Assembly: GCA_050084515.1 (NCBI GenBank)
Contig: CM114271.1
Span: forward strand, 21,576,001 to 21,640,000
Direction: 5' to 3'
DNA from: Blasia pusilla
Taxonomy: Eukaryota
DNA length: 64,000 nt
The translations under genes were made by a program, and so were the position numbers. How positions within the stretch are numbered: position 1 is the first letter of the stretch; every line of letters begins with the position of its first letter. This document shows, one piece after another, positions 1 to 64,000 of the stretch. A model generated the notes under the pieces. The model searched no databases and was not told the DNA's origin. It worked only from the letters and a program-made list of their open reading frames with translations.

Positions 1-3000
1 ATCACAAGAACTTTTAATATTGCAGGCACCAATGACAAATGCAAGAGATTAAAGCAAGGATGAATAACCTTGGAGCCTCTCCGCTTGCTGGGCGAAAAAT
101 CCTGAAATTGCGTGGGTTTGACCCAAATCTTCATAACACCAAAACCAAGGCAGACACATGTCAACAGGACTCCATCTAAATCTCCATGACAGTGAGTAAT
201 TCTATCTCCTTTCCTTGGTTGTTTGAAGGATTTCTTTCAATACACTTGCAAAAGAAGCACACCAGCAATAGGTAATCTCTAAGCCAGAAGGGAGAGACTG
301 TACTCATCAAGTAGTGCCTGTCGTGACCTTGCAACCATACTGGTTGCAAGGTCGCGACCCCAAACCCTGGTTGGCCCAGTGACATACTGTGTTCATTAAG
401 TGTTGCCTGTCATAGCCTTGTAAACATAGACCCTGTGCCCTGGTTGGACAGTGCTAGACAATGGGATGGGAACAGGGAGAAGGTTACATATGAGAGCAGG
501 GAGACCCTCATCTAGTCTGATTGCTGACCATATAGAGTGTTGGTGTGGAGCTTCCAGATATAAACCTCAATGAGTGAAGCGATTTCTTGTCCGCAAAGGG
601 CCATGGGACTTTGATTTCCAAATAGAAGAGGGAAAAAAGAACATGCTCCAATTACTGGGAATTTGTGTAACAAAAGTTGAACACTCTTGAGACTTACTTT
701 TCAATCGCGAGCAGATAGTGAGTCCTTCCATGCCATTCTCTTTTTGATTGATAAAAACCATTTTCGGACTTGCTCTCTTCCTCCCGACAATTATCCTCCA
801 GTAGTCGACTAGCATCCTGAAAAAAATGCATCCAAATCCTTTCAATCAGCTACATAGGTTGTAAAAAATGGATTCTTAACAAATAGTATGGAAGATAACT
901 TGAAATCGAGGTAGGGATCTGGAATTGCTTACCTCCCATGTGAGTCCCCTATCAATTCTGAGTACAAAAAGGGTGGTCAAAGCTCCAGACATTGGATCCC
1001 GATGCACTGCCTGCTCCATCGTGTTGTTAGAAAGTTGATTGAAAATTTAAGAAAAAGAATGATGAGGAAATTGTAAAGAAGCCTCAACTTGACCGTTCCC
1101 ACTTGAGACCAAGAGCAAGTACATAAGGCGAACCAGTTCAGCAGGAACAGTCCTGTTCGTGTCTTACTTTGTACAAATGTCACTTTCTGTGAAACCTGAA
1201 TTGTTAATCAGCCCTCTACGTCATAAATTGAACAGGCTTACAATACTCTGGGAATTTACCATTGCTGAGTGGATTTTGTGCAGATGAGTACCTCAAAAGA
1301 ATCGATTTCAATCAGCTATTTCTAAAGTAGGTTGGTGTTGGTTGGAGCTCAGGCTTACTCCTTTGGTTGACACTCCAGCATGAACGACTCCCTCAAGACT
1401 AAAGGGCTGATTCTAGCCAGCTAAGGTCGTGAATATGTCCCAAATACTGAGCTTGAAATTACAAAGACGAAGCAAATTTACCAAAAATCTGACTTGGAGT
1501 AAAGGTGGGCTGATAGGAGATCGTTGTAAAGTTGAAAATTGCTGAACTATGTTAATCTTTCCAGATGAAGCCCTGTCAGGTCTGGCCATATCCTTTCAAC
1601 CTGAAATGCATGGATTGCATATGATATGGAAAACTGGTGGCATTACATTGATACCAGTCGATCAATTACAAGATATAACGTAGCTGAACATGGTGTAAGG
1701 CAGACAAGAAGGACAACCTTTGGCTCTTCTTGCAACTCGATAAGGTTTGCTTTGATATCCACAATCCCTGAATCAAACTGCCCATCCTTGCGAGCCCCTT
1801 GTACTAGATCATCAAATATGTTCACGAAGTACTCAAAGATACTGCACACTCAATTAAAAGATGCTGATTAGTAAAACATGCCAGACTTATGCCATACATT
1901 GTGTGAATGGAAAGATAGAGCTCATGCTAAACAAAAACACAATCTTGCTACAGGAAAGAGATCATTGTGGAATCCAGAATGACTGGAATAAAGTCTTTTT
2001 CCAGGTGACACTGTCCTTAAGTTCTATAAGCCTACAAGAACCGCTTGAACGCAAAAACCTAAGGGGAAAATAGCGATGAAAAACCAAGAGTGTAACATAA
2101 ACAAAGAAAGGGAAAATAGGGGGCATTGAGTTAATTAAAAGACTCAGGTTCAAAGGAAATAACAAGCAAGAGGTCAGATATCACACCGATTTTGAAAATC
2201 AGGTTCCAACCCCAAAACTCGGTTCAAAAAGCGTCCAACATCATGCAGATCCGTTTCAGAGATGCGTCCAAGGCTTTTAAACGAACCCTTACTACCAGTA
2301 AGTTGAGTTGCTGTAACTGCCAAAAAGGAGCAATCAATCACCATCCTCTTGAAGAAATGAAAAAAAAATCTCTTAACTTTTTCAAAATTTGCAGCCTCAG
2401 ATAACATTCATTTCTCTATTTATATCAACATCTTCTTGAATAGGCAAAGCTTGAAACCACTGGCTCCTCTATGAGGAAGCACCGTTATTTCGGCAAAAAG
2501 TGGGCAGAAAATATCCCTTGTTTCACAGTTGAGCATTTCAACACTAACTAAATGGTATGAACAATCTGTTTGAGTGCTCAGTGGATATCACCCTAGCTAG
2601 ACGTAAGATCTAGCGGTAGAAAGAACAAGTTTGAACACATCCTCACATCAAATCAATCCTCACATCAAATCCATCATCTGCTAAGAGTTCTTTTGTTCAA
2701 TTTTTATTCTATATCAACCAGGATTAAAGTAAATAATGAGCACCAAACCAGTAGAAGTTACCAACCAGTAGCATCTCGTATAACTCCCACACACAAGAGA
2801 GCAGCTCTAGCAAAAGTAAAGAAATCCTTTTCATCTTCAACACCTTTTGTACCCGGAGGAGGCAAAGGTGGTTCTGTCTGCAAAATTAGACCAGAGTTAA
2901 AGTCTGACAAAGGTCATAAGCCAAATTTCCACTAATCATTGGGGACATTGCTCCTTGAGTGGAATATGAAATGAACTGAAGGTTACCGAAAGTACAAACC

Positions 3001-6000
3001 TGCTCCAGGACAGCTTTATACATCATCGCCAACGCCTTTTTACCATAACCACTGTCGTAGTTGTATGCACTTAGAGACTGACCAGCCCCAGCCCTATACA
3101 ATCAACGGTGCAAGTATCACGATGATGTGAATAACCTTTCTAAACCCCACCAGTGGAGAATCATTCAGAGTAGACCCTTGTCTCACTCTCTGCAGTGTCT
3201 TGTCCTATGTAGAGGAGTCAACACATCTGAAATTAACCTTCCAGAAGCTATAAAACAGAAAAATATATATTGCTAGAGAGAAACCTATCATACTCAATAC
3301 AATACATATACCATAAAAGCACCAGGTCGTTTGCCTATCGCTTTGATCTTGTCAATAGGAGTTTGGGGAAGATCATCAAGGCAACACACCTACGATCACC
3401 CTGGGTCAAAGCACCCAGAGTCTCCAATCGCTTTGCAACAATTGAAGCAAACCGCCGCTCTCCACCAAGATTGGTAAACAACAGCCTGGAATTCAAGAGT
3501 TCAAATGAAGCAGCAGATGAGAGTTCAGCATGATATCAGAAAATGCAGTCGAAGTTCAGACCAACCTACAGTCTGACTCCATAAAACACACACGGAGATA
3601 TACAGAATAGGGTTTTACAGTAGGTAGGTAGTTGTATTCTAAATTCGAACTCCAGTCAGAAATTCTCATGGATACATTGTTTATCTAATGAAATCCTTGG
3701 TCAAAATAAAACAGCCATCACATCATGAAAGGACCAAAGCAAACTTGAGAAAAAAGGGGATACTGGAGTGAAGAATTCACTGTAATTCAATATAGACGCA
3801 CTATGATTGCCTACTACCGAGTAAAAACAGATAAATTGTGAAATAGTTTGACTCATTGTTTGACAAACAGTCAGCCAGACAAGCCCACAAAAGCATCTCA
3901 TAAACAGTAAAAAGTTGAATTAAATATTTTGGAAATTTTCTTCCAAGCACAATGGAAGACAATATCTTCAATTGACAAAACCAGACTTACCTATACTGTG
4001 GGGCAGAAGCTTGATTGGAACGGTGAGTCCTACCAAATTGTTGAATAGCACGATCAGCACTCCATGGAAGCTCCAGGGTAATATGGACTCTTCTTTTCTG
4101 CATTTACAGAAACTCTGTTACTACCTGAAGTTGTGGTCAATTAGTATGAGAATGATGCATGGGTAGGCTATCATGTCAATTGCAATCTTACAGGCAAGTG
4201 TCGACATTGCTATGCTAGTCTCCCTGAAGAAAAAACACTTCACAGGCAACAGCTAAGGAATACCTGATTTGAAATTCGCCTGTCAGCTTGTAAAGACACA
4301 CCCGCAGAAGCAGCCTCTGAGATGACAGCAACGAGTTTCTTGCCATCCATAAATTGCTGCTTTTCATGCATGTTTGTCATCTCCATTGTGACATCCTTCC
4401 TGTACATTACAGTCAATCAGTAAGCACATCCAAATCTGAGACATGTGTTGCATCCAAACCAGTACTCCTCAAAGAAACATGAGATGTGCCCACATTGTTC
4501 ACTCTGCTCAAGGAGGGAATTCATTTTTGGTTCCAACATCAAGAACACTCATGTGTCTTCCCAAAACACTCCTTTCAACTTGAACAACTAAAATTATAAA
4601 TCAGCATAGGAACGTATCCCTACGTATTGCGAGCCTGGTAAATAACTCCTTTCCCATTTGCTGCACGCACCAGCATCCCCCTTCGGCCTGTCATTTCTGC
4701 GACACAATCCGGACCTCCCAACTGCCGAACCAATTACATCACAGTTTCCTGATTCTAAATTGAACATCAACCTTTAGGTAGTCAAGTAGAGATAATGGCT
4801 GTTGATTGTACGAGAAAAGGAGAGTTATCTATAGTCTTCATTTACACTTCATCTTGAGAAAGGGTGAACATATCCTTCCATTCTATAGAAATATCCTCCA
4901 GGACAGCCAAGTGAACATGTGTTTACAACTGATTGGGAAACACAACTGGTATTATGACCGGAAGCAACCAAAGTTCCTCTATGCCCACCTGATCGATGAT
5001 GTCATCAAGGGGATTGTTTGGTAGCTCGAGAGACCGGATCACCTCCATTACTTTTGTTCGCCTCTCCTTCGCTGCTTCATACCTGTGTTACATGGGGGAG
5101 TTCTTCTAAGTTAACTTACTCCTTACAGAAATAAGCATTAATCTTGAGCTCCACATGCTATTGAAAGGACTCTTGCAATTACCTTTGCCATTGGTCTGCA
5201 ATGAACAACCGATGTTCTTGCCGAATTTCATTGATCGCCTTAATGCAATCAGAACAGACCCAACCCCTACTGGGCATTTCTGTAAGAGGAGGAGCATGAC
5301 ATCCAAGATGCATCACTCGGACACATTGAGAACACTCCACGAATGATTGTGTGGCCTGTGCATTTCACAATGGAAAGAAACATTACTCCTCTGCCTGGCT
5401 TCTACAAACTATTGCACATGCCTCCACAAATTTTGAATGAGGACGACAGCTTATACAATCAAACCAAAGAAAATCAACGTACATTGTCACTGGTGCAGAT
5501 GCTGCAGATTTTGAAGTCATCATCAATTTCAGTTGACTCCCGGTCAGATTCCGCTGCACAAAAGATCACATTCTACTTAGAACTGTGATTAAAGACAACT
5601 ATCAAGATTCCAGAAAATTAATTCCAACAATGTGAAGTTAAACAATTGACCCCTTGAATCACATCCGGACCTCCTCCCCCCGCCCATCCCCCTCCCAAAG
5701 GCAAAGCTGTAGCTCCAACATCATTTCCTTTCTTAAATGAGGACTGATCCATGAGTCCTCACATATGGCCATCACAGAACAGTGCATTGATAGGCTTCCT
5801 AATGGAATGTTCCTTAGTAACATTCACTCAACCAGATGCACACATCTTTCATTTTCAATGTAAGAGCTGGATGACACAAAGCCCCAATTGACACACCAGG
5901 CCTACGAGCTCCTATAGCTTGGCTGAGTGGATGAATCCAAAATATTCTGCAGTTGTTACGCGATTCAAGGCTTAAGTTCAACTCCTTACAGCTAAAATAC

Positions 6001-9000
6001 TCCACTATCCAAGTGCATTCTCATACCATGTTAGTGATGCTTCACTAACATGGAGGAAGTCCAGATGAGAACATATGAGTATAGACTAACACCAGCTTGA
6101 GGAAAACATTTAGTACATATTATGTATGAATCTAAAGTGTTCTGGATGGAAGTGAACTCTTTCTTTTTCTTGGCAAAGAAAACTGTACAAATCGTAGAAC
6201 GAAACCTTGTTTAGATGAAACTTCAGTCTTTGGGCTCTTGAATTTCTAGCTAATAATAGTCATGGGACCTTGTCGGGATAATAATTCAGTCTTTTGGTTC
6301 TTGAATCTCTAGCAAATTATAGTCTTTCATTCATAGTCTTACGCCTGAATTTCAGTCGCTAGCACATGCAGCTACAATTCGATAGTTCAGATTTGGCAAC
6401 CTAATACACGTCCAGTATCCCTCTATCCAATCAACATACATTGAGTGGAAAGATCAGGTGTTCTTTCCACCACCATTGCAGGTTCGACATCAATTCTTGG
6501 CAACCTTATTCAGGGCAGCTTTATATCCCTGTCCTCCTGCTGACCAAACGAATTTCAAGTGACAACAAATGCACCAAGGTTGTGGGTCACACCCCGTCAA
6601 CAAGAATAGAGGTCAGTCTCATCACACAAATCCAAATGTCATGCAATAGAGGCACATCTTATTTAGGAGATATATACGTACTTTCATCATCTTCGTCACA
6701 ATCCTCATCAGTTTCGACTTGTGGCATTTTCTTCGTCTTTCCTTTTGTGGGGGCATTTGCATTACCCGGATGGGGTCTTTTTCTACTTTCTCCCTTCCAA
6801 AGATCCTCGTCAGCTACAGATCAAGTGTGTGGGAAAGGAAATAATTAGCAAACTTTACAACCTTTAACCAGTCCCGTTCCAAAATTAAAACTCCAAACTA
6901 AGTCTTGCACAAAACTTCCTACTTTCAATCTAGATATACTAGAGAAATGAAAGACATTTTGAGCTCAACAAAGAGCAAAGAGCATCAAAATAAAAAGAGT
7001 AAAGCAAAACTCTGAAACCTTGCAATGGTTTGGGCTCAGGAGGAAGTGGATAGTGCTCTTCCACAAGCTTCAGCAGCAACTCTCTTGGTCCTGAGACAAA
7101 ATCATCAAGCTCAACTCCCTGCCCCACAAAATCACAAGTTATAACTGATGTTGTCTACTATCAGACATCTCTGTCCTGGGACAATTCATCCAGTTCATCT
7201 GATGTGAACTCCCAAAGGTGACATGACTTATTGTGCAGACAATTACTAAGTTTCCTTTGGTCAACGTGGGGCATATTACCAAAATGAATATGAGAATACA
7301 GGTTCTGCATACAAAGTTGGCATACAAAGCTGGTCATATGCACAATTATAGTGAACTTTCTCTAGCACTAGCCTAATTCAAATACTATATCAAAAAGAGG
7401 AATGATGGTAAACCCACATATTTATTGACGGCTTCTTCGGTCCGAGCTTCCCCTGTACTCTGGAGCCCAATCACAACACATTTCCCTTCGGCAAGTGCTA
7501 GCTTAGCCAACCTAACAGCTGCAGGTACCTTTGCTGACATGCAAATATGTCGAAAAAAACGCTGCAGAGAATGGATAAAGACCAAAGTCAATTATCACAA
7601 AACATGAGGACAGGCAACATTCAATGACTCTATGATCGAAATAATTTAGACTATTTCCAAGCTTTTCCTAGTGCAAGTGATGTGCCACACATTACACAGA
7701 TGCAATGGAAGCTTTCCACAAACCCAACACATACACCACACAAGTATTGATGGCCTCTTTGCACTCTTGGATTCATCTGAAAGTAAAAAATGGTGGGTTA
7801 CAAAACGGAACGTGCATGGTCAACATGGTGAGTGACGTAACAAGATCTCCATGACCAACATACCAGTAAACTGGATTGGGCAGAATTATAACTGCAGGCA
7901 TCAGTTCAGGTATCTTTAACACCTATGACACGCATCAGATGACATCAAACAAGAACATAACAAAAAGCAACTGGGTAAGGACTTTATACCCACCTGATGA
8001 TTGGCCCAATATAGCCGCCATAGCTGATTTTGGTTAGGCCTTCTATCTTGAACAGCCTCCAGTGCAACCATTAATTCTGTACGTAATTCATTCCAAAATT
8101 GGGTAGCTGTGAAGTACATTTTCTGCAAAAAGAATGAATTCAGCATCCAAATATGTTAGGTCTATTCAAAAGTGAAGTATTAAAGGAGAATAGGCAACAA
8201 CTAGAGTGAATATGCACTTAAGACATGTTATTTATCCACAGCTTACGAGTCAAGGCGTTTACCAACTTCTTTTTTTCCTTCAACATAGACGGTTTTCATG
8301 ATGAATTATTGTCGCTATTCTACCCATTGAATTTATTGTTTGGAGAGCTCGTTTTAAGATTCTAAGTACATCAAGGGCTTGTCATCAATCTCTTAAAAAA
8401 ATCCTTATTGCCCAAATGGTGTCTCTAATGCTTGGTTTCTACTACGATAGCAAGTTTTCCTCTCTTGGTTGTGTAGTAATCTTGCTCCGCTAGCAACAAC
8501 TTGCAGAAAAAGAAGGCAATCGGATGTCAGGAAGGCAGGTCAAAACCTTCATATTTGACTCAAGAGGAACCTCATCAATCGCAAACTCCGCACATTTGAA
8601 ACTGAGCGTTCGACACACGTACATACCCCTGCATGAGCCACCCACAACTCAAACTAAATTATTGCAGAATAAAGTCAACCCACAGGTAGGCCTATAAACA
8701 ATAGTCCCAGTCCTCGAGAAATGCGAGTATGAAAATGGTTTTCTTTCTGCCACCAACATTGATTCATTAGCACAACAAGAAGCCTACATAAAGCTCTGAA
8801 CTCTGCAGTTAGGTTAGTATTTTGTATCCCAAAGGCTTGCCACAAAGAATCAATTTCCATTCTCTCTTGAGTATCTTTAATACTATCAATCTGAAACATT
8901 ATGGACATTTGGTCACAGTTTATCTTTCCTCACCTCGCTTTCATGTCCATGGCAACAAGTTCAAGAGCACCCACGCCACGCTTTTCAAGTGCCACTGCCA

Positions 9001-12000
9001 ACTTGAACCAAACAATGGCCTCTTCAGCCAAGAACTGATGTGGATAGAGTCATACATTCTTGGCTGAAGTTGATAGTCTTAGTTTTACACAGAATCATTG
9101 CAACATCCAAAGTACATCAGCCAGACTAGAAAGGACTTGTCAGGAAACATATATATATTGCCAAATTACAATCTAATACTTGGTGAGAGATTTTCCCAGG
9201 TACAAACCAAGAAACGCTTGGAAATTAGGAAAGTCTGTTCCAGGTCCCCATAAACCAAGGCGGGCCATGTATCCCATATTGCGAGGCTCTGATGCTCCAG
9301 TTGCTGAGCAGTACACAACTCGCGCGTCACCCAGCCTTGTCTGTCCACAAACCAAGTAAAAGGTCACTGACATAACACAGCAGCTCATGAAGACTGTTCT
9401 CTGTCCTCCCTCTTAGATCAAATCTAGCAACTACTTTCATCGTAACTATAAATCAATTTCTATCACTCAAAAGATCTAGTGAAAACACCTGTTGAACCTT
9501 GCAAATTTAGTTCATTCCAACCGACTGTATGTGAGATGACATTAAATGTTGAAAATATTCCCACTCACTTGGACTTCCAAAACAGCTTCGCCAGTGCGAG
9601 TAGCCTGCCCTCCAGTCTCTGGTATCAGGTTTTTTGCTTTGTGGCACTACATAATCAAAGAGTGTCCAATTAGAGACAAAAATAAAAGCACTCTGAGAAT
9701 AAAAGTCAAACCACAGTCATCACATTAAGGTTCTCTGCCAACCGTGTGCAGAGAAATATTAAGCATCTATGAATGCAGAGATGAGTCTCCAGACAATGCA
9801 AGCACAAGCACAAACACAAAGTCTTTCTAGATAGGAGATACAATGGTTTATACACAGAACCTCGTCAAACACCAAGAGGCCCTCAAAGTTTGGACCACAC
9901 CACTGCACAAGCTGCTGCAGGCGAGACCTTCCTTTCTCTGATGATGCAATGAGGCTATTGTAAGTCAGAAACATGACTCCTTCCCTCACACCTACTTGCT
10001 TCGAGTCAAGTTTTGCATAGGGGAGTTTGTTCAGCGCATGAACTGCAAATCCACCAAACTTAGTAAGTGTCACTGACATCACTACGAAAAAGTGCCACCC
10101 CTTGATTTAAACTGTGATCAAAAGACTTGCTCACCATGAAGCCTTAGTGACTTCCATATTAAGCATTGTCCTCCAGTTCAGAGACAATCTCCATCAGATC
10201 ATCAAAATGTTATGAACCATTTTCAGCTGACACAACTAAGTTGTAAATATAAAATGCCTTGAGAGTTGTGGACATGAAGATTGAGTAAGGACAGCATAAG
10301 GTGTTTGATTAAGCCTGGGCATCCCTCATAAGGCTTGGAGACAAGACCCGAAAGTCCATTCACAAAAACTTGCAAAATCATCCCATTGAAATCTACTTGA
10401 TATTTTCAAGGAAACAATGGCTACACTGCTTCTTCTAACTGGAGGTGGCACCACCTTGCAAAACCACACAGACTTCCTGATCAGCGAAAAACCACATTCT
10501 TCCCAAATGGCCACAAAATTTCCTCATGATGTTTATCCCCAGAACAGGATAATAAACTTCAATTTCCTCCACATCCAGTTAGACCCTAAACCCTGAAATC
10601 CACCTTCATCTACTGGACCCCAGTAGCCAACCAGTAGGTTCATCTTAGGCTAGTCTAAAAACACACTCAGGGCCATCAGAACTATAAATAGTCTCAAAGC
10701 ATCGAAAATCATTCCATTGAAATGACCTCAATACTTTCAAAGAACATACTAATTACATCCTTTCATGTCCTCTGACTCGATGTGACTCAGACAAGACTTT
10801 CCAATTGAACACGCAGTAATTCCTCCTGGTCAGCTTTCCTGTGCCAGGAAGCACGACATTCTTCCCGAACACTCCCAAAACTTTCGTCATGATAAGCAGG
10901 ATCAAACAGTATAATAATCTTACTTCTCCTCCACATCCAATCTGACACTACAGCCTAATTTCAGTTACTTAACACCAGTAAAACATTATTAGTCTGATCT
11001 TAGGCTAGTCCCCCTCAACAAATAAGGTTCTCGAGCCATAGAATGTTTAAGAAAATAGGTTCTAGCTCAGGGAGCATCTTTAGTTGGCGACAAGTCCATT
11101 GTCAAGTTATGTTGCTGAGACATGACCAAAAAGTAACCACAAGATGTAGACAAGCTCCGACTCTGAACTGCACTGTATGGTACATCCAAGAGAAGGCTGA
11201 ATCACATACCCTCTACACAAGTAGCACCTACATCATCTAGGTCTCTTCTTGCATCAAACTTGAGATCGGAAGTGACAGACAACCATCTGCAAGAATCACA
11301 ACAAGATATCAATTTGGGATCTCAAAAGCATACTCAAGCTTTGTTCACTAGAGTTGACCAAAAATTTCAGATCTGTTAATATCCCCTTACAAATAAGTGC
11401 TGCACTTTCCACAACAATTGGTATCTCCCAATTGATTTCCCAGGCTACCGTGGTAGTCACAGCCGCAAGTAACTGATAAATAGCCAAAGTCTTGTAGCAG
11501 CCGAAAACCCACTTATTTAAGTACAAACGGAGGACAACATAGCCAAGCATGAACAGAACACCAAATCGTAACTGAGAACTTACATCCCTTTGGGAGAAAC
11601 TTAATATCCCAGAAAGTCCAACTAACTTTACATTTGCAGCTCTGCTGAGAATTTCCATGTCAGCAAGAAAGTAAATCCCTTCCCATTTAACTCATCATTA
11701 CCACTACACAGGAATACACTGTAAAAGAACTTGCAGTTGACGAGAATCACATATTCTATTACTAGAGCAACCTTCCACATTCTGTTCAAGAACTTACCAC
11801 AGCTTATGTATCATCACTCGAACCGTAAAGACCAAACCTAATTGGCTAAACATGTTCATATGATCAGTTTTCAGTACAAGGACTTACTTTTAACACTAGT
11901 TCAATTGTTAAGACCTCATGATCCATCCTACATTCCAAGCTAAGGAAGTTTTGCTCTAGTACCATAGTCATAGCCCCAACATCTCACAATATTTTTAACA

Positions 12001-15000
12001 ACTTTCTTGATTCCTAGATGACCAACCAAAAGTGTAGACTGTCCCAACAGTGAACCGACTGCAAAAACTTAATGCTGCTGATCTCATAAGTCGTGTTCAT
12101 TTCAAATACAAGATTATGTAGCAAATGACCACAATTTACACATCTGATGTCCCTGCATCGAACCATAGAATCCGACACAAACTTACAGAGCTTTTCTTCT
12201 TCCTTGCTGCCAGTTTTCCCATACAAGCCCAGCAATTGTTCGACCTTTTCCAACCCCAGCTCCATCACCGATAAAAAATCCTGCCCTTGAATTATCCGCA
12301 AGATGGTACATATGTCTCTACAAAAACAAATCAATCAAAGTCCTGTTAAAACATATCTACATCATTACCAGCATTGGCTCTAAAACGCCATATGAGTGCG
12401 ACAAATCTTTTGTGGTCCCCAGAATTAATTTGTCTATTTTCCAGCACCAGAAGTTCTACGTCTTTGGTTGGTTGCCGGAATTTCTTGTCTTGTTTTCTGC
12501 CATGGAGTTTTCCCTATCCAATTATCCATCACCAAAATTTTCCACATCTCCTTGTTTATTATCAGAATTTTTCATATCTGACAGGAATTTTGTTTCTCCA
12601 TACATCACAAACAATTCAAGTTAGGTCATTTCTTTTGCATGACTGCTTATACAACATTTTCCTTCCCAACCACTCTTCAATCATTCTGATCCCTTATTGA
12701 TCACACTAGTCTTGCCCATAATAGTAAAAGTGTGCAGTTTGGGATGGCTGCCTGTATTTTGCATACCTGAGATGCATACACAATTGTTTCTAGTTGTAGA
12801 CAAGACAATGTCCCTGACTGTTCCATTTCTGCTCCCATTTTTAGTTGGTAAATGGGTTCTGGAGGCTGCACAGCTGAGAGTGATGCAGTTTCCACCACTG
12901 GATCTGGATGACTTGGTCCTATCGATAATTTGGAAGGACGCTGCAAACCACCAGAAATAGCCCATGAGTTTATATTACTGTTAGAAAGGATGGGACTTTG
13001 TTCAAAATGCCCTCCAACATCACCATTGTAACAATCTATTGTTTTAAAGAATTTGATGTCTTCATGGGGCAAAGTCAAATGAGAAAGAAAACCCTCTTTC
13101 ACACCTACTCTACTGAAATGAGCTAACAAAATTGGACTTCTATTTCTTGATGAGTATTCTTAGGGCTAAGCATGTGTTCCACCATATCAGCACTCTTTAT
13201 GTCGATCTGCACATACCAAGCTTCTGCTTCCTCCTTCACTAGTAGGTCCATAACATTTCATGCAAGCAAATGATCTCCTAACATCAACCCTACTACACTA
13301 CACTGGCGGATTCCTTCATTCATTCTTACACTTCCCCCCTCTTCACCAGTCATCTGGAGAAACTCTACTGAGTTTAGCAAGCCCAGAATATGAGAAACTC
13401 CAATTGCAGGCAATAGAAAACAACTTCCACGATCAATAGGTTTCAGACACTTTTCAGCCTTTAAGAAAACATATGGCCTAAACACCCACATAATCTGTGA
13501 AAGTTTCACCAGCTGTTCCTCCTTCATCTTCTTCTTGCTCCACTTCCAGAGCCACCTGCAAGGCATGTGAGATTTCATAAAACATCCAATTTGAACAAGC
13601 ATACCAGATGCTTAAAGATTCTAATGGCAACTACACAAGTGCTAAACGATATTACAGACAAAATGCGGTCAACCCATCATAAAATGGGTACAACTAGTAA
13701 ATGAATATACTACAAACTGTCTCCTGAAGGAATTCTTCCAATGTAAAATACTATTCTAGAGAAGCTCAGCATGCGCCTGAGCTCCTCTAGCATCTACGGT
13801 CTCACAATTGGCTTGTTCATGCATTCCACAGTCCACTCAGAACAGACAGTCTCCGGATGGGCGAAAAGAAGAGGTACACACAAAAAAGTGGCAAAGTTTA
13901 GAGCAGGCCTAGATGTTGGGTTCCCGCAAAGGTCCATATACACATTGGAGATTCCCACCTTGCGTATTACTACTTTGTACATCTGGGACACATCCCAGAT
14001 GGGAGCTTTCCCCAGAATATTTATGGAATACATCCAATGCTCAGTCATGTAATCCCCTCACTTGAGATGTTCATCACCCTCTTCCAGCTAACAGGAATAT
14101 GAACGCTCAGCCCAATATTTTGGATCAGCAGAACACATCCAAAGCTTGGATCTATGAACAGATAGTCCAGAATCTGCTGAATCATCCGCATGAATGTATT
14201 GAGCAAAGTGACCTCAGCCATTCCACATTGCCGTCATGATACAAATGGTATAATGATCCCACGAAAACCCATGACTTCACAAACCGTTAACCTGAGCCAT
14301 TCACGGTCACCTACATAAAGAGGTTTTTTATTCAGCAACAACAGTGTTGGCAGGTCAGCCTCCATTTTCGGTTGTCTACACATTACCACTGGCATTCCAG
14401 GCCTAAGCAACTTATTCATCAAGTGAAATATTTGGTCAACTGTCTTAATGTGTCTTCAATTTTGTTTTGGTATTTTGAAGACCAGGACCATGAGTCATCC
14501 CGTAAATTGTCGGTGAGATACAAATCTGAGTGCAGATAACTTGTCTTCTTTCAAGTTTGTTGTGAAGTAAGTTTCAAAAGTCTTGTGGTTGTTCGTCTAC
14601 CCAAGGCCAGTCTGAAAAGTGAAATCTGAGCGCAGTGACACACTATGAAAATGACCAAGGAAGTCCCGGCAACCTCTTCCGCGCGAGCAAAACCGAGAAA
14701 CTTGGGGTCTCTAGGTTCACGTAGACCGAGTGGACGACAATTTACGGAAAACGTCGTCCTTACCAAGGCAATTCAGTTGCTCAGCAGAGAGCTTCTCAAC
14801 CAGAAGACAGTTTGTCGCCAAAATCTCCTAAACACCTTGGTCTGCATGCTTACAGCAACGAGCCACTCCACCAAATGGACCGAAACTAAACGAAACGTGC
14901 ACCGACAGCTGAGATTATTGGACTTGGAAAGAGAACGACGAATCGTCAGCTCCTTAGAAGAGCAGGTCTTAATGAACGGGATGCTACAAGTTGCATGTAC

Positions 15001-15591
15001 TGTGCGTGGCACTGCAGCTGTGGCCAACACGCAGCGAAAGTAAGATTTTTTAGCACAATTCTATTTGTATATGCGCTTTCACTTAAACCCCCGAAACTTA
15101 AACCGCCGTCAACTACTTCTATTGCGCACACGGTCCGCAAGCGCCAATAATTTCAGAGGACCACTCACCTCATTAACCTCCTCTTTGACAGCATGAAGTC
15201 TGTTCCAAATAGGCGCGTCCAACGCGTCCCCCACGGCCGAGCTATCCAGTAGCCCGGGCGCCTGACCCGAAAGATGATTGAGGTGCGCAAGAGAACTTCG
15301 ATAAGCAGCCAGCTTCAGAGGATCAACCGCGAGCTCCACACGACACTGGGGACAGACGAACCTGCGTAGCAATGGAGGGACATTCAAAATGCAGCGACAA
15401 TTTGCACAAGGGAGCTGAAGCTTCGACGTGTCCACTCCCCGCGGATGCAACAGAGGCGGGAGGGCTTGGGGCAGCTTGCATTGCGGACACTGGAAGTTCA
15501 GCACTCCTCTCGGCACACTCAATATGCATCTGCACCCCGGGCTCGCACATTGCACCTGGCAGGCTCCAATGTCCGCCTCTCCAGGTCCCAT
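1..15591 (-). CDS. FGT1: Strawberry notch family protein FORGETTER1/EMB1135 homologue (N-terminal Cys zinc fingers, AAA_34 DExD-like domain, PHD finger, Helicase_C_4); more than 25 exons; 3' end lies beyond the left edge
   Basis: GT-AG-bounded exons translate to diagnostic SBNO/FGT1 motifs. Exon 1 ~15169-15591 ([10 protein letters not shown]...CPQC twice, EEVNE); 13490-13555 ([22 protein letters not shown]); ~12768-12941 ([17 protein letters not shown]...[14 protein letters not shown]); ~12188-12317 ([18 protein letters not shown]); ~9862-10043 (LLVFDE); ~9570-9660 (CHKAKN); ~9200-9340 ([23 protein letters not shown]); ~7421-7562 ([14 protein letters not shown]); PHD ~5180-5350 ([16 protein letters not shown]...WVCSDC); ~3991-4124 ([27 protein letters not shown]); last visible exon ~69-101 ([10 protein letters not shown]). 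Confidence 0.93.
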
Positions 15592-16999
15592 CTCGAAATT
15601 CCTCCCTCCCTCTCCTCTCAATCCTCTCCAACCCCTCCACTCGCCTTTCCCCTTCCTTTTCTATTCCTCCTCAAACCCTCCCCGAGCCCCACCCCCATTC
15701 AGCACTCCCTCATCCATACCCCTCCCTCCCTTCCTTCTTCCTCTTCCTCCTTTTCCTCCTCCTCCTCCACCACCACCACAGCAATCGCGCCCTCCACCTC
15801 CCTTTCCTCTCCTGAAACCCTGCACAACCCCCGCATCCCCCATCCGATCACTCGCCCTCGGAGTAGGTGTCCAGCTTATTTCTCTCCTCGAGCATCGCTA
15901 CCCCTCGCTCACTTCGCTTTCTCGAATTCCTCCCCTTCGCTTCGCTTCCCTACGCTTCCCGCACCAGCGGCAGCGAGCGAGCGAGCGAGAGAGAGAGAGA
16001 GCTCGGAAAGGAGGAGAGAGGGGAGGAGCGCAGCGCGCCACGAGAGATGCTACATGACTCTCTGCATCGAATATCGACGCCAGGTGATACGCACTGCAAG
16101 ATCTCTCTACACCTGCGCCAACCTGCGACGGCGCGTCCTCCAGAGGAGGACGTCGGACGTCCCTGCGCTCGCCACCCCATCCGAGTTCTCACCAACACTG
16201 TGGACGGAGTTCCAGATCCCCACGTCTTGCTGCGACGAGACTCGTCGCGTTGCGGTGTACGGAATCAGAACTACTGGTATGGTACTGTGCACTCTTGGAC
16301 AGAACTTTTGGACGGCACTCTGTGTCCAGTTGCTACAGATGGTGTTGGACTCCGATAGAGTCGTGCAGGGCTTCCGTGTTCTCCGTCCTTCATCAGCACA
16401 CTCCGGACTCGACCGCCATCCACCTCCATCACGAACTAATCCCAAACCTATAGAAGACGCTATCCAATGAAAAGCTCTTAAACGATATTCTCAAACGAGC
16501 CATGGATAAAATAATAAAAACTGCTGTCATTTGTGAAATGCCATAAGATGATTATATTTGGTATGAGGATGAAATACCTGATTATAATAATGGAGGCTAT
16601 GTTAGTGTGACGGTGTAGTTGACATATTGGATAGATGAGTGCAATTTGTTATTGATTAATGTTGGAATGTGTTATTAGCTCTTTCCAATGCATGCAAAGA
16701 TACAAGACTCTTGTCAAAGTATACTGATGTTGATACTATTGTGGCAATTATACTATCTTTGAACCTATATATTGATAATATATAGGTTCAAAGATGCCGA
16801 CATATACTCCAAAACTCCATCAAAAGTGCAGGTGTATGAACATTACAAAACAGCATTGACATGGGTTGAATCATAGGGTCTGAACATTTGGCAAGCTGCA
16901 GAAAAGAAATTTAATGCACCTTAGTCGTTTAAGTGATGAAACAAGTAGCAAGTTATTAATTAAAAGAGTGCATACACACAACTAATATTGGCATTGATT

Positions 17000-17352
17000 A
17001 GGTGGTTGTCGTGTAATATGTGCTCATAGACATGTTTGGAGCAGAGTATGAGAGTATTAGATGTCTTGGGGGGATCAACACGACGGGTTGTTGTAGTATG
17101 GCAGTGTTGCGGGGATGACGGCACGGATAGTGCTAGATATGTATAGGATAGGAGATCATGTTGGGGACACATATGTGTGTGTTGTCTGGAGTTAGGGGGA
17201 CCCAACTGCAAGCTAGGGGGCAGTTGTGGGGTCATGGTGTATGTGCTTGAATATGTTTCATTTATGTGTGGATCTACCCGTATGTCGGTGAAGATCGGTG
17301 TTGTGTGGTATGTAGATGTGACGAGCGATGTGTATGCGCACGACAAATTTCT
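17000..17352 (+). mobile_element. Eroded 3'-end fragment of a relative of the DNMT-Gypsy element (end of coding region, PPT-like tract, B repeat)
   Basis: 17185-17350 aligns by eye with 36488-36670: tctggagttagggg...ctagggggc...tgtgtggatc..cccg...gaagatcggtgttgtgtgg..tgtagatgtgacgagcgatg...tgtatgcgcacgacaa-tttc. Confidence 0.8.
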
Positions 17353-19669
17353 CTCGGGAAATTTTTTAATATTTTTTTAATACTTGATATCTTCTTATGA
17401 ATTTTTAATTAAAAACTATTTGAAATAAAAATTTTATTTTTAAAATAGTTAACACATTTATATAATTAAATTAAATTTCTCCTCATCCTAATTTTTAGCT
17501 TAGTATATGATTAAACTACAAAATCTTAGAGATGCTTCATAAACTCATTTCATGGACAGATTTCATAAATAGTTCTCATTCATATCTCTCTAAATTAGCT
17601 AATGCCCATACTAATTTGATTACAAAAGTCAAACAAATAGAGAATTTAAACTAATGACACTCGTAAGGTACATTTGAATAGGACGCAACCAATGGAATTC
17701 ATGTGTCACATCTTTTACATTGGAGTAGAGAGTATGCGCATTGCATATGTAGGGAAGTCAATAGATCTTGGATGATCTATTGAAGACAAGGGTAATCTCA
17801 ATGTGTAGATTTTCCTATTTTGGGCTTATTTTAAACTATTTTGAATAACTTACCATTTCCATTAAGTTATATGTTTATACTTTGTCTACTTTTTATTTTG
17901 GGAAGTTCCCCTTGATTATATGTTATGATTGAAGAGGTGACCTATGTGCATAGGTCATTGAGAAGAAAGTTTGGGGGAGAGGATAAAGAGAGAGAGAGAT
18001 TGAAGAGTGTATTTTCTTAGGATTCTTTCTTTAATTTGTTGAGCCTCCTTCCATGAGACGGTGGAGATATAGCCCCATTTGCATTATCAATCATTCGAAC
18101 CTTTCACGACGAGAGAAGTTTTGGTTTGATATAAGAGAGAGTTAGAGGATATATGAGATCTGCTTTTTGAATTTACAAAGAAAAATGAAAAGAGTTCCAT
18201 AAGAGAGATTTATTGGAAGAATGACTCTAGCATGGAGAATCATTTGGGTGACATCTCCGTGGTCTTTTTGTTGGTTTTTGTAGGTTGATGACATGTTGCT
18301 CATATAATAGCTTCTCATAGTTCTGTTGAGGATCTTGGCTTGATGATTTTTTATTAAGTGTAGGGATTCTTTTTGAGTAGAACTACTATGCATGGAAGTA
18401 TTGCTAAATTTTTAGTAAATCAGGTAGGTTGAAAATTGGCTATTCTAAGAAGTGGCTAATGAGAGAGTGTGTGAGAATAGGGGTTGATTTCTTGCTATTT
18501 TAACAAATCGTTAGTTTTTTTGTGGGACGTAAATACATGGAAGAATTTTCCGTGTTTTATACAAAATCAATGCTACATTTTGTGTAAAAGTTGTTGTTAC
18601 AGATAGACTAGAGTTTTAATGTTTCCAAAAAAAAAAGATCTTGAAGCAAGGAACAGAAAACCAAAAAGGGCCAAATGGTAGAGGAAAACATAATGATGGA
18701 CCTTATCCAGAGGATTGCTCTTAGCCATAAGATTTGATGGTACAAAGGCATCCCAAATGGTGCAATAGGACTTCATGATGTGGTTGAGTGACAGAGATAT
18801 CTTTTTGTGTTGAAGGTTTGAAGGGCCATGCGCCCCCTAAATAGGAATCCTTTGTTTCTTTTTTCAATATTTTTGATGATTCTTTTATCATTCTTTATGA
18901 TAGAAGTAATGATTCTTTTGGAATCATTACTTGAAAATCATGATGCCATCTCATGTTTCATAGGTCCTAATTGCATTTAGGACGACCTGATTCATGGTCC
19001 TTCATGTTGGAGTGAGTAGATAAAGTGCATTGAGATGACGTAACTATTTCTTGGTGAATGTGTTTGGGCTTATCGACCTGTCAATAATATCCAAAGGGAT
19101 ACTTATTGATTGATATGTACAAGTCACAATTCCTACTTATGGATGCATAGAGTTGTTGGGTAATCGATTAGAGTTGATTTTTATCGAGTTGTGACAACTA
19201 TGATATAATGCACTACTAGATCGCCATATCGTCTTACTTATGGCTGCACTCTATCGTCAACGATGTCATGTTTTTTAGGATGGGTCAACGAGTTTACAAT
19301 AGGGTGACTTCAAGGATAGTCAAGAAAAGCTTCAAGACGTCGAGGATGACCTATTGAGGCCACGGGTAACCTGAGAGAGCACGTCTGTCTTTCGTTTCGG
19401 CTCATTTGGAGCTATATAGAGAAACTTACTATTTTGGGCAAGTTGTCGTTTTGAGTAGAGTTTACTTTATACTTTGGGAAGTGGCCGTTGACCCCCTACA
19501 GTAGGTCAAGAACCAAGGAGGTAACCTCCTAGCATAGATTACCGTGAAGAGAGCTTGGGAGAGTGAAGGGGGTATACCCAAGGAGAGAGAGTTTTGGGGC
19601 TCATTCTCTCTTTGTTGAACCTCTTGGCCTATGGTCCTCCTTGCTTTTTGAGTAACCCAAGCCTTTCAT

Positions 19670-19672
<3 letters not shown>

Positions 19673-19720
<48 letters not shown>
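19673..19720. repeat. (GA)n microsatellite
   Basis: Perfect GA run of about 24 units. Confidence 0.95.
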
Positions 19721-19725
<5 letters not shown>

Positions 19726-20559
19726 TAGTCCAGGAGAAGCCTATATGGCTTATGGGACCCCTTCCACATCTATGTTATTATGGGAGAGTGCCTTCTTGAT
19801 TTGGAAAAACCTCTCTATTTGACATGTGGCAATTGGGCAGCAAGAAATATTTCACATGCTACGAGAAACAAGAAAAAATTTGAATTTCAGTGCTGCATCA
19901 TTACTCTCTTCCTTTCCGAGGCTATACACTAGCTCTTAAACGCTTTTTTATTTCTTGTGCATGACACATGCACCTTACTAGTGCGTAATATTGACGTTGC
20001 ATCCGACACAAAATTTCACATCTAGATTCTTTGAGGGGATTATCACTTAGGAGATTTGGTTTTATCATTATTTTGTTATTGGTGAAGGTATGGACATGGA
20101 ATTTCTTTTTATCCAGATTTTTTACTTGGGAGCAGAGTCAAGGCACACACACAAATGAAAGGCACACAAGGCGTTCTCTCTCTCAAACATGGATCATCCA
20201 TAGCCTAGCTAGGGAATGCCAGTGCCGTGGGGTTGAGATTGCCCCCCACAGTCAAAGGGGAGAGTTGTACCGAGACTTTTTTAAGAAGACATTATGTCAG
20301 TTCACCTAACCTCTTGGTCATCTACCGCTAGATAGTCGCCTCCTATTTTAGATGAAGGTTGAATGAAGAAATTGCATCAATCATGTTGTAGATCGAGAAG
20401 TTGTGCACGTTGTCGAAGAATGGTGCAAACTTTGGACATCTGAGCACGTAGTTGTGACCATTTCCATGGGCTACCATAGCCAACTTATAAAGTATGAAGC
20501 AACTTCAATTTTTTTGGTAAAATTCTGAGTTGATTGGTAAAATTCTTAGTTGAGAGGTT

Positions 20560-23500
20560 CCAATTTGCTATGCGTCGTGATTGGTAGCCGCTCAACGATG
20601 ATCGAGTACCAATTGTTGCGTCGTGCTACACCGCTAGTAGCCACACCGCTAAATCGAGGGTCATTACGGTGTCCTTTCGGGACTTGGAGAGGCAAGGGGA
20701 TATGCATGAGAGTAGCTCTAGAGGATTTACTCAGAGTGGCGCGAGGTTTTGAGGGTCTCAACCTGAAGGACCGCCTCGACCTCCTTCTAGATGGTCCTCA
20801 GAAAAGGAGAGGGCGTAGAGGAGTTTATTTGTGCATCATCGCACACAATGGGTGGTTCTATCGCCAGGGCGTAAGAAATGAACGACCAAGATAGAGGAAC
20901 GCGAACGTTTTGGGAGTTGTGGATATTATAGAGTTGCACTACTTCATCATGAAGTTTAGGTAGATGGCTAGGAACTCTAGAGAGCTCAACTTGTTCACCG
21001 CATGGAACGGAATATTCCAACACTTGGAGGATAACCATGAGTTTTCCAAGTGATACGTACCCAAGATTGAGGCCTCGAGACTCTACTATGACGCACATTA
21101 CGTGTCATGGACTGAACCATTTCTAGATTAGGAGGAGCTAGGAGAGGCTACTTCCTCTGCCACTAGAGAGGTTTCGGGAGGGGTAAGTCAGACTGGGGAA
21201 ATTGCATCGTCTAGTCGGGTTCGTCCTAGGTTCAATCGCGTTATTCAGTTCTTTGCGGAGTTGCAGAGGAACTACCAAGGCTATGGACCGATAAGTTACG
21301 GAGTATCCACGACTTCCATAGGCGCACAAGGGAAAGTTTATGGGAGACATTTACTCGTTTGGGACGTTTGATTAGTGTCACTTAGGGGGTGATAGAGGCC
21401 TAGGTTGTTCCGACATGGTATGGGATGCTGGAGCAGACTTGTGGAGACGGGTGAGGGATGCGATACTTACGATGCGCACCTCAGCTATGTTAAGAGATGT
21501 GTATGAGATGGCGGAGTGTATTTGAGCGCAACCTGGTTGAGGAGAGTGTAGCAACCATGAGTCATGTGCGCGAGCAATCACGATTGCTTACACCACTAGT
21601 GAAGCAATGTGAATTTTGAGAGAGGAAAGTGGCACCATGAGTTTAGGGAGGTTATTGTTAGTATGTGCCATGGAGACCTACGCCATCATATGCGGCACAT
21701 CAACACCCGCTAGAAGTTATTTATTGGGCATGTGGTGGAGCCCATCGCCAACAAGATTGCAGTTGTCAAGGTAGTGGAAGCGTGCCTCAACCTGGAGGAG
21801 GAGATGGACCCGCACCAGGAGTCTACGAGTGTGACCATTATCAATGGTATGGTCATACATGCACCAAGTGTTTCAGCTTATATCGTGAGTTACGTCCGGA
21901 CTAAGGCTCGGACAGAGAGGGCACCAAAGCGAGTTGGTGGTCTGGGTGGACATAGAGGTTGTGTGCTAAGTGGTCTCATTGGGGGACGAATAGTTGGATT
22001 TTTCCGTGGGGTGATGAATATGCCTGTGGAGGAAGTATAGGTCTACCACCTAGATGAGTCAAGGGAGATTGTGAGCGCAAGGTTAGGATGGATGCTAAGA
22101 TAGAGTTTCTGCAATGGCTGATTTTCGCTCTGGCATTGAGGTTACTCGATGCCGAATGAGTGGCATTAACATTATATGGAATAGCTAGAGACATGGAGGA
22201 TCTTGGTTAGATCAGATGTGTGGGGCTACAAAGATGGAGGCAATCGTTATCGTTACACGTGGAGCAACCGTAGAGTTCTTTCCATAGAGAAGGGAGGCCA
22301 TGAAATAGACCAGGGTTCCTCAATCTTTTATGTTATGTCAGGCGATGAGGACCCCATTGATAGATTTTGATCACAGTTCCCAGAGAGTGGATGTTGTTGG
22401 TGTGCAAGCACGGAAGGCGAGGGAGAAGCAAGTGGGACGAATCCTATTCTTGATGCTGAAGGGGAGCACGTCTTCAATACATTGTTTGGAGCGACCACTG
22501 CTATGTACCCTGCCCCATGGTTTTAAACTTCCTATGTTACAAAGTTGGGAGGATGCACGCCGAGTTTTATTGGCTCGCCCCTATGCTAAGTGAGTGCAGA
22601 GATGGTATCCTTGCCTCATGTTTAGAGATGCTTAAGAGGAGGTGGTAGACTTGCCCTTGGAGCCTATGCTGGGGCCATCCATCTCAGATTCATGGCAAGT
22701 TGTGGTTGCTAGGATGGCGCCGATTCCGTCTAGACGTATGATAGAGCATGCCATGGTTTCTCCATGGGTTGTTTTGTTGGATAATCGGGGAGAAGTCTTC
22801 TATTTGGTGAGTCCAAGAGGTAGAGAGTTTTGTCTACAACGCATCTTGTTGGATTTGAGAGGGCAATCCTTGATGTTGGGAAAGGCGGCGTTTACGCGAG
22901 TGGGCCTGACGAGGATCGATGTGGAGCGTTGCCCATTCAGGATGCACACATCCTTGGGTGGAGCTTGAATGAACGTAGTTATCACCCAACATGAGATCAT
23001 GGTGGGGTTCAACCATAATATCCGTTAGATGAGTCCGTGGTGCGGGCCAAGGGAATAATAACCAATATTGAGTCCTATGACGTCTTGGTTGGAGGAGTAG
23101 TGTTGTACACATTAGGATTTCTTGTAGATGATAGGAAGGAGTCAATGTCCTATAGACCAGGATGGCAGTTAGGTGATGGGCGACTTAGCTAGTTCCTTGT
23201 TTGATTCACGGGTGGAGTGATCCAGAAATGATGAGGAGAGATGGCGATACTTGCAACATTAAGTAGTGCCATCATTTGGCATAATGATTTGATTGAGGAG
23301 CATGTCCATGCAGGAGACACGTCCATGCCTAAGACTTCTATGGAGAGGAGTGTTATGATGGTTGTATCATTCCATGGAGGAGAGCATTCTGGGGCTCAAG
23401 TGAGGAGCTTCGATGCTTGGTTGATGAGCACATGCGGATGTCATGGAGCGAGACGTTTGCACTAGAGCGTGACGGGTTAGAAGAACCCCAGGTAGCCGAG

Positions 23501-23950
23501 AACGATGGCACCCTTCGACACCCTGTTGATTGTGTGGTGCATTCGAGAGGAGGATGTTCAAGTGTTGGATCCCTTTGGAGGGATCAACACTGGATTGGTT
23601 GTTGTTTTGCATGAGTGCATATGTAGCAGTATTTGTATGTTGAGCTTGATGAGATTGCGAGGTACATCTCACTTTGATATATGGCGTAGTTACGCCTTCA
23701 TTTTCCTGACTTTTTGTTTGCGTTGGTCGTATAGGGGTTCTAAAGTTCCTTACTAAGGTACATTTCTTTGTTGGGGCCATAGGACTTGGAGTGGGTAGGG
23801 ACCATTGATTTGGTCATTGTTGGTTGGCCATGTGAGGGCCACTCGAGTGTTGGACGAGGAAGCGGTTTAGTTGATGCTCTGTCTAGATTATTTTGGGAGA
23901 TGATGAGGATCTTGCGACACTTGCAAGAACATCAGTCTCATTCTTCACCT
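20560..23950 (+). mobile_element. Degenerate, 3'-truncated second copy of the DNMT-carrying Gypsy family (gag, protease, N-terminal half of C5-MTase)
   Basis: Fragments collinear with the 27-37 kb element: gag (cagttctttgcggagttgcagaggaactaccaagg, like EFFRKLRKSYQG, ~21245; WYG...RRVRDA ~21415), Zn-knuckle remnant ~21830, protease VVLLDNRGEVFYLVSP...QRILLDL (22642-22968), MTase motif I VQVLDPFGGINTG (~23555) and motif IV DLVIVGWPCEGHS...LFWEM (23786-23940). Confidence 0.88.
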
Positions 23951-26050
23951 TGGGCTAGAGGATTAGACAAAATTTTTCAAGGGCCGTAGGTAAGAAATTA
24001 GGCGTCAATGTCCGTCATAATTTAGTATGCGAACATAACGACCTTAGTCTAAAAAGGTAAAAGTGATCCCTAAGGCCTTTCTCTCCTTTTTATTAATTAA
24101 CCTATTGAATCACCCCTTCCTCTTATATCAAATATCCATTAGATTGAGTCTCTCATCTCATCTCATCTCATCTCATCTCATCTCTTCTTCATAGGTCACG
24201 CAATTACTTTTCTTATATGTTTGTATATATCTTCATCTGTCTTATGTGTATCAAACATCCCATGCTATAGTTCTTTTTATCTTATCTTCACTTCATCATG
24301 CATGTTTTATCCTTACTATTATGTGAGGCCTTATCCTCTCATATTTTAGCTTTATTCTAAACAATATATTTTTATCTTTATTGATTACTTTAACTTAATC
24401 TCTACTGAGTCTTATCTTGTTATGACCCTTACATATATGCCTCATTTTGTATCTTGGTCGAGCAGGCTATCCAGCACATCAACTTGATTCGTGTGGCCCT
24501 TCTTACTTTTGATTTGATTCGTGTGACTCTTCCTATCGTAGATTGAAAATGCTGCATCATGAGAGAAGTTATTAGATTCGTGTGATTATATAGGTGGGTT
24601 ATGAGATTCATGTGACATTAGTAGGTTTGTTAAAGCTTATACTCACGCCTATACAAACTGAAATGTTATTGGTTCGTGTATACGAACTTTGTCAAACTCT
24701 TACATTATTGCTCCACTTCTCGCAGAGATTCATATTTCCAAAATCTTCAAGAGGGCTCGCCATATCCCATTGCCCAAGAATGGGAAAAATATATTTCCCT
24801 CTCCTCTCCTATTAGTGTGGGTTGTCGTACTAGTGTGGTTGTCGATAACTTTGTGTCCTAGTTGCGACATTGAGTTAACTTTTCCTTTTTACATCGATTC
24901 CTCATAAAAGAAGGGCCACACACTGGTTACAATACTTCCCATATTTAAGAAGTAACATCCTTGTTACGAGTGTTCACAAAATTTTGAATCATGAAAAACA
25001 TATTGACAAAGTGCTTTGAAGGCTTGCAAGTAGCTTCAAACTATTGATATCCCTTCTTTTAGACCAAATATCAAGTAACTTGATGAGGACCATATTTATT
25101 CATTCATCTCAAATTCTTCTTGATCATTTAATAATTCCCAAAGTGGTGGTTTGATTGGATATGGAGTGAAGATTGATGGTCTAAGAATATCATATCTTAA
25201 GAATAATACGTGGAAGACATTATAAATTTTCATATATAAAGGAAGTTTTAACTTGTGCACCACTTGTCCAATGTGCTTTAAGATAAGAAAATAATTGATA
25301 AAATGTGCATTCATCTTATGAACATCCATTACAAGTTAGTGATAGATAACCATAATTTATCTCCTATAGAGAACTCCTCGTAACGACCATGGATCTGTAT
25401 CGAAACCTATTTACTTCACTCAATTTCAACTATTTGAGCTTTTTCCTTTTCTTGAACTAGTCCCTTTCAAATATGTTGTGTAGAGTTCTCCGTTGTACTA
25501 ATATCTTAAGTAGCATTATCAAGGAGATCTTGTTTGGAAAAACTTATCACTATATGTGGATACTCTCCATAAATCAAAAGGATAATATTGCTTACACTAT
25601 GTGGATACTCTCCATACATCAAAAGAATAATATTGTTTTAGTGCAAGCTATGTGAGAGTTTCCATAGGAAAACTCAATAATGACAATAATCAATCCCACT
25701 TCTCGAGAATGAAAGCTTTGAACATGTTCTCAATCATGCGGATTTGACCATCTAATTATGAGAGATATGTAGTTGATATTGTCAATTGTCTTTTGACAAA
25801 ACCAAACAAAGTGCACCACAATAAGTTTATGAAAGCCTGATCTAACATCCCTATCTTGGATAATCCATGTTACGTAATGAAATTCACTAGAGACAACATC
25901 TTATATGCCTTTTATGAATGTATGACTTAACTATGCACCCAAATCAAGAATTCTAGACCTTCATTGAAAGAACAAACCACATCCATGAGAACCAATGGCA
26001 TAAATATTTGGAATCAAAATGTGAAGATGCTATTGGGTGCCATGTAACGG
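23950..26050 (-). mobile_element. Degraded chromovirus (Ty3/Gypsy) 3' end: integrase C-terminus, chromodomain, PPT and probable LTR
   Basis: ORF 25096-25329(-) HIGQVVHKLKLP..KIYNVFHV...PPL...DQEEFEMNE resembles the GPY/F-to-chromodomain junction. It is followed by YLV-x-KGY...EAT(W)xP-like sequence at ~25020-25075, then a minus-strand purine tract plus TGTAAC at ~24926-24940. The LTR extent is uncertain. Confidence 0.6.
24148..24184. repeat. (TCTCA)n pentanucleotide repeat
   Basis: About 7 tandem TCTCA units. Confidence 0.9.
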
Positions 26051-27324
26051 CTGCATGCATGGAAGGGGTCCCATAACCTTCTAAACTTCACATGGACCAT
26101 AAATATAATTCACTTTTCTTGCCCTATTGTATTATGTCTCTAAAACATAAAAAAAGTTCCGCATATAAAGTCTCCCCGAAATTTCTTTTTCTTCTCCCCA
26201 TTTCAAAATTAGGTTGATGTCTTTCCTTCACCCAAATTGAAAATACAACCCTTTAAAAAAAATTGGACCCTTCTTTTATTACATAACGATCTCTCTTTCT
26301 TTTGAAACTATTTTAATACAAATTTCACCATCTCATAAATTATGAAAAACATACCACTAGATGAATTTTGAAGAGGAAAAGGTGTTCCCTACTTGAGGTG
26401 CAACTCATCCACATTATAGAATAATTTTTGAGAAAAATTAAGTGAAACATAGTGAAACGTACCAACTAACCCAGTTTGTATATGAAAAGGAGAGACATAT
26501 GAGCATCGATGTACTGAGAGAAGCAAAAATTTCTCTTAGTTGATGCCTACGAAGTACGAAGACTTTCCAAATTTGCGCCAATGAATCTATACTCTTATTG
26601 AAATATGGGGGTTACTATGTCTGGAAAGAAGAAGAAAAGTACCGTCTATAAGAAGTGAAGTCTTATTTTTTAAAAAAATGCCAGTGAGAGTTACTTCTTG
26701 GATCGAGATCCTCTCTATTTTTGCTTCTAAAGTCCTCTTTATTTTTGCCTCTAAAGTAATATAACTTATTCTTGAATGAGACAAGAAAGGCTAAAGGAAC
26801 TTTCGAATGTCCCTATTATTGTGATGAAGATCTGATTGTGTTTTATTCGCAGGGACACATGTCAATTAGGTAATTTAAGACAACCCTTTTTAAGTGACCA
26901 AATTTAGTATCATATGTGTTTCGTACCGGGCTCCGGGACGGCCTTAAATCAACAACGCTTTCAAATGCGGAGGGGGTTATCAGAGGAAGTGAAGGAGAAG
27001 CACGACGATTGAAGGTGCAACGCCAAATTGAAGGAGCGTTAGATTGTATGTGGTAAAAATCTTCACCAAAGCTTTGATTTTATTGTTCGAATGGCTCCAA
27101 TTTTTCTGGAATTTACGTCAGGGCCAGATCACTATGATTGTGGAATTTTTGTAAGAAGATGACTTGCAATCATGGTACCATTACTAAGGCGACTGTCTGT
27201 GCTCCTGACTTCTGGCAGTTCCTTTCGAAACCAAGCTTGGGTTGCCATTTCATCGGTTGATGATTCCACTCGCATAGAGTTGGTTCTCCAACATTTTCAC
27301 CTCACGCACACACTTTTATAACCT

Positions 27325-27807
27325 TGTCACATCTGAGTAGCCGATAGGCCGAGATCTATCGTGGATAGGGCGTAGGAGCCAGCGGACTATCTTGAGTGTA
27401 ACTTTGTCCCACGGTGTCGGATGAGGTTGAGGATAGGTCCATTGTGTCAGGAACGTCGTTCTTGACAACTTTCATATTGAGGTTTTTTACAGCCGGGTGA
27501 CTTGTTGACCAGGTCACCCGCCCCTCGTAACCTGTGTGCGCAGGTTACCAAGGGAAGGGCTATTTTTAGGGGAAGAGCCTTTTGGCTCCTCCCAACCCTA
27601 TATAAGAGAGGAAGATGGCTTTCCTAAGCCATCTTTCTCATGTTGGACCGTTGGAGCACCTCCCTTGTATGTGTGTGAGCTAGGACTAGGGTGCTAGCGT
27701 CCGGATTCCTTGATAGCACAAGGTGGACGAGGCTCGATATGCCAATGTAGATTGAGGAGTGGAGTTTTAGGCTGGGTGTGCAATTTTTATTACTCTTTAT
27801 TTTTACA
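27325..27807 (+). repeat. 5' terminal repeat A1 (LTR-like, TGTCAC...TTTTACA; contains TATA box)
   Basis: 27325-27804 is a direct repeat of 36666-37138. TATATAA at 27599-27605. Confidence 0.92.
27599..27643 (+). promoter_or_regulatory. LTR TATA box and predicted transcript 5' end (self-primer sequence GCCATCTTTCTCATGT)
   Basis: TATATAA at 27599. The sequence starting 29 nt downstream (27628-27643) is the exact reverse complement of 27805-27820. Confidence 0.7.
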
Positions 27808-27820
27808 TGAGAAAGATGGC
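27805..27820 (+). promoter_or_regulatory. Putative self-priming primer-binding site (ACA/TGAGAAAGATGGC)
   Basis: Directly follows repeat A1, lacks the TGG of tRNA PBSs, and is 16/16 complementary to 27628-27643. Confidence 0.72.
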
Positions 27821-28277
27821 AGGGGGATGGTGGGAATTCGTTGTTTGCAGGTAGGCAAGCGAGTTGCCTTGGTCGGGAGCCCCTGGAGATGTGTGTGTGA
27901 CATTTTGTGTGTCATTTTTCTGTTCGGAAGGCCGTGGGCGGAAGCACTGTCCGTTTTTCTCAGATTTTGCCGGTGCGGATTGATGGGGGACAGCAGTAGG
28001 GTGTAGCGCAGGTTGTGTCGACAGGAGTAACGTCGTCTTATAGCGCGTGGAATGTCGGGAGTACCCAGGGAGAAGAGTTAGAACTTGCAGCCGCCAGGGG
28101 GCTGTCAAGTAAAGGGCGGCTAGGTTAGGTCGCCAAGGCTAGGCGACGGACGCTTGACGGGCGCGACGGCAGCAGCAACAACAGCGAGGGCGCGGACGGC
28201 GAAAGAATGCGCGGAAAGGCGGACGGGAGAGAATGGATGGGCGAGAGGTGCCCCCTCACTCCCGCATTTACTCCTTA

Positions 28278-28581
28278 CCCCCCCTCGGCGCATTTACAAG
28301 GGCTGCATAGGGCCGCGGGTCCTTCCCCCCCCCCTCCCCTCCCTCTCCCGCACTTGGGGAGGGCCGCATGGGCCGCGGGCCCTCCCCTCCCTCCGTTGTT
28401 CTCCCGCAGGTTGGGGGGCCAAGGGATGACCCCCCCCCCCGGGCGCATTTACAAGGGCCGCATAGGGCCGCGTGTCCTTCCCCTCCCCCTCCCCTACCTT
28501 TCCCGCACTTGGGGAGGGCCGCATAGGGCCGCGGGCCGTCCCCTCCCTCCGTTGTTCTCCCGCAGGTTGGGGGGCCAAGGG
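28278..28581 (+). repeat. GC-rich ~155 bp tandem duplication in the retrotransposon leader
   Basis: ggcgcatttacaagggc...gggggccaaggg occurs at ~28287-28425 and ~28442-28581. Confidence 0.9.
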
Positions 28582-29405
28582 CCGACCCACATAGTAAGGG
28601 GAGCTATGTGGTTGAGCGGGCTTGTACGCAAAATTTGCAAAGTGAGATTTTGCACGGAGATTATTTTTGGAAGACTGAACTGACTGTCGGCAAGGTGGGT
28701 GAGTTACCACAGACAGTTTGCGGGGGAGAGTTGACGATGGAGTATCTGTTGACGGGAGGATCGACGTGTTGGTCGAGGAGAGTGTTGTGTTGCGGAGATT
28801 GTCATCTCATGACGAGGAGTGCATGTTGACGGTGCAGCAGGTTGGAGGGCGTGATCAGGTTACCCATTCCAGTCCCTTTTCCCGCACTTGTCGTGTGTGA
28901 TTGAGAGTGCTGGGTATCGGGTAGTAGCTGGTGCTAGATGGGTGCAGTGATGGTGACGAGTGTAGATTCTTTTCATGTGTAGCATGTTGGTGGATATACG
29001 GCGGTTTCCGAGTAGGGGTCGCGTGTATGACCCGAGAGAGTGTCGCTAGGTTAGGTAAGCAATTGGGAGGCTCATGGTGAGCCCTAGTGTTGAGCGTGCG
29101 TGAGGCCGGGTATGTCATCACGGGATTGACGTTAGCATAGGTGAGCTAGTGAGGCGTGTGGGAGACTCTCGGTGAGTCTGAGTGCTTGAGCGGGTGAGAC
29201 AGGGTTTGTCATCACGGCGTTCTTCCAGGGTTCGGAAGAACGGGGTAGTGCGAGCAATGGTAGTGGTGTGTCACTGAGTGGAGTGAGATACCGAGGAGTT
29301 ACCAGTGAGGAGCTCCCTCGACATCCATCCGTGACTGGATCGTCATCACTGGACACTGAGTCTGGTGACGAGATCACCGATAGAGACAGTAGTACTTGGT
29401 AGGAG

Positions 29406-30600
29406 ATGGACGACATGGGCCATCGGGGCATGCGTCGTTTCTCGGGTGCAGTGGGCACCATCGACTTAGATGATTTCATCCAAGAGCTCGATACATGGTG
29501 CGACTTCCAGGAGATACGGACCCCGACACGGGTCAACCCTTTCATGGCATGGAAGGGGTTGTTCCAGCACTTGGAGGGTCCTCCGAGGGATGACTACATG
29601 GAGTTTCAATCACTATATTCAATAGAGATTGATGCATGGAGGATGTATTGGGCTCCAGGGTATGTGTCCACTAGTGGTCGCAAGGCATATGATGGGATTG
29701 TGAGAGGAGAGAGACCCACACCATCAACCCGGAGACTAGATGGAGAGGAGGGGAGTGAGACAGGCGATGTGGCAGAGACCTCTGGTGGTAGAGGGCCACC
29801 CAGCTTCAGCCCCACAGTGGAGTTCTTCCGAAAGTTGAGGAAGAGCTACCAGGGCGTACGCATCGACAAGCTAAAGAGTCTACATGATTTTCAGTGACGA
29901 TCGGGTGAGAGTCTGAGAGAGACATTCACATGCATGAGGAGGCTGATCATTGCTACGTTTGGAGTGACTGAGGTGCAATCAGTCCAGTATTGGTACGGGG
30001 TTCTCGACCGAGAACTACGGAGGAGAGTCCGAGATGCGGTGCTGATTCACACCGCGAAGCCCACATTGAAGGTGGTCTTTGAGTTGTCTGAGCGTATTGA
30101 GCTCAACATGAGTGAGGAGCAGGTAGTGGCCGCTGGATTTTCTCGAGAGTCGACGGGTCCACGAGCGACGGTGACCCCACAGGTGCCACAACGAGCACCA
30201 GTACCACGGGAGCGGGCCAGTGTGCCTAGAGAGCAGGGCGGGTACCGTGAGCCTATGAGGCAACGACCCGCACCTACATATGTTGCCCAACAGGGACCAA
30301 TGTGGTCTTGTTGGACGTGTGGAGGGGCCCATAGGCAGAGAGAGGCGCCACAAAGATGGGAGAGGACCACCAGCGCCTCCGATTGCTCAGGAGCCACAGA
30401 GGATGGCCCCACCACAGCACCAGTGTGACCATTGCCACAGATATGGTCACACTAGGGATAGATGTTTTGACCTTCGCCGAGGGGCACGTCCAAAGGTAGG
30501 CCGAGGGCCTGGAAGCGGTTGTCCTAGAGGAGGTCGGGGAGTTCTTCCTGGACGTGGTGGTAGAGGACCACCACCAGCCAGAGGAGATGGAGCAGAGCTC
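29406..30600 (+). pseudogene. gag: Gag with two CCHC-type zinc knuckles (disrupted)
   Basis: RRFSG...DLDDFIQELDTW N-terminus; in-frame TGA at 29895; CWTCGGAHRQRE at ~30309, then a frameshift to CDHCHRYGHTRDRC at ~30424-30465. Confidence 0.8.
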
Positions 30601-31279
30601 TAGAGCCGGCACTTCTCTCACGATCGATCGGTTGGAGGAGAGGATTGCTGCCGCCATGACGATGATGCGGCTTAGGAAGGCACGGAGTGCGGCGGCTAGT
30701 GTGACTCGGCTTCTACCTCTTACCCCGACCCAGTGAGGATCTCGCCAATATAGGATTCATGTGTAGTGCGGCCCAGGTTGAGGCGGTGCGCAGTGGTGAC
30801 TGGGAGTCTTTGGAGAGGCACCGAGCCATCGAGAGGTGGAGTTGAGATTGACCCACCGAGGGGACCGATGGGCGGCAGCCAGGGTTCCACGATGCGTTCA
30901 CATTGTCGGAGGCACTACACACACCATCGATGGTGCCTCGACGACCAACGGTGCCTACACTTCAGGCACCTACGTCGACGTCATGACGACTTGGAGTGAC
31001 AACTCCTATGCCGGCTCGAGTGGAGTCTGTGTCGACCATAGTGTTGGAGGTGGCCACCAGAGTGAGTCAGACTCCGCTATTTTCCGCCATAGAGTTGGCG
31101 ACGTTGGGAGTTGGACCAGCTGAGATGTTCTGGTTGGCCGCCACGTTGTGTGAGCGTGGAGAGATGATTGCTTCTTGTTCAGAGGTAGTTGAGGAGGTGG
31201 TGGACTTGCCCTCGAGCGGTCTTTGGCCGGGACGTTCCCCACGAGTCATGGCATCGGCGACGGCACGCGGTTGGTAGAT

Positions 31280-31760
31280 ATGCCAACTCGACCGGCCATA
31301 GAGCGAGCAGTGGTGACACCTGGAGTAGTGTTACTGGATAATCGAGCTGGAGTATTTCGCTTGGTTAGTCCGACGGGGATGGTATACCACCCGCAACGCG
31401 TCCTTCTTGATTTGGGAGCGCAACCCTTGATGTTAGGGAAGGCGGCGTGTTTAGCGTTGGGGTTACGGAAGGCCGACATTGAGCCTTGTCCCTTCCAGAT
31501 ATAGACCTCGATTGGGGGCATATCACCCACTCAGTATATGACCCGACGGGAGATTGTTGTCCGAGTCCAGCCAGAGCATGCGACGGATAGTGCTATGGTG
31601 TGCACACGTGCGATTACGACACCAGCTGAGTCGTACGATGTGTTGGTGGGGAGTACAGTGTTATATCCCCTAGGATTCATCCTTGACTTGTGGGAGGAGA
31701 CCGTTGCTTATCGGCCAGGATGGCGGTCACGTGACGGCCGGATGAGTCAGTTACCTGTGC
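31280..31760 (+). pseudogene. Retropepsin-like aspartic protease domain of Pol
   Basis: RVLLDLGAQPLMLG active-site-like motif and downstream YDVLVGSTVL; in-frame TAG at 31502. Confidence 0.75.
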
Positions 31761-32121
31761 AGTTTGCGGGACGAGGTGGTCGATCACGAGGCGAGTCTGT
31801 GACCATATTGGCGGCTTTCACAGGTAGTGTTAGCTAGCCAGGAGAGTTGTCGGAGGGGAACGCACATGCGAAGGATGTCCCAGTAGCGGATAGTCCCGCG
31901 GAGAGACATGCCATGGCGGGTGTCTCTTCCTATGTTGGCGAGGCCTCTTCACCATTGTGGGGTACGACTTGGGAGCTACAGAGGAGTGCCAACGACCTTG
32001 TGAGGCAAGCGTGGAGTCATGTTTTTATCCCAGAGCAGCGAGAGTCACGTGGTGATCGGGCTCTTGGAGTGGAGACGATGACCCCACTAGATACCACACC
32101 TGTTGTGTGGCAGTGCCCAGA

Positions 32122-33075
32122 GGAGGGTGTTAGGGTATTAGATCTCTTCGGAGGGATTAGCACCGGATTGGCTGCCATATTGCAGGCGGGCATACTGGTG
32201 CATCAGTTTCTTTATGTGGAGAGAGATGAGACCGCGCGGCGAGTATCATTACGTCACGTGGCAAGATTGGTCCAGAGGTATCCTGAGTTGTTGCCGGTAT
32301 CTGCAGTACGGGGATATCAGCATACGCTACCCACCGATATCTCTTTGGTGGGGGTGCAGGATCTGGATGGAGTTGGCACCATTCATTTGGTGATTGCTGG
32401 ATGGCCATGTCAGGGTCATTCATCAGCTGGCCGAGGATTTGGATTGCAGGATCCGAGGTCAGGGATGTTTTGGGAGATGTTGCGAGTAGTACGACACTTG
32501 CAGGAGAGTCAGATATGTTCTCCAGCGTACATTTTGGAGAACGTGCCATTGTTGGGAGACACTCGTGCACGTGTGATGACGAGTGTACATCAGGTGAGGT
32601 CCTGGTTGGGACCTACTGTGTTGTTAGATGCAGCGAGAGTTGGGTCACGTGCCCACCGTCCACGACTGTGGTGGACGAACCTGATACCATCAGAGGTACT
32701 GAGTCGAGCATACAGTGGAGTCCAGAGAGCACCACATCTCATAGTGGATGCTATTTTGGGCTCAGGGCGTCGATCTCAAGTGGTGACACGGGATAATAGA
32801 CCACCGTTGGCCATGGCCAATAGGGTGGGGGAGTTGAGGGCAGCCTTACCTACGTTGGTGAGCTTCCCAACATCCCATGCCTTTCGTCAGGGAGGGCCAA
32901 GCATGATTTGGGATGAGGTGACCGGAGTATTGGAGGAGCCTATAGCAGATGAGCGCGAGCGCGCCATGGGGTTCACTACCGGTACTACGACGGTGCCAGG
33001 GATGACTGAGGCATCACGGAGACAGGTGTTGGGTCAGACGATGGACCTCAACTGTCTCACATGGATAGTCAGCCT
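32122..33075 (+). CDS. C5 cytosine DNA methyltransferase domain, DNMT3-like with non-permuted motif order, embedded in Pol
   Basis: Uninterrupted within ORF 31847-33340. Motif I VLDLFGGISTG, II YVERD, IV AGWPCQGHS (catalytic PC at 32405-32410), VI ILENV (ENV at 32537-32545), VIII AHRPRLWWTN, IX ERERAMGF, X RRQVLGQTM. Same reading frame as the protease (ORFs 31223, 31538) and RT (ORF 33383). Confidence 0.93.
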
Positions 33076-33382
33076 AGGTATGGCTGAGCAGAGACGGATG
33101 CGAGTGTCATCCATGCCGTCACGTCCACGAGTTGGACCATTGCCTCACGAGTGGTCAATACAGGCATTGGTCGGGGGCGAGATGAGGAGAGATAGGCACC
33201 CATGGACTTCCTGGGACGTCGTTCAAGCAGAGAGTGCGAAGGCGGCTAGAGTAGCACATGTTCATTTTTCAGATGTGGAGCATGGTGTAGGAGGTCAGAG
33301 TGGAGTGGGTGTTGCGGAGGTGGCTAGCGTTGCTACATAGCAACCAAAGCTGGAGGTTGCGTCCTCTCCGAGTGAGGTCACG

Positions 33383-34830
33383 ATGGAGACTTGGGAGCCT
33401 GTGATAGGTCTCAAGTTGATAGGAGGAGAGCCACGGCAAGTTCATAGGTTTCTGAGAGGGCATGTCAGTTGTTTTGCCTTCAGTATGAGAGACTTGGGTA
33501 CGCTGAAGGGTCTTGGGATACGGATTGAGTTGGCTAGTGATACGCTGATCTTTCGTCGATCCTACAGGTATTCTGATATGGAGCGAGCCTTGATTCAGAT
33601 CAGGAGTCAGGACTTGTTGGAGGCAGGACTTGTGGAGTTATCACATGGGGAGTATGCATCTGCCACAGTCATGCCGGCAAAGAAGGATATGTATGGCAAT
33701 TGGACGGATAGGCGGATGTGTGGAGATTACCGTCCTATCAACCGACAGACGAGGTCAGATCGGTACGCCATGCCTACTCCTGAGGAGATCTTTGATGCGG
33801 TAGGCCATGCAAAGATCTTGAAGACTTTAGATCTCCGTCTTGGCTATCATCACTTCCTATCGAGTTGGAGGACAGGAGAAGACAACATTCTGGGGGATAG
33901 ATCGGTTTGGGAGAGATTGCTTGTATCAGTGGCGGTTCTTACCATTTGGGTTGAAGAACGCGCCTGCAGAGTTTCAAAGAGTGATGGATAGAATTCTGGC
34001 TGGCTTGGATTTTGTACGATGTTACATAGATGATATTATTATCTTCAGTTCCATGGTTGAGGAGCATGAGCGACACTTGGAGGAGGTGTTTCGGCGATTG
34101 CAGTTACATGGACTGAAGTTACATCCAGGCAAGTGCAGATTCTTTCAAGAGCAGATTGAGTACTTGGGACACACCATATACCCGAGTGGGTTAGGCGTTC
34201 AGCAGACGAAGGTAGAGGCTATTGCGCAGATTCCACGCCCTACAGATGTAAGTCGAGTCCGAGCATTTCTTGGACTAGCGAACTTCTATCGACGGTATGT
34301 CAAGGGTTTTAGTGCGATCGCAAAGCCTTTGACCTTGTTGACGAGACTTGATCAGGTTTGGTTGTGGGGAGATGATCAGGAGCGAGCATTTCAGGAGCTC
34401 AGGACAGGTTGCGTCCTCACCCATTTCTGAGAGACCGGTTAGGGTCGCCCATTCGATTACATACAGTTGGAGCATGTTGGGTCTAGGAGCAGTGCTTACT
34501 CAGAGGGATGACGAGGAGAGGGAGTTCGTTGTGGCTTACGCGAGCCGATCAAACAACATTGTAGAGGCGAAGTACAGCTCCTATGAGGGAGAGTGCTTGG
34601 CTGCAGTGTGGGCCGTGGCACATTTCAGGTGCTATTTGTTCGGCAACCCTTTCACACTTATCACTGATCATCAGCCGTTGAGGTGGTTGATGGAGTCCGA
34701 CAAGCTTACGGGAAAGCTTGCCAGGTGGGCTCTATTACTACAGGAGTATGAGTTCGAGGTGGTTCATAGGCCAGGTGGGCTGAACCAGGATGCGGATGGG
34801 TTGGGTCGTAACCCATGTCCGAGTCAGAGA
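33383..34830 (+). pseudogene. pol: Reverse transcriptase and RNase H (two frameshifts)
   Basis: RRMCGDYRPIN...YAMP, LDLRLGYH, LPFGLKNAPAEFQR, YIDD (34023-34034), YLGH, FLGLANFYRRYV; RNase H LGAVLTQ...YASR...YSSYEGECLAAVWAV...TDHQPL...LARWAL...ADGL. Confidence 0.95.
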
Positions 34831-35202
34831 GACGTCACGGGAGCTCGATGGCACGGAGAGAGTGATGAGGAGATGGTGCCCGGTTGGCATGCATCTGCCT
34901 ATCTTTGTTGGTTGACTATGGTAGGTCAGCCACATGTGATGACTCCAGTGGTGGGGTTGGATGATGAGTCTTTGGATCCGGAGGTCACTGAGGAGGCGAC
35001 AGGTGGTCGTGATATCCATGACGACGTGGAGGTTGTGGAGTTCTTGCGCAGTTGCGTCATAGCGAGCACGGTGAGTGCTAGGGAGCGGGATCGGATCCTA
35101 TAGAGGGCCAGGAGGTTCAGGTGGGAGGGGACTCATATTTTACGGGTATGGGGAGATGGTAGGATACGAGTGGTACCTCATCCTTCCCAGTGAGCACGTG
35201 TA

Positions 35203-36451
35203 GTGCGACATGCCCATAAGGAGTTTGGACATTTTGGAGTAAAGCGTACTAACAACTTACTCCAGGTTCAGTATTGGTGGCGCGGCATGCATACTGGGGT
35301 ACATCAGTTTGTGGCCAGATGTATGCTATGTGACAGAGTGCGAGCATCCTTCAATGTTCCCACTCCGCAGTTGCATCCTTTTCCGATTATGGGTTTAGGT
35401 TATCGGTGGAGTTTAGACTTTGCGGGACCTTTGCCATTGACAGGGCTTCATCATAGGTACGTGTTGGTCATGGTGGAGCATTTCTCCAAGTGGATAGAGT
35501 TGGTGGCACTACCAGACAAGGCGAGCGAGGGAACAGCTTATGCGTTTCTAGATTGTGTGCTTAGTCACTTTGGTACACCGGCGGAGGTGTTGACTGACCA
35601 GGTACCGAGTTCGGGGAGAGTTTCAGGCCTTGTGTGATCAGGCGCTGATAGATCACCACACCACGTCTAGAGATTATCCTGAGGCATATGGGTTGGCGGA
35701 GAGAGTGGTACAGACGGTGAAGAGAGGATTGCGCAAGTATGGCTTGCAGCGGGGACAGTTGAGGGAGTGGGACCTACAGTTGCCATGGTTGGCTATAGGT
35801 TATCGCTTTAGTCGGCACGCATCCTTGGCGTCATTTTCACCGTACTTTTTGCTCTTTGGGAGAGAGCCAGATTTACCCGCAGCGATTCGACGTGACATGG
35901 CGGAGGTGTTAGATCTTGATGATCCAGATGTGTGGGTGCAAGCATGTTCTCAGAGGGCAGAAGTTTTTCGTATAGTTATGCCTATGGCCTTTGAAAACTT
36001 AGCTATTGCCCACCATAGAGATACATTGAGGTACGCGACCATTCGTGGAGGAGGTTATCGTCCAGGGATTAGGAGGTCTCATCTTGGAGATAACGTTTAT
36101 TTACAGCAGGCGGCACCCACGACGCTAGATGTCACTGTAGGGCGCACGACCCTACGTGTGCGCGAGGTATTACCGACCGGAGTCCTCATGTTGGAGGGAC
36201 GGGATGGTTTGGTTTGGAAGGATCATGTGCGCAATTGTGCGCCATGTCATCTTCCGAATGTAGATGGGACGGTGGATCCGAGCTTGGCAGTGGTACCTGC
36301 AGGCTTGAGGTGTATGTTGTGCGGATCTGCGAGGGGTGCAGCCACCATGTTGGTATGTGATGGTTGTTCTCGAGGGTGGCATATGTCATGTCTAACCCTC
36401 CCTCTTGATGTGGTTCCCACGGGACGATGGATGTGTCTGAGATGTATATAG
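35203..36451 (+). pseudogene. DDE integrase (H2C2 zinc-binding and rve core) with C-terminal PHD finger
   Basis: HKEFGHFG...CMLC; WSLDFAGPLP; TDQ (frameshift ~35600-35630); GLAER. C-terminal CMLC...CDGC...WHMSC...WMCLRC is a C4HC3 PHD at ~36311-36446. Confidence 0.92.
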
Positions 36452-36525
36452 GGTAGTAGGTCATGTCAGAGAGATGTGATATTTTCTATCTGGAGTTAGG
36501 GGATCCAAGCGCCCACTAGGGGGCG

Positions 36526-36663
36526 GTTGTGTGATCTCCATGTATATGTATGAGTTTATTTTTGTACATGTGTGGATCGACCCGTGTGTGGGGAAGATTG
36601 GTGTTGTGTGGTGTAGATGTGACGAGCGATGTATGTTGTGTAGCGGTATGTATGCGCACGACA
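36526..36663 (+). repeat. Internal repeat B1 (138 bp), preceded by PPT-like TAGGGGGCGG
   Basis: Direct repeat of 37139-37276 with 4 mismatches counted by eye. Confidence 0.93.
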
Positions 36664-36665
36664 AC

Positions 36666-37138
36666 TTTCACATCTGAGTAGCCGATAGGCCGAGATCTAT
36701 CGTGGATAGGGCGTAGGAGCCAGCGGACTATCTTGAGTGTAACTTTGTCCCACGGTGTCGGATGAGGTTGAGGATAGGTCCATTGTGGGGAATGTCGTTC
36801 GACAACTTTCATGTTGAGGTCTTTTACAGTGGGTGACTTGTTGACCAGTCACCCCCCTCAGAATCTTTGTCTTGTGAGTTACCAAAGGAAGGGCTATTTC
36901 TAGGGGAAGAGCCTTTTGGCTCTTCCCAACCCTATATAAGAGAGGAAGATGGCTTTCCTAAGCCATCTTTCTCATGTTGGGCCGTTGGAGCACCTCCCTT
37001 GTATGTGTGTGAGCTAGGACTAGGGTGCTAGCGTCCGGATTCCTTGATAGCACAGGGTGGACGAGGCTTGATATGCCGATGTAGATTGAGGAGTGGAGTT
37101 TTAGGCCGGGTGTGCCATTTTTACTACTCTTTATTTTT
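36666..37138 (+). repeat. Repeat A2 (copy of 5' repeat A1)
   Basis: Matches 27325-27804 but starts TTTCAC instead of TGTCAC and lacks the terminal ACA. Confidence 0.93.
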
Positions 37139-37276
37139 GTTGTGTGATCTCCATGTATATGTATGAGTTGATTTTTGTACATGTGTGGATCGACCCGTGT
37201 GTGGGGAAGATCGGTGTTGTGTGTTGTAGATGTGACGAGCGATGTATGTTGTGTAGCGATATGTATGCGCACGACA
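37139..37276 (+). repeat. Terminal repeat B2
   Basis: Copy of B1; ends ...GCACGACA followed by ACCT. Confidence 0.93.
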
Positions 37277-38214
37277 ACCTGTCCTGGATACTGAATGGAA
37301 AAATCGAGTTTCCAGGTCACATCATGTCCTAATTGCAGTCACACCAAGATGAGGGAAGGCCTGCGAACAATAGATCACTTGCAACAGAAGACACATTGAA
37401 ACCACATTAATGAATCGGTGTTCAAGATCCTTCTTCCTGTTAAGAGAACTGAAATTGGGAGGGTGATTCAAACTTGCAAAGGGGACGGAGAAGGGAAGAT
37501 CTCACTCGACCGTCTCCATCATCCGGGCGATGCACCTTACGCCTTCCCACGGTGCACTTATCTGGGCCGATAATGAGTGTCAAGGCGACGATGAGACACC
37601 ACCACTCTTTCATGTTTCTGAATAGTGTCGTTGTTTTTTCATGACAGTTTGAGTTTACACGTCTTTCTATGTCTTATGGAGTTGAGAGAGATTTCCTGGG
37701 TCCATCACATCAAGATGTCCCGTGATCGCAGCTCTGAGATTGCATGCAGTCGTAGAGTGATTGGTACGCTGGTGCAATGAGGATGGTGGAGGTGGAGATC
37801 AGTACGATGAATTCATAGAGATAGATCACTTCAGATGGAGAAAGAATCATCGTTCTCTAGAGAAGACGATAACCAGATGATTGTGCAGAACCTATTCAAG
37901 GGATCCAACGGAAGGACTCCTAGAAAAACGGCGGAAGGTGCGCCACGCGCTCTTTAGCACATCGTTTGCCATGAACTTCCTACACGACTTCCTCAAGTAT
38001 CCCCACTTGTCCAAACCTGACTGGATGGAGGCCAGGGAAAACGAGGAGGAGGAGAAGCAAGAGAACGTGCAAGGTGTCGAGTCCTAGGAAAAATACAAGG
38101 AAAAGTTACGGTGCAAGAACTTCAAGGAGAGTAGATTTATAGTTTTGCATATAGCTGCTCTACTCCATAAGGAGGAGATTGTACGCAGACTTCTACATCA
38201 AGCTGATCTAGAAG

Positions 38215-38692
38215 CGCGTAGATGCACCGGGAGACTATCTGAGTCAGGAAAAAAGCCCCCTTATTTAAGCTTGACTCCGTTCGTAGGTGAGGAGTGAGAC
38301 AGACAGAGAGAAAAGAAAAAAGCCCGCGTAGACAGCAGCCTGCCCGTGCTCATACGCTCAATACGTAGGTGCGACCAGAGGGTAGAAAAAAAAGAGCGCC
38401 CATGCTCGTCCGCCCGATAGGTTGGTGCGACCAGAGGGTAGGGGACAGAAGTTGTTCACAGTTGGGTCCGCCCGATAGGTAGGTGCGGCTACAGGGGTAG
38501 GGGAGAGGGTAAGTGAGGGGTTCTAAGTCGGGTCGAGCCTATTGATGAGCGCGGTCCCTTTCAGCCCTTTTTGGCTGAAGTCTTGACCCCTATTCCTTTT
38601 GATGATGCCAGAAATCGTTTTGATATACGATTTTATTTTGTTTCTATTTTGTTTATTATATTTGATTTGGAAGTCACCTTTTTATTTCTTTG
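38215..38692 (+). pseudogene. nad3: Nuclear insertion of mitochondrial DNA (NUMT): 3' part of a group II intron plus a nad3 exon fragment
   Basis: 38594-38692 encodes [31 protein letters not shown], a conserved Nad3 segment. Upstream sequence ends ...cttcagccc-tttt-ggctgaag...gacccctAT, resembling group II domain VI and 3' splice site. Left boundary is approximate. Confidence 0.85.
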
Positions 38693-38699
38693 GAATAAG

Positions 38700-39700
38700 A
38701 TTCCAACCGGACTCAAACCCAGGTCAATGTCCGGGGAGAACCGGGGTTACATGTTGAGCTGGCCGGTAGAAATTGAGAATTTCCGATTCAGTACGTCACT
38801 TACCGGCCAAAAACCGAGGGTTCAGGGAGGGTGTCCTTTGTATTCGTATCTGTTTAGCCGGCTGAAATGACGAAAACTTCAAAAATTTCAGCTTGGTTTT
38901 GTAGAGACCGGAAATGTACCGGTTGTCACGAAAAAACTCCCCGGACCCTGACCCTGACCCTGACCCAGGTCTCTACGCCCGAGTCCCATGACCCACCCGG
39001 CTAGCCCAACAGCCGGATGCATGCACTACGTCTTCGATTTATGTGTTTTGTAATAAGACATTTCCTTGATTCCCTTTATTATTAGAATAATTTCGGATTT
39101 TATTATTATTTTAGTTTTTATGTAAGACTTTGCAATATTATTTTTTAACTTGGTTCATTTTTATTTATATTATATTTTTTTGCTATTGAAAAACCAATAA
39201 TCATTTTTGCATTGCAGCCAATCATTACGGAGTAAGCGTAATTGGTGTCATATCAATTCTCTCATCGACATGCAAGGGGCCTTTAATTACGGAAAAAACT
39301 AAAGAGAGTGGGAGTCTTGAATATATGGCAGCGAGAGATGAAGAGCAAACATTTTCTTTGTCTTGCTTGCAAAGAAAACGAAAACTATTTCATGTGGAGC
39401 CTATGTTGTCCTCTCCTCCAAATGTTTTCAATGAGGTTGAGGAGTTTAGGGAAGTTGGAAGTGGCCAAGAAGTTGTGGGTACTCTCAATAGTGATGAGAA
39501 ATACTTCTTGGAATTATACATTGGTCTTGAAGAACATGACTATGTTGAAAACTTTTCCACTTCCCTTTATGATTATGAGGGATGATATGTCGGTGATATG
39601 TTTGATAGGGAATATAGGCATATTGATTATAGGGATATGGATAATAGTTGTGATGATAGTGAGATAGGAGATTTGATGATTGATATTCTTTCTCCGGATT
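38700..39700 (+). mobile_element. Possible degraded hAT DNA-transposon fragment
   Basis: CCGG- and (GACCCT)n-rich, subterminal-like segment at 38700-39020. Sequence near 39228-39330 reads like the hAT dimerisation motif (x-E/K-RNW...F.H...R.RL), followed by an acidic tail. Confidence 0.35.
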
Positions 39701-42113
39701 ATGGGCATAGTTAGCCAAGAGAGTCTATTTTTGGACTGAAATATATACTCATATTTAGAAAAACTTTGAAAAGTCTTGTTTATGTTGATTTGGCTTTAAC
39801 CTTCCAGTAAGCTGCCCACTGTTCAGCTCAATTCAGTACAATATGTTGCTCATGTCTTGAAAAAGAACAAGAAGAAAAGAGATGTTTCTTTCACTCTGTT
39901 TCATAATCTCTAATGGGTCATTGCAGAGACTTAATTAAAGGTTCTCCCTCGACGTGTGTAAACTTCCCACTCCTGCAGTGGATGAAAGGAGAAAAGGCCC
40001 AAACTTACTACAATGAGGGAGTTTTATGTGATAAAAATTAATGCCGGTGCATTGCAGGGGCATTCTCACTAGTAACCCATAATGATATCAATGCCGTTGA
40101 TTTGGCCAATATGAGGTTTTGTCAATTTAACGGTCTCTTCGAAAGGCCCTTGAACACTCAATTTCACAGGCCGTCTTTGGAGCAACAAAATCAAGTGGAT
40201 CTTATGGGCACCCATCAACCTATACTAGTGGGTGCACACATAAACATTTTCTTCTTGCCCGTACAATAAAAAATACTTTCTTGCCCGGTTGCCACAAGTC
40301 AAGAAAAAAATGTTTGCGAATCAAGGCACTCTCCGATAATAACACAACACAGATTCACGACGTGAGCATCTACTTATGTTTTCCAAATCTGACTACACAC
40401 CTCCAGCGATCATCCGTGAAAATTCATGACATGATCATCCACCACTACTAATGCTTTTTCACAAAAGACACCAGGGTACACACGAACGACACACCCTTCA
40501 ACGCAACAGTGGTGAGATATGAACCAGCAAAGACAAACCCGAAATTATATGAGGAAGTGTCGATAGACTTCGGAGCTCCACAAACAGACAGCGAGCGTTG
40601 CAGCCGAGATGATTACCGTGTCGGTGAAGACGGGAAACTACTGCTCCCGCATGCCGAGATAACAGCCGTGCACTCACTGCAGCGCTCGTGGCATCTGGCT
40701 TTTGAAAGAATGGAACCGGAATTTTATACAAGGAGTGAAGGCTACCAGGATGAGCAGCAAGACGAAAATAGGAACAGTAACTACGATTCATTTCTAAAAC
40801 GGAAAAAATTTGCTTATTGACTTGAATGCGATATCCGTCAGCAAGAGCACAAGGGTCAAACATTATGCATACATGGAGACTTTACCACATGTTTCTTTGG
40901 CACAATGCTGGTGACCGAAGAATATGCTGGTGGAAGATCTATCCAATTTGAAAGATGCTTAGATATGGCGAGGATATGCTATAAAATCTACGAGAGCAGC
41001 GGTAGCATTCGGTTACACCTATGGTGTGGTAAAGATAGCCCTGCACCGTTCAGCACGTCTTCCACGGAACACGAGGGTATGACGCAATGTATCGATCCTC
41101 CACTGTTCAATTATTGGCGTTTGCAATGCCGTAGAGGCAATCGGTGGGGGAAGAGTGGTCCAGGCAAAGAAAGAAATGGACGAATACACGACAGCTCATC
41201 ATACTCGCAGGGTAGATTGATAGACCGACAAATGATTCGGTGGCTGAAATTGTGTACATGGTTGCTGCAGTCTCATATTTCGACACAGCTGATTTGTAAA
41301 ATATACGATCGGAAACAGGGTTGGGATTCGATGCCTGAATCCCCTAAAGGAAAACAAGAGTGGCAACCTTGTCTAAAGACGGAGTTAAACCTATGGTGGC
41401 TCGGAACGCTGAATACTTCACAAGAGTACTTGCAGCTGTGGTGGACCAAATAATGAGTCCCGGAGTGTCATTAAGCTGGCTTTGCTACGACTACGTGTCC
41501 GGGAACAAAATAGCTTGCTAATTCTACCGCTGTTTCCCTACTTACCTGTACAGGGTATTGTTGCGCGCGCCATCACCCCACATTACTACCTGGAGAGGCA
41601 AGTACAAACCGCATCACACGCATCAGAAAACACACATTGTGAGAAGCCACACAGCGATTTGGGGCAAGCTCTAGGCAATTGCGAAGCTAGCTACCTTAAC
41701 CATAAGTGATAATCTTCCAAACAGCAGAGAAGTTCTGTAGACTTCTATCCAAAGACGAGTGGTGCAATAGAGCAGAAAGAGGAAAGGAAGCAAACTGCCC
41801 ATCTCCAATTCCAAGCAAGTGCTTCAATTTGCCCTGGTGAAATAAGATAACACTTGTTGAGACAAAACTTGTGCAGAAATTCGACCTCTCAAGGGAGTTT
41901 CCCGTGAGGAGCTCCGCACAGCCCGAGTAGTAGTGCACGAATCCCCGAGATTGAACAGCACCCTGGCCAGGAGGTCGCCGTGAAACAACATTCAGACTTC
42001 AAATATGCAAATCAGTTAAATCATGTTCACGCATTTGATGCTTCATTCCACTGTGAACCCCTTGCAAGTCAACTATTTAACCGGCAAATCTTTGGGCCGG
42101 AAGGTAATCGGAG

Positions 42114-43794
42114 CTAAACCTGTAGATCATCCCGAAATAGTAGACCAGAGCGACTCTTCTCTTGCCTCTTGGGATTATCTGTCCAAGCGTTTCGAGCTTG
42201 TATCAGCTCCAGTATCCAGTCGAAAACCTGCATCGACGGAATGCGTGGATTACATATCTCAAGTTCCGAGCGCAGGCCTTGAAAAAATTGGTCGAGGAGT
42301 TCGGGATGAGCTAAGAAGAGGACAAACCTGCGCTAATCTATAACGTGGCCGTTCCAATTGCGCCCCACGTACTTTGAGTCCGGTACCTTGACATTCTGGA
42401 CAGAAAACTGTTCCGTCTCCGTTACTAGCTCCGCCGTCGTCTTGAATGCAGCCCCTCTTGAGTGTTTGTTCAATTATAGCTCGTCGAGTTTTACAGAGCT
42501 TTCTAGAGTGATCTATCCTGTGATCTAATGCGCCAGAGAAAGTCTTGACTTCGCAGATCGAAATCCAGTCAATTAAGCAATTACTGTGATACACATGAAA
42601 TACCTGCAGAAGGATTTTCCAGAGCGAAAAATAGTGAGGGAAAGAGCTGGCTTTTCGCTCCAGCGAAGTTAAGTCAGAATGCAGACGCCATGGGCGGAAT
42701 ATACATGCATGATACACGAGCGTCACGCTGTGATAAAATTGCACTGCTCGAGTCAATAAGTCGAGTTCCGTAAAACGTCACAACCACGATAAACATACCC
42801 CACGCTTGTTTCGGCTTCCACAAACCATCTGCTTCGTCTGCAAATTGAGCAACGCGGCCACATCTTTGCCCGAAGTCATCCTTTGGTGGCAAATAAAACA
42901 CATTCTCTCTACGACCTTCGGCTTTCTCCGCTTCCAGCCACGACGGAGGGCCCTGCTCGTTGATTCTTTCGCTGCTATCCCATGCTTTTGCTGTTCCGCG
43001 TCTGACTGTGGAGGGTCCCGGTCAACCACAGTTATACTACTACTACAAGAATTTCCGCCAGGAACTCCTAAAGCTAGCGCACCGGACGAAGCTGGGGGAT
43101 TGACCTTTGGAGTGCAACTTTCAGAGTCGGTTTTGCGATGGTCTAAACACATTAGGTCCTCTTGCTCAGCAGCGTGAGTTCTTCCGCTCTTGGTGTCAAA
43201 CCAAGGCTTCCAATTCCCTCCCCGTCCAATCATGTCACTGTAGGGAAACATTACCACGGCGTAAACAATTCCACCGGCCTGGCCACTCTGCCAGCCAGCC
43301 TCAGGGACAGGCTTCCCCTTCCCCCTCCAACAAAACCAAGAAGCCTCGACAAGAGGAGCGGAGCCTGCGATCCGAACGCTGAAAAAGAGTTCCCCGCTTC
43401 CAATCCATTGCAAGGGGCTCTTGGAAGTTTCAGTGACGCCCGATGCATCTGCCAAAACAATCTGTGACTCCCGCAGTGTCGCACCGCGAGAAGCAAGAAC
43501 TCCGTCAGCTGGAGGGTTGTATTCGCTCTCATCCTTCTCCAATTCACGTTTTACAATTGCTCGCTCCCCTGAAGCACTCCGAATTGCAGCATTTTGGCCG
43601 CTCGCAACGGCCGCAGAGAGGCGTGCGTGCAGATTGCCTTGCAGGTGATCGACGAGTGCAGAATCGCTGTAACATCTAGTTCCGCATCTTGTGCACACAA
43701 ATATCGTACGCCTGCCATCGCGCTGAAGCTCTACGCACCTGTGCCCCCGCAACCACGCTTCTCGAAGCACGGCGCGTGCCGCTCCTTCCTTCAT
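42114..43794 (-). CDS. Conserved plant C2H2-type zinc-finger protein with C-terminal RING/PHD-like Cys/His cluster (uncharacterised)
   Basis: Exon ~42799-43794 MKEGAARAVLREAWLRGHRCVEL...CTRCGTRCYSDSALVDHLQGNLH...CFICHQRM..GKDVAALLN...CGSRN; exon ~42330-42604 VFHVYHSNCLIDW...FCPECQGTG; exon ~42114-42227 VFDWILELIQARNAW. A further exon near 41700-41996 is possible. Confidence 0.75.
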
Positions 43795-44705
43795 ACCCTC
43801 CCTAGACCGGCTTCCTTTCTCCGTCCCGTCTTCCCCCCCAACACACACACACACACACTCTCTCCTCTCTCTTGCGTTTCACTTCGTGCCCCCTTCCATG
43901 TCCCCGACGAAACCACGAAGGTAATAACCAATTGCCTTCCCCACGAACGGATCGTAAAATGCGCTAACGCGCCAGTACGCTTCCACGATGTTTGGCGAAA
44001 CTCGAACCTTTTGAACGCCTCTCTACTGTTATTAGCTTCTGCCTTCGTCTCTTCTGCGAATCTGCGCTGGCTTTCGTGCTTTCTTCCGACAACTCCTCCA
44101 GACTCCGGATTCCATCGCGCGCCCCTGTTCATTCATTGGAGCTCTGGACCGACCGCGCTACGGAACATTCTGTCCGCACTCACTCCTCCTCCTCAACCCG
44201 AAACAACCCGTGAGGCTCGCAGTTCCGCTTGCTCGACATCATCCATCCACGATTCCACGCGCCACTGCTCCTCTCACTGACGATCGTCAGAGTCGTAAGT
44301 GATCGAATGACCGGTACCAAATTTGCAGAGAGTGCATGATTTAGTCTCTGCACGCAAATTTGAAATGTTCAAGAGGAATGTGGAGCACGATACGAATGTA
44401 CGATGGGAGAGGCGCGTGTCTTGTTACTACTGAACGGATGTACGTATGACACATATTTCGTTCGAGTTATAATGCTAATTTGTCTACATATCAAGAAGTG
44501 CTTCCGTGAGAGTAAGACTAGATTTGATCATATGTGACTTGTACTTTCATCATAAAAAAAAGTTCGCATGCTTTCTAAAGTGTCCCAATTTGAATTCTCT
44601 TCGAAGTACGCATGTCATTAATTTGTACCGGTCTGAATTGTGTGTACAATGGAGAGGACAATGGACGATTAAAGAGAAAAAAATTTGACGAAGAGGAAAA
44701 TTTTG

Positions 44706-45621
44706 GAAAAAAAGGAAGTTCTTCTTGTAGTGCTCCGTTCCATTCCATTCGTCAATGCCTGGTTTAACGATTTGCTTTAAGGCTTTTATGAGAGGTTCTT
44801 TTAAAGGTTTTTATGACGTCCCATATGCATGTTTGAGAGAGGGGGTTGAATTAAGGAGAGATAATAAAAAAATTTAAATATCATCTTTTATAATACCACT
44901 CAAAGCTCATACAAATAGCAATCCATACAAGATTTTTTAAGTGATAAATGATGGACTGGTCAGTTTTTATGCAACCATGCTAAATTTTAGAAAAAAAGGA
45001 AGTTTTTCTTGTAGTGCTCCGTTCCAAATGCTTTGATTTGCTTTAAGGCTTTTATGAGAGGTTCTTTTAAAGGTTTTATGACGTCCCATATGCATGTTTG
45101 AGAGGGGTTGAATTAAGGAGAGATAATAAAAAATTTAAATATCATCTTTATAATACCACTCAAAGCTCATACAAATAGCAATCCATACAAAATTTTTAAG
45201 TGATAAATGATGGATTGGTCAGTTTTTATGCAACCATGCTAAATTTTGAGAGATTTCGGCTTTTATGAGAGGTTCTTTTAAGGGCTTTTATGACGTCCCA
45301 TATGCATGTTTGAGAGAGGGGGTTGAATTAAGGAGAGATAATAATAAAATTTAAATATCATCTTTCATAATACCACTCAAAGCTCATACAAAAGCTCAAG
45401 ATTTTTAAGTGATAAATGATGGCAGTTTTATGCAACCATACAAGAGTTCTTTTTTAAGATTTGATAAACGTCCCATATGCATGTTTGAGAGAGGGGGTTG
45501 AATTAAGGAGAGATAAATATCATCTTTCATAATACCACTCAAAGCTCATACAAATAGCAATGCATACAAGATTTTTTAAGTGATAAATGACGGACTTGTC
45601 AGTTTTTATGCAACCATGCTA
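44706..45621. repeat. Degenerate tandem array of about 4 units (~150-290 bp), probably LTR-derived
   Basis: acgtcccatatgcatgtttgagagagggggttgaattaaggagagata...taataccactcaaagctcatacaaa...cagtttttatgcaaccat recurs at ~44816, 45080, 45293 and 45468. Confidence 0.9.
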
Positions 45622-45991
45622 TTTGTGATCTCGTCTCCTCTTGAAGAAAGATCCTCCACATTGCCATAGTGGATATCCATCTTCTTGATCAACTCTCTAA
45701 TTTTAAGTTTCATGAATGCCTCGTTCACTAACTTTTTCAAGTGAATAATTTAGAAAAACCGATGGATGGCTTATTCGCATTCCTTGAATCCTAACAATGA
45801 GAGTCATTCTTTCCATGCGTAACTACCTGAATGATTTTTTTTAAATAACTGCCTTCTGAAAACTTTGGAAGAGACGACAATTATTTTCATATCAATTGAT
45901 AAAATTATGAGTGTATAGGTATAAATTCAACCATGTAGAAAATACTACTCAACCCTTTGGGAGGAATATATTCACTTAACCTAAACTAAAG

Positions 45992-45995
<4 letters not shown>

Positions 45996-46041
<46 letters not shown>
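45996..46041. repeat. (GA)n microsatellite
   Basis: Perfect GA run. Confidence 0.95.
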
Positions 46042-46042
<1 letters not shown>

Positions 46043-46099
46043 AACACTTTAATTTGCTAGACTTTTTCTTGCCTTATCAATATTAAATAGCTATAATAC

Positions 46100-47060
46100 A
46101 ACTACTCAAAGTGATTCCATATGGCTTTACAAGTGAAGCCGAAAATCACATATATAGTTAATGTCTGTAAACATGAACGAAAGCCCACTAGTGCCTGCTA
46201 TTTTAGTTTTACAACTATAAGGCTACTTGGCATTAGGATTCTATTTTAACGATTTCAATTAATTGGCAATTAGGGTGAAGGGCACAATCGGTAAATCGGT
46301 TGTGTGTGAGCATACTTAGAGCCTAACCCATTAAAGTAGGCATGTGGACCCTCTCAACATATCATTAATAAGATTCGCACCAATTGCCGCACCAATCTTC
46401 AAACACAAATATTGTTGAGGCAATTTATAAAGCAAACATGTATGCAAGAATTGCCTTGGATATTTATTATAGGGTTATTTTTATGGTAAGTTTACTAATG
46501 TACATAATATATATTTGGTAGAAGATATTTTTAAAATAATATATCTCTTAAGGATTACTTCATGAAATAATAATGACATAATTTGTGAATATCAAATTTT
46601 ACCTTTCCAGAAAATGGAGGCATGACTTCCATATTTATAACATCAACATCTCTATTTATTGGTCTGAGAATAATTGTATCTTTCAAAAAGTTGATATCAT
46701 TTAATCTTTGAACACAAGTCCCACATATGGTATTAATACGATCTTTTACGTTCATATTCTTAATGACATTATCAAACTTGAGTTGAATAAAATCATCTTC
46801 AAAAGAAGATTGCAAGGGCTCACAACCCTCTTCCACCTTCAGTAACCAATCAATTGAATATTCTTGATGAATAAGTACCTAATCTTCCAATTTTTTTGAA
46901 CTCTTATGCTTGTAGTAAGGTCCATTTTCCTCACATGGGACCGTACATGTGATCTCTTTAAAGCGGCTTGGATAATCGAAATCCCCATGAAAACAAAAAA
47001 GAAGACTTGGCCAAAGTTATTGCATTTAAGAAGAAAAAGAAGAATAATAAGGCATGTTCT
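46100..47060 (-). mobile_element. Helitron PIF1-like helicase remnant
   Basis: Minus-strand fragments IIQAALKRSHV..HVRKMDLTTSIRV and ILRPINRDVDVIN, plus LPQQYLCLKIG-like sequence, resemble PIF1 motifs; heavily disrupted. Confidence 0.6.
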
Positions 47061-50000
47061 CAATTATTGTAGTTATAACTAGATTTGTGGAATCATCCTT
47101 AGCAATTTCATCTCTTGGACCAACTTGAATCCACATCTCCTCCTCAATATATCTCATATTAGGTACATCAACCCGATTCCCTTTAGAAGACAATTCCTCA
47201 AACGAAGGAGCCATGGAAGTAGGTATATATATCATGAATAAGAATTTCATAAATTCATCCTTGCCTAAACACTTCAAATGGAAATTGTAAGTATAACTTT
47301 CAAAACATTAAAAAGAAACAACATATAGGAAAGCAAGATCATCTCAAAGTAATAAGGTTTATACATTGCTACATCTTGAATTGGAGTCTCTATTGTAAAA
47401 ATATTTCTACGATATTTAATTCCTTCAATAATATAGACTAATATTACACTAAAATATTTTCATATCTTACAGATATTTAAGTTTGCTTTTATTTTAATAT
47501 ATTACCTATCTACCATAGTTTAAGATAGATCCAATGTTATTAATTTGAGTCTATGAAACCACTTCTTTTGGACTTCCTATTCCATCACATCCATAGATAT
47601 ATGTGACTTTCAAAATGTGTTGCGAGAAGAGGCATAAGGAAGAAAACGTGCTATTCATTTAGAGAATGTGGCACTTCAAAAGGAAAAAAAAGGAAGGTCT
47701 TCTAGAGAGAACATAAAAAAGTCATGCTATAGGGAATGCATATTTTTTTATGTTCTCTCTAAAAGAACTCTGATAAAATTTGCAGACTTCTTATTCCATC
47801 AAATCCTACGAATTTATGTGATTTTGAAAGTCTTCTCAAATTTTTTATCGCGGCCCTCATCACCAAACGCGTACGTACGCCGATGCAAAACATCAAGACT
47901 CTAGTAGGCTCACTCTAAGATAGATGCGCATCGGAGAAGTCTCTTGAAATAGACATGAAATGTGATACATGACCAAGGCTGAGTGTTTCATGTGTTAATG
48001 GTGGCAACTCATGAAACCTGGACCAAATGTGAACGAAGACTTGAGAAGAATCAAGTCTAAGATGAGTGGGTTGCCAAAAGGGATGAGAACCACAATTAGA
48101 ACTTAACTAGCGTATGGGGTTTCACTATGTTTTAGGTCATGACGACTTGGGTCGGGGAGGGGGGGAGGGAATCCCATAACTATCTATAAGGGGAGGATCT
48201 TTGAGGATGCTTGAGCCCTAAACTCTACTTTGGAGAACCACAAGGCGAACCAAAGGCTTGAAATGGATCGGGAGGTTAGCATTGGGGTCCGAATTCCAAG
48301 CCAAATCCTAGGGAGTGAATTTTGGAGGTCAACCTTGGATTCCAACTCGTGACCCATTTCTTGGGCCTTCGTGAGGAACTCATGCGAGATCCATTGGCCA
48401 ATTGAATCGCAAGGCGTGTGAGCGCCGTCTTAGGTGTCTAGACTATGTCGAAAGTTTGTCTCAAGTCTAGAAAGACTTGCCCATGTTGGGAAGTGAGGAG
48501 TTAGGACCTGTTGAGCTTGATGAATGACCTAAGTTGAGAACTCGGGGAGTTGGAAGCCTGGTTGACTCAAACCAAAACTAGTGAGAGTGTGTTTGGGTGC
48601 AATAAAGTGAGCGTGACCTACTGAAAGTATGCTTGCGTAACATGTGAGATTGACATTCAAGAGGAGTAAACGTAAGAGAAAGTTAGTAACTATGGACTAA
48701 CCTCAATAAAACTTAAGGTAGGTAAAAATGTAATGGATTAAAAAGTGGCATGAAACATTTCCAAAAAAATGAACGTACATTGGAGTTAGTTGAGGAAGAA
48801 CTAAATTTCTAGTTCAAAATGGTATTTTCTCCTTACAAATTGCACAATTTCTTCTTTGAGCCCTGCCACGTAAAACCTCTTGGAAATTGTGTATATCCAT
48901 AGAATTTGATGGAATAGGAAGTCTAAGTTTTTCCAACAACAATAAAACTTAAAGCTTTAGAAATGAACTTTTTCCGACCTGATATTGATGTATATAACCA
49001 AAGAAATGTAATTAAATGTGATGAGTAAAGAACCTATATTCGACAAGTTAACAGACTTTGGAGAGTTTCACTAAAGGATGTTGTTTTTCTAGTGGCAAAG
49101 TAAGTAGTGGTAGGTTTACGATGTCAAGAACTCAAATGTCCTCCATCTCTTGAATATTTCCTTGATTTTTTTACATGTAAAAGAGAAATAAAAAATCAGT
49201 TCAATAAATATTTTCATTTTAATTTTTTAATCAAGAAGTTAAGTTTATGATGCCAGATTGAGTGTTATAAGTCTTGAAGCTACTCAGGTAGCTTATTGTC
49301 TCTTGGGGAGAGAGAATGGAGCTAATGTCAATGGCCTTGTCCTTGGTCTATTCAAGAGTTAAGGAGTAGCTTAAGAGTCAAACTTTAGACTTTTGGATCT
49401 CTTTCTTTTGACCTTTGTAGGTTCATTTGGTGTGGTCGAGACCCATTCAAATTGATAGGGTTCGATATGAGACGAGTATTATTCTGAGTCCAAGCTTGTT
49501 GGAAGTTTCCAAGTATTTTTTTGTAAGAGTTGGAATTGGTTGAAGGGTCTGCCAATGAAGTTATATCTCTAAGTCTCACATGGAACTATCTTAAGGCACT
49601 TGACGGACTTGATTTTGGAATGGAGTTTGGTGTTATATCTCCAAGTTTGATATAAAAGTCAGTTTCATTGTATATTCCTCTATATTTTATATTTGGTGTT
49701 ACTTGAGACTCAAGACGTTACAAGTACCCGTTAAAGCTTGATTCTCCTTTGCAATTTCTTTGTTGTGCACCGGACCTAGGTCCATATATCTTGGCACTTT
49801 GCTCATTGATCCATCATACTCTAGGCTTGTGGGTACATCATAGCATGGGCTGCTTGATCCATCATATTTTGTTAATCAAGTCCATTTTTGGGGCTCTTTC
49901 AGATGTATTACATCATGAGACTTCAATCCATCATACTTTTTTGATAAATTTGGAAAAAGAATATTCTTTCTCATTGGATTTTTTCCTTGTGTTGATTTTC

Positions 50001-50811
50001 TAGCTATCCTCCTTATCATTTTGAGTACTGACCTTGATATTTTTGCATGTAAATATACAACAAAATTGGTTTTAAGGAGCACTAAAATTGCCACTTTAAT
50101 CAAAGTTATAATGTGTTTAACATTTATGCACGCATAAATATCTTGAAGAGTTTTCCTTAAGGGCCAATCAAGCTACCTTGCCATAAGACTTCCATTTTTT
50201 AAGTTATGCATTTGCTACAACAAGGTAGATGGACTTACATTCAAAATAGCATATACATATAAAAGTTCTAATCTATTTGATGTTTTTGCATGCATACATT
50301 GATCAAACAATTGAAACCAAAATACTTCCATCGCTAAATCTCTCCACATGCATAAATAGGGTAGATAGGCTTACTTGCTTCAAAGAGGCCAATAGGAGGA
50401 AAGGGTGTTGCCTTGGAGGAAGTAATCCTCCTCCCGTACTAGTATGGAATTTAAAAATTTCATATAAGTACGCATGCTTAGTCAATTTCTAAATGTATTT
50501 AGTGTTGCAATAATTTTAAAATCTGCACATGCTTAGTGCCTATTAAATCTACTTAGTGCTTGGTAAGGTGAAACATGACTAAGGCTCAATCATTGCAAAA
50601 TGTATAGAATACATAATAACAACCCACTTTTGAACTCATTTTAAAAATGGGAAAATTTTATGTAAAAAACAATGCTTTTTTGTAAGTACATCTGAAAAAG
50701 TCAAAGTGTGGGAAGACCATGTAGGAAGATAAGAGGGCCTCGCTCCAAAGGAGGTAATCGTTCCATAGTAGTACGAGACCACTCAAAGTACCCCTGTGCT
50801 GATTTTTATGG

Positions 50812-50934
50812 CTAGAGAAAGAATACCAAAGGGACGTTAAAGAAAATATATAATGGATTGGCAAAGTAGGGATTTTTACTAGAGAAAGAATACCAAAGGG
50901 ACGTTAAAGAAAATATATAATACATGGATTGGCA
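50812..50934. repeat. Short direct duplication (~52 bp)
   Basis: ctagagaaagaataccaaagggacgttaaagaaaatatataat...ggattggca at ~50812 and ~50879. Confidence 0.85.
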
Positions 50935-53271
50935 CATATTTCCTTACTATTTTTACATATTAAAAGGAGAAAATGCTCTATGGTTGGAAGGAGTAGAATT
51001 GGCTTAGCCTCCTCTTGCACCTCCTTACCTCACATTAGTTGATAAGAGTTAGCCGATAAGAGTGTAATGCAGCTGGTTAGAAATTTATGGATAATTTAAT
51101 TTACCCATCATATCAAAAACATTTTTAAATTTACCATTTAGATCGAGTGTCAAAGAGAGAACTTTCCCATATTACTCTCCACTTTAAAAAAAATTATATT
51201 AATATTATTAAATAATTTTCAAACTAGGGAAAAATTTTTAGAATTTGCGTGCAACATGATATCTTCACTCTTAGGATACGCTTCTTTTCGTAAGTATGAG
51301 AAACATCTCTTTTCCTGTAAAATAAATGTTAAGAGAGTAGTTAGTTCGTAGTTAATCTAGATGGCCAAGAAAAAAAGAGAGGAACTTGTAGAATCAGCAA
51401 CACTAATAATAAAATAGATATTAGGAAACAACAAATTCTTTTCAAATCACTCCTTTACGTTCCACGACGCAAAATGTAGGAACGATACGATGTGAAAGTG
51501 GACACCAAGTCCACACCTAAAACGAGAAGGTCACTTCATGTTCATTCACGGGTTTCTGCCGTCAAATTTACCCAACGTCGGCGGATTCAAAGTCTGATGA
51601 GGATGATTCTCGGGCAAAATGGTCGGACATTGTCCGAAAGCAGGTGCTCTACAAGTCTTGCTATGGACGAGTGTTGGGAGTCGGGTCTGGAGTTTGACGC
51701 GGACATCAGGGAGTTAGAGGACAAGAGGTCGCGCTTACGTCTCGTGTAGCTCCTGCTAACGGAGAGTAATTAGGTTTGTCTACTCAAAAAATTATTCGCA
51801 TGAGAATAATTTTCGGGGAGCAGCTTGTCCATCCCTAATTGTCCGGCATCTGCGGCCAAGATCGTGGAGGAGGCAGGAGCCTGCAGGTGAGAGGATCTTG
51901 TGACGACGTAGCGTGATCAAAGGAGGACAGGTACTGTACAAAATGAAGTTGACTAGCCTAAAAAATTGTACTGTTCCTCATCAGTGGATGCGAGAAGCTA
52001 TCTTCTACTGTAACGCAATAGATGGGAATATTCATCACCGTGCAAAAAACTGAAGATATAAAATATAAGATACTGCTTCCACCGGCTTGCTTGAGTGAGA
52101 CTATAGCTACGGGCTATAGTCTCAATGAATTCAAGTGAAGGTCGAATTTCGGTCGTGATCGACAATCCTGTGTAGACTCGCACGTCACGAAGGGTAATGA
52201 GTTTGGAAGACATTTTGTGAGCAGTAGTTGTTGGCGAGCAAAGCAGTCGTCGTAATATTTAAGAATTATCGAAACAGATCATGAGATGGTAATGTGGAGC
52301 ATGACGATCGGATTGGAAACAAGAAAAATGTAGCAATGATGGCCATGAATGCGGTGAGAAGTGACCTGTGCCTGCAATGATGACGACCTCAACACAAGCT
52401 CACCGGTATTGGTTTCGTAAATGTGTAACACATAGATCGATCATTTGAAGTCTCGACCAAAGAAACGAAGACCAGTTCTGCGTTTAAAATACTCGTGACA
52501 GCTCCAATTGTACAGAATAGCCGGTATATGACAATTTGGGAACACAACTGCGTGCCAATTGAATCTCAGATCGGTTCGGGAACTCAGATTCCTCTCTAAG
52601 AACCTGAGTTTGGCGAGGATTAAAAGTAAGGAAACTGAATACGATTAAACTGCACCACGCTTATTCATCCGCTGCATTTCGAAGCATCAACCCTAAAACT
52701 CATTCAATGGTATGCAGATAGCAGGAGTTTGACGCCGTTCAATTTCTCACCCCGCTCCGCAGTAAATGTCCATCTGTTAAGATCCTTGTCCACTATTCCA
52801 TTCACGGTCTCCTCCTCTCCTCCCCTGCGAGCCTTTGAAATGCGAGGGATCATCGGCCGAGCGCCGATCGCCGCTCGTCGCCGAGGCATTGGCACACTGG
52901 TAGCCTTGTACAGCAGCAGCAGAAGATCTCTGCTGCTGAGCGCGTGCACTCAGTGGCATCTGTCAGTCAGACAGCAGACCTCACACGAAACTCGGAGGAC
53001 TAGAGAGAGATGCTCGCTCTCCTCTCCTCCCTCCCTTGATCTTTGTGCGGGACCCACGGACCCCCACGTCATTCGAAAGGTATGGCTGCGGATAAGCTGG
53101 CTGGTATCACGAGGCTGCCCCGTTCCGCTTCTCCGTAGCGCTCTCCAACTTTGGCTTGGTGCGTACATCTTATCGCTCGCTTCTGCTGCTGCTGCTCCGG
53201 ATTGTAGGTGGGAAGACCAGCACTGAGAGAGAGAGCAAACGCGCTGACGAGGGAGAAGTCGCAGAGCAGCT

Positions 53272-55543
53272 ATGACGATTTCCTTGACAATGGGAGCGGT
53301 GAACTTGGCGCTCACAGTGCCATCTACACCACGGGGTCGCTCATCACGCTTTGCCGCTGGGGTAGTTCGCTGTGCGGGTGCGTTTCCCTGTGGATGGTGT
53401 AGCTTGTTCGCGGGTGGCTTCAGATAGCCCAAGCTCAAATTTGCGTGTGTGTTCTCCGAGGATAGCTTCCATGCTTCTTCACGAGCGGAGTGAAACCGGA
53501 AACTCAATACTTCTCACTACCTAGCTCAGAATTTCTCGCAAGTGTAAAGTTGAAATGGTAGTTCTGGCTTGTGAGGGGTAGAATCTGAATGCCTACTTCC
53601 GTAATTGTCCCATGCCTATCATGCAAGACGTCAGGGTCGTTGATCAGTGTCTGGAGATCTATTATGAAGAGAGGCGCACAACTTTACAGTCAAGAGAAAT
53701 GCGTATCAAAATAGATATCAGCGTAGAGCATCGTTTTTTTGGCAATGTGTCTGGCATCACTGATCTAGGGATGGTTTCTCTGTCGGGAATGGCTTCTCTG
53801 GCCTCGAGGATTCTAGAGTCATCCTCATGATCCGGCCAAACATTTTCTTTTGGAATCCACCAGAGAAGGCGTAGTAATTCTCGACCGAACATTCGGTAGT
53901 ATCCATGGTGGGGTAGTTCAAGGAAATGACCGAAAAGATCGTTTATCTCAAATTTGAACAGCTCATTCAAATGCTGAGTGTAGAGCTTAGATTAGAGCAT
54001 CACCCGCATCGGGATGTCGAAACCCCCGTCTTCGGCTTTACTATACGCCACTGCATTTGACGTAGTTGTGTATGTGATGAGATTTATACGACTCAATTTG
54101 AATTGCAGGCATACTTACTTTGTGCAGGGCCTGCTATCAGGGCTTTCCTTGATACTGAGTGTCCCTAACTCCTGTGCTGTTCGTTTCAATTTCAAAGATG
54201 GAAGCAATCAAGCAGCAACATCACAGAGGGAGTCAGATAATTCTGAGAAGACGCAGCCCATGGAGACGATCAAAAGGGTAGCGTGTGGTCTTTGTGCTGC
54301 CCTCACCATCGCCACTGCTATGCCTACATTTGCTGCACCTTCAAACCAGGTGTGCTAGCTTTAAGAATGAGGACTGTTTGCTATGGTCGCGGTGAAAAGT
54401 TCACTTTCTCCCTCCTAGATTATGACTCTTCTTTCTTAGCGCAATCTATCCTTTCTCGGTTGTTTTTCGCACGCTTGAGGAATTCCAGTTTGAGCCAGTT
54501 GTAGACGGGCTGAGGATTGAGGCTGTCTGTTCCTGAAACTTACCGGTGACTATCATCAAGATTTCTGTTCAAAAACTCGTATTGCCCAACTGAGTAGTTG
54601 ATATGGCGAGTGCAATGATGTCTAGCTTCCCGAAAAACCAGACGCCAATCTAAAATCCAAGTGCATAAGCTTCTAGTCTCACCTTGTCGTTTGGAGATCA
54701 CCTCTTTGCGTCTTATCTTTTAAGGGAACGAACATATCTTATCGTACTTTTTCTTTGACGGCATTATGTAAGGTATTGGTTGCATATGGAGAAGCTGCTC
54801 CATGGAAAGGGTGCTCCATCATGGAAAGCCGTGGGAGGGATTCTGATGTTATTTGCGTTTCAGGAAGTGAGAAGAATCACAAGTTTATTTTGCTTAATCT
54901 AAGGTGGTTGTTTGTGTGGAAAAAGGCTAGACTACCACCTCTCTCTAGAGATCCAGCCCGATGTGAGAAAGCTTTCGTCGGAAATACAATCGGTCAGGCC
55001 AATGGAGTAGCCGATATTCTTCTGGATCTTCGCTTTTGTGACTACACCAATGATACGACCAACTTGAAGGGCAAATCGCTGTCAGCTGCACTCATGGCTG
55101 ATGCAAAATTTGATGGGGCGGACATGTCAGAGGTCATCATGTCCAAAGCATATGCTGTTGGAGCCAGCTTCAAAGGTATCGCTTGAGTGAAGAAATTGAG
55201 AAATTGGGAATGTTTCACGTTTTCTTCATATGTCACGATGTGTCAAGTCCACTACCAACGATAGTTCATGTGTTGCATCCTTACACTGATCACGAAGAGG
55301 CTCATCATACTTTATGCAGGTACCAACTTCAGAAACGCCGTGGTGGATCGTGTCGTGTTCGACAAAGCGGACTTGCGGGGTGTACAATTCATCAACACTG
55401 TACTTTCAGGGTCGACTTTTACCGGAGCAAATCTAGAGGATGCGTCGTTCGAGGATGCGTTAATAGGCTATGTTGATGTCCAAAAGCTATGCAGAAACCC
55501 CACTCTTTCTGAAGACAACAAGGCTAGTCTTGGATGTAAATAA
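53272..55543 (+). CDS. TL17: Thylakoid lumenal 17.4 kDa pentapeptide-repeat protein (chloroplast precursor), 4 exons
   Basis: Exons ~53272-53377 (transit peptide ...VVRCA), 54198-54349 (hydrophobic lumenal signal ...AMPTFAA), ~54926-55175 (RLPPLSRDPARCEKAFVGNTIGQANGV...LRFCDY...KSLSAALMADAKFDGADMSEVIMSKAYAVGASFKG) and ~55320-55543 (TNFRNAVVDRV...LCRN...LGCK). The start may be 53290. Confidence 0.9.
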
Positions 55544-57165
55544 TACTCCTAGTGCCAATACCGCACTGTGTAAGGGCAGGTCATTATTTCAAATGTGCTA
55601 CCAACACACAATTTGACGATCGGATGATTATAACGTTAAGTTGTGGGCTTATCGACGAATTATCCGCATAGCTGGCACACTGACGAGTGGGCACACATCT
55701 CGGCCTGCACACAGGAGTTGTTCGCCACTCAAAGCTACGATCGCCTCTGGCATTGAGCTATATCTGAGATGTGCATTGGGGCTACTAGAGCGTTTCGGTA
55801 CCGAAAGCACCGGACTATCGGCGTTTTCGGACCTAAAGTTGCCCAGGATAATCGATGCGAGGTCGGTGTGCACACTCCTGCTCCATCGACAAGATTACTC
55901 CATACTCGTGAAATTCGGCTACCAACGCCTCTGCGTGTTACGGTCAGACGATTCGCGATTAGCTTCGCGTCTGCGAGTGTCGGACAAACAATTCGCAACT
56001 ACCTTCGCCTCTGCGAGTTTCGGACCAATTGATCCTCAACCAGCCACTTGAGCAAGACGTAGGCGGTCGAAATGTTGCAAATGGCGTCCATACCAGTGAC
56101 GAATGTTTGGGAAAACTCTTTGGGTGTTCGTGGACACCCACAATAACGTGGCTGCGCAAAGTGCTCTCGGTCGCAGAGCCTCTGCGACCGAGAGAGCAAG
56201 AAGAGGTGAACACTCACTTCTTCGTCCGTTTGGGCCGCCGATCATCACCCTCACGATCGCCGAGGGCCCACGGCGTCCCAGACAATCTTACGATGGTGGA
56301 TGACATCCCACCATGATCTTACTCCCAAAGCAGCATTTACATGATGAAAACATTCCAGACACATGGGAGTAGCACATGGTATGTGAAGAGAAGATAAGAC
56401 TAGATCGTCCTATTATTGATTGATCACATATTGACTGAACAACAAATTTGGAGAGGGCCTTTGTCCACTCGCAAAGATGTACGTCCACTGCAACGGCGTC
56501 CCCATCCTGATTCTCGCTGCTTGGGGAAAATACAAATGACAAGCTGTGCCGGAAATGAATTCAGTATGCCCTTCCCACGGACTCAATGAAAACAAACGTT
56601 TCCCACACTTAGTACGACCCTTCCTTGCTCTAGTAATATGAGAGGTAAAAATCAATAACTAACCACTAGCAGTTGTAGACCTCTGTCATTTCGATAATCA
56701 ACACACGACAACTGCTGCTGGATATGGTTATTGCATATATATGAGACTTCTTCCTAGAGCAGTGCATCCTAATACTCTTCTTCAAAACTAATGAACCGGT
56801 GATCAAAACTCAGTGACAGTTGATATGTATCGCTTTCCTTACCCAAGCCGGGACACAATATTACACCTACTAGCAAGCCCCGGCCAGGTTGCAATAGTCT
56901 AACGATGCCAGTTGGAAGCAGCAGCTTACCATGACTTGAAAGAATTATGTGACCTATCTGACTAATCCCTTGGGGTGACATCCCTGAACTGCAGTGTCCA
57001 TCATTCTGCAGTTCAAATAGTCATCGTGTCACCATGCTGTGGATCAAGATGAGAGATTGGGCTGTGCCATCTGCCATATTGGGTGCAGCTGCTTTGATGA
57101 ATTTCCGACATTCCTAGTCCTTTTCTACATCCCTGGAGTGCAAACTTGCCATGAATGCAGTGATC

Positions 57166-60100
57166 CTACTCTCGTTTGTCTTCCTCTACATCATCGTCCA
57201 GGCTGAAAACATCAGTATTTACTGGTTTCCTGTCCTTCTTCTCGGCCTTCTCAGGATCCACTGTAATGGTGGTTTTTGTTGCTCCATTGGCTGAGGTCAA
57301 GGCAATTGTTGCTTCATCATCGAAATCTTCACCGACGTCCTCTGAGTATGCATACCTGTATGCAACGAACCCCACATTCCAGGACACATCAGGTCCCCTG
57401 CTAAGCTCAAACTCAGGACAACTCCAAGCAAGGAAACCAAGGCCAGAAGTGGCTGAATCAAGGCTTACAACTGCTCGATGGGATGAATAGAGATGATCAT
57501 TCATAGCATCCAATTCTGACTCACTGCTGCTGTTATGGCAAGATCAGCTAAGTGCAAAATAGTAAATATTCGTGGAATAATGCCTCCTTACACCCATAGG
57601 TGTTTGATTTACCTGGTAGAGTTCTGCGATGGGGCCCAGAGAGCACAAACCACGCAGAGCAGCAAAAAAGTTAAGATATTCCAGAAAGCTGATATTATCC
57701 AGGCATTTCGCCAGCTCTCACTGTACGAATCAGTGGCCTTGAAGTAGAGCTGTGGAAGTAACAGAGCAGAAAAGAAAATTAGGGTGAGTAGCTGACTTCT
57801 TTCACTTCAGTAGTGAGACTCTTTAGCCCCAGTCTACAATGGGGGTCAACCCAAATGCCTGTCTGGAAAACGTTACACCATTTCAGACTAAATCTTGTTG
57901 ACTCGGGAGAGTAAAAAAATGCTTCAGGATTGATGCAGAGGTCAGTCACGTCACTAATTTTCACCACATATGAACACATATTGAGTAATAAAGGAGTGTT
58001 ACCTCATAGCCGATCCAGAGGACTGCAACCACCACACCCACTGCCAAAGAGTTGGTGAATTTGCGGTACAAATCCAGCTTAGCAACCTGCTTCCTTGCCT
58101 GGAACATGCCAAAATAACATGGCAGTCTCAGGAGGAGAAATTGTAACAAGAAACTTGGGTGCATGTATATCCATGAGACCATCAAAGAAAACGGCTAGTG
58201 TATAATCCTTCTAATAATCCAAATAAGAGCAGCTTTCAACAGGTGCAAGCGCTTTGCATACCTGTAACTTCTCCAAAGTTTTCGAAAGAGATGTGAAGAT
58301 CCACAAAATGAAAAATGCGTCAAGAATGGCCACTGGGAGCACAAGAAACAGCCGTGCTTTCCCAGATAGATCATTGATTGTGCCCACATTCTCCACCACA
58401 TCCAGAGACTCGGAAGCCAGAAAGTAAGTCCCCCCGAGAAGAAGGACCTTGGATGTCAACCCACCTAGTGTGGGTCGCACAACACCATAGCCCATAGACA
58501 CCACCAAAATAAGCAGACGTGAGACAGTTTTCTTCACTGCTCCCAGGGTAACAGCCCAAAGTGTGATACCCATGGGTCTCAGACCTGTCATGTTGAAGTT
58601 CACGTACTCAAAATACCACATGGCCATCTCTGCCATACCAAGGGCTATGACTGCAGTGATGCAGTTTTGAAGCTGCAAGATATCCCTCCAGAATCGTAGA
58701 TATTGGAGAAACCAGAAAAGTCCCAGCACCAAGTAGCACAGAGAAAGGAAACCATAGAATGTCATCAAGGGTGCCATACGACCTGGCAGATAACCGTAAG
58801 GATTCTTCCACATTGTCTTTCCGTTCACAACTAGACTCGAAAGTCTGGTATCACAGGTCATAAAATAGAGCGTATACATTCCCGTCTTGGTAATGTTAAC
58901 CTCGGTGAACATGAAATTTGTTTCGAGATCGCTACCCTGGAAGTGAACCCGTAATGCGAGTGGCCACCCTGGATCCTCTGCCGATGCGTGTTTGATAACT
59001 TCCCCTTCAGGGCAACCAAATTCTTTCGACAAGTCTTTCGTGCAGCAAAATGCTCGTTGATCATGAACCCGACCCCCAATCTTGTCCATGTCGGCTACCT
59101 CAAACAGAATGGCTTCGACGAGACCAGTATCTACATCTGTGGGCTGAAATTGGTTGGCAACTTCTCGAGGCCGTCGAAATTTGAGAGAGCCATCAAATCT
59201 GCAAAACAGATTGGGGAAAAATGAAGTAGAGAAATGAGCAGGCGATCTTCTCCAAAGCAAAACTGTAAAGCAAGTTGATGAACAGATTCTTTAAAGGACC
59301 AGAGGGCATAGATTCCCGCTGGTCCTATGGAATTCTACAGATAGAAACCTCAAACATGTTGGGAGAGTCCCGGCGAGAGCGCTGTTGGATAAAATCTAGA
59401 TCTCCAGTTAGGCGGTCTTTCCAAAGATGAAAACAGAGAGGAACTACATGCAGCTAAATCGCAGCCAATTGAAGGACATTAAGCTCTAATCACAATACGA
59501 TTAGATGCACGCGACGTGTGGGTCGTCGCCGAAAGATACAGAACCACCTGATAGCGGTTCACGAACCCGCGTCATGAAACCTCATCCCACGCTCACCAAG
59601 CCCGCCTTGAGTGATTCAGATGGTCAAGCTCGAGTAAAGAAAACTCACTCAGTGACTCGGAGCCACCAAGACGTAGAGACAGCAAGAGCACTGTCAAATT
59701 TCGACTCCGAAGGGTTCTACCAGAGGAAAGTTAACCCTCGCGCTGAAGAGGGTGGATATAGTCTTTCTATCCGCATAGTCTTCATCAGATCTGAGAGCGG
59801 AAATACCTCGATGAGGGGTACAGTTGGGATACCATTCGCGAATTTGGATATTGGCAGAAGATTCATTCCCGAGAACGCTGATCTACAGACTTGAGAAGGT
59901 AGAGGAGTGTGCTTCGTGGGGGGTAACCTTGAGGTCGGCGGCTATTGTCAAGGCCTTCGTATGACGGGAATATTCCGAAAAATCGGGGTGATAAATCGAG
60001 TAGAGTTGCTGGCACATTATTACAATTATCTCAGAAATGCAGATGAGCGGGTGATGAATTCGATGGACGCCAAAGAAGTCAGATCCTGAATAATTACGCG

Positions 60101-60335
60101 AGATCTACTGCCTGGTGAGTTAATGAACGTGCCTTATGTATGACTTCCCATTAGCCACACCCGACCCTTCGCCCGATGTGGCGTAGAGACCTTCACTGCC
60201 GCCGAAGAGCATGAACGCATTTCCCTTCTCGGCGAGCACAGCATTCGAATACTCGTGCACCGATCCGTCAACCCGTTCTAATCCAAAATACAAGATGCAC
60301 ACTGTTGACACGGCTAACAACCACACCTTCGCCAT
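57166..60335 (-). CDS. GOST / Lung seven-transmembrane receptor family protein (TMEM87/CAND6-like), 5 coding exons
   Basis: Exons ~60132-60335 (signal peptide, SVHEY...GGSEGLYA...GKSYIR), ~58262-59198 (CCTKDL..GC...WKNPYGYLPGRMAPL...ILQLQNCIT...VSMGYGVVRPTLGG), ~58003-58099 (KLDLYRKFTNSL), ~57613-57749 (WQNAWII...WAPSQNST) and ~57166-57355 (RYAYSED...EEDKRE). Confidence 0.92.
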
Positions 60336-63300
60336 CGGGAACACCTGAAACAGTGAACACATTCCATCAACACGAGTGCTAATCTGAGCGCCACTTCACT
60401 ACCTATACGACTCACCTGGAATCTGAGAAATGGAGGCCACAGTAACAAGGCTCGCAGAGACGAGAGAAGACGGGAGTGGACGGACACCCTCAGAGTAAGG
60501 GAAGCACAGTTGGGCAGAGAGTTAAATTAAATAATCGAAGGTCACGAGAGCATCCTTACCACGATGGGAGAATCAAACGCACAAAGATTTGGTGAGAGAG
60601 CTCAAAGTATGGATCTGGCACACAGCAAGAACGTCATATGCACCGATGTTTCCCGCGATGCAGATTCCCCGTCCAGTTTTACGATCGGTGAAGCAGCCCT
60701 CTCCAATCCTACAGAAACAAGAAACCAAATAAGATAAAGATATCCTCGCGCACACGATTTGACCAATTGTAGACCGATTGATGTAGTCCGGAAAATCCTC
60801 AGCACGGAGCAGCGGATCCAAACCACGAGCATACGAGTGAGGAGTCGAGCCGGCCGGACCACGAAGTACAAGAAACAACGGAAACGAAATGCAATCGATG
60901 AGTGAAGGTCGTGGTTTGAACTGACGTGCGAGAAGTGCAAGCGCAGGGAGATCGAGCGAGGCCACGCAGACCGCACACGGCAAATGCCTGTGTTCCTCTC
61001 TCGCTCTCTCAACCCCGCCCCTGTCTGTCCGCCAAGACCAGTGAGCGATTGCTGTTGCAAGCGAGCACCTATGAATGATTGACGCCAGCTCAGCTGCGCT
61101 CGAGCCTCATGTAGGCTTGTCCGTTACGGTATTCTCCTCCTCTCCCACTCTCGGGGAGTCGTAAGACGCAGCCCGCAGCACCGCCACTCTCACTCCTCCG
61201 TCTTGTTGTCCTCACGTTGCGGTCATGTTGCTGACCCAGGTCTCCTCCATCGTGCCGACTCTAGGTCCGCACCATGCCTCCACTTTCTCCTCCTCTCCGC
61301 ACCTCCGCCTCTTTCCTTCACCGTCCTCGTCGTCGTCCGCCCGCGTCTTCTGTCATCCGCAAACGAACAAAACAAAACGACAGCGCGTCGGTCTGAAAGC
61401 TTACGGCGGTCCTTCGCAGAGCGCGCCGTACGCGTTCAGCGCGACACTGCCAACACCCGCCGCAGTCGATGAGGATTCCCGCACGCCGTACCCCTTCTCC
61501 TTCTCCTTCCGCTGCTCTGCTCTGCTCTGCGCTTATCCCAAACGAAACGAAAACGTCATCGCTCCGTTCGCTTCCGTTCGCCTGCCGGGAAACGAGACCG
61601 TGTCAGAGGTACGGAGGAGATCACGGCACCCGTAGGGCTTTCAAAAGGTGGGGTTGTTTTACCTCCACTTGTGGGAATTGGATCTCGTTATAGCCCCATT
61701 TGGAGCTCCATGCTCGCTCTTTCTCGTTCAGCACTGCAGTCCACTATGGAGAGATAATTTGGCTATGGTTCCAAATGGTGCGGTTATTTTACCTCCTCAC
61801 TCGGAATTGAATTGTATTGAATTGAATTGAATCGAATCGGAGCTCCATGCTTGATCTTTCTATCTATCATATGCTCCGTGCTAGATCTATCTATCGATGA
61901 TGGCATCCCCGTGGAGAGCGAGAGATTTTGACCATGATTCCAAAAGGTGAGCTTATTTCACCTCCATTTATGTGAAATTGATCTCTCCCTTGTTCTACCT
62001 ATGACATCAAATTTCAACTAATTTCATATGACACATGCATGGTTGGATGAAAGGCCAATGGAATCTTGATACCTCCTGAATTTTAGAGGGTGAAATTGTT
62101 AAATATTTTTATGATAAAATAGATTCTTATGAATTCTTTGAATTTAGTGGTAATTCTTTCACCCTCTTCTATCCTAACCAAAACCTCAGGAGGGCTAACT
62201 TATGAAAGGGAGTAGAAAATGGCAATCGAGAAAACCCTACTATAAACCAAATTCACAAAGAATAGCAAAATTTTTAGTAGTAGCTTAGGAATCATGATTG
62301 GAAGGAAAGAGGCCTTTAGTGATAGTGTCTACCACAATTTGCGTACACCTTAAAAATCCGTTGGTTTGAGCACATTGCAACGTACTCGAGATATGATAAT
62401 TATTGTATAAGTCTATAGTAGCAAGGAAATCTGGATCTCACATGGATCATATGAGTTCACTCAAATAGAAAATTGTTACTTGGTGCTTGGCCCAAGGATC
62501 TTACACCTTCCTTGCCTTCTCCTTATCCCCACACGTAGCTATACCCTTTATCTCCCAAGGTTAGTGTCAAGGTGCATGCTCGACTTGCATTGACTAGTGT
62601 TAGTCTCACTGCCAGTGTCACCCCTATTCCTAGTCTCGTGACAAGCTAATATGGGTTTCAATTTCGCTGGGTCACATGAGGGTCTCTTATCCTTGGAGTG
62701 ATAATCATGGGAGTGTAATATAGTAAGCTAAGTCTATGACACTCATGCTACCAGGGACAATCCTCCTATTCAAAGATGCACATTCCCTTTGTCTCTCTCC
62801 AATTTGTTATCCTCCTTTGCTCATTCTTAGATTTTCTCCCCATTCTTGCTATGTATATAATGATATGAATATTTTTTTCATGAACTCAATCAGAGTCATG
62901 TCGAAAGGGGTCCCATATTGCCTCTCCAAATATCTATACTGTAATATGAGGTAAAGAGGCTTACTATCTTGAAGAGTACACTTCTAAGAGAATTGAAGTC
63001 CATTATATGAAAGGAGAGTATATATTTAGGGATGTGAGAAATTTAAGAGAAAATATTGCTTTCAATAGTTTGCGATATCTAACGCTAGTATGTCCTCATT
63101 AGTAGATATTGTCCATCATTGCTTCTTGTTTGTAGAGAGGTTGGTGTGTGGATGGATTTGGCCTACTCTCCTCGTCTTCTTTCATGCTTGGAGACTCAAT
63201 TGATCTCAACGCAAGCAAGAAGGTCATTCCATGCATTAGTGGGTGAAGTGCTCCCCACCCATTTCTAATTCACCCTTGAATGCTTGCGAGTATAGTGTTT

Positions 63301-64000
63301 CGATTTCCTTCCTTGATTTCTTTTTTTCCTCTATGTCTTTTTGAATTCCTACATGTACATTTGTTTGGAATCTAAGGCTTCCTGATTGGTAAGATGTCTC
63401 GAATCTTTCCATCCTCGGGCTTAGGCAAGGTGTCCCCTATGGCGCAAGGGGGCTATGAGCTAGTTTACTTACAACTCTACAAGAATTGAGTATGTATTTC
63501 TCTTATTTCTTTGTCCATCAAACAAAATTTACCTTCTCATGCTCGACGTATTTTGTTCCGTGGAGATCTTGCATTCCCACAAAATTTCTTCCAAGAATCA
63601 ACTCTTGTTTATAGTTTGCACATATCACACTTTATTACCACCACACAAGAAAAAACCAAATCAAAACGGAGATCTTATATGAACTCATTTCTTATATTTA
63701 TAAAATAATTTTCATAGGACTTCATGATTATGTACAAAACCTAGGTTGATATTTACACAATCAAATTTTGTTATCAATCGCAAACCAAAAGTAGAATTTG
63801 CATGGGCTAATTGTATCATACCTTGTCACCACCCCTTGAATTAAGTGTTGTAAACCCAATTCACTAGAGAGGGGCCCTCCAACATATATCACCCACCTCC
63901 TCGCGAGACGACATGGCTGAGAATCTTAAATAGAAATAATCATCCCCAGGGGAGGGAGATCGACCCGCACGCGCGTATATTCGGGTCCGTAACACACCAA

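Follow-up and report, generated by a model that had tools for sequence, protein, structure and literature searches.

The window analysed here, a stretch of 64,000 nucleotides from Blasia pusilla (GCA_050084515.1, contig CM114271.1, positions 21,576,001 to 21,640,000), carries on its forward strand a decayed Ty3/Gypsy-type retroelement that combines gag, protease, C5 DNA methyltransferase (DNMT), reverse transcriptase (RT), RNase H, DDE integrase and a PHD finger. The Pfam matches follow each other in the order DNMT, RT, Gypsy-type RNase H, H2C2 and rve integrase, PHD; the protease and gag were placed by tblastn of the related proteins P0028 and P0036. The gag-like region (29403..30600), related to a CCHC-type protein (P0036 aligns to 30165-30540), is interrupted by stops, as is the frame of the aspartic protease region (31154..31834), recognized from its alignment to P0028, a PF13650 protein. 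An open frame of 500 codons (31838..33337) encodes a C5 cytosine DNA methyltransferase, identified by Pfam and protein relatives at the level of PF00145 membership. It precedes a frameshifted reverse transcriptase (33341..34427; Pfam and tblastn), an RNase H of the Ty3/Gypsy type (34342..35100; PF17917/PF17919) and a DDE integrase, also frameshifted, made of an H2C2 zinc domain and an rve core (35194..36310; Pfam and tblastn), whose C-terminus is a PHD finger (36311..36445; Pfam).

The pol order is that of Ty3/Gypsy elements, protease-RT-RNase H-integrase, with the DNMT inserted between protease and RT. The same domain order is found in the relatives L013, L052 and L076, and P0086 is one full polyprotein with all the domains. 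Protein relatives occur in liverworts, mosses and green algae. The element is of a bryophyte type and belongs to a lineage of Ty3/Gypsy-type retrotransposons of green plants with the organization gag-PR-DNMT-RT-RH-IN-PHD. Tyrosine recombinase (PF00589, Phage_integrase) gave no match in 13 ORFs of the window at E up to 0.01, in 20 window ORFs (overlapping the 13) at E up to 5 or, among three relatives, in 28 ORFs scanned with the 0.01 limit.

Repeat order, termini and target duplications

Instead of lying between two equal LTRs, the coding region separates split direct repeats. Repeat search and blastn place A1 at 27325-27804, then the coding region, B1 at 36526-36663, the dinucleotide AC, A2 at 36666-37138 and B2 at 37139-37276. 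These analyses and the letters of the junctions bear out what the initial annotation had read there, namely the A-internal-B-A-B order (internal is abbreviated int below), its coordinates, the ACCT on both sides and the outer ends TGTC...GACA. On the left, the flank ...ATAACCT, whose last four bases are one copy of the target-site duplication (27321..27324), is followed by TGTCAC, the start of A1; TGTCA is an integrase-type end, and A1 also contains a TATATAA box (27599-27605) and a presumed R-U5 part. On the right, B2 ends in ...CGACA, GACA again being of the integrase type, and the second ACCT follows (37277..37280). B1, which is the 5' part of the RT-defined repeat (start of U3), also ends in ...CGACA; AC and then TTTCAC, the start of A2 with one G>T relative to A1, complete an internal palindrome of joined ends, GACA-AC-T(T)TCA (36660..36670), the putative integrase site. 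The end of A2, ...TTTATTTTT, directly abuts GTTGTG, the start of B2, in a joint (37131..37146) where the end of U5 appears to be joined to the start of U3.

A1 and A2 share 93% identity including gaps (27 mismatches over 470 aligned bases, plus 9 gap columns), and 36526-36665 differs from 37139-37278, the B stretches as paired by the repeat searches, at 4 of 140 bases; such lengths and identities rule out chance repeats. With 5.7% divergence between A1 and A2 and numerous stops and frameshifts, the window copy is old and dead.

Target duplications were compared between the window copy and relatives from metagenomes. Among the 13 copies with both ends, 10 have a perfect 4-bp duplication: ACCT in the window, TCTC (L043), CATA (L076), AAGG (L078), CACA (L061), TTCA (L030), TGTG (L034), TACA (L045), TGTT (L052) and AACG (L016+L022). 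The remaining ones match at three of four positions (L024, L037) or at two of four (L047). All copies with visible ends start with TGTCA, the start of A, and finish with GACA, the end of B, so that the TG...CA ends and the 4-5 bp duplication usual in Ty3/Gypsy elements are present here.

These duplications bear on two other ways of producing the layout. A circle could have been captured by microhomology or at a sequence-specific target, as the initial annotation had proposed as an alternative, and the presumed empty site of the window, AACCTGTC, does resemble the joint. However, the duplicated targets of the relatives are unlike each other and unlike the joint, which makes such a capture very improbable. 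The other is insertion of a circle by a tyrosine recombinase, as in DIRS/PAT/Ngaro-type elements. A1-int-B1-A2-B2 is indeed the order of PAT and Ngaro (PMC5890265, Fig. 1e legend). Like the window element, PAT-like and Ngaro elements (order DIRS) have an internal joint between right and left ends, and a circular or end-joined intermediate has been proposed for them. They nevertheless use a tyrosine recombinase, whereas the window element has a DDE integrase, a 4-bp duplication and an RT and RNase H of the Ty3/Gypsy type. To our knowledge, PAT-like and Ngaro elements make no target duplication and tyrosine recombinases do not produce any; staggered cuts by DDE enzymes do. Of the features that define the DIRS order, the split repeats are thus seen here, but neither the recombinase, which is missing from the ORFs scanned in the window and in three relatives, nor the absence of target duplication. 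The duplications contradict a route through tyrosine recombinase, and we consider it extremely improbable.

Census of the layout in relatives

In all, 80 related metagenome loci, each with a DNMT alignment, were fetched, and A and B could be mapped in 46 of them. The DNMT protein of this family is only 55-60% identical to that of the window, and all copies examined are decayed. Three copies (L043, L076 and L078) are complete A-int-B-A-B elements, two (L013 and L065) read A...B-A as far as the end of the contig, and L061 reads A...(partial A2)-B2; in addition to the window copy, it is these six insertions that have B-A(-B) at their 3' end. Counting distinct 3' ends, 7 of 25 carry B-A(-B) and 18 pass from int-B into the flank. 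Neither B nor A-B precedes A at any of the 23 distinct 5' ends, and comparing A-B-A at 5' ends (0/23) with B-A(-B) at 3' ends (7/25) gives a Fisher p=0.0099.

Most relatives are of the A-int-B form only, which corrects an earlier note.

A one-off rearrangement of an ordinary BA...BA element, or a misassembly, was also considered. For the window copy itself, none of the public contigs listed spans the flank junctions to support their assembly independently. However, independent insertions of the diverged family show this order again, with the same ends and with 4-bp duplications, ordinary BA...BA copies, against which the initial annotation had asked that its reading be checked, are not seen at any of the 23 distinct 5' ends, and the same layout is described in Klebsormidium (PMC5890265, figure legend). 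The permuted order belongs to a whole lineage; an accident of this locus or of its assembly can be set aside with hardly any reserve.

The A-int-B copies could also be regarded as the primary products, arising from a one-repeat circle opened once or from linear cDNA cut at both palindromes, in which case the rarer A-int-B-A-B copies alone would keep the lineage going. Their large share of 3' ends and their proper 4-bp duplications are in line with this, as is the equal number of both forms (5 to 5) in the younger clade; reverse transcription commonly gives one-repeat circles as by-products. On the other hand, the end branches of A-int-B copies (0.056-0.18, n=18) are longer than those of A-int-B-A-B copies (0.029-0.095, n=6; one-sided Mann-Whitney p=0.015), and A-int-B-A(-B) is the form of the two youngest copies that could be classified, which fits a later deletion between B1 and B2. 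In addition, A-int-B cannot supply a terminally redundant RNA, so that its frequency would imply a very wasteful life cycle with mostly sterile products. A primary origin of the A-int-B form is thus unlikely, although it deserves some weight.

Reverse-transcription signals and repeat joints

A primer binding site and a polypurine tract are both present, as expected of Ty3/Gypsy elements, but they are positioned relative to A and to B, respectively. A polypurine-type tract, ctagggggcg (36516..36525), adjoins B1, in agreement with the initial annotation, and is conserved in relatives. That annotation had also placed a primer binding site after A1: the site is there (27806..27820) and is not of the tRNA type; its 15 nt are the perfect reverse complement of 27628..27642 in the element itself, some 30 nt past the TATATAA box of A. 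This latter stretch, the second arm of a hairpin, is probably the 5' end of the transcript and would act as self-primer. The window has 3 matches, against 0.2 expected. In the metagenome family, a different complementary pair of 11 nt, (A)CTCAAAGAAC and GTTCTTTGAG(T), occupies the same two places, and this change of letters on both sides is a compensatory one. The site is thus a putative one of the self-priming kind, complementary to the presumed start of the element's own transcript. With the polypurine tract before B and the primer site after A, the repeat defined by reverse transcription is B+A, which upholds the functional LTR proposed earlier. In this lineage, the termini that reverse transcription generates are not those used by the integrase.

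Tf1/sushi elements and the plant Tcn1 clade also have a primer site complementary to the start of their own transcript rather than to a tRNA (Neumann et al. 2019, PMC6317226). In the window element and its relatives, the complementarity (15 nt and 11 nt) is to a putative transcript start. Ordinary LTRs and a chromodomain characterize Tf1 and Tcn1, in contrast to the permuted repeats and the integrase ending in a PHD finger found here.

The two kinds of joint behave differently. Between B1 and A2, the joint is GACA-NN-TGTCA, with NN being AC in the window (where the start of A2 has since mutated to TTTCA), AT in L043 and GC in L076, L078 and L013 (the A2 start of L076 reads TATCA). The same motif is found in three more diverged groups (in the flank of L044 at 16976, in L074 at 8655 and in L080 at 8234); L074 and L080 have it about 4.9 kb downstream of the DNMT start, which is also its place in L076. 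According to sequencing reads, the family has a high copy number in organism A. A total of 53 sense-strand RNA reads pass from the B end through GT into TGTCAC..., which means that the B-NN-A joint is transcribed.

The A2|B2 joint, compared in five insertions, varies between copies. It is exact in L076 and exact but for one substitution in L078; in L043, 14-17 nt of filler are accompanied by 3 additional bases that stem from the polypurine side; in L061, U5 continues into 9-10 nt of the primer binding site, to which 5 nt of filler are added; and the window lacks 1-3 nt, in keeping with the loss of bases noted initially. In organism B, one contig has the A end connected with the B start. This variability, together with the primer-site remnant of L061, makes the A2|B2 joint look like end-joined cDNA termini. 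The remnant also fits a report, cited in the reference list of PMC6317226, that the self-primer of Tf1 is not removed.

Proposed integration route and comparable systems

The route that we consider probable is that the ends of the cDNA are joined and that the integrase then opens the internal palindrome and inserts A-int-B-A-B with a 4-bp duplication. Transcripts would start in A1 and would have to extend as far as R in A2. Reverse transcription, self-primed in the manner of Tf1, would then yield a linear cDNA, BA-int-BA, in which the outer end of A and the outer start of B would be joined as in a 2-LTR circle, giving the A2|B2 joint. Staggered cuts by the DDE integrase at GACA-NN-TGTCA inside the upstream repeat would allow the opened molecule to be inserted. 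The A-int-B copies would most likely be later B1 x B2 deletions, although some may have arisen directly, from one-repeat circles or through cuts at both palindromes. The initial annotation had proposed such an opening of a joined, 2-LTR-type cDNA, and all the comparative evidence gathered is in line with it; the circle and its cleavage by the integrase are what we infer from this evidence. We know of no documented case in which a Ty3/Gypsy integrase cleaves at an internal site.

A closed 2-LTR circle would contain two identical palindromes, and random opening should yield A-B-A-int-B as often as A-int-B-A-B. The absence of A-B-A from the 5' ends suggests that the choice of site is directed or that A-B-A collapses fast, the longer A copies recombining. 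It could also be explained if integration came first and joining later: the integrase would cut the linear cDNA at the palindrome of its left repeat, the new ends would be inserted and the host would join the outer termini, with no free circle, provided that no palindrome but the one some 115-140 bp from the left end can be reached. The product would be the same, also in its 4-bp duplication and in the variation of the A2|B2 joint, filler and primer-site remnant included, and the sequences do not separate this order of events from one in which the circle comes first. However, it would risk a chromosome break at each insertion, and we know of no precedent for it; we regard it as rather improbable and retain the joining of cDNA ends before integration.

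Split repeats are not foreign to Gypsy elements, contrary to what had been assumed initially. KnitGypsy-Dnmt3 of Klebsormidium nitens is described as having a DIRS repeat structure with domains typical of Gypsy, a combination that the legend notes and leaves unexplained (de Mendoza et al. 2018; PMC5890265, Fig. 4c legend). Like the window element, it has a Gypsy-type pol with a cytosine methyltransferase inside and repeats in the order A-coding-B-A-B; its ends, target duplications, primer sites and mechanism are not given in the part of PMC5890265 that presents it. Its host is Klebsormidium, whereas the relatives of the window element occur in liverworts, mosses and green algae, and the two were compared by their descriptions; no Klebsormidium protein was among the related proteins found by protein searches.

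The integrases of foamy virus and HIV-1 are reported to cleave the palindromic LTR-LTR junction of 2-LTR circles (PMC1180852, PMC1905944, PMC4372172). As far as these reports describe it, a palindrome of two abutted ends is cut and integrable ends are regenerated, as proposed here. In these viruses, the palindrome arises where the RT-made ends meet, whereas in the window element it lies inside the repeat, and the A2|B2 joint is left uncut and carried into the genome. In IS3/IS911, a DDE enzyme akin to retroviral integrases acts on a minicircle junction, in which the ends are a few bases apart, and generates a short target duplication. These are DNA transposons without reverse transcription, and their likeness to the window element is in mechanism only.

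It is quite possible, if still tentative, that a whole lineage of DDE-integrase retroelements, whose green-plant hosts range from algae to liverworts and mosses, has split its integrase sites from its reverse-transcription ends, and that a cDNA with joined ends, re-opened at an internal palindrome, is an obligatory step for it. If so, LTR-type retroelements would have a third route of integration, one that has converged in its layout on tyrosine-recombinase elements and in its chemistry on the minicircle transposition of the IS3 type.

Anatomy and genomic setting of the window copy

The element lying between the two ACCT copies of the window (27321..37280) contains two pairs of direct repeat blocks, located by repeat search and blastn: A1 (27325-27804) and A2 (36666-37138), B1 (36526-36665) and B2 (37139-37278). 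In their alignment, A1 and A2 show 27 mismatches over 470 aligned bases plus 9 gap columns; B1 and B2 have 4 differences over 140 bases. At the left edge, the flank ends with ACCT, followed by TGTCAC, the start of A1. The end of B1 (CGACA) is separated from the start of A2 (TTTCAC) by the two bases AC, and the end of A2, TTTATTTTT, is directly followed by GTTGTG, the start of B2. At the right edge, B2 ends with CGACA and ACCT follows. The repeat search, blastn and these junction sequences bear out the split order A-int-B-A-B (int being the internal coding region) and the joints claimed by the initial annotation. None of the listed public contigs crosses the flank/A1 or B2/flank junctions of this copy, so its assembly stands without independent confirmation. 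Among the joints listed from the public reads, none would reveal an empty site.

The B1/A2 joint motif has a near match within A (GACAACTTTCA), some 140 nt past the A start (27464-27474 and 36801-36811), which aligns with the point where the A of the metagenome family described below starts. Judging from sequence, the A of the window family looks as if it had grown by 140 nt on the 5' side, with a shift of the integrase site.

The reading frames of the element, on the + strand, are broken but their domain order is still legible. A gag-like part aligned to a relative of CCHC type (about 30165-30540) is followed by a protease region (31154-31834) aligned to the related protein P0028, which bears an aspartic protease family; both were placed solely through named or Pfam-marked relatives. 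Then come a C5 cytosine methyltransferase, open over 500 codons (31838-33337), a reverse transcriptase (RT), a Gypsy-type RNase H, an H2C2 and rve integrase and a C-terminal PHD finger. The 5' 2-3 kb of the element have no Pfam match, either in the window copy or in three relatives. The nearest named relatives of the methyltransferase are from Calypogeia, Marchantia, Riccia and Sphagnum, and more remote ones from Closterium, Cymbomonas and Monoraphidium. Decay is seen in all copies examined; one related protein, P0086, is a complete polyprotein with all domains. Scanning viral contigs with the full P0086 polyprotein revealed no relative.

In the species from which the window comes, the family is present at very high abundance: word depth reaches thousands on the element versus less than 50 on the flanks. 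In a second organism of the public read data, one contig has the end of A linked to the start of B, and the window flanks have no depth. The untranslated leader of the window copy carries a GC-rich unit of about 155 bp twice in tandem (28278-28588). Public contig depth is very low on 27970-28403, reduced on 28404-28837 and in the thousands elsewhere in the element; the leader stretch with the tandem units thus seems particular to the window copy or its subfamily.

The window also carries ordinary plant genes, which points to a bryophyte-type plant as host, and the element is located in gene-bearing DNA. A FORGETTER1/strawberry-notch-like gene, encoding zinc ribbons and a P-loop NTPase N-terminus (12700-15660, - strand), and a gene for a GOST seven-transmembrane protein (58211-59290, - strand) are host genes. 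Just right of the element, 37518-38385 shows a steady RNA depth of 12-15 with the first mate on the - strand, and two positions with loose ends (37959 and 38025) resemble exon boundaries in a transcribed neighbour gene.

A layout shared by metagenome relatives

Alignment of the methyltransferase with metagenome contigs led to 80 loci with 42-70% protein identity. Self-comparison was run on the 35 loci of at least 9 kb, and A/B mapping on all 80, with matches in 46. Eight loci are repeat samplings of the same insertions, as seen from identical flanks, and each insertion was counted once. The nucleotide similarity of this metagenome family to the window element is only about 67%, but the design is the same. 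Three loci (L043, L076 and L078) are complete A-int-B-A-B copies, two others (L013 and L065) read A...B-A as far as the contig end, and L061 reads A...(partial A2)-B2. In 18 distinct insertions, the 3' end is int-B followed by flank, and the A side is also seen in 7 of them, A-int-B being the form of most copies. Neither B nor A-B was found ahead of A at any of 23 distinct 5' ends. The A-int-B-A-B layout is thus a trait of the family and no accident; the anatomy of the element and its conservation are directly seen.

Two further pieces of related elements lie in the window itself. At 17135-17345, the remnant of an older related copy has an int-B-type 3' end: the final ~90 nt of internal sequence, together with the purine tract, precede a B-like block, 75-90% like B1, which ends exactly at GACA before an AT-rich flank. 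At 20900-23940 (+ strand), a piece of a second, remoter element bearing a DNA methyltransferase (DNMT) gene encodes a gag-like part, a protease and the N-terminal half of the methyltransferase, with 33-55% protein identity to the main element, and breaks off near 23940.

All copies start with TGTCA (one base being changed in rare cases) and finish with GACA. A perfect 4-bp duplication flanks 10 of the 13 copies with both ends known; in the other three, 3 of 4 positions (two copies) or 2 of 4 (one copy) agree. The ten duplicated words are each different, as is typical of staggered cutting by a DDE integrase that has no particular target. Microhomology or site-directed capture of a circle, put forward initially as an alternative, is thereby removed.

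Probable self-priming, internal joints and a proposed integration route

Immediately before B1, the window copy and all ten relatives shown share a conserved purine tract (ctaggggg...). Directly 3' of A1, the sequence is the perfect complement of a stretch located about 30 nt downstream of a TATA box in A. This complement spans 15 nt in the window (27806-27820 versus 27628-27642) and 11 nt in the metagenome family, where the sequence is quite different but the two sites occupy the same places. Compensatory change of this kind argues for self-priming of the sort known from Tf1/sushi elements and the Tcn1 clade of mosses (PMC6317226). With a purine tract before B and a primer site after A, the repeat built by reverse transcription would be B+A. 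On this basis, U3 would consist of B followed by the initial 300 nt of A, the remainder of A being R-U5. The expected cDNA form is BA-int-BA, of which no integrated copy was seen among the mapped relatives. The opposite assignment, an A+B LTR whose 5' B was deleted, is rejected: in 11/11 copies shown, it is B that adjoins the polypurine tract and A that adjoins the primer site.

The two internal joints behave differently. The B1/A2 joint always consists of a right end, two bases and a left end. These bases are AC in the window, AT in L043 and GC in L076, L078 and L013, and the joint is a perfect palindrome with GC or AT. Two remoter groups (L074 and L080) have the motif as well, as far from the methyltransferase as expected. 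By contrast, the A2|B2 joint is different in each of five insertions. It is exact in L076 and, save one substitution, in L078; L043 has a filler of 14-17 nt and three extra bases of the purine-tract side; in L061, 9-10 nt of primer binding site and then 5 nt of filler come after U5; 1-3 nt are missing in the window. An inherited joint would be alike between close relatives, and this variety is as expected from fresh end joining of cDNA termini. The primer-site remnant of L061 fits a report, cited in PMC6317226, that the self-primer of Tf1 is not removed. Tandem insertion of a mini A-B element is ruled out by this remnant and by the B1/A2 spacing, which is always two bases.

Beside the DNMT element of the metagenome locus L044 lies a 3' module (16820-17477) from a third family, which looks unrelated and shares this design. 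It contains, in order, a purine tract with a G run, B1, GACA-GT-TGTCA, an A2 that includes a TATA box, and B2.

The best-supported account of the layout is a cDNA with joined termini, reopened at the internal palindrome. The RNA would start in A1 and take in B1 and the R part of A2; self-primed reverse transcription would yield BA-int-BA, whose two termini would be joined; the integrase would then cut the palindrome of the upstream repeat, two bases apart, and the opened molecule would be inserted. In a sister subfamily, 53 sense RNA reads span the B-NN-A joint. We infer the circle, the cleavage by the integrase and the transcript ends. The main interpretation proposed initially, a 2-LTR-type circle opened at its internal B/A junction, holds as the best reading. 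As a variant, the cDNA termini could be joined after integration rather than before, with no prior circle. The palindromic joint of the element is similar to the minicircle junctions of IS3-type elements. Cleavage of palindromic LTR-LTR junctions by retroviral integrases is described in PMC1905944, PMC1180852 and PMC4372172.

One feature does not yet fit the reopened circle. In a closed two-repeat circle the palindrome occurs twice in identical form, but A-B-A-int-B was never seen: A-B-A is found at 0/23 5' ends versus B-A(-B) at 7/25 3' ends (Fisher p=0.0099). Either the choice of palindrome is directed or A-B-A-int-B copies soon collapse via their longer A repeats. In a tree of 67 copies (built after removal of 8 loci that resampled an insertion and of 6 whose overlap was insufficient), end branches are shorter for A-int-B-A-B (median ~0.06) than for A-int-B copies (~0.10; one-sided Mann-Whitney p=0.015); for L022, L047 and L053, the stem common to near-identical samplings was added to the end branch. 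The A-int-B copies are therefore taken mainly as later B1 x B2 deletions, although some may be direct products of one-repeat circles.

The B blocks (36526-36663 in the window; 14787-14901 in L076) contain many TGTA and TG runs, in which plant polyadenylation enhancers are rich. Should transcript ends lie in B, termination would be leaky at B1 and final at B2, and the A-int-B-A-B order would gain a function.

Classification, precedent and significance

The element shares its repeat order with PAT/Ngaro elements, but their defining tyrosine recombinase has no match among 13 window ORFs (E up to 0.01), among 20 window ORFs overlapping this set (E up to 5) or among 28 ORFs from three relatives (E up to 0.01). 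Lacking this recombinase and carrying target duplications, the element does not belong to the DIRS order. It matches Ty3/Gypsy elements in its proteins, ends and duplications, but not in having two equal terminal repeats. The sole printed description of such a combination found is the figure legend on KnitGypsy-Dnmt3 of Klebsormidium nitens (PMC5890265), to which our element is likened by this published description and not by sequence. The literature search found the name KnitGypsy nowhere else, and no account of bryophyte elements or of a mechanism. This kind of layout is therefore already noted in print but never explained. What is new here is the comparative evidence: an invariant palindrome, a variable end-to-end joint with a primer-site remnant, 4-bp duplications and self-priming.

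Textbook LTR retrotransposons insert a linear cDNA by its own ends, 2-LTR circles being regarded as dead ends. We argue from sequence comparison that here the joint of the cDNA ends enters the chromosome at each insertion and that the integrase acts on an internal palindrome. This reading is based on the permuted repeats, the invariant palindromic joint, the variable joint with a piece of primer site in one copy, and the 4-bp duplications. If true, a natural system becomes available for testing the old idea that circles are integration precursors, and the Klebsormidium layout, noted without comment, gains an explanation. It would also mean that standard LTR finders mis-annotate an abundant bryophyte family, reading A+B as a solo LTR and missing the full elements. 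The presence of a DNA methyltransferase and a PHD finger on the element has a bearing on how retroelements handle host chromatin, and with the comparative evidence assembled, a circle-type integration route is now directly testable.

What the first reader, a model, noticed from the sequence alone, without database searches (positions are those of the whole stretch)
31847..33340. Land-plant Gypsy retrotransposon carrying its own DNMT3-like cytosine methyltransferase inside Pol
Seen: a complete C5-MTase domain (motif I VLDLFGG, IV GWPCQ, VI ENV, VIII AHRPRLWWTN, IX ERAMGF, X RQVLG) sits between the protease and the RT, in the same frame as both, separated only by single TAG codons. Known: this motif order and wording match DNMT3 (VLSLFDG, AHRARYFWGN, EMERVFGF, RQRLLG) rather than the permuted plant DRM. 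DNMT-bearing retrotransposons have been reported from dinoflagellates and the charophyte Klebsormidium; I do not know of them as an established land-plant feature. Inference: the enzyme would be packaged as a Pol cleavage product and could methylate the new cDNA or the insertion site, giving the element its own epigenetic writer.
Basis: partly seen in the sequence, partly recalled or inferred. Interest (0 to 1): 0.92.

Follow-up and report, generated by a model that had tools for sequence, protein, structure and literature searches.

The report
Liverwort retrotransposon carrying a DNMT3-like methyltransferase
A dead copy of a high-copy, transcribed liverwort Gypsy-type retrotransposon family encodes its own DNMT3-like DNA methyltransferase, a kind of element so far described only from the alga Klebsormidium, and here the enzyme sits at the end of the Gag-protease reading frame just before what looks like a leaky stop codon.

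Summary
Window 31838-33337 is a 500-codon open frame with a complete, non-permuted DNMT3-type C5-methyltransferase domain. It lies between protease and RT of a 9.95-kb Ty3/Gypsy-type element (27325-37276, 4-bp target duplication ACCT). The host is a liverwort.

This copy is dead, with 8 premature stops and at least 6 frame changes. The family is high-copy and transcribed in sense in the host species.

It belongs to the known Gypsy-DNMT3 kind (KnitGypsy-Dnmt3, de Mendoza 2018). It shares the domain order and the DIRS-like split repeats (A1...B1-A2-B2).

Uncharacterised relatives exist in Marchantia, Calypogeia, Riccia, Sphagnum and Closterium.

The TAG after the DNMT (33338) is probably not decay. 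It sits in a UAG-CARYYA leaky-stop context. The same stop occurs in an otherwise intact relative (L002), and seven relatives' proteins end there. So ORF1 would be Gag-PR-DNMT and ORF2 RT-RH-IN-PHD.

DNMT dN/dS in relatives is 0.03-0.30. Catalytic function is inferred, not shown.

Verdict: a new land-plant variant of a known kind, of moderate interest.

The parts
27321..27324 (+). Left copy of the 4-bp target-site duplication ACCT
   Evidence: Read directly from the sequence. The same 4 bases lie at 37277-37280.
27323..27804 (+). Terminal repeat A1. By the TG end, the element starts at 27325.
   Evidence: blastn: 27323-27804 matches 36665-37138 at 93%. There are 29 substitutions and 10 gap columns over 483 aligned columns.
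28278..28588 (+). Two tandem units of about 155 nt in the leader, G+C-rich
   Evidence: the repeat finder D4/D5; blastn 93%.
29403..30603 (+). Gag with a CCHC zinc knuckle. It is broken by one TGA (29895) and a frame change.
   Evidence: tblastn with Marchantia P0002 residues 1-379, 53% identity. The zinc knuckle is read in the ORF 30259-30603. Stops are listed.
31268..31837 (+). Aspartic protease region, broken by TAGs at 31502 and 31835
   Evidence: tblastn with the protease part of P0030 (residues 644-791), E 8e-15, frame 2. There was no Pfam hit on the two halves.
31838..33337 (+). DNMT3-like C5 cytosine methyltransferase reading frame with no stop and no frame change. The folded core is about 32099-33136. 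The first ATG is at 31913.
33338..33346 (+). TAG followed by CAACCA, the UAG-CARYYA (type I) leaky-stop context. Proposed programmed boundary between ORF1 (Gag-PR-DNMT) and ORF2 (RT-RH-IN-PHD).
   Evidence: The motif definition comes from passages of PMC5382211 and PMC5397192. It is the only one of the 10 stops listed with this context.
33341..34430 (+). Reverse transcriptase, with a frame change near 33856-33879
   Evidence: Pfam RVT_1 7.4e-25; tblastn frames.
34408..35103 (+). RNase H
   Evidence: Pfam RT_RNaseH 1.9e-31.
35194..36250 (+). DDE integrase (H2C2 zinc finger and rve core), with a TGA at 35191 just upstream and a frame change near 35601-35612; a TAG at 35101 lies at the end of the preceding RNase H part
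   Evidence: Pfam Integrase_H2C2 1.6e-13 and rve 9.5e-10.
36311..36448 (+). PHD finger at the integrase C-terminus, followed by the natural stop at 36449
   Evidence: Pfam PHD 6e-10. Best PDB matches are DPF3 PHD2 at 2.5e-13, then DPF2, PHF12, CHD4, KDM5A/B, PHF21A, AIRE and UHRF1.
36514..36525 (+). G-rich tract just before B1. It resembles a polypurine tract, and related loci have G-runs of 7 (L065) or 8 bases at or near the same place.
36526..36665 (+). Repeat B1
   Evidence: 97% identical to 37139-37278.
36665..37138 (+). Repeat A2
37139..37278 (+). Repeat B2. By the CA end, the element ends at 37276, and the right copy of the duplication ACCT lies at 37277-37280.
20913..23980 (+). Second, older, heavily degraded and 3'-truncated related element. 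It has gag, protease and the first third of a DNMT domain, with motif IV still readable.
   Evidence: tblastn with P0002, P0030 and P0037; translation.

Best explanation
The feature is the methyltransferase module of a dead copy of a Ty3/Gypsy-type retrotransposon in a liverwort genome. The copy spans 27325-37276 and its paired repeats are about 6% diverged.

The family belongs to the Gypsy-DNMT3 kind first described from Klebsormidium nitens. Its layout is Gag-CCHC, protease, a DNMT3-like C5 methyltransferase, RT, RNase H, a DDE integrase and a C-terminal PHD finger. The ends are split direct repeats (A1 ... B1-A2-B2) with TG..CA termini and a 4-bp target duplication.

Shown here:
- the domain is complete and DNMT3-like;
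- it is an inherited, intron-free part of the family;
- it evolves under purifying selection in relatives;
- the family is high-copy and transcribed in sense in the host species.

Inferred, about 75% likely: in the bryophyte clade the TAG after the DNMT is a programmed leaky stop (UAG-CARYYA). Every ribosome would then make Gag-PR-DNMT, and only readthrough would add RT-RH-IN-PHD. The DNMT would be made at Gag levels, not Pol levels.

Inferred, about 40% likely: the enzyme is released by the element's protease, travels with the particle or pre-integration complex, and methylates the new double-stranded cDNA or the fresh insertion de novo. Meanwhile the PHD finger, whose nearest solved relatives are recalled as readers of the unmodified histone H3 tail, steers the integrase to H3K4-unmethylated chromatin.
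For: Domain identity:
- Pfam PF00145.
- DNMT3A/B/C are the best PDB matches by sequence (1e-7), by family profile (7e-24 against DRM 4e-12) and by fold (every listed hit through rank 50, TMt up to 0.85).
- All family-invariant residues are present.

Element anatomy.

The host is a liverwort.

The domain belongs to the family:
- A second degraded copy in the window carries it.
- Of 298 DNMT-bearing relatives, 64 have it next to the protease or before RT, 106 between RNase H and integrase, 127 are DNMT-only fragments and 1 is odd.
- 36 of 51 metagenome loci of at least 8 kb have PR-DNMT-RT and 15 have RH-DNMT-INT.
- In the tree the window's domain sits in an 11-row clade (SH-aLRT 100) with Calypogeia, Sphagnum and Marchantia. 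K. nitens lies on the same side of the main split.

Split repeats as in the K. nitens element:
- Window.
- The full pattern is seen in 5 of 18 related loci examined, and B1/B2 alone in 7 more.
- The legend of Fig. 4c in PMC5890265 describes the same.

Selection: DNMT dN/dS is 0.14, 0.30, 0.14, 0.04 and 0.03 in the 5 independent informative pairs. Ka/Ks below 0.2 is reported for K. nitens.

Leaky stop:
- TAG CAACCA in the window and TAG CAGTTA in L001 and L002 lie at the same aligned place.
- L002 is otherwise intact. It has two in-frame ORFs of 1369 and 1047 aa separated by that one TAG.
- Five Marchantia proteins, one Calypogeia protein and one unnamed protein end there. Two gene models skip it.
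- The motif is defined in PMC5382211 and PMC5397192.

Copy number and RNA:
- Summed DNA word depth is 5,400-69,000 inside the element against 0.4-26 in all flank bins but one, the mitochondrial-like bin at 38340-39006 (990).
- Sense-strand RNA depth is 0.8-3.2 over the two DNMT bins and 10-15 over RT-IN, similar to a neighbouring host gene at about 4-14, in three RNA runs.
Against: - This copy cannot work. It has 8 premature stops and at least 6 frame changes.
- No activity is shown for any Gypsy-type DNMT. The K. nitens domain gave no methylation in yeast, which the authors called inconclusive because human DNMT3B also failed.
- dN/dS comes from metagenome relatives. The closest pair is only 48% identical to the window, and the host's own copies could not be fetched.
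- About half of the RNA reads are only 90-95% alike, so they come from other copies. RNA does not show translation.
- Readthrough rests on motif and conservation only. Other members of the same side of the tree (P0030, L006, K. nitens P0037) have no stop there.
- The tree is a quick search without an outgroup. No host DNMT3 or DRM sequences were available for it, so the DNMT3 assignment rests on PDB comparisons.
- The PHD reading specificity is recalled from knowledge of the matched PDB proteins, not tested.
- How a DDE-integrase element makes an A...B-A-B provirus is unexplained.
Confidence: 0.8

Rival explanations
1. The DNMT works in trans on host chromatin or on other transposons and not on the element's own cDNA. 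Because it is translated at Gag levels as part of ORF1, it could act as a free nuclear de novo methyltransferase that alters the host's silencing landscape.
For: The DNMT lies upstream of the proposed leaky stop, so it is not tied to RT/IN stoichiometry. The family is abundant and transcribed. The DNMT frame of this dead copy is free of lesions and has an internal ATG at 31913.
Against: No localisation or activity data exist. As a C-terminal fusion to Gag-PR it would be expected to be drawn into particles. The lesion-free state is a post-hoc observation, with a chance of roughly 0.01-0.03 from my own lesion counts.
Confidence: 0.25
2. The domain is conserved but does not methylate DNA. It could methylate RNA, or serve as a structural or DNA-binding module of the polyprotein.
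For: The K. nitens Gypsy DNMT and the Symbiodinium LINE DNMT gave no DNA methylation in yeast. The authors raise RNA methylation as a possibility for the LINE case.
Against: Every catalytic and cofactor-binding signature of DNA C5 methyltransferases is invariant across the 28 aligned family members. The fold superposes on the whole DNMT3A catalytic domain. The Symbiodinium DIRS DNMT3 domains do methylate CG in yeast.
Confidence: 0.1
3. The TAG at 33338 is just one more decay mutation, and the family encodes a single Gag-Pol polyprotein with the DNMT inside Pol.
For: The copy has other TAG and TGA lesions. Other subclades have a continuous frame at this place. TAGCARYYA occurs 4 times in the window against 3.6 expected by chance.
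Against: It is the only one of the 10 listed stops with the CARYYA context. The same stop with a differently spelled CARYYA is the sole interruption of the otherwise intact L002, and is also in L001. Seven proteins (five Marchantia, one Calypogeia, one unnamed) terminate at the aligned place.
Confidence: 0.1
4. The DNMT is a private accident of this copy: a nested insertion or a captured host DNMT3 gene fragment.
For: None found.
Against: A single gap-free tblastn segment runs from protease through DNMT into RT against Marchantia P0002 and K. nitens P0037. The same placement is seen in 64 proteins and 36 loci. No RNA splice joint inside the element is among the 15 of 47 joints shown; all four shown RNA joints lie in the host gene.
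Confidence: 0.02

Closest known systems
KnitGypsy-Dnmt3 of Klebsormidium nitens (de Mendoza et al. 2018, PMC5890265; passages and section 10 read)
   Same: Gypsy domain set with a non-permuted, intron-less DNMT3-like domain between protease and RT. DIRS-like repeat structure. Purifying selection on the DNMT. K. nitens protein P0037 aligns over the whole polyprotein and lies on the same side of the DNMT tree.
   Different: The host is a land plant (a liverwort). The window's domain is in a separate bryophyte subclade. An in-frame UAG-CARYYA stop after the DNMT splits the coding region into Gag-PR-DNMT and RT-RH-IN-PHD, and K. nitens P0037 has no stop there. The PHD finger after the integrase is not mentioned in the paper's main text (0 occurrences). 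The paper's supplements could not be read.
SymbioDIRS-Dnmt3 of Symbiodinium (same paper)
   Same: A retrotransposon-encoded DNMT3-like domain. It is the only case with shown de novo CG methylation in yeast, which is the basis for the cDNA self-methylation idea.
   Different: It is a DIRS element with a tyrosine recombinase, from an unrelated host and an independent acquisition according to the authors.
Cellular DNMT3A/B/C catalytic domains
   Same: Best sequence, profile and fold matches. Same motif order I-X and same catalytic residues.
   Different: About 20% identity. No PWWP or ADD regulatory domains were found by Pfam. It is embedded in a retrotransposon polyprotein.
Chromoviruses (Ty3/Gypsy elements with a chromodomain on the integrase)
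   Same: A chromatin-reader module fused to the integrase C-terminus, presumably to steer integration. PHD fingers in retrotransposons are noted in PMC6673714 (passage).
   Different: The element also carries a DNA methyltransferase.
Type I (UAG-CARYYA) stop-codon readthrough of tobamoviruses and plant eRF1-1, and Gag-UAG-Pol readthrough of gammaretroviruses (the latter recalled)
   Same: An in-frame UAG followed by CARYYA at the boundary between an abundant upstream product and a rarer downstream replicase-type product.
   Different: Here protease and DNMT lie upstream of the stop. Readthrough is not tested.

Membership tests
Gypsy-DNMT3 retrotransposons of streptophytes (KnitGypsy-Dnmt3 type) | Ty3/Gypsy domain set and order (Gag, PR, RT, RNase H, DDE integrase) | tested here: met
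   Pfam RVT_1, RT_RNaseH, Integrase_H2C2 and rve. Gag and PR found by tblastn.
Gypsy-DNMT3 retrotransposons of streptophytes (KnitGypsy-Dnmt3 type) | Non-permuted DNMT3-like domain inside the coding region, without introns | tested here: met
   One continuous alignment segment runs from PR through DNMT to the start of RT.
Gypsy-DNMT3 retrotransposons of streptophytes (KnitGypsy-Dnmt3 type) | DIRS-like (split direct) repeat structure despite Gypsy domains | tested here: met
   A1 27323-27804, B1 36526-36665, A2 36665-37138, B2 37139-37278. The same pattern is in L006, L008, L022, L033 and L065. The paper's wording is in the Fig. 4c legend.
Gypsy-DNMT3 retrotransposons of streptophytes (KnitGypsy-Dnmt3 type) | DNMT domain groups with the K. 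nitens element's DNMT | tested here: inconclusive
   Same side of the one main split (SH-aLRT 100) but a different subclade. The tree was a quick search with no outgroup.
Gypsy-DNMT3 retrotransposons of streptophytes (KnitGypsy-Dnmt3 type) | Purifying selection on the DNMT among copies | tested here: inconclusive
   Omega is 0.03-0.30 in 5 independent pairs of metagenome relatives. The host's own copies were not available.
DNMT3 family of C5 cytosine methyltransferases | Motif order I-X not permuted, with catalytic Cys, ENV and RxR present | tested here: met
DNMT3 family of C5 cytosine methyltransferases | Closer to DNMT3 than to DRM, DNMT1 or bacterial enzymes | tested here: met
   Profile E-values: DNMT3A 7e-24, DRM 4e-12, HhaI 7e-8, DNMT1 not found. 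Fold: every listed hit through rank 50 is DNMT3. No phylogeny with cellular DNMT3 or DRM could be made.
DNMT3 family of C5 cytosine methyltransferases | De novo DNA methylation activity | not testable with these tools
   Needs an enzyme assay. The K. nitens relative was negative or inconclusive in yeast.
Plant DRM methyltransferases | Circularly permuted motif order (VI-X before I-V) | tested here: not met
   Motifs run I to X in order. DRM2 aligns only over motifs I-IV, which lie at the C-terminal end of the DRM2 chain.
Chromoviruses | Chromodomain at the integrase C-terminus | tested here: not met
   Pfam finds PHD (6e-10) and no chromodomain.
DIRS/Ngaro tyrosine-recombinase retrotransposons | Tyrosine recombinase in place of a DDE integrase | tested here: not met
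   The rve core and H2C2 zinc finger are present. TG..CA ends with 4-bp duplications were seen in the window, L006 and L033, that is 3 of 6 elements inspected.
Type I programmed readthrough sites | UAG followed by CARYYA, with an open and homologous downstream frame | tested here: met
   motif definition.
Type I programmed readthrough sites | Measured readthrough | not testable with these tools
   Needs a reporter assay or ribosome profiling.

The most novel reading that the evidence does not exclude
Bryophytes (liverworts and Sphagnum mosses) harbour a living, high-copy, transcribed lineage of retrotransposons. Through a programmed UAG-CARYYA leaky stop, these elements make a DNMT3-type de novo methyltransferase at Gag levels as Gag-PR-DNMT. 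These transposon-encoded enzymes would be a so far unrecognised source of de novo cytosine methylation in land plants, acting on the element's own cDNA and possibly on host chromatin. The question would be testable in the genetic model Marchantia polymorpha.
Probability: 0.3. Interest if true: 0.75.

Novelty: new variant of a known kind. Interest (0 to 1): 0.55.

Why it matters
What transposon-encoded DNA methyltransferases are for is an open question, and the only Gypsy case studied (K. nitens) gave no activity. The same kind of element is abundant and transcribed in liverworts. It has many long open copies in Marchantia polymorpha, which is a transformable model with good methylomes, so the question can be addressed experimentally there.

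The apparent leaky stop changes the expected dosage and packaging of the enzyme from Pol level to Gag level. This bears directly on whether it acts on the element's cDNA or in trans.

Genome annotators should also know that "DNMT3-like" gene counts in bryophytes are inflated by these elements.

Tried and rejected
- The whole genome of the window is not held, so there is no census or dN/dS of the host's own copies.
- Rfam and tRNA scans of the window found nothing.
- The Protein Atlas gave only a generic methylase cluster, mostly Streptophyta.
- The look-up of sequencing runs listed no RNA holder. The three RNA runs laid were added by species label.
- First domain extraction for dN/dS with a distant query gave only 5 usable DNMT segments. 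It was replaced by an ORF-based extraction.
- Most PR-DNMT-RT metagenome loci are themselves degraded. Only 26 of 80 loci had an uninterrupted frame of at least 450 aa around the DNMT.
- Of the 18 pairs printed, 10 were saturated or identical and gave no usable ratio; the other 8 collapse to the 5 independent comparisons.
- No tRNA-type primer-binding site (TGG...) was seen after A1. I could not derive a replication scheme that yields an A...B-A-B provirus with a DDE integrase.
- A nested insertion or host capture was considered and rejected.
- A plastid or mitochondrial origin of the window was considered because of a nad3-like frame. It was rejected because spliced nuclear host genes flank the element.
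- Literature: searches found no paper in the held library describing DNMT-bearing retrotransposons in liverworts, mosses or other land plants. Supplements are closed, so the supplementary trees and tables of PMC5890265 and PMC12344493 may list such sequences.
- No complex prediction was run.
Full report
**1. What is in the sequence**

In frame 2 of the + strand, 31838-33337 is a 500-codon open frame bounded by two TAGs.

- Pfam finds PF00145 at E 4.5e-10 (39.9 bits, cut-off 22), though only over residues 164-247.
- Against PDB sequences the best matches are DNMT3A/B/C (E about 1e-7), then DRM2 (3e-3) and M.HhaI (7e-3).
- A profile built from 28 family members sharpens this: DNMT3A 7e-24, DRM 4e-12, HhaI 7e-8, and no DNMT1 at E <= 1e-3.
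- An AlphaFold model made with that alignment has mean pLDDT 80.9, with most 10-residue blocks from about residue 85 to 430 above 90.
- Every listed Foldseek hit through rank 50 in the PDB is a DNMT3A/B/C structure (E about 1e-17, target TM up to 0.85).
- All 11 invariant columns of the alignment are kept in the window's copy, including the catalytic Cys188, Glu231 and Arg271. The near-invariant Asn232 (of ENV) and Arg273 (of RxR) are kept too.

The domain is complete, not permuted, and DNMT3-like rather than DRM-like.

**2. The element around it**

Pfam and tblastn with relatives give this order:

| Part | Coordinates | Damage |
|---|---|---|
| Gag with a CCHC knuckle | 29403-30603 | one TGA, one frame change |
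| Protease | 31268-31837 | two TAGs |
| DNMT | 31838-33337 | none |
| RT, RNase H, DDE integrase | 33341-36250 | several frame changes, two stops |
| PHD finger | 36311-36448 | none; natural stop at 36449 |

In total the copy has 8 premature in-frame stops and at least 6 frame changes, so it is dead.

The terminal repeats are not plain LTRs. A1 (27323-27804) is repeated as A2 (36665-37138, 93%). A 140-nt segment B1 (36526-36665) just before A2 is repeated as B2 (37139-37278, 97%) just after it. No B precedes A1.

The ends read TG...CA (27325, 37276) and are flanked by ACCT on both sides. B1 follows a G-rich tract.

**3. The host**

A host exon in the window (58211-59290, minus strand, GOST/TMEM87-like) is 86% identical to Marchantia paleacea, 83% to Riccia sorocarpa and 77% to Calypogeia fissa. 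It is at most 70% identical to vascular plants.

A neighbouring minus-strand gene shows four spliced introns in RNA reads. The window is therefore nuclear DNA of a liverwort, probably a complex thalloid one. The species was not determined. "Land plant" is correct.

**4. Is the DNMT part of the family?**

Yes.

- (a) A second, much older and truncated relative at 20913-23980 has gag, protease and the first third of a DNMT, with motif IV still readable.
- (b) Protein searches find relatives in Marchantia polymorpha (many, 52-59% identity, up to 1333 aa), Calypogeia fissa (60%), Riccia sorocarpa, four Sphagnum species, Klebsormidium nitens (45% over half the query) and Closterium. There are many unnamed ones. 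No vascular plant is among the named hits.
- (c) The library of 50%-identity representatives holds 3579 relatives at E <= 1e-3 and 237 at E <= 1e-30, many inside proteins of 1000-3400 aa.
- (d) Of 298 fetched proteins or locus ORFs with the domain, 64 have it beside the protease or before RT, 106 have it between RNase H and integrase, 127 are DNMT-only pieces and 1 is odd.
- (e) Of 598 pattern matches in metagenome contigs, 419 encode relatives. Of the 51 kept loci of at least 8 kb, 36 read (Gag)-PR-DNMT-RT-RH-INT-PHD and 15 read RT-RH-DNMT-INT-PHD.
- (f) A single continuous tblastn segment runs from protease through DNMT into RT against Marchantia P0002 and K. nitens P0037. There is no intron and no junction.

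**5. Relation to the known kind**

De Mendoza et al. 2018 (PMC5890265; passages and section 10 read) described KnitGypsy-Dnmt3 in K. nitens. It has intron-less DNMT3-like domains in the Pol ORF of a Gypsy element, Ka/Ks below 0.2, and, in the Fig. 4c legend, a repeat structure "the same as that of a DIRS retrotransposon".

The window's A1...B1-A2-B2 arrangement fits that description.

- It recurs in full in 5 of the 18 related loci I examined (L006, L008, L022, L033, L065).
- B1/B2 alone is seen in 7 more, and 6 show nothing comparable.
- In those five loci the G-run lies at or just before B1.
- The internal B1|A2 joint reads CA + 2 nt + TG in the loci where the joint was resolved, with point variants (L033 has TA for CA; L006, L022 and the window's A2 have TA or TT for TG).
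- Perfect 4-bp duplications flank the window's element, L006 and L033, that is 3 of 6 inspected.

In a DNMT tree one branch (SH-aLRT 100) separates all 26 PR-DNMT-RT rows from all 81 RH-DNMT-INT rows. The tree has 139 rows and was a quick LG+G4 search with no outgroup. Rows that did not span the core were left out unless named, and unnamed rows at least 55% identical to a kept row were dropped.

The window sits in an 11-row clade (100) with Calypogeia, Sphagnum and Marchantia. K. nitens and Closterium lie in other subclades of the same side.

Later papers speak of "streptophytes (Gypsy-DNMT3)" (bioRxiv 10.64898/2026.05.21.726589 and PMC12344493; passages). Seven searches of the held library found no paper describing such elements in liverworts, mosses or other land plants. 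Supplements could not be read.

**6. A feature that changes the reading: the stop after the DNMT**

- Of the 10 stops listed in the copy, only the TAG at 33338 is followed by CAACCA. This is the UAG-CARYYA context that defines type I leaky stops of plant viruses and of plant eRF1-1 (PMC5382211 and PMC5397192, passages).
- The two DNA relatives of the same clade, L001 and L002, have TAG CAGTTA at the same aligned position. The spelling differs but it is the same motif, and the frame continues into RT.
- L002 is otherwise intact. It has two in-frame open frames of 1369 aa (Gag-PR-DNMT) and 1047 aa (RT-RH-INT-PHD) separated by that one codon.
- Five Marchantia proteins (P0002, P0004, P0006, P0007, P0009), Calypogeia P0313 and unnamed P0003 all end at that aligned place. 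Two Marchantia gene models (P0005, P0011) jump over it.
- The motif as such is not rare: 4 occurrences in the window against 3.6 expected. The evidence is its position and its conservation.
- Other subclades (P0030, L006, K. nitens P0037) have no stop there.

I conclude, at about 75%, that in the bryophyte clade ORF1 is Gag-PR-DNMT and that RT-RH-IN-PHD is made by readthrough. The DNMT is then not a Pol product. It is the C-terminal domain of the abundant upstream product.

**7. Selection, copy number and RNA**

Nei-Gojobori dN/dS was computed on the DNMT domain for all pairs of the 26 loci with an uninterrupted frame and at least 60% amino-acid identity. Five independent informative comparisons resulted:

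| Pair | DNMT dN/dS | Note |
|---|---|---|
| L001/L002 | 0.14 | dS 0.25; the clade nearest the window |
| L036/L049 | 0.30 | |
| L045/L061 | 0.14 | |
| L064/L072 | 0.04 | |
| L066/L071 | 0.03 | |

In each pair where both could be computed, the DNMT value is equal to or lower than the rest of the polyprotein. The other printed pairs were identical or saturated.

One DNA run and three RNA runs labelled with the same coded organism were laid on window 25000-44999 at a likeness of at least 92%.

- Summed DNA word depth is 5,400-69,000 inside the element against 0.4-26 in all flank bins but one. The exception, 38340-39006 (990), covers the mitochondrial-like fragment of section 9.
- 131,253 contig records were laid. 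This is a high-copy family, although the sum is not a copy number.
- RNA reads lie on the element mainly with the first mate on the minus strand. The neighbouring minus-strand host gene has first mates on the plus strand. The transcripts are therefore sense to the element.
- RNA depth is 0.8-3.2 over the two DNMT bins and 10-15 over RT-integrase, against about 4-14 for the host gene.
- About half of the reads are only 90-95% alike, so they come from other copies.
- No RNA splice joint inside the element is among the 15 of 47 joints shown.

**8. How it most likely works**

Shown: a complete DNMT3-type domain is an inherited, selected and transcribed part of a Gypsy-type family in a liverwort.

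Inferred:
- Translation gives Gag-PR-DNMT, and readthrough adds RT-RH-IN-PHD.
- The protease frees the DNMT.
- The DNMT methylates the new cDNA or the fresh insertion de novo. This is the hypothesis of de Mendoza et al. It is backed by activity of the Symbiodinium DIRS enzymes in yeast but not by the K. nitens enzyme, whose negative result the authors call inconclusive.
- The integrase PHD finger has DPF3 PHD2, DPF2, PHF12, CHD4, KDM5A/B PHD1, PHF21A, AIRE and UHRF1 as best PDB matches. I recall these as readers of the unmodified H3 tail. It would steer insertion to H3K4-unmethylated chromatin, as chromodomains do for chromoviruses.

I put the self-methylation mechanism at about 40%, action in trans on host chromatin at about 25%, and a non-DNA-methylating role at about 10%.

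**9. Unexplained, and other observations**

- An A...B-A-B provirus with TG..CA ends and 4-bp duplications is a circular permutation of a two-LTR arrangement. I could not derive it from standard LTR reverse transcription. No tyrosine recombinase is present.
- The DNMT frame is lesion-free in a copy with about 14 lesions in roughly 1750 other codons. By my own count the chance is roughly 0.01-0.03, but this is post hoc. An ATG lies at 31913.
- A nad3-like mitochondrial fragment lies at 38517-38870.

**10. Verdict**

The element is a dead member of a bryophyte lineage of the known Gypsy-DNMT3 kind.

What is new:
- the land-plant setting, with many relatives in Marchantia, Calypogeia, Riccia and Sphagnum;
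- the family's abundance and transcription;
- the apparent leaky-stop architecture, which places the DNMT in ORF1;
- the PHD finger that accompanies the DNMT in both domain orders, seen after the integrase in most loci long enough to show it.

Catalytic function remains untested. Interest is moderate (0.55), and I rate it a new variant of a known kind.

Noticed in passing
window 20913-23980 (+): Second, older related element fragment. It has gag, protease and the first third of a DNMT domain, is riddled with stops, and is truncated near 23945-23980. It shows no nucleotide-level similarity to the main copy.
   Followed up: partly
window 27323-27804, 36526-37278; loci L006, L008, L022, L033, L065: Split direct repeats (A1 ... 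B1-A2-B2) are combined with a DDE integrase, TG..CA ends, 4-bp target duplications and an internal CA+2nt+TG joint. The arrangement is a circular permutation of a two-LTR arrangement. I could not work out how it is replicated.
   Followed up: partly
loci L034, L039, L042, L045, L049, L053, L054, L061-L063, L066, L068, L069, L071, L073: A sister group of elements carries the DNMT between RNase H and integrase (RT-RH-DNMT-INT-PHD). Many have very long intact frames (up to 3609 aa in L042) and low DNMT dN/dS. Their hosts are unknown. In the DNMT tree they are cleanly separated from the PR-DNMT-RT group.
   Followed up: partly
window 31838-33340: The DNMT frame has no lesion, although the rest of the coding region has about 14 in roughly 1750 codons. 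The chance is about 0.01-0.03 by my own count, but this is post hoc. An in-frame ATG lies at 31913. It could be chance, or a hint that the domain stayed useful after the copy died.
   Followed up: no
window 38517-38870 (+): A nad3-like open frame of mitochondrial type breaks off after about 60 conserved residues. DNA word depth there is about 990 and RNA reads lie on both strands, as expected if reads of the true mitochondrial gene map to a nuclear insert of mitochondrial DNA.
   Followed up: partly
window 28278-28588 (+): Two tandem 155-nt G+C-rich units lie in the element's leader between A1 and gag.
   Followed up: no
window 17185-17331: This stretch is 78-91% similar to the B-repeat region of the element (36489-36632 and 37181-37245). 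It is probably a stray fragment of a related element.
   Followed up: no
window 41008-44342 (-) and 58211-59290 (-): Host genes. One is a minus-strand gene with four RNA-supported GT..AG introns (41587-42795). The other is a GOST/TMEM87-like seven-transmembrane protein exon, which I used to place the host among liverworts.
   Followed up: partly
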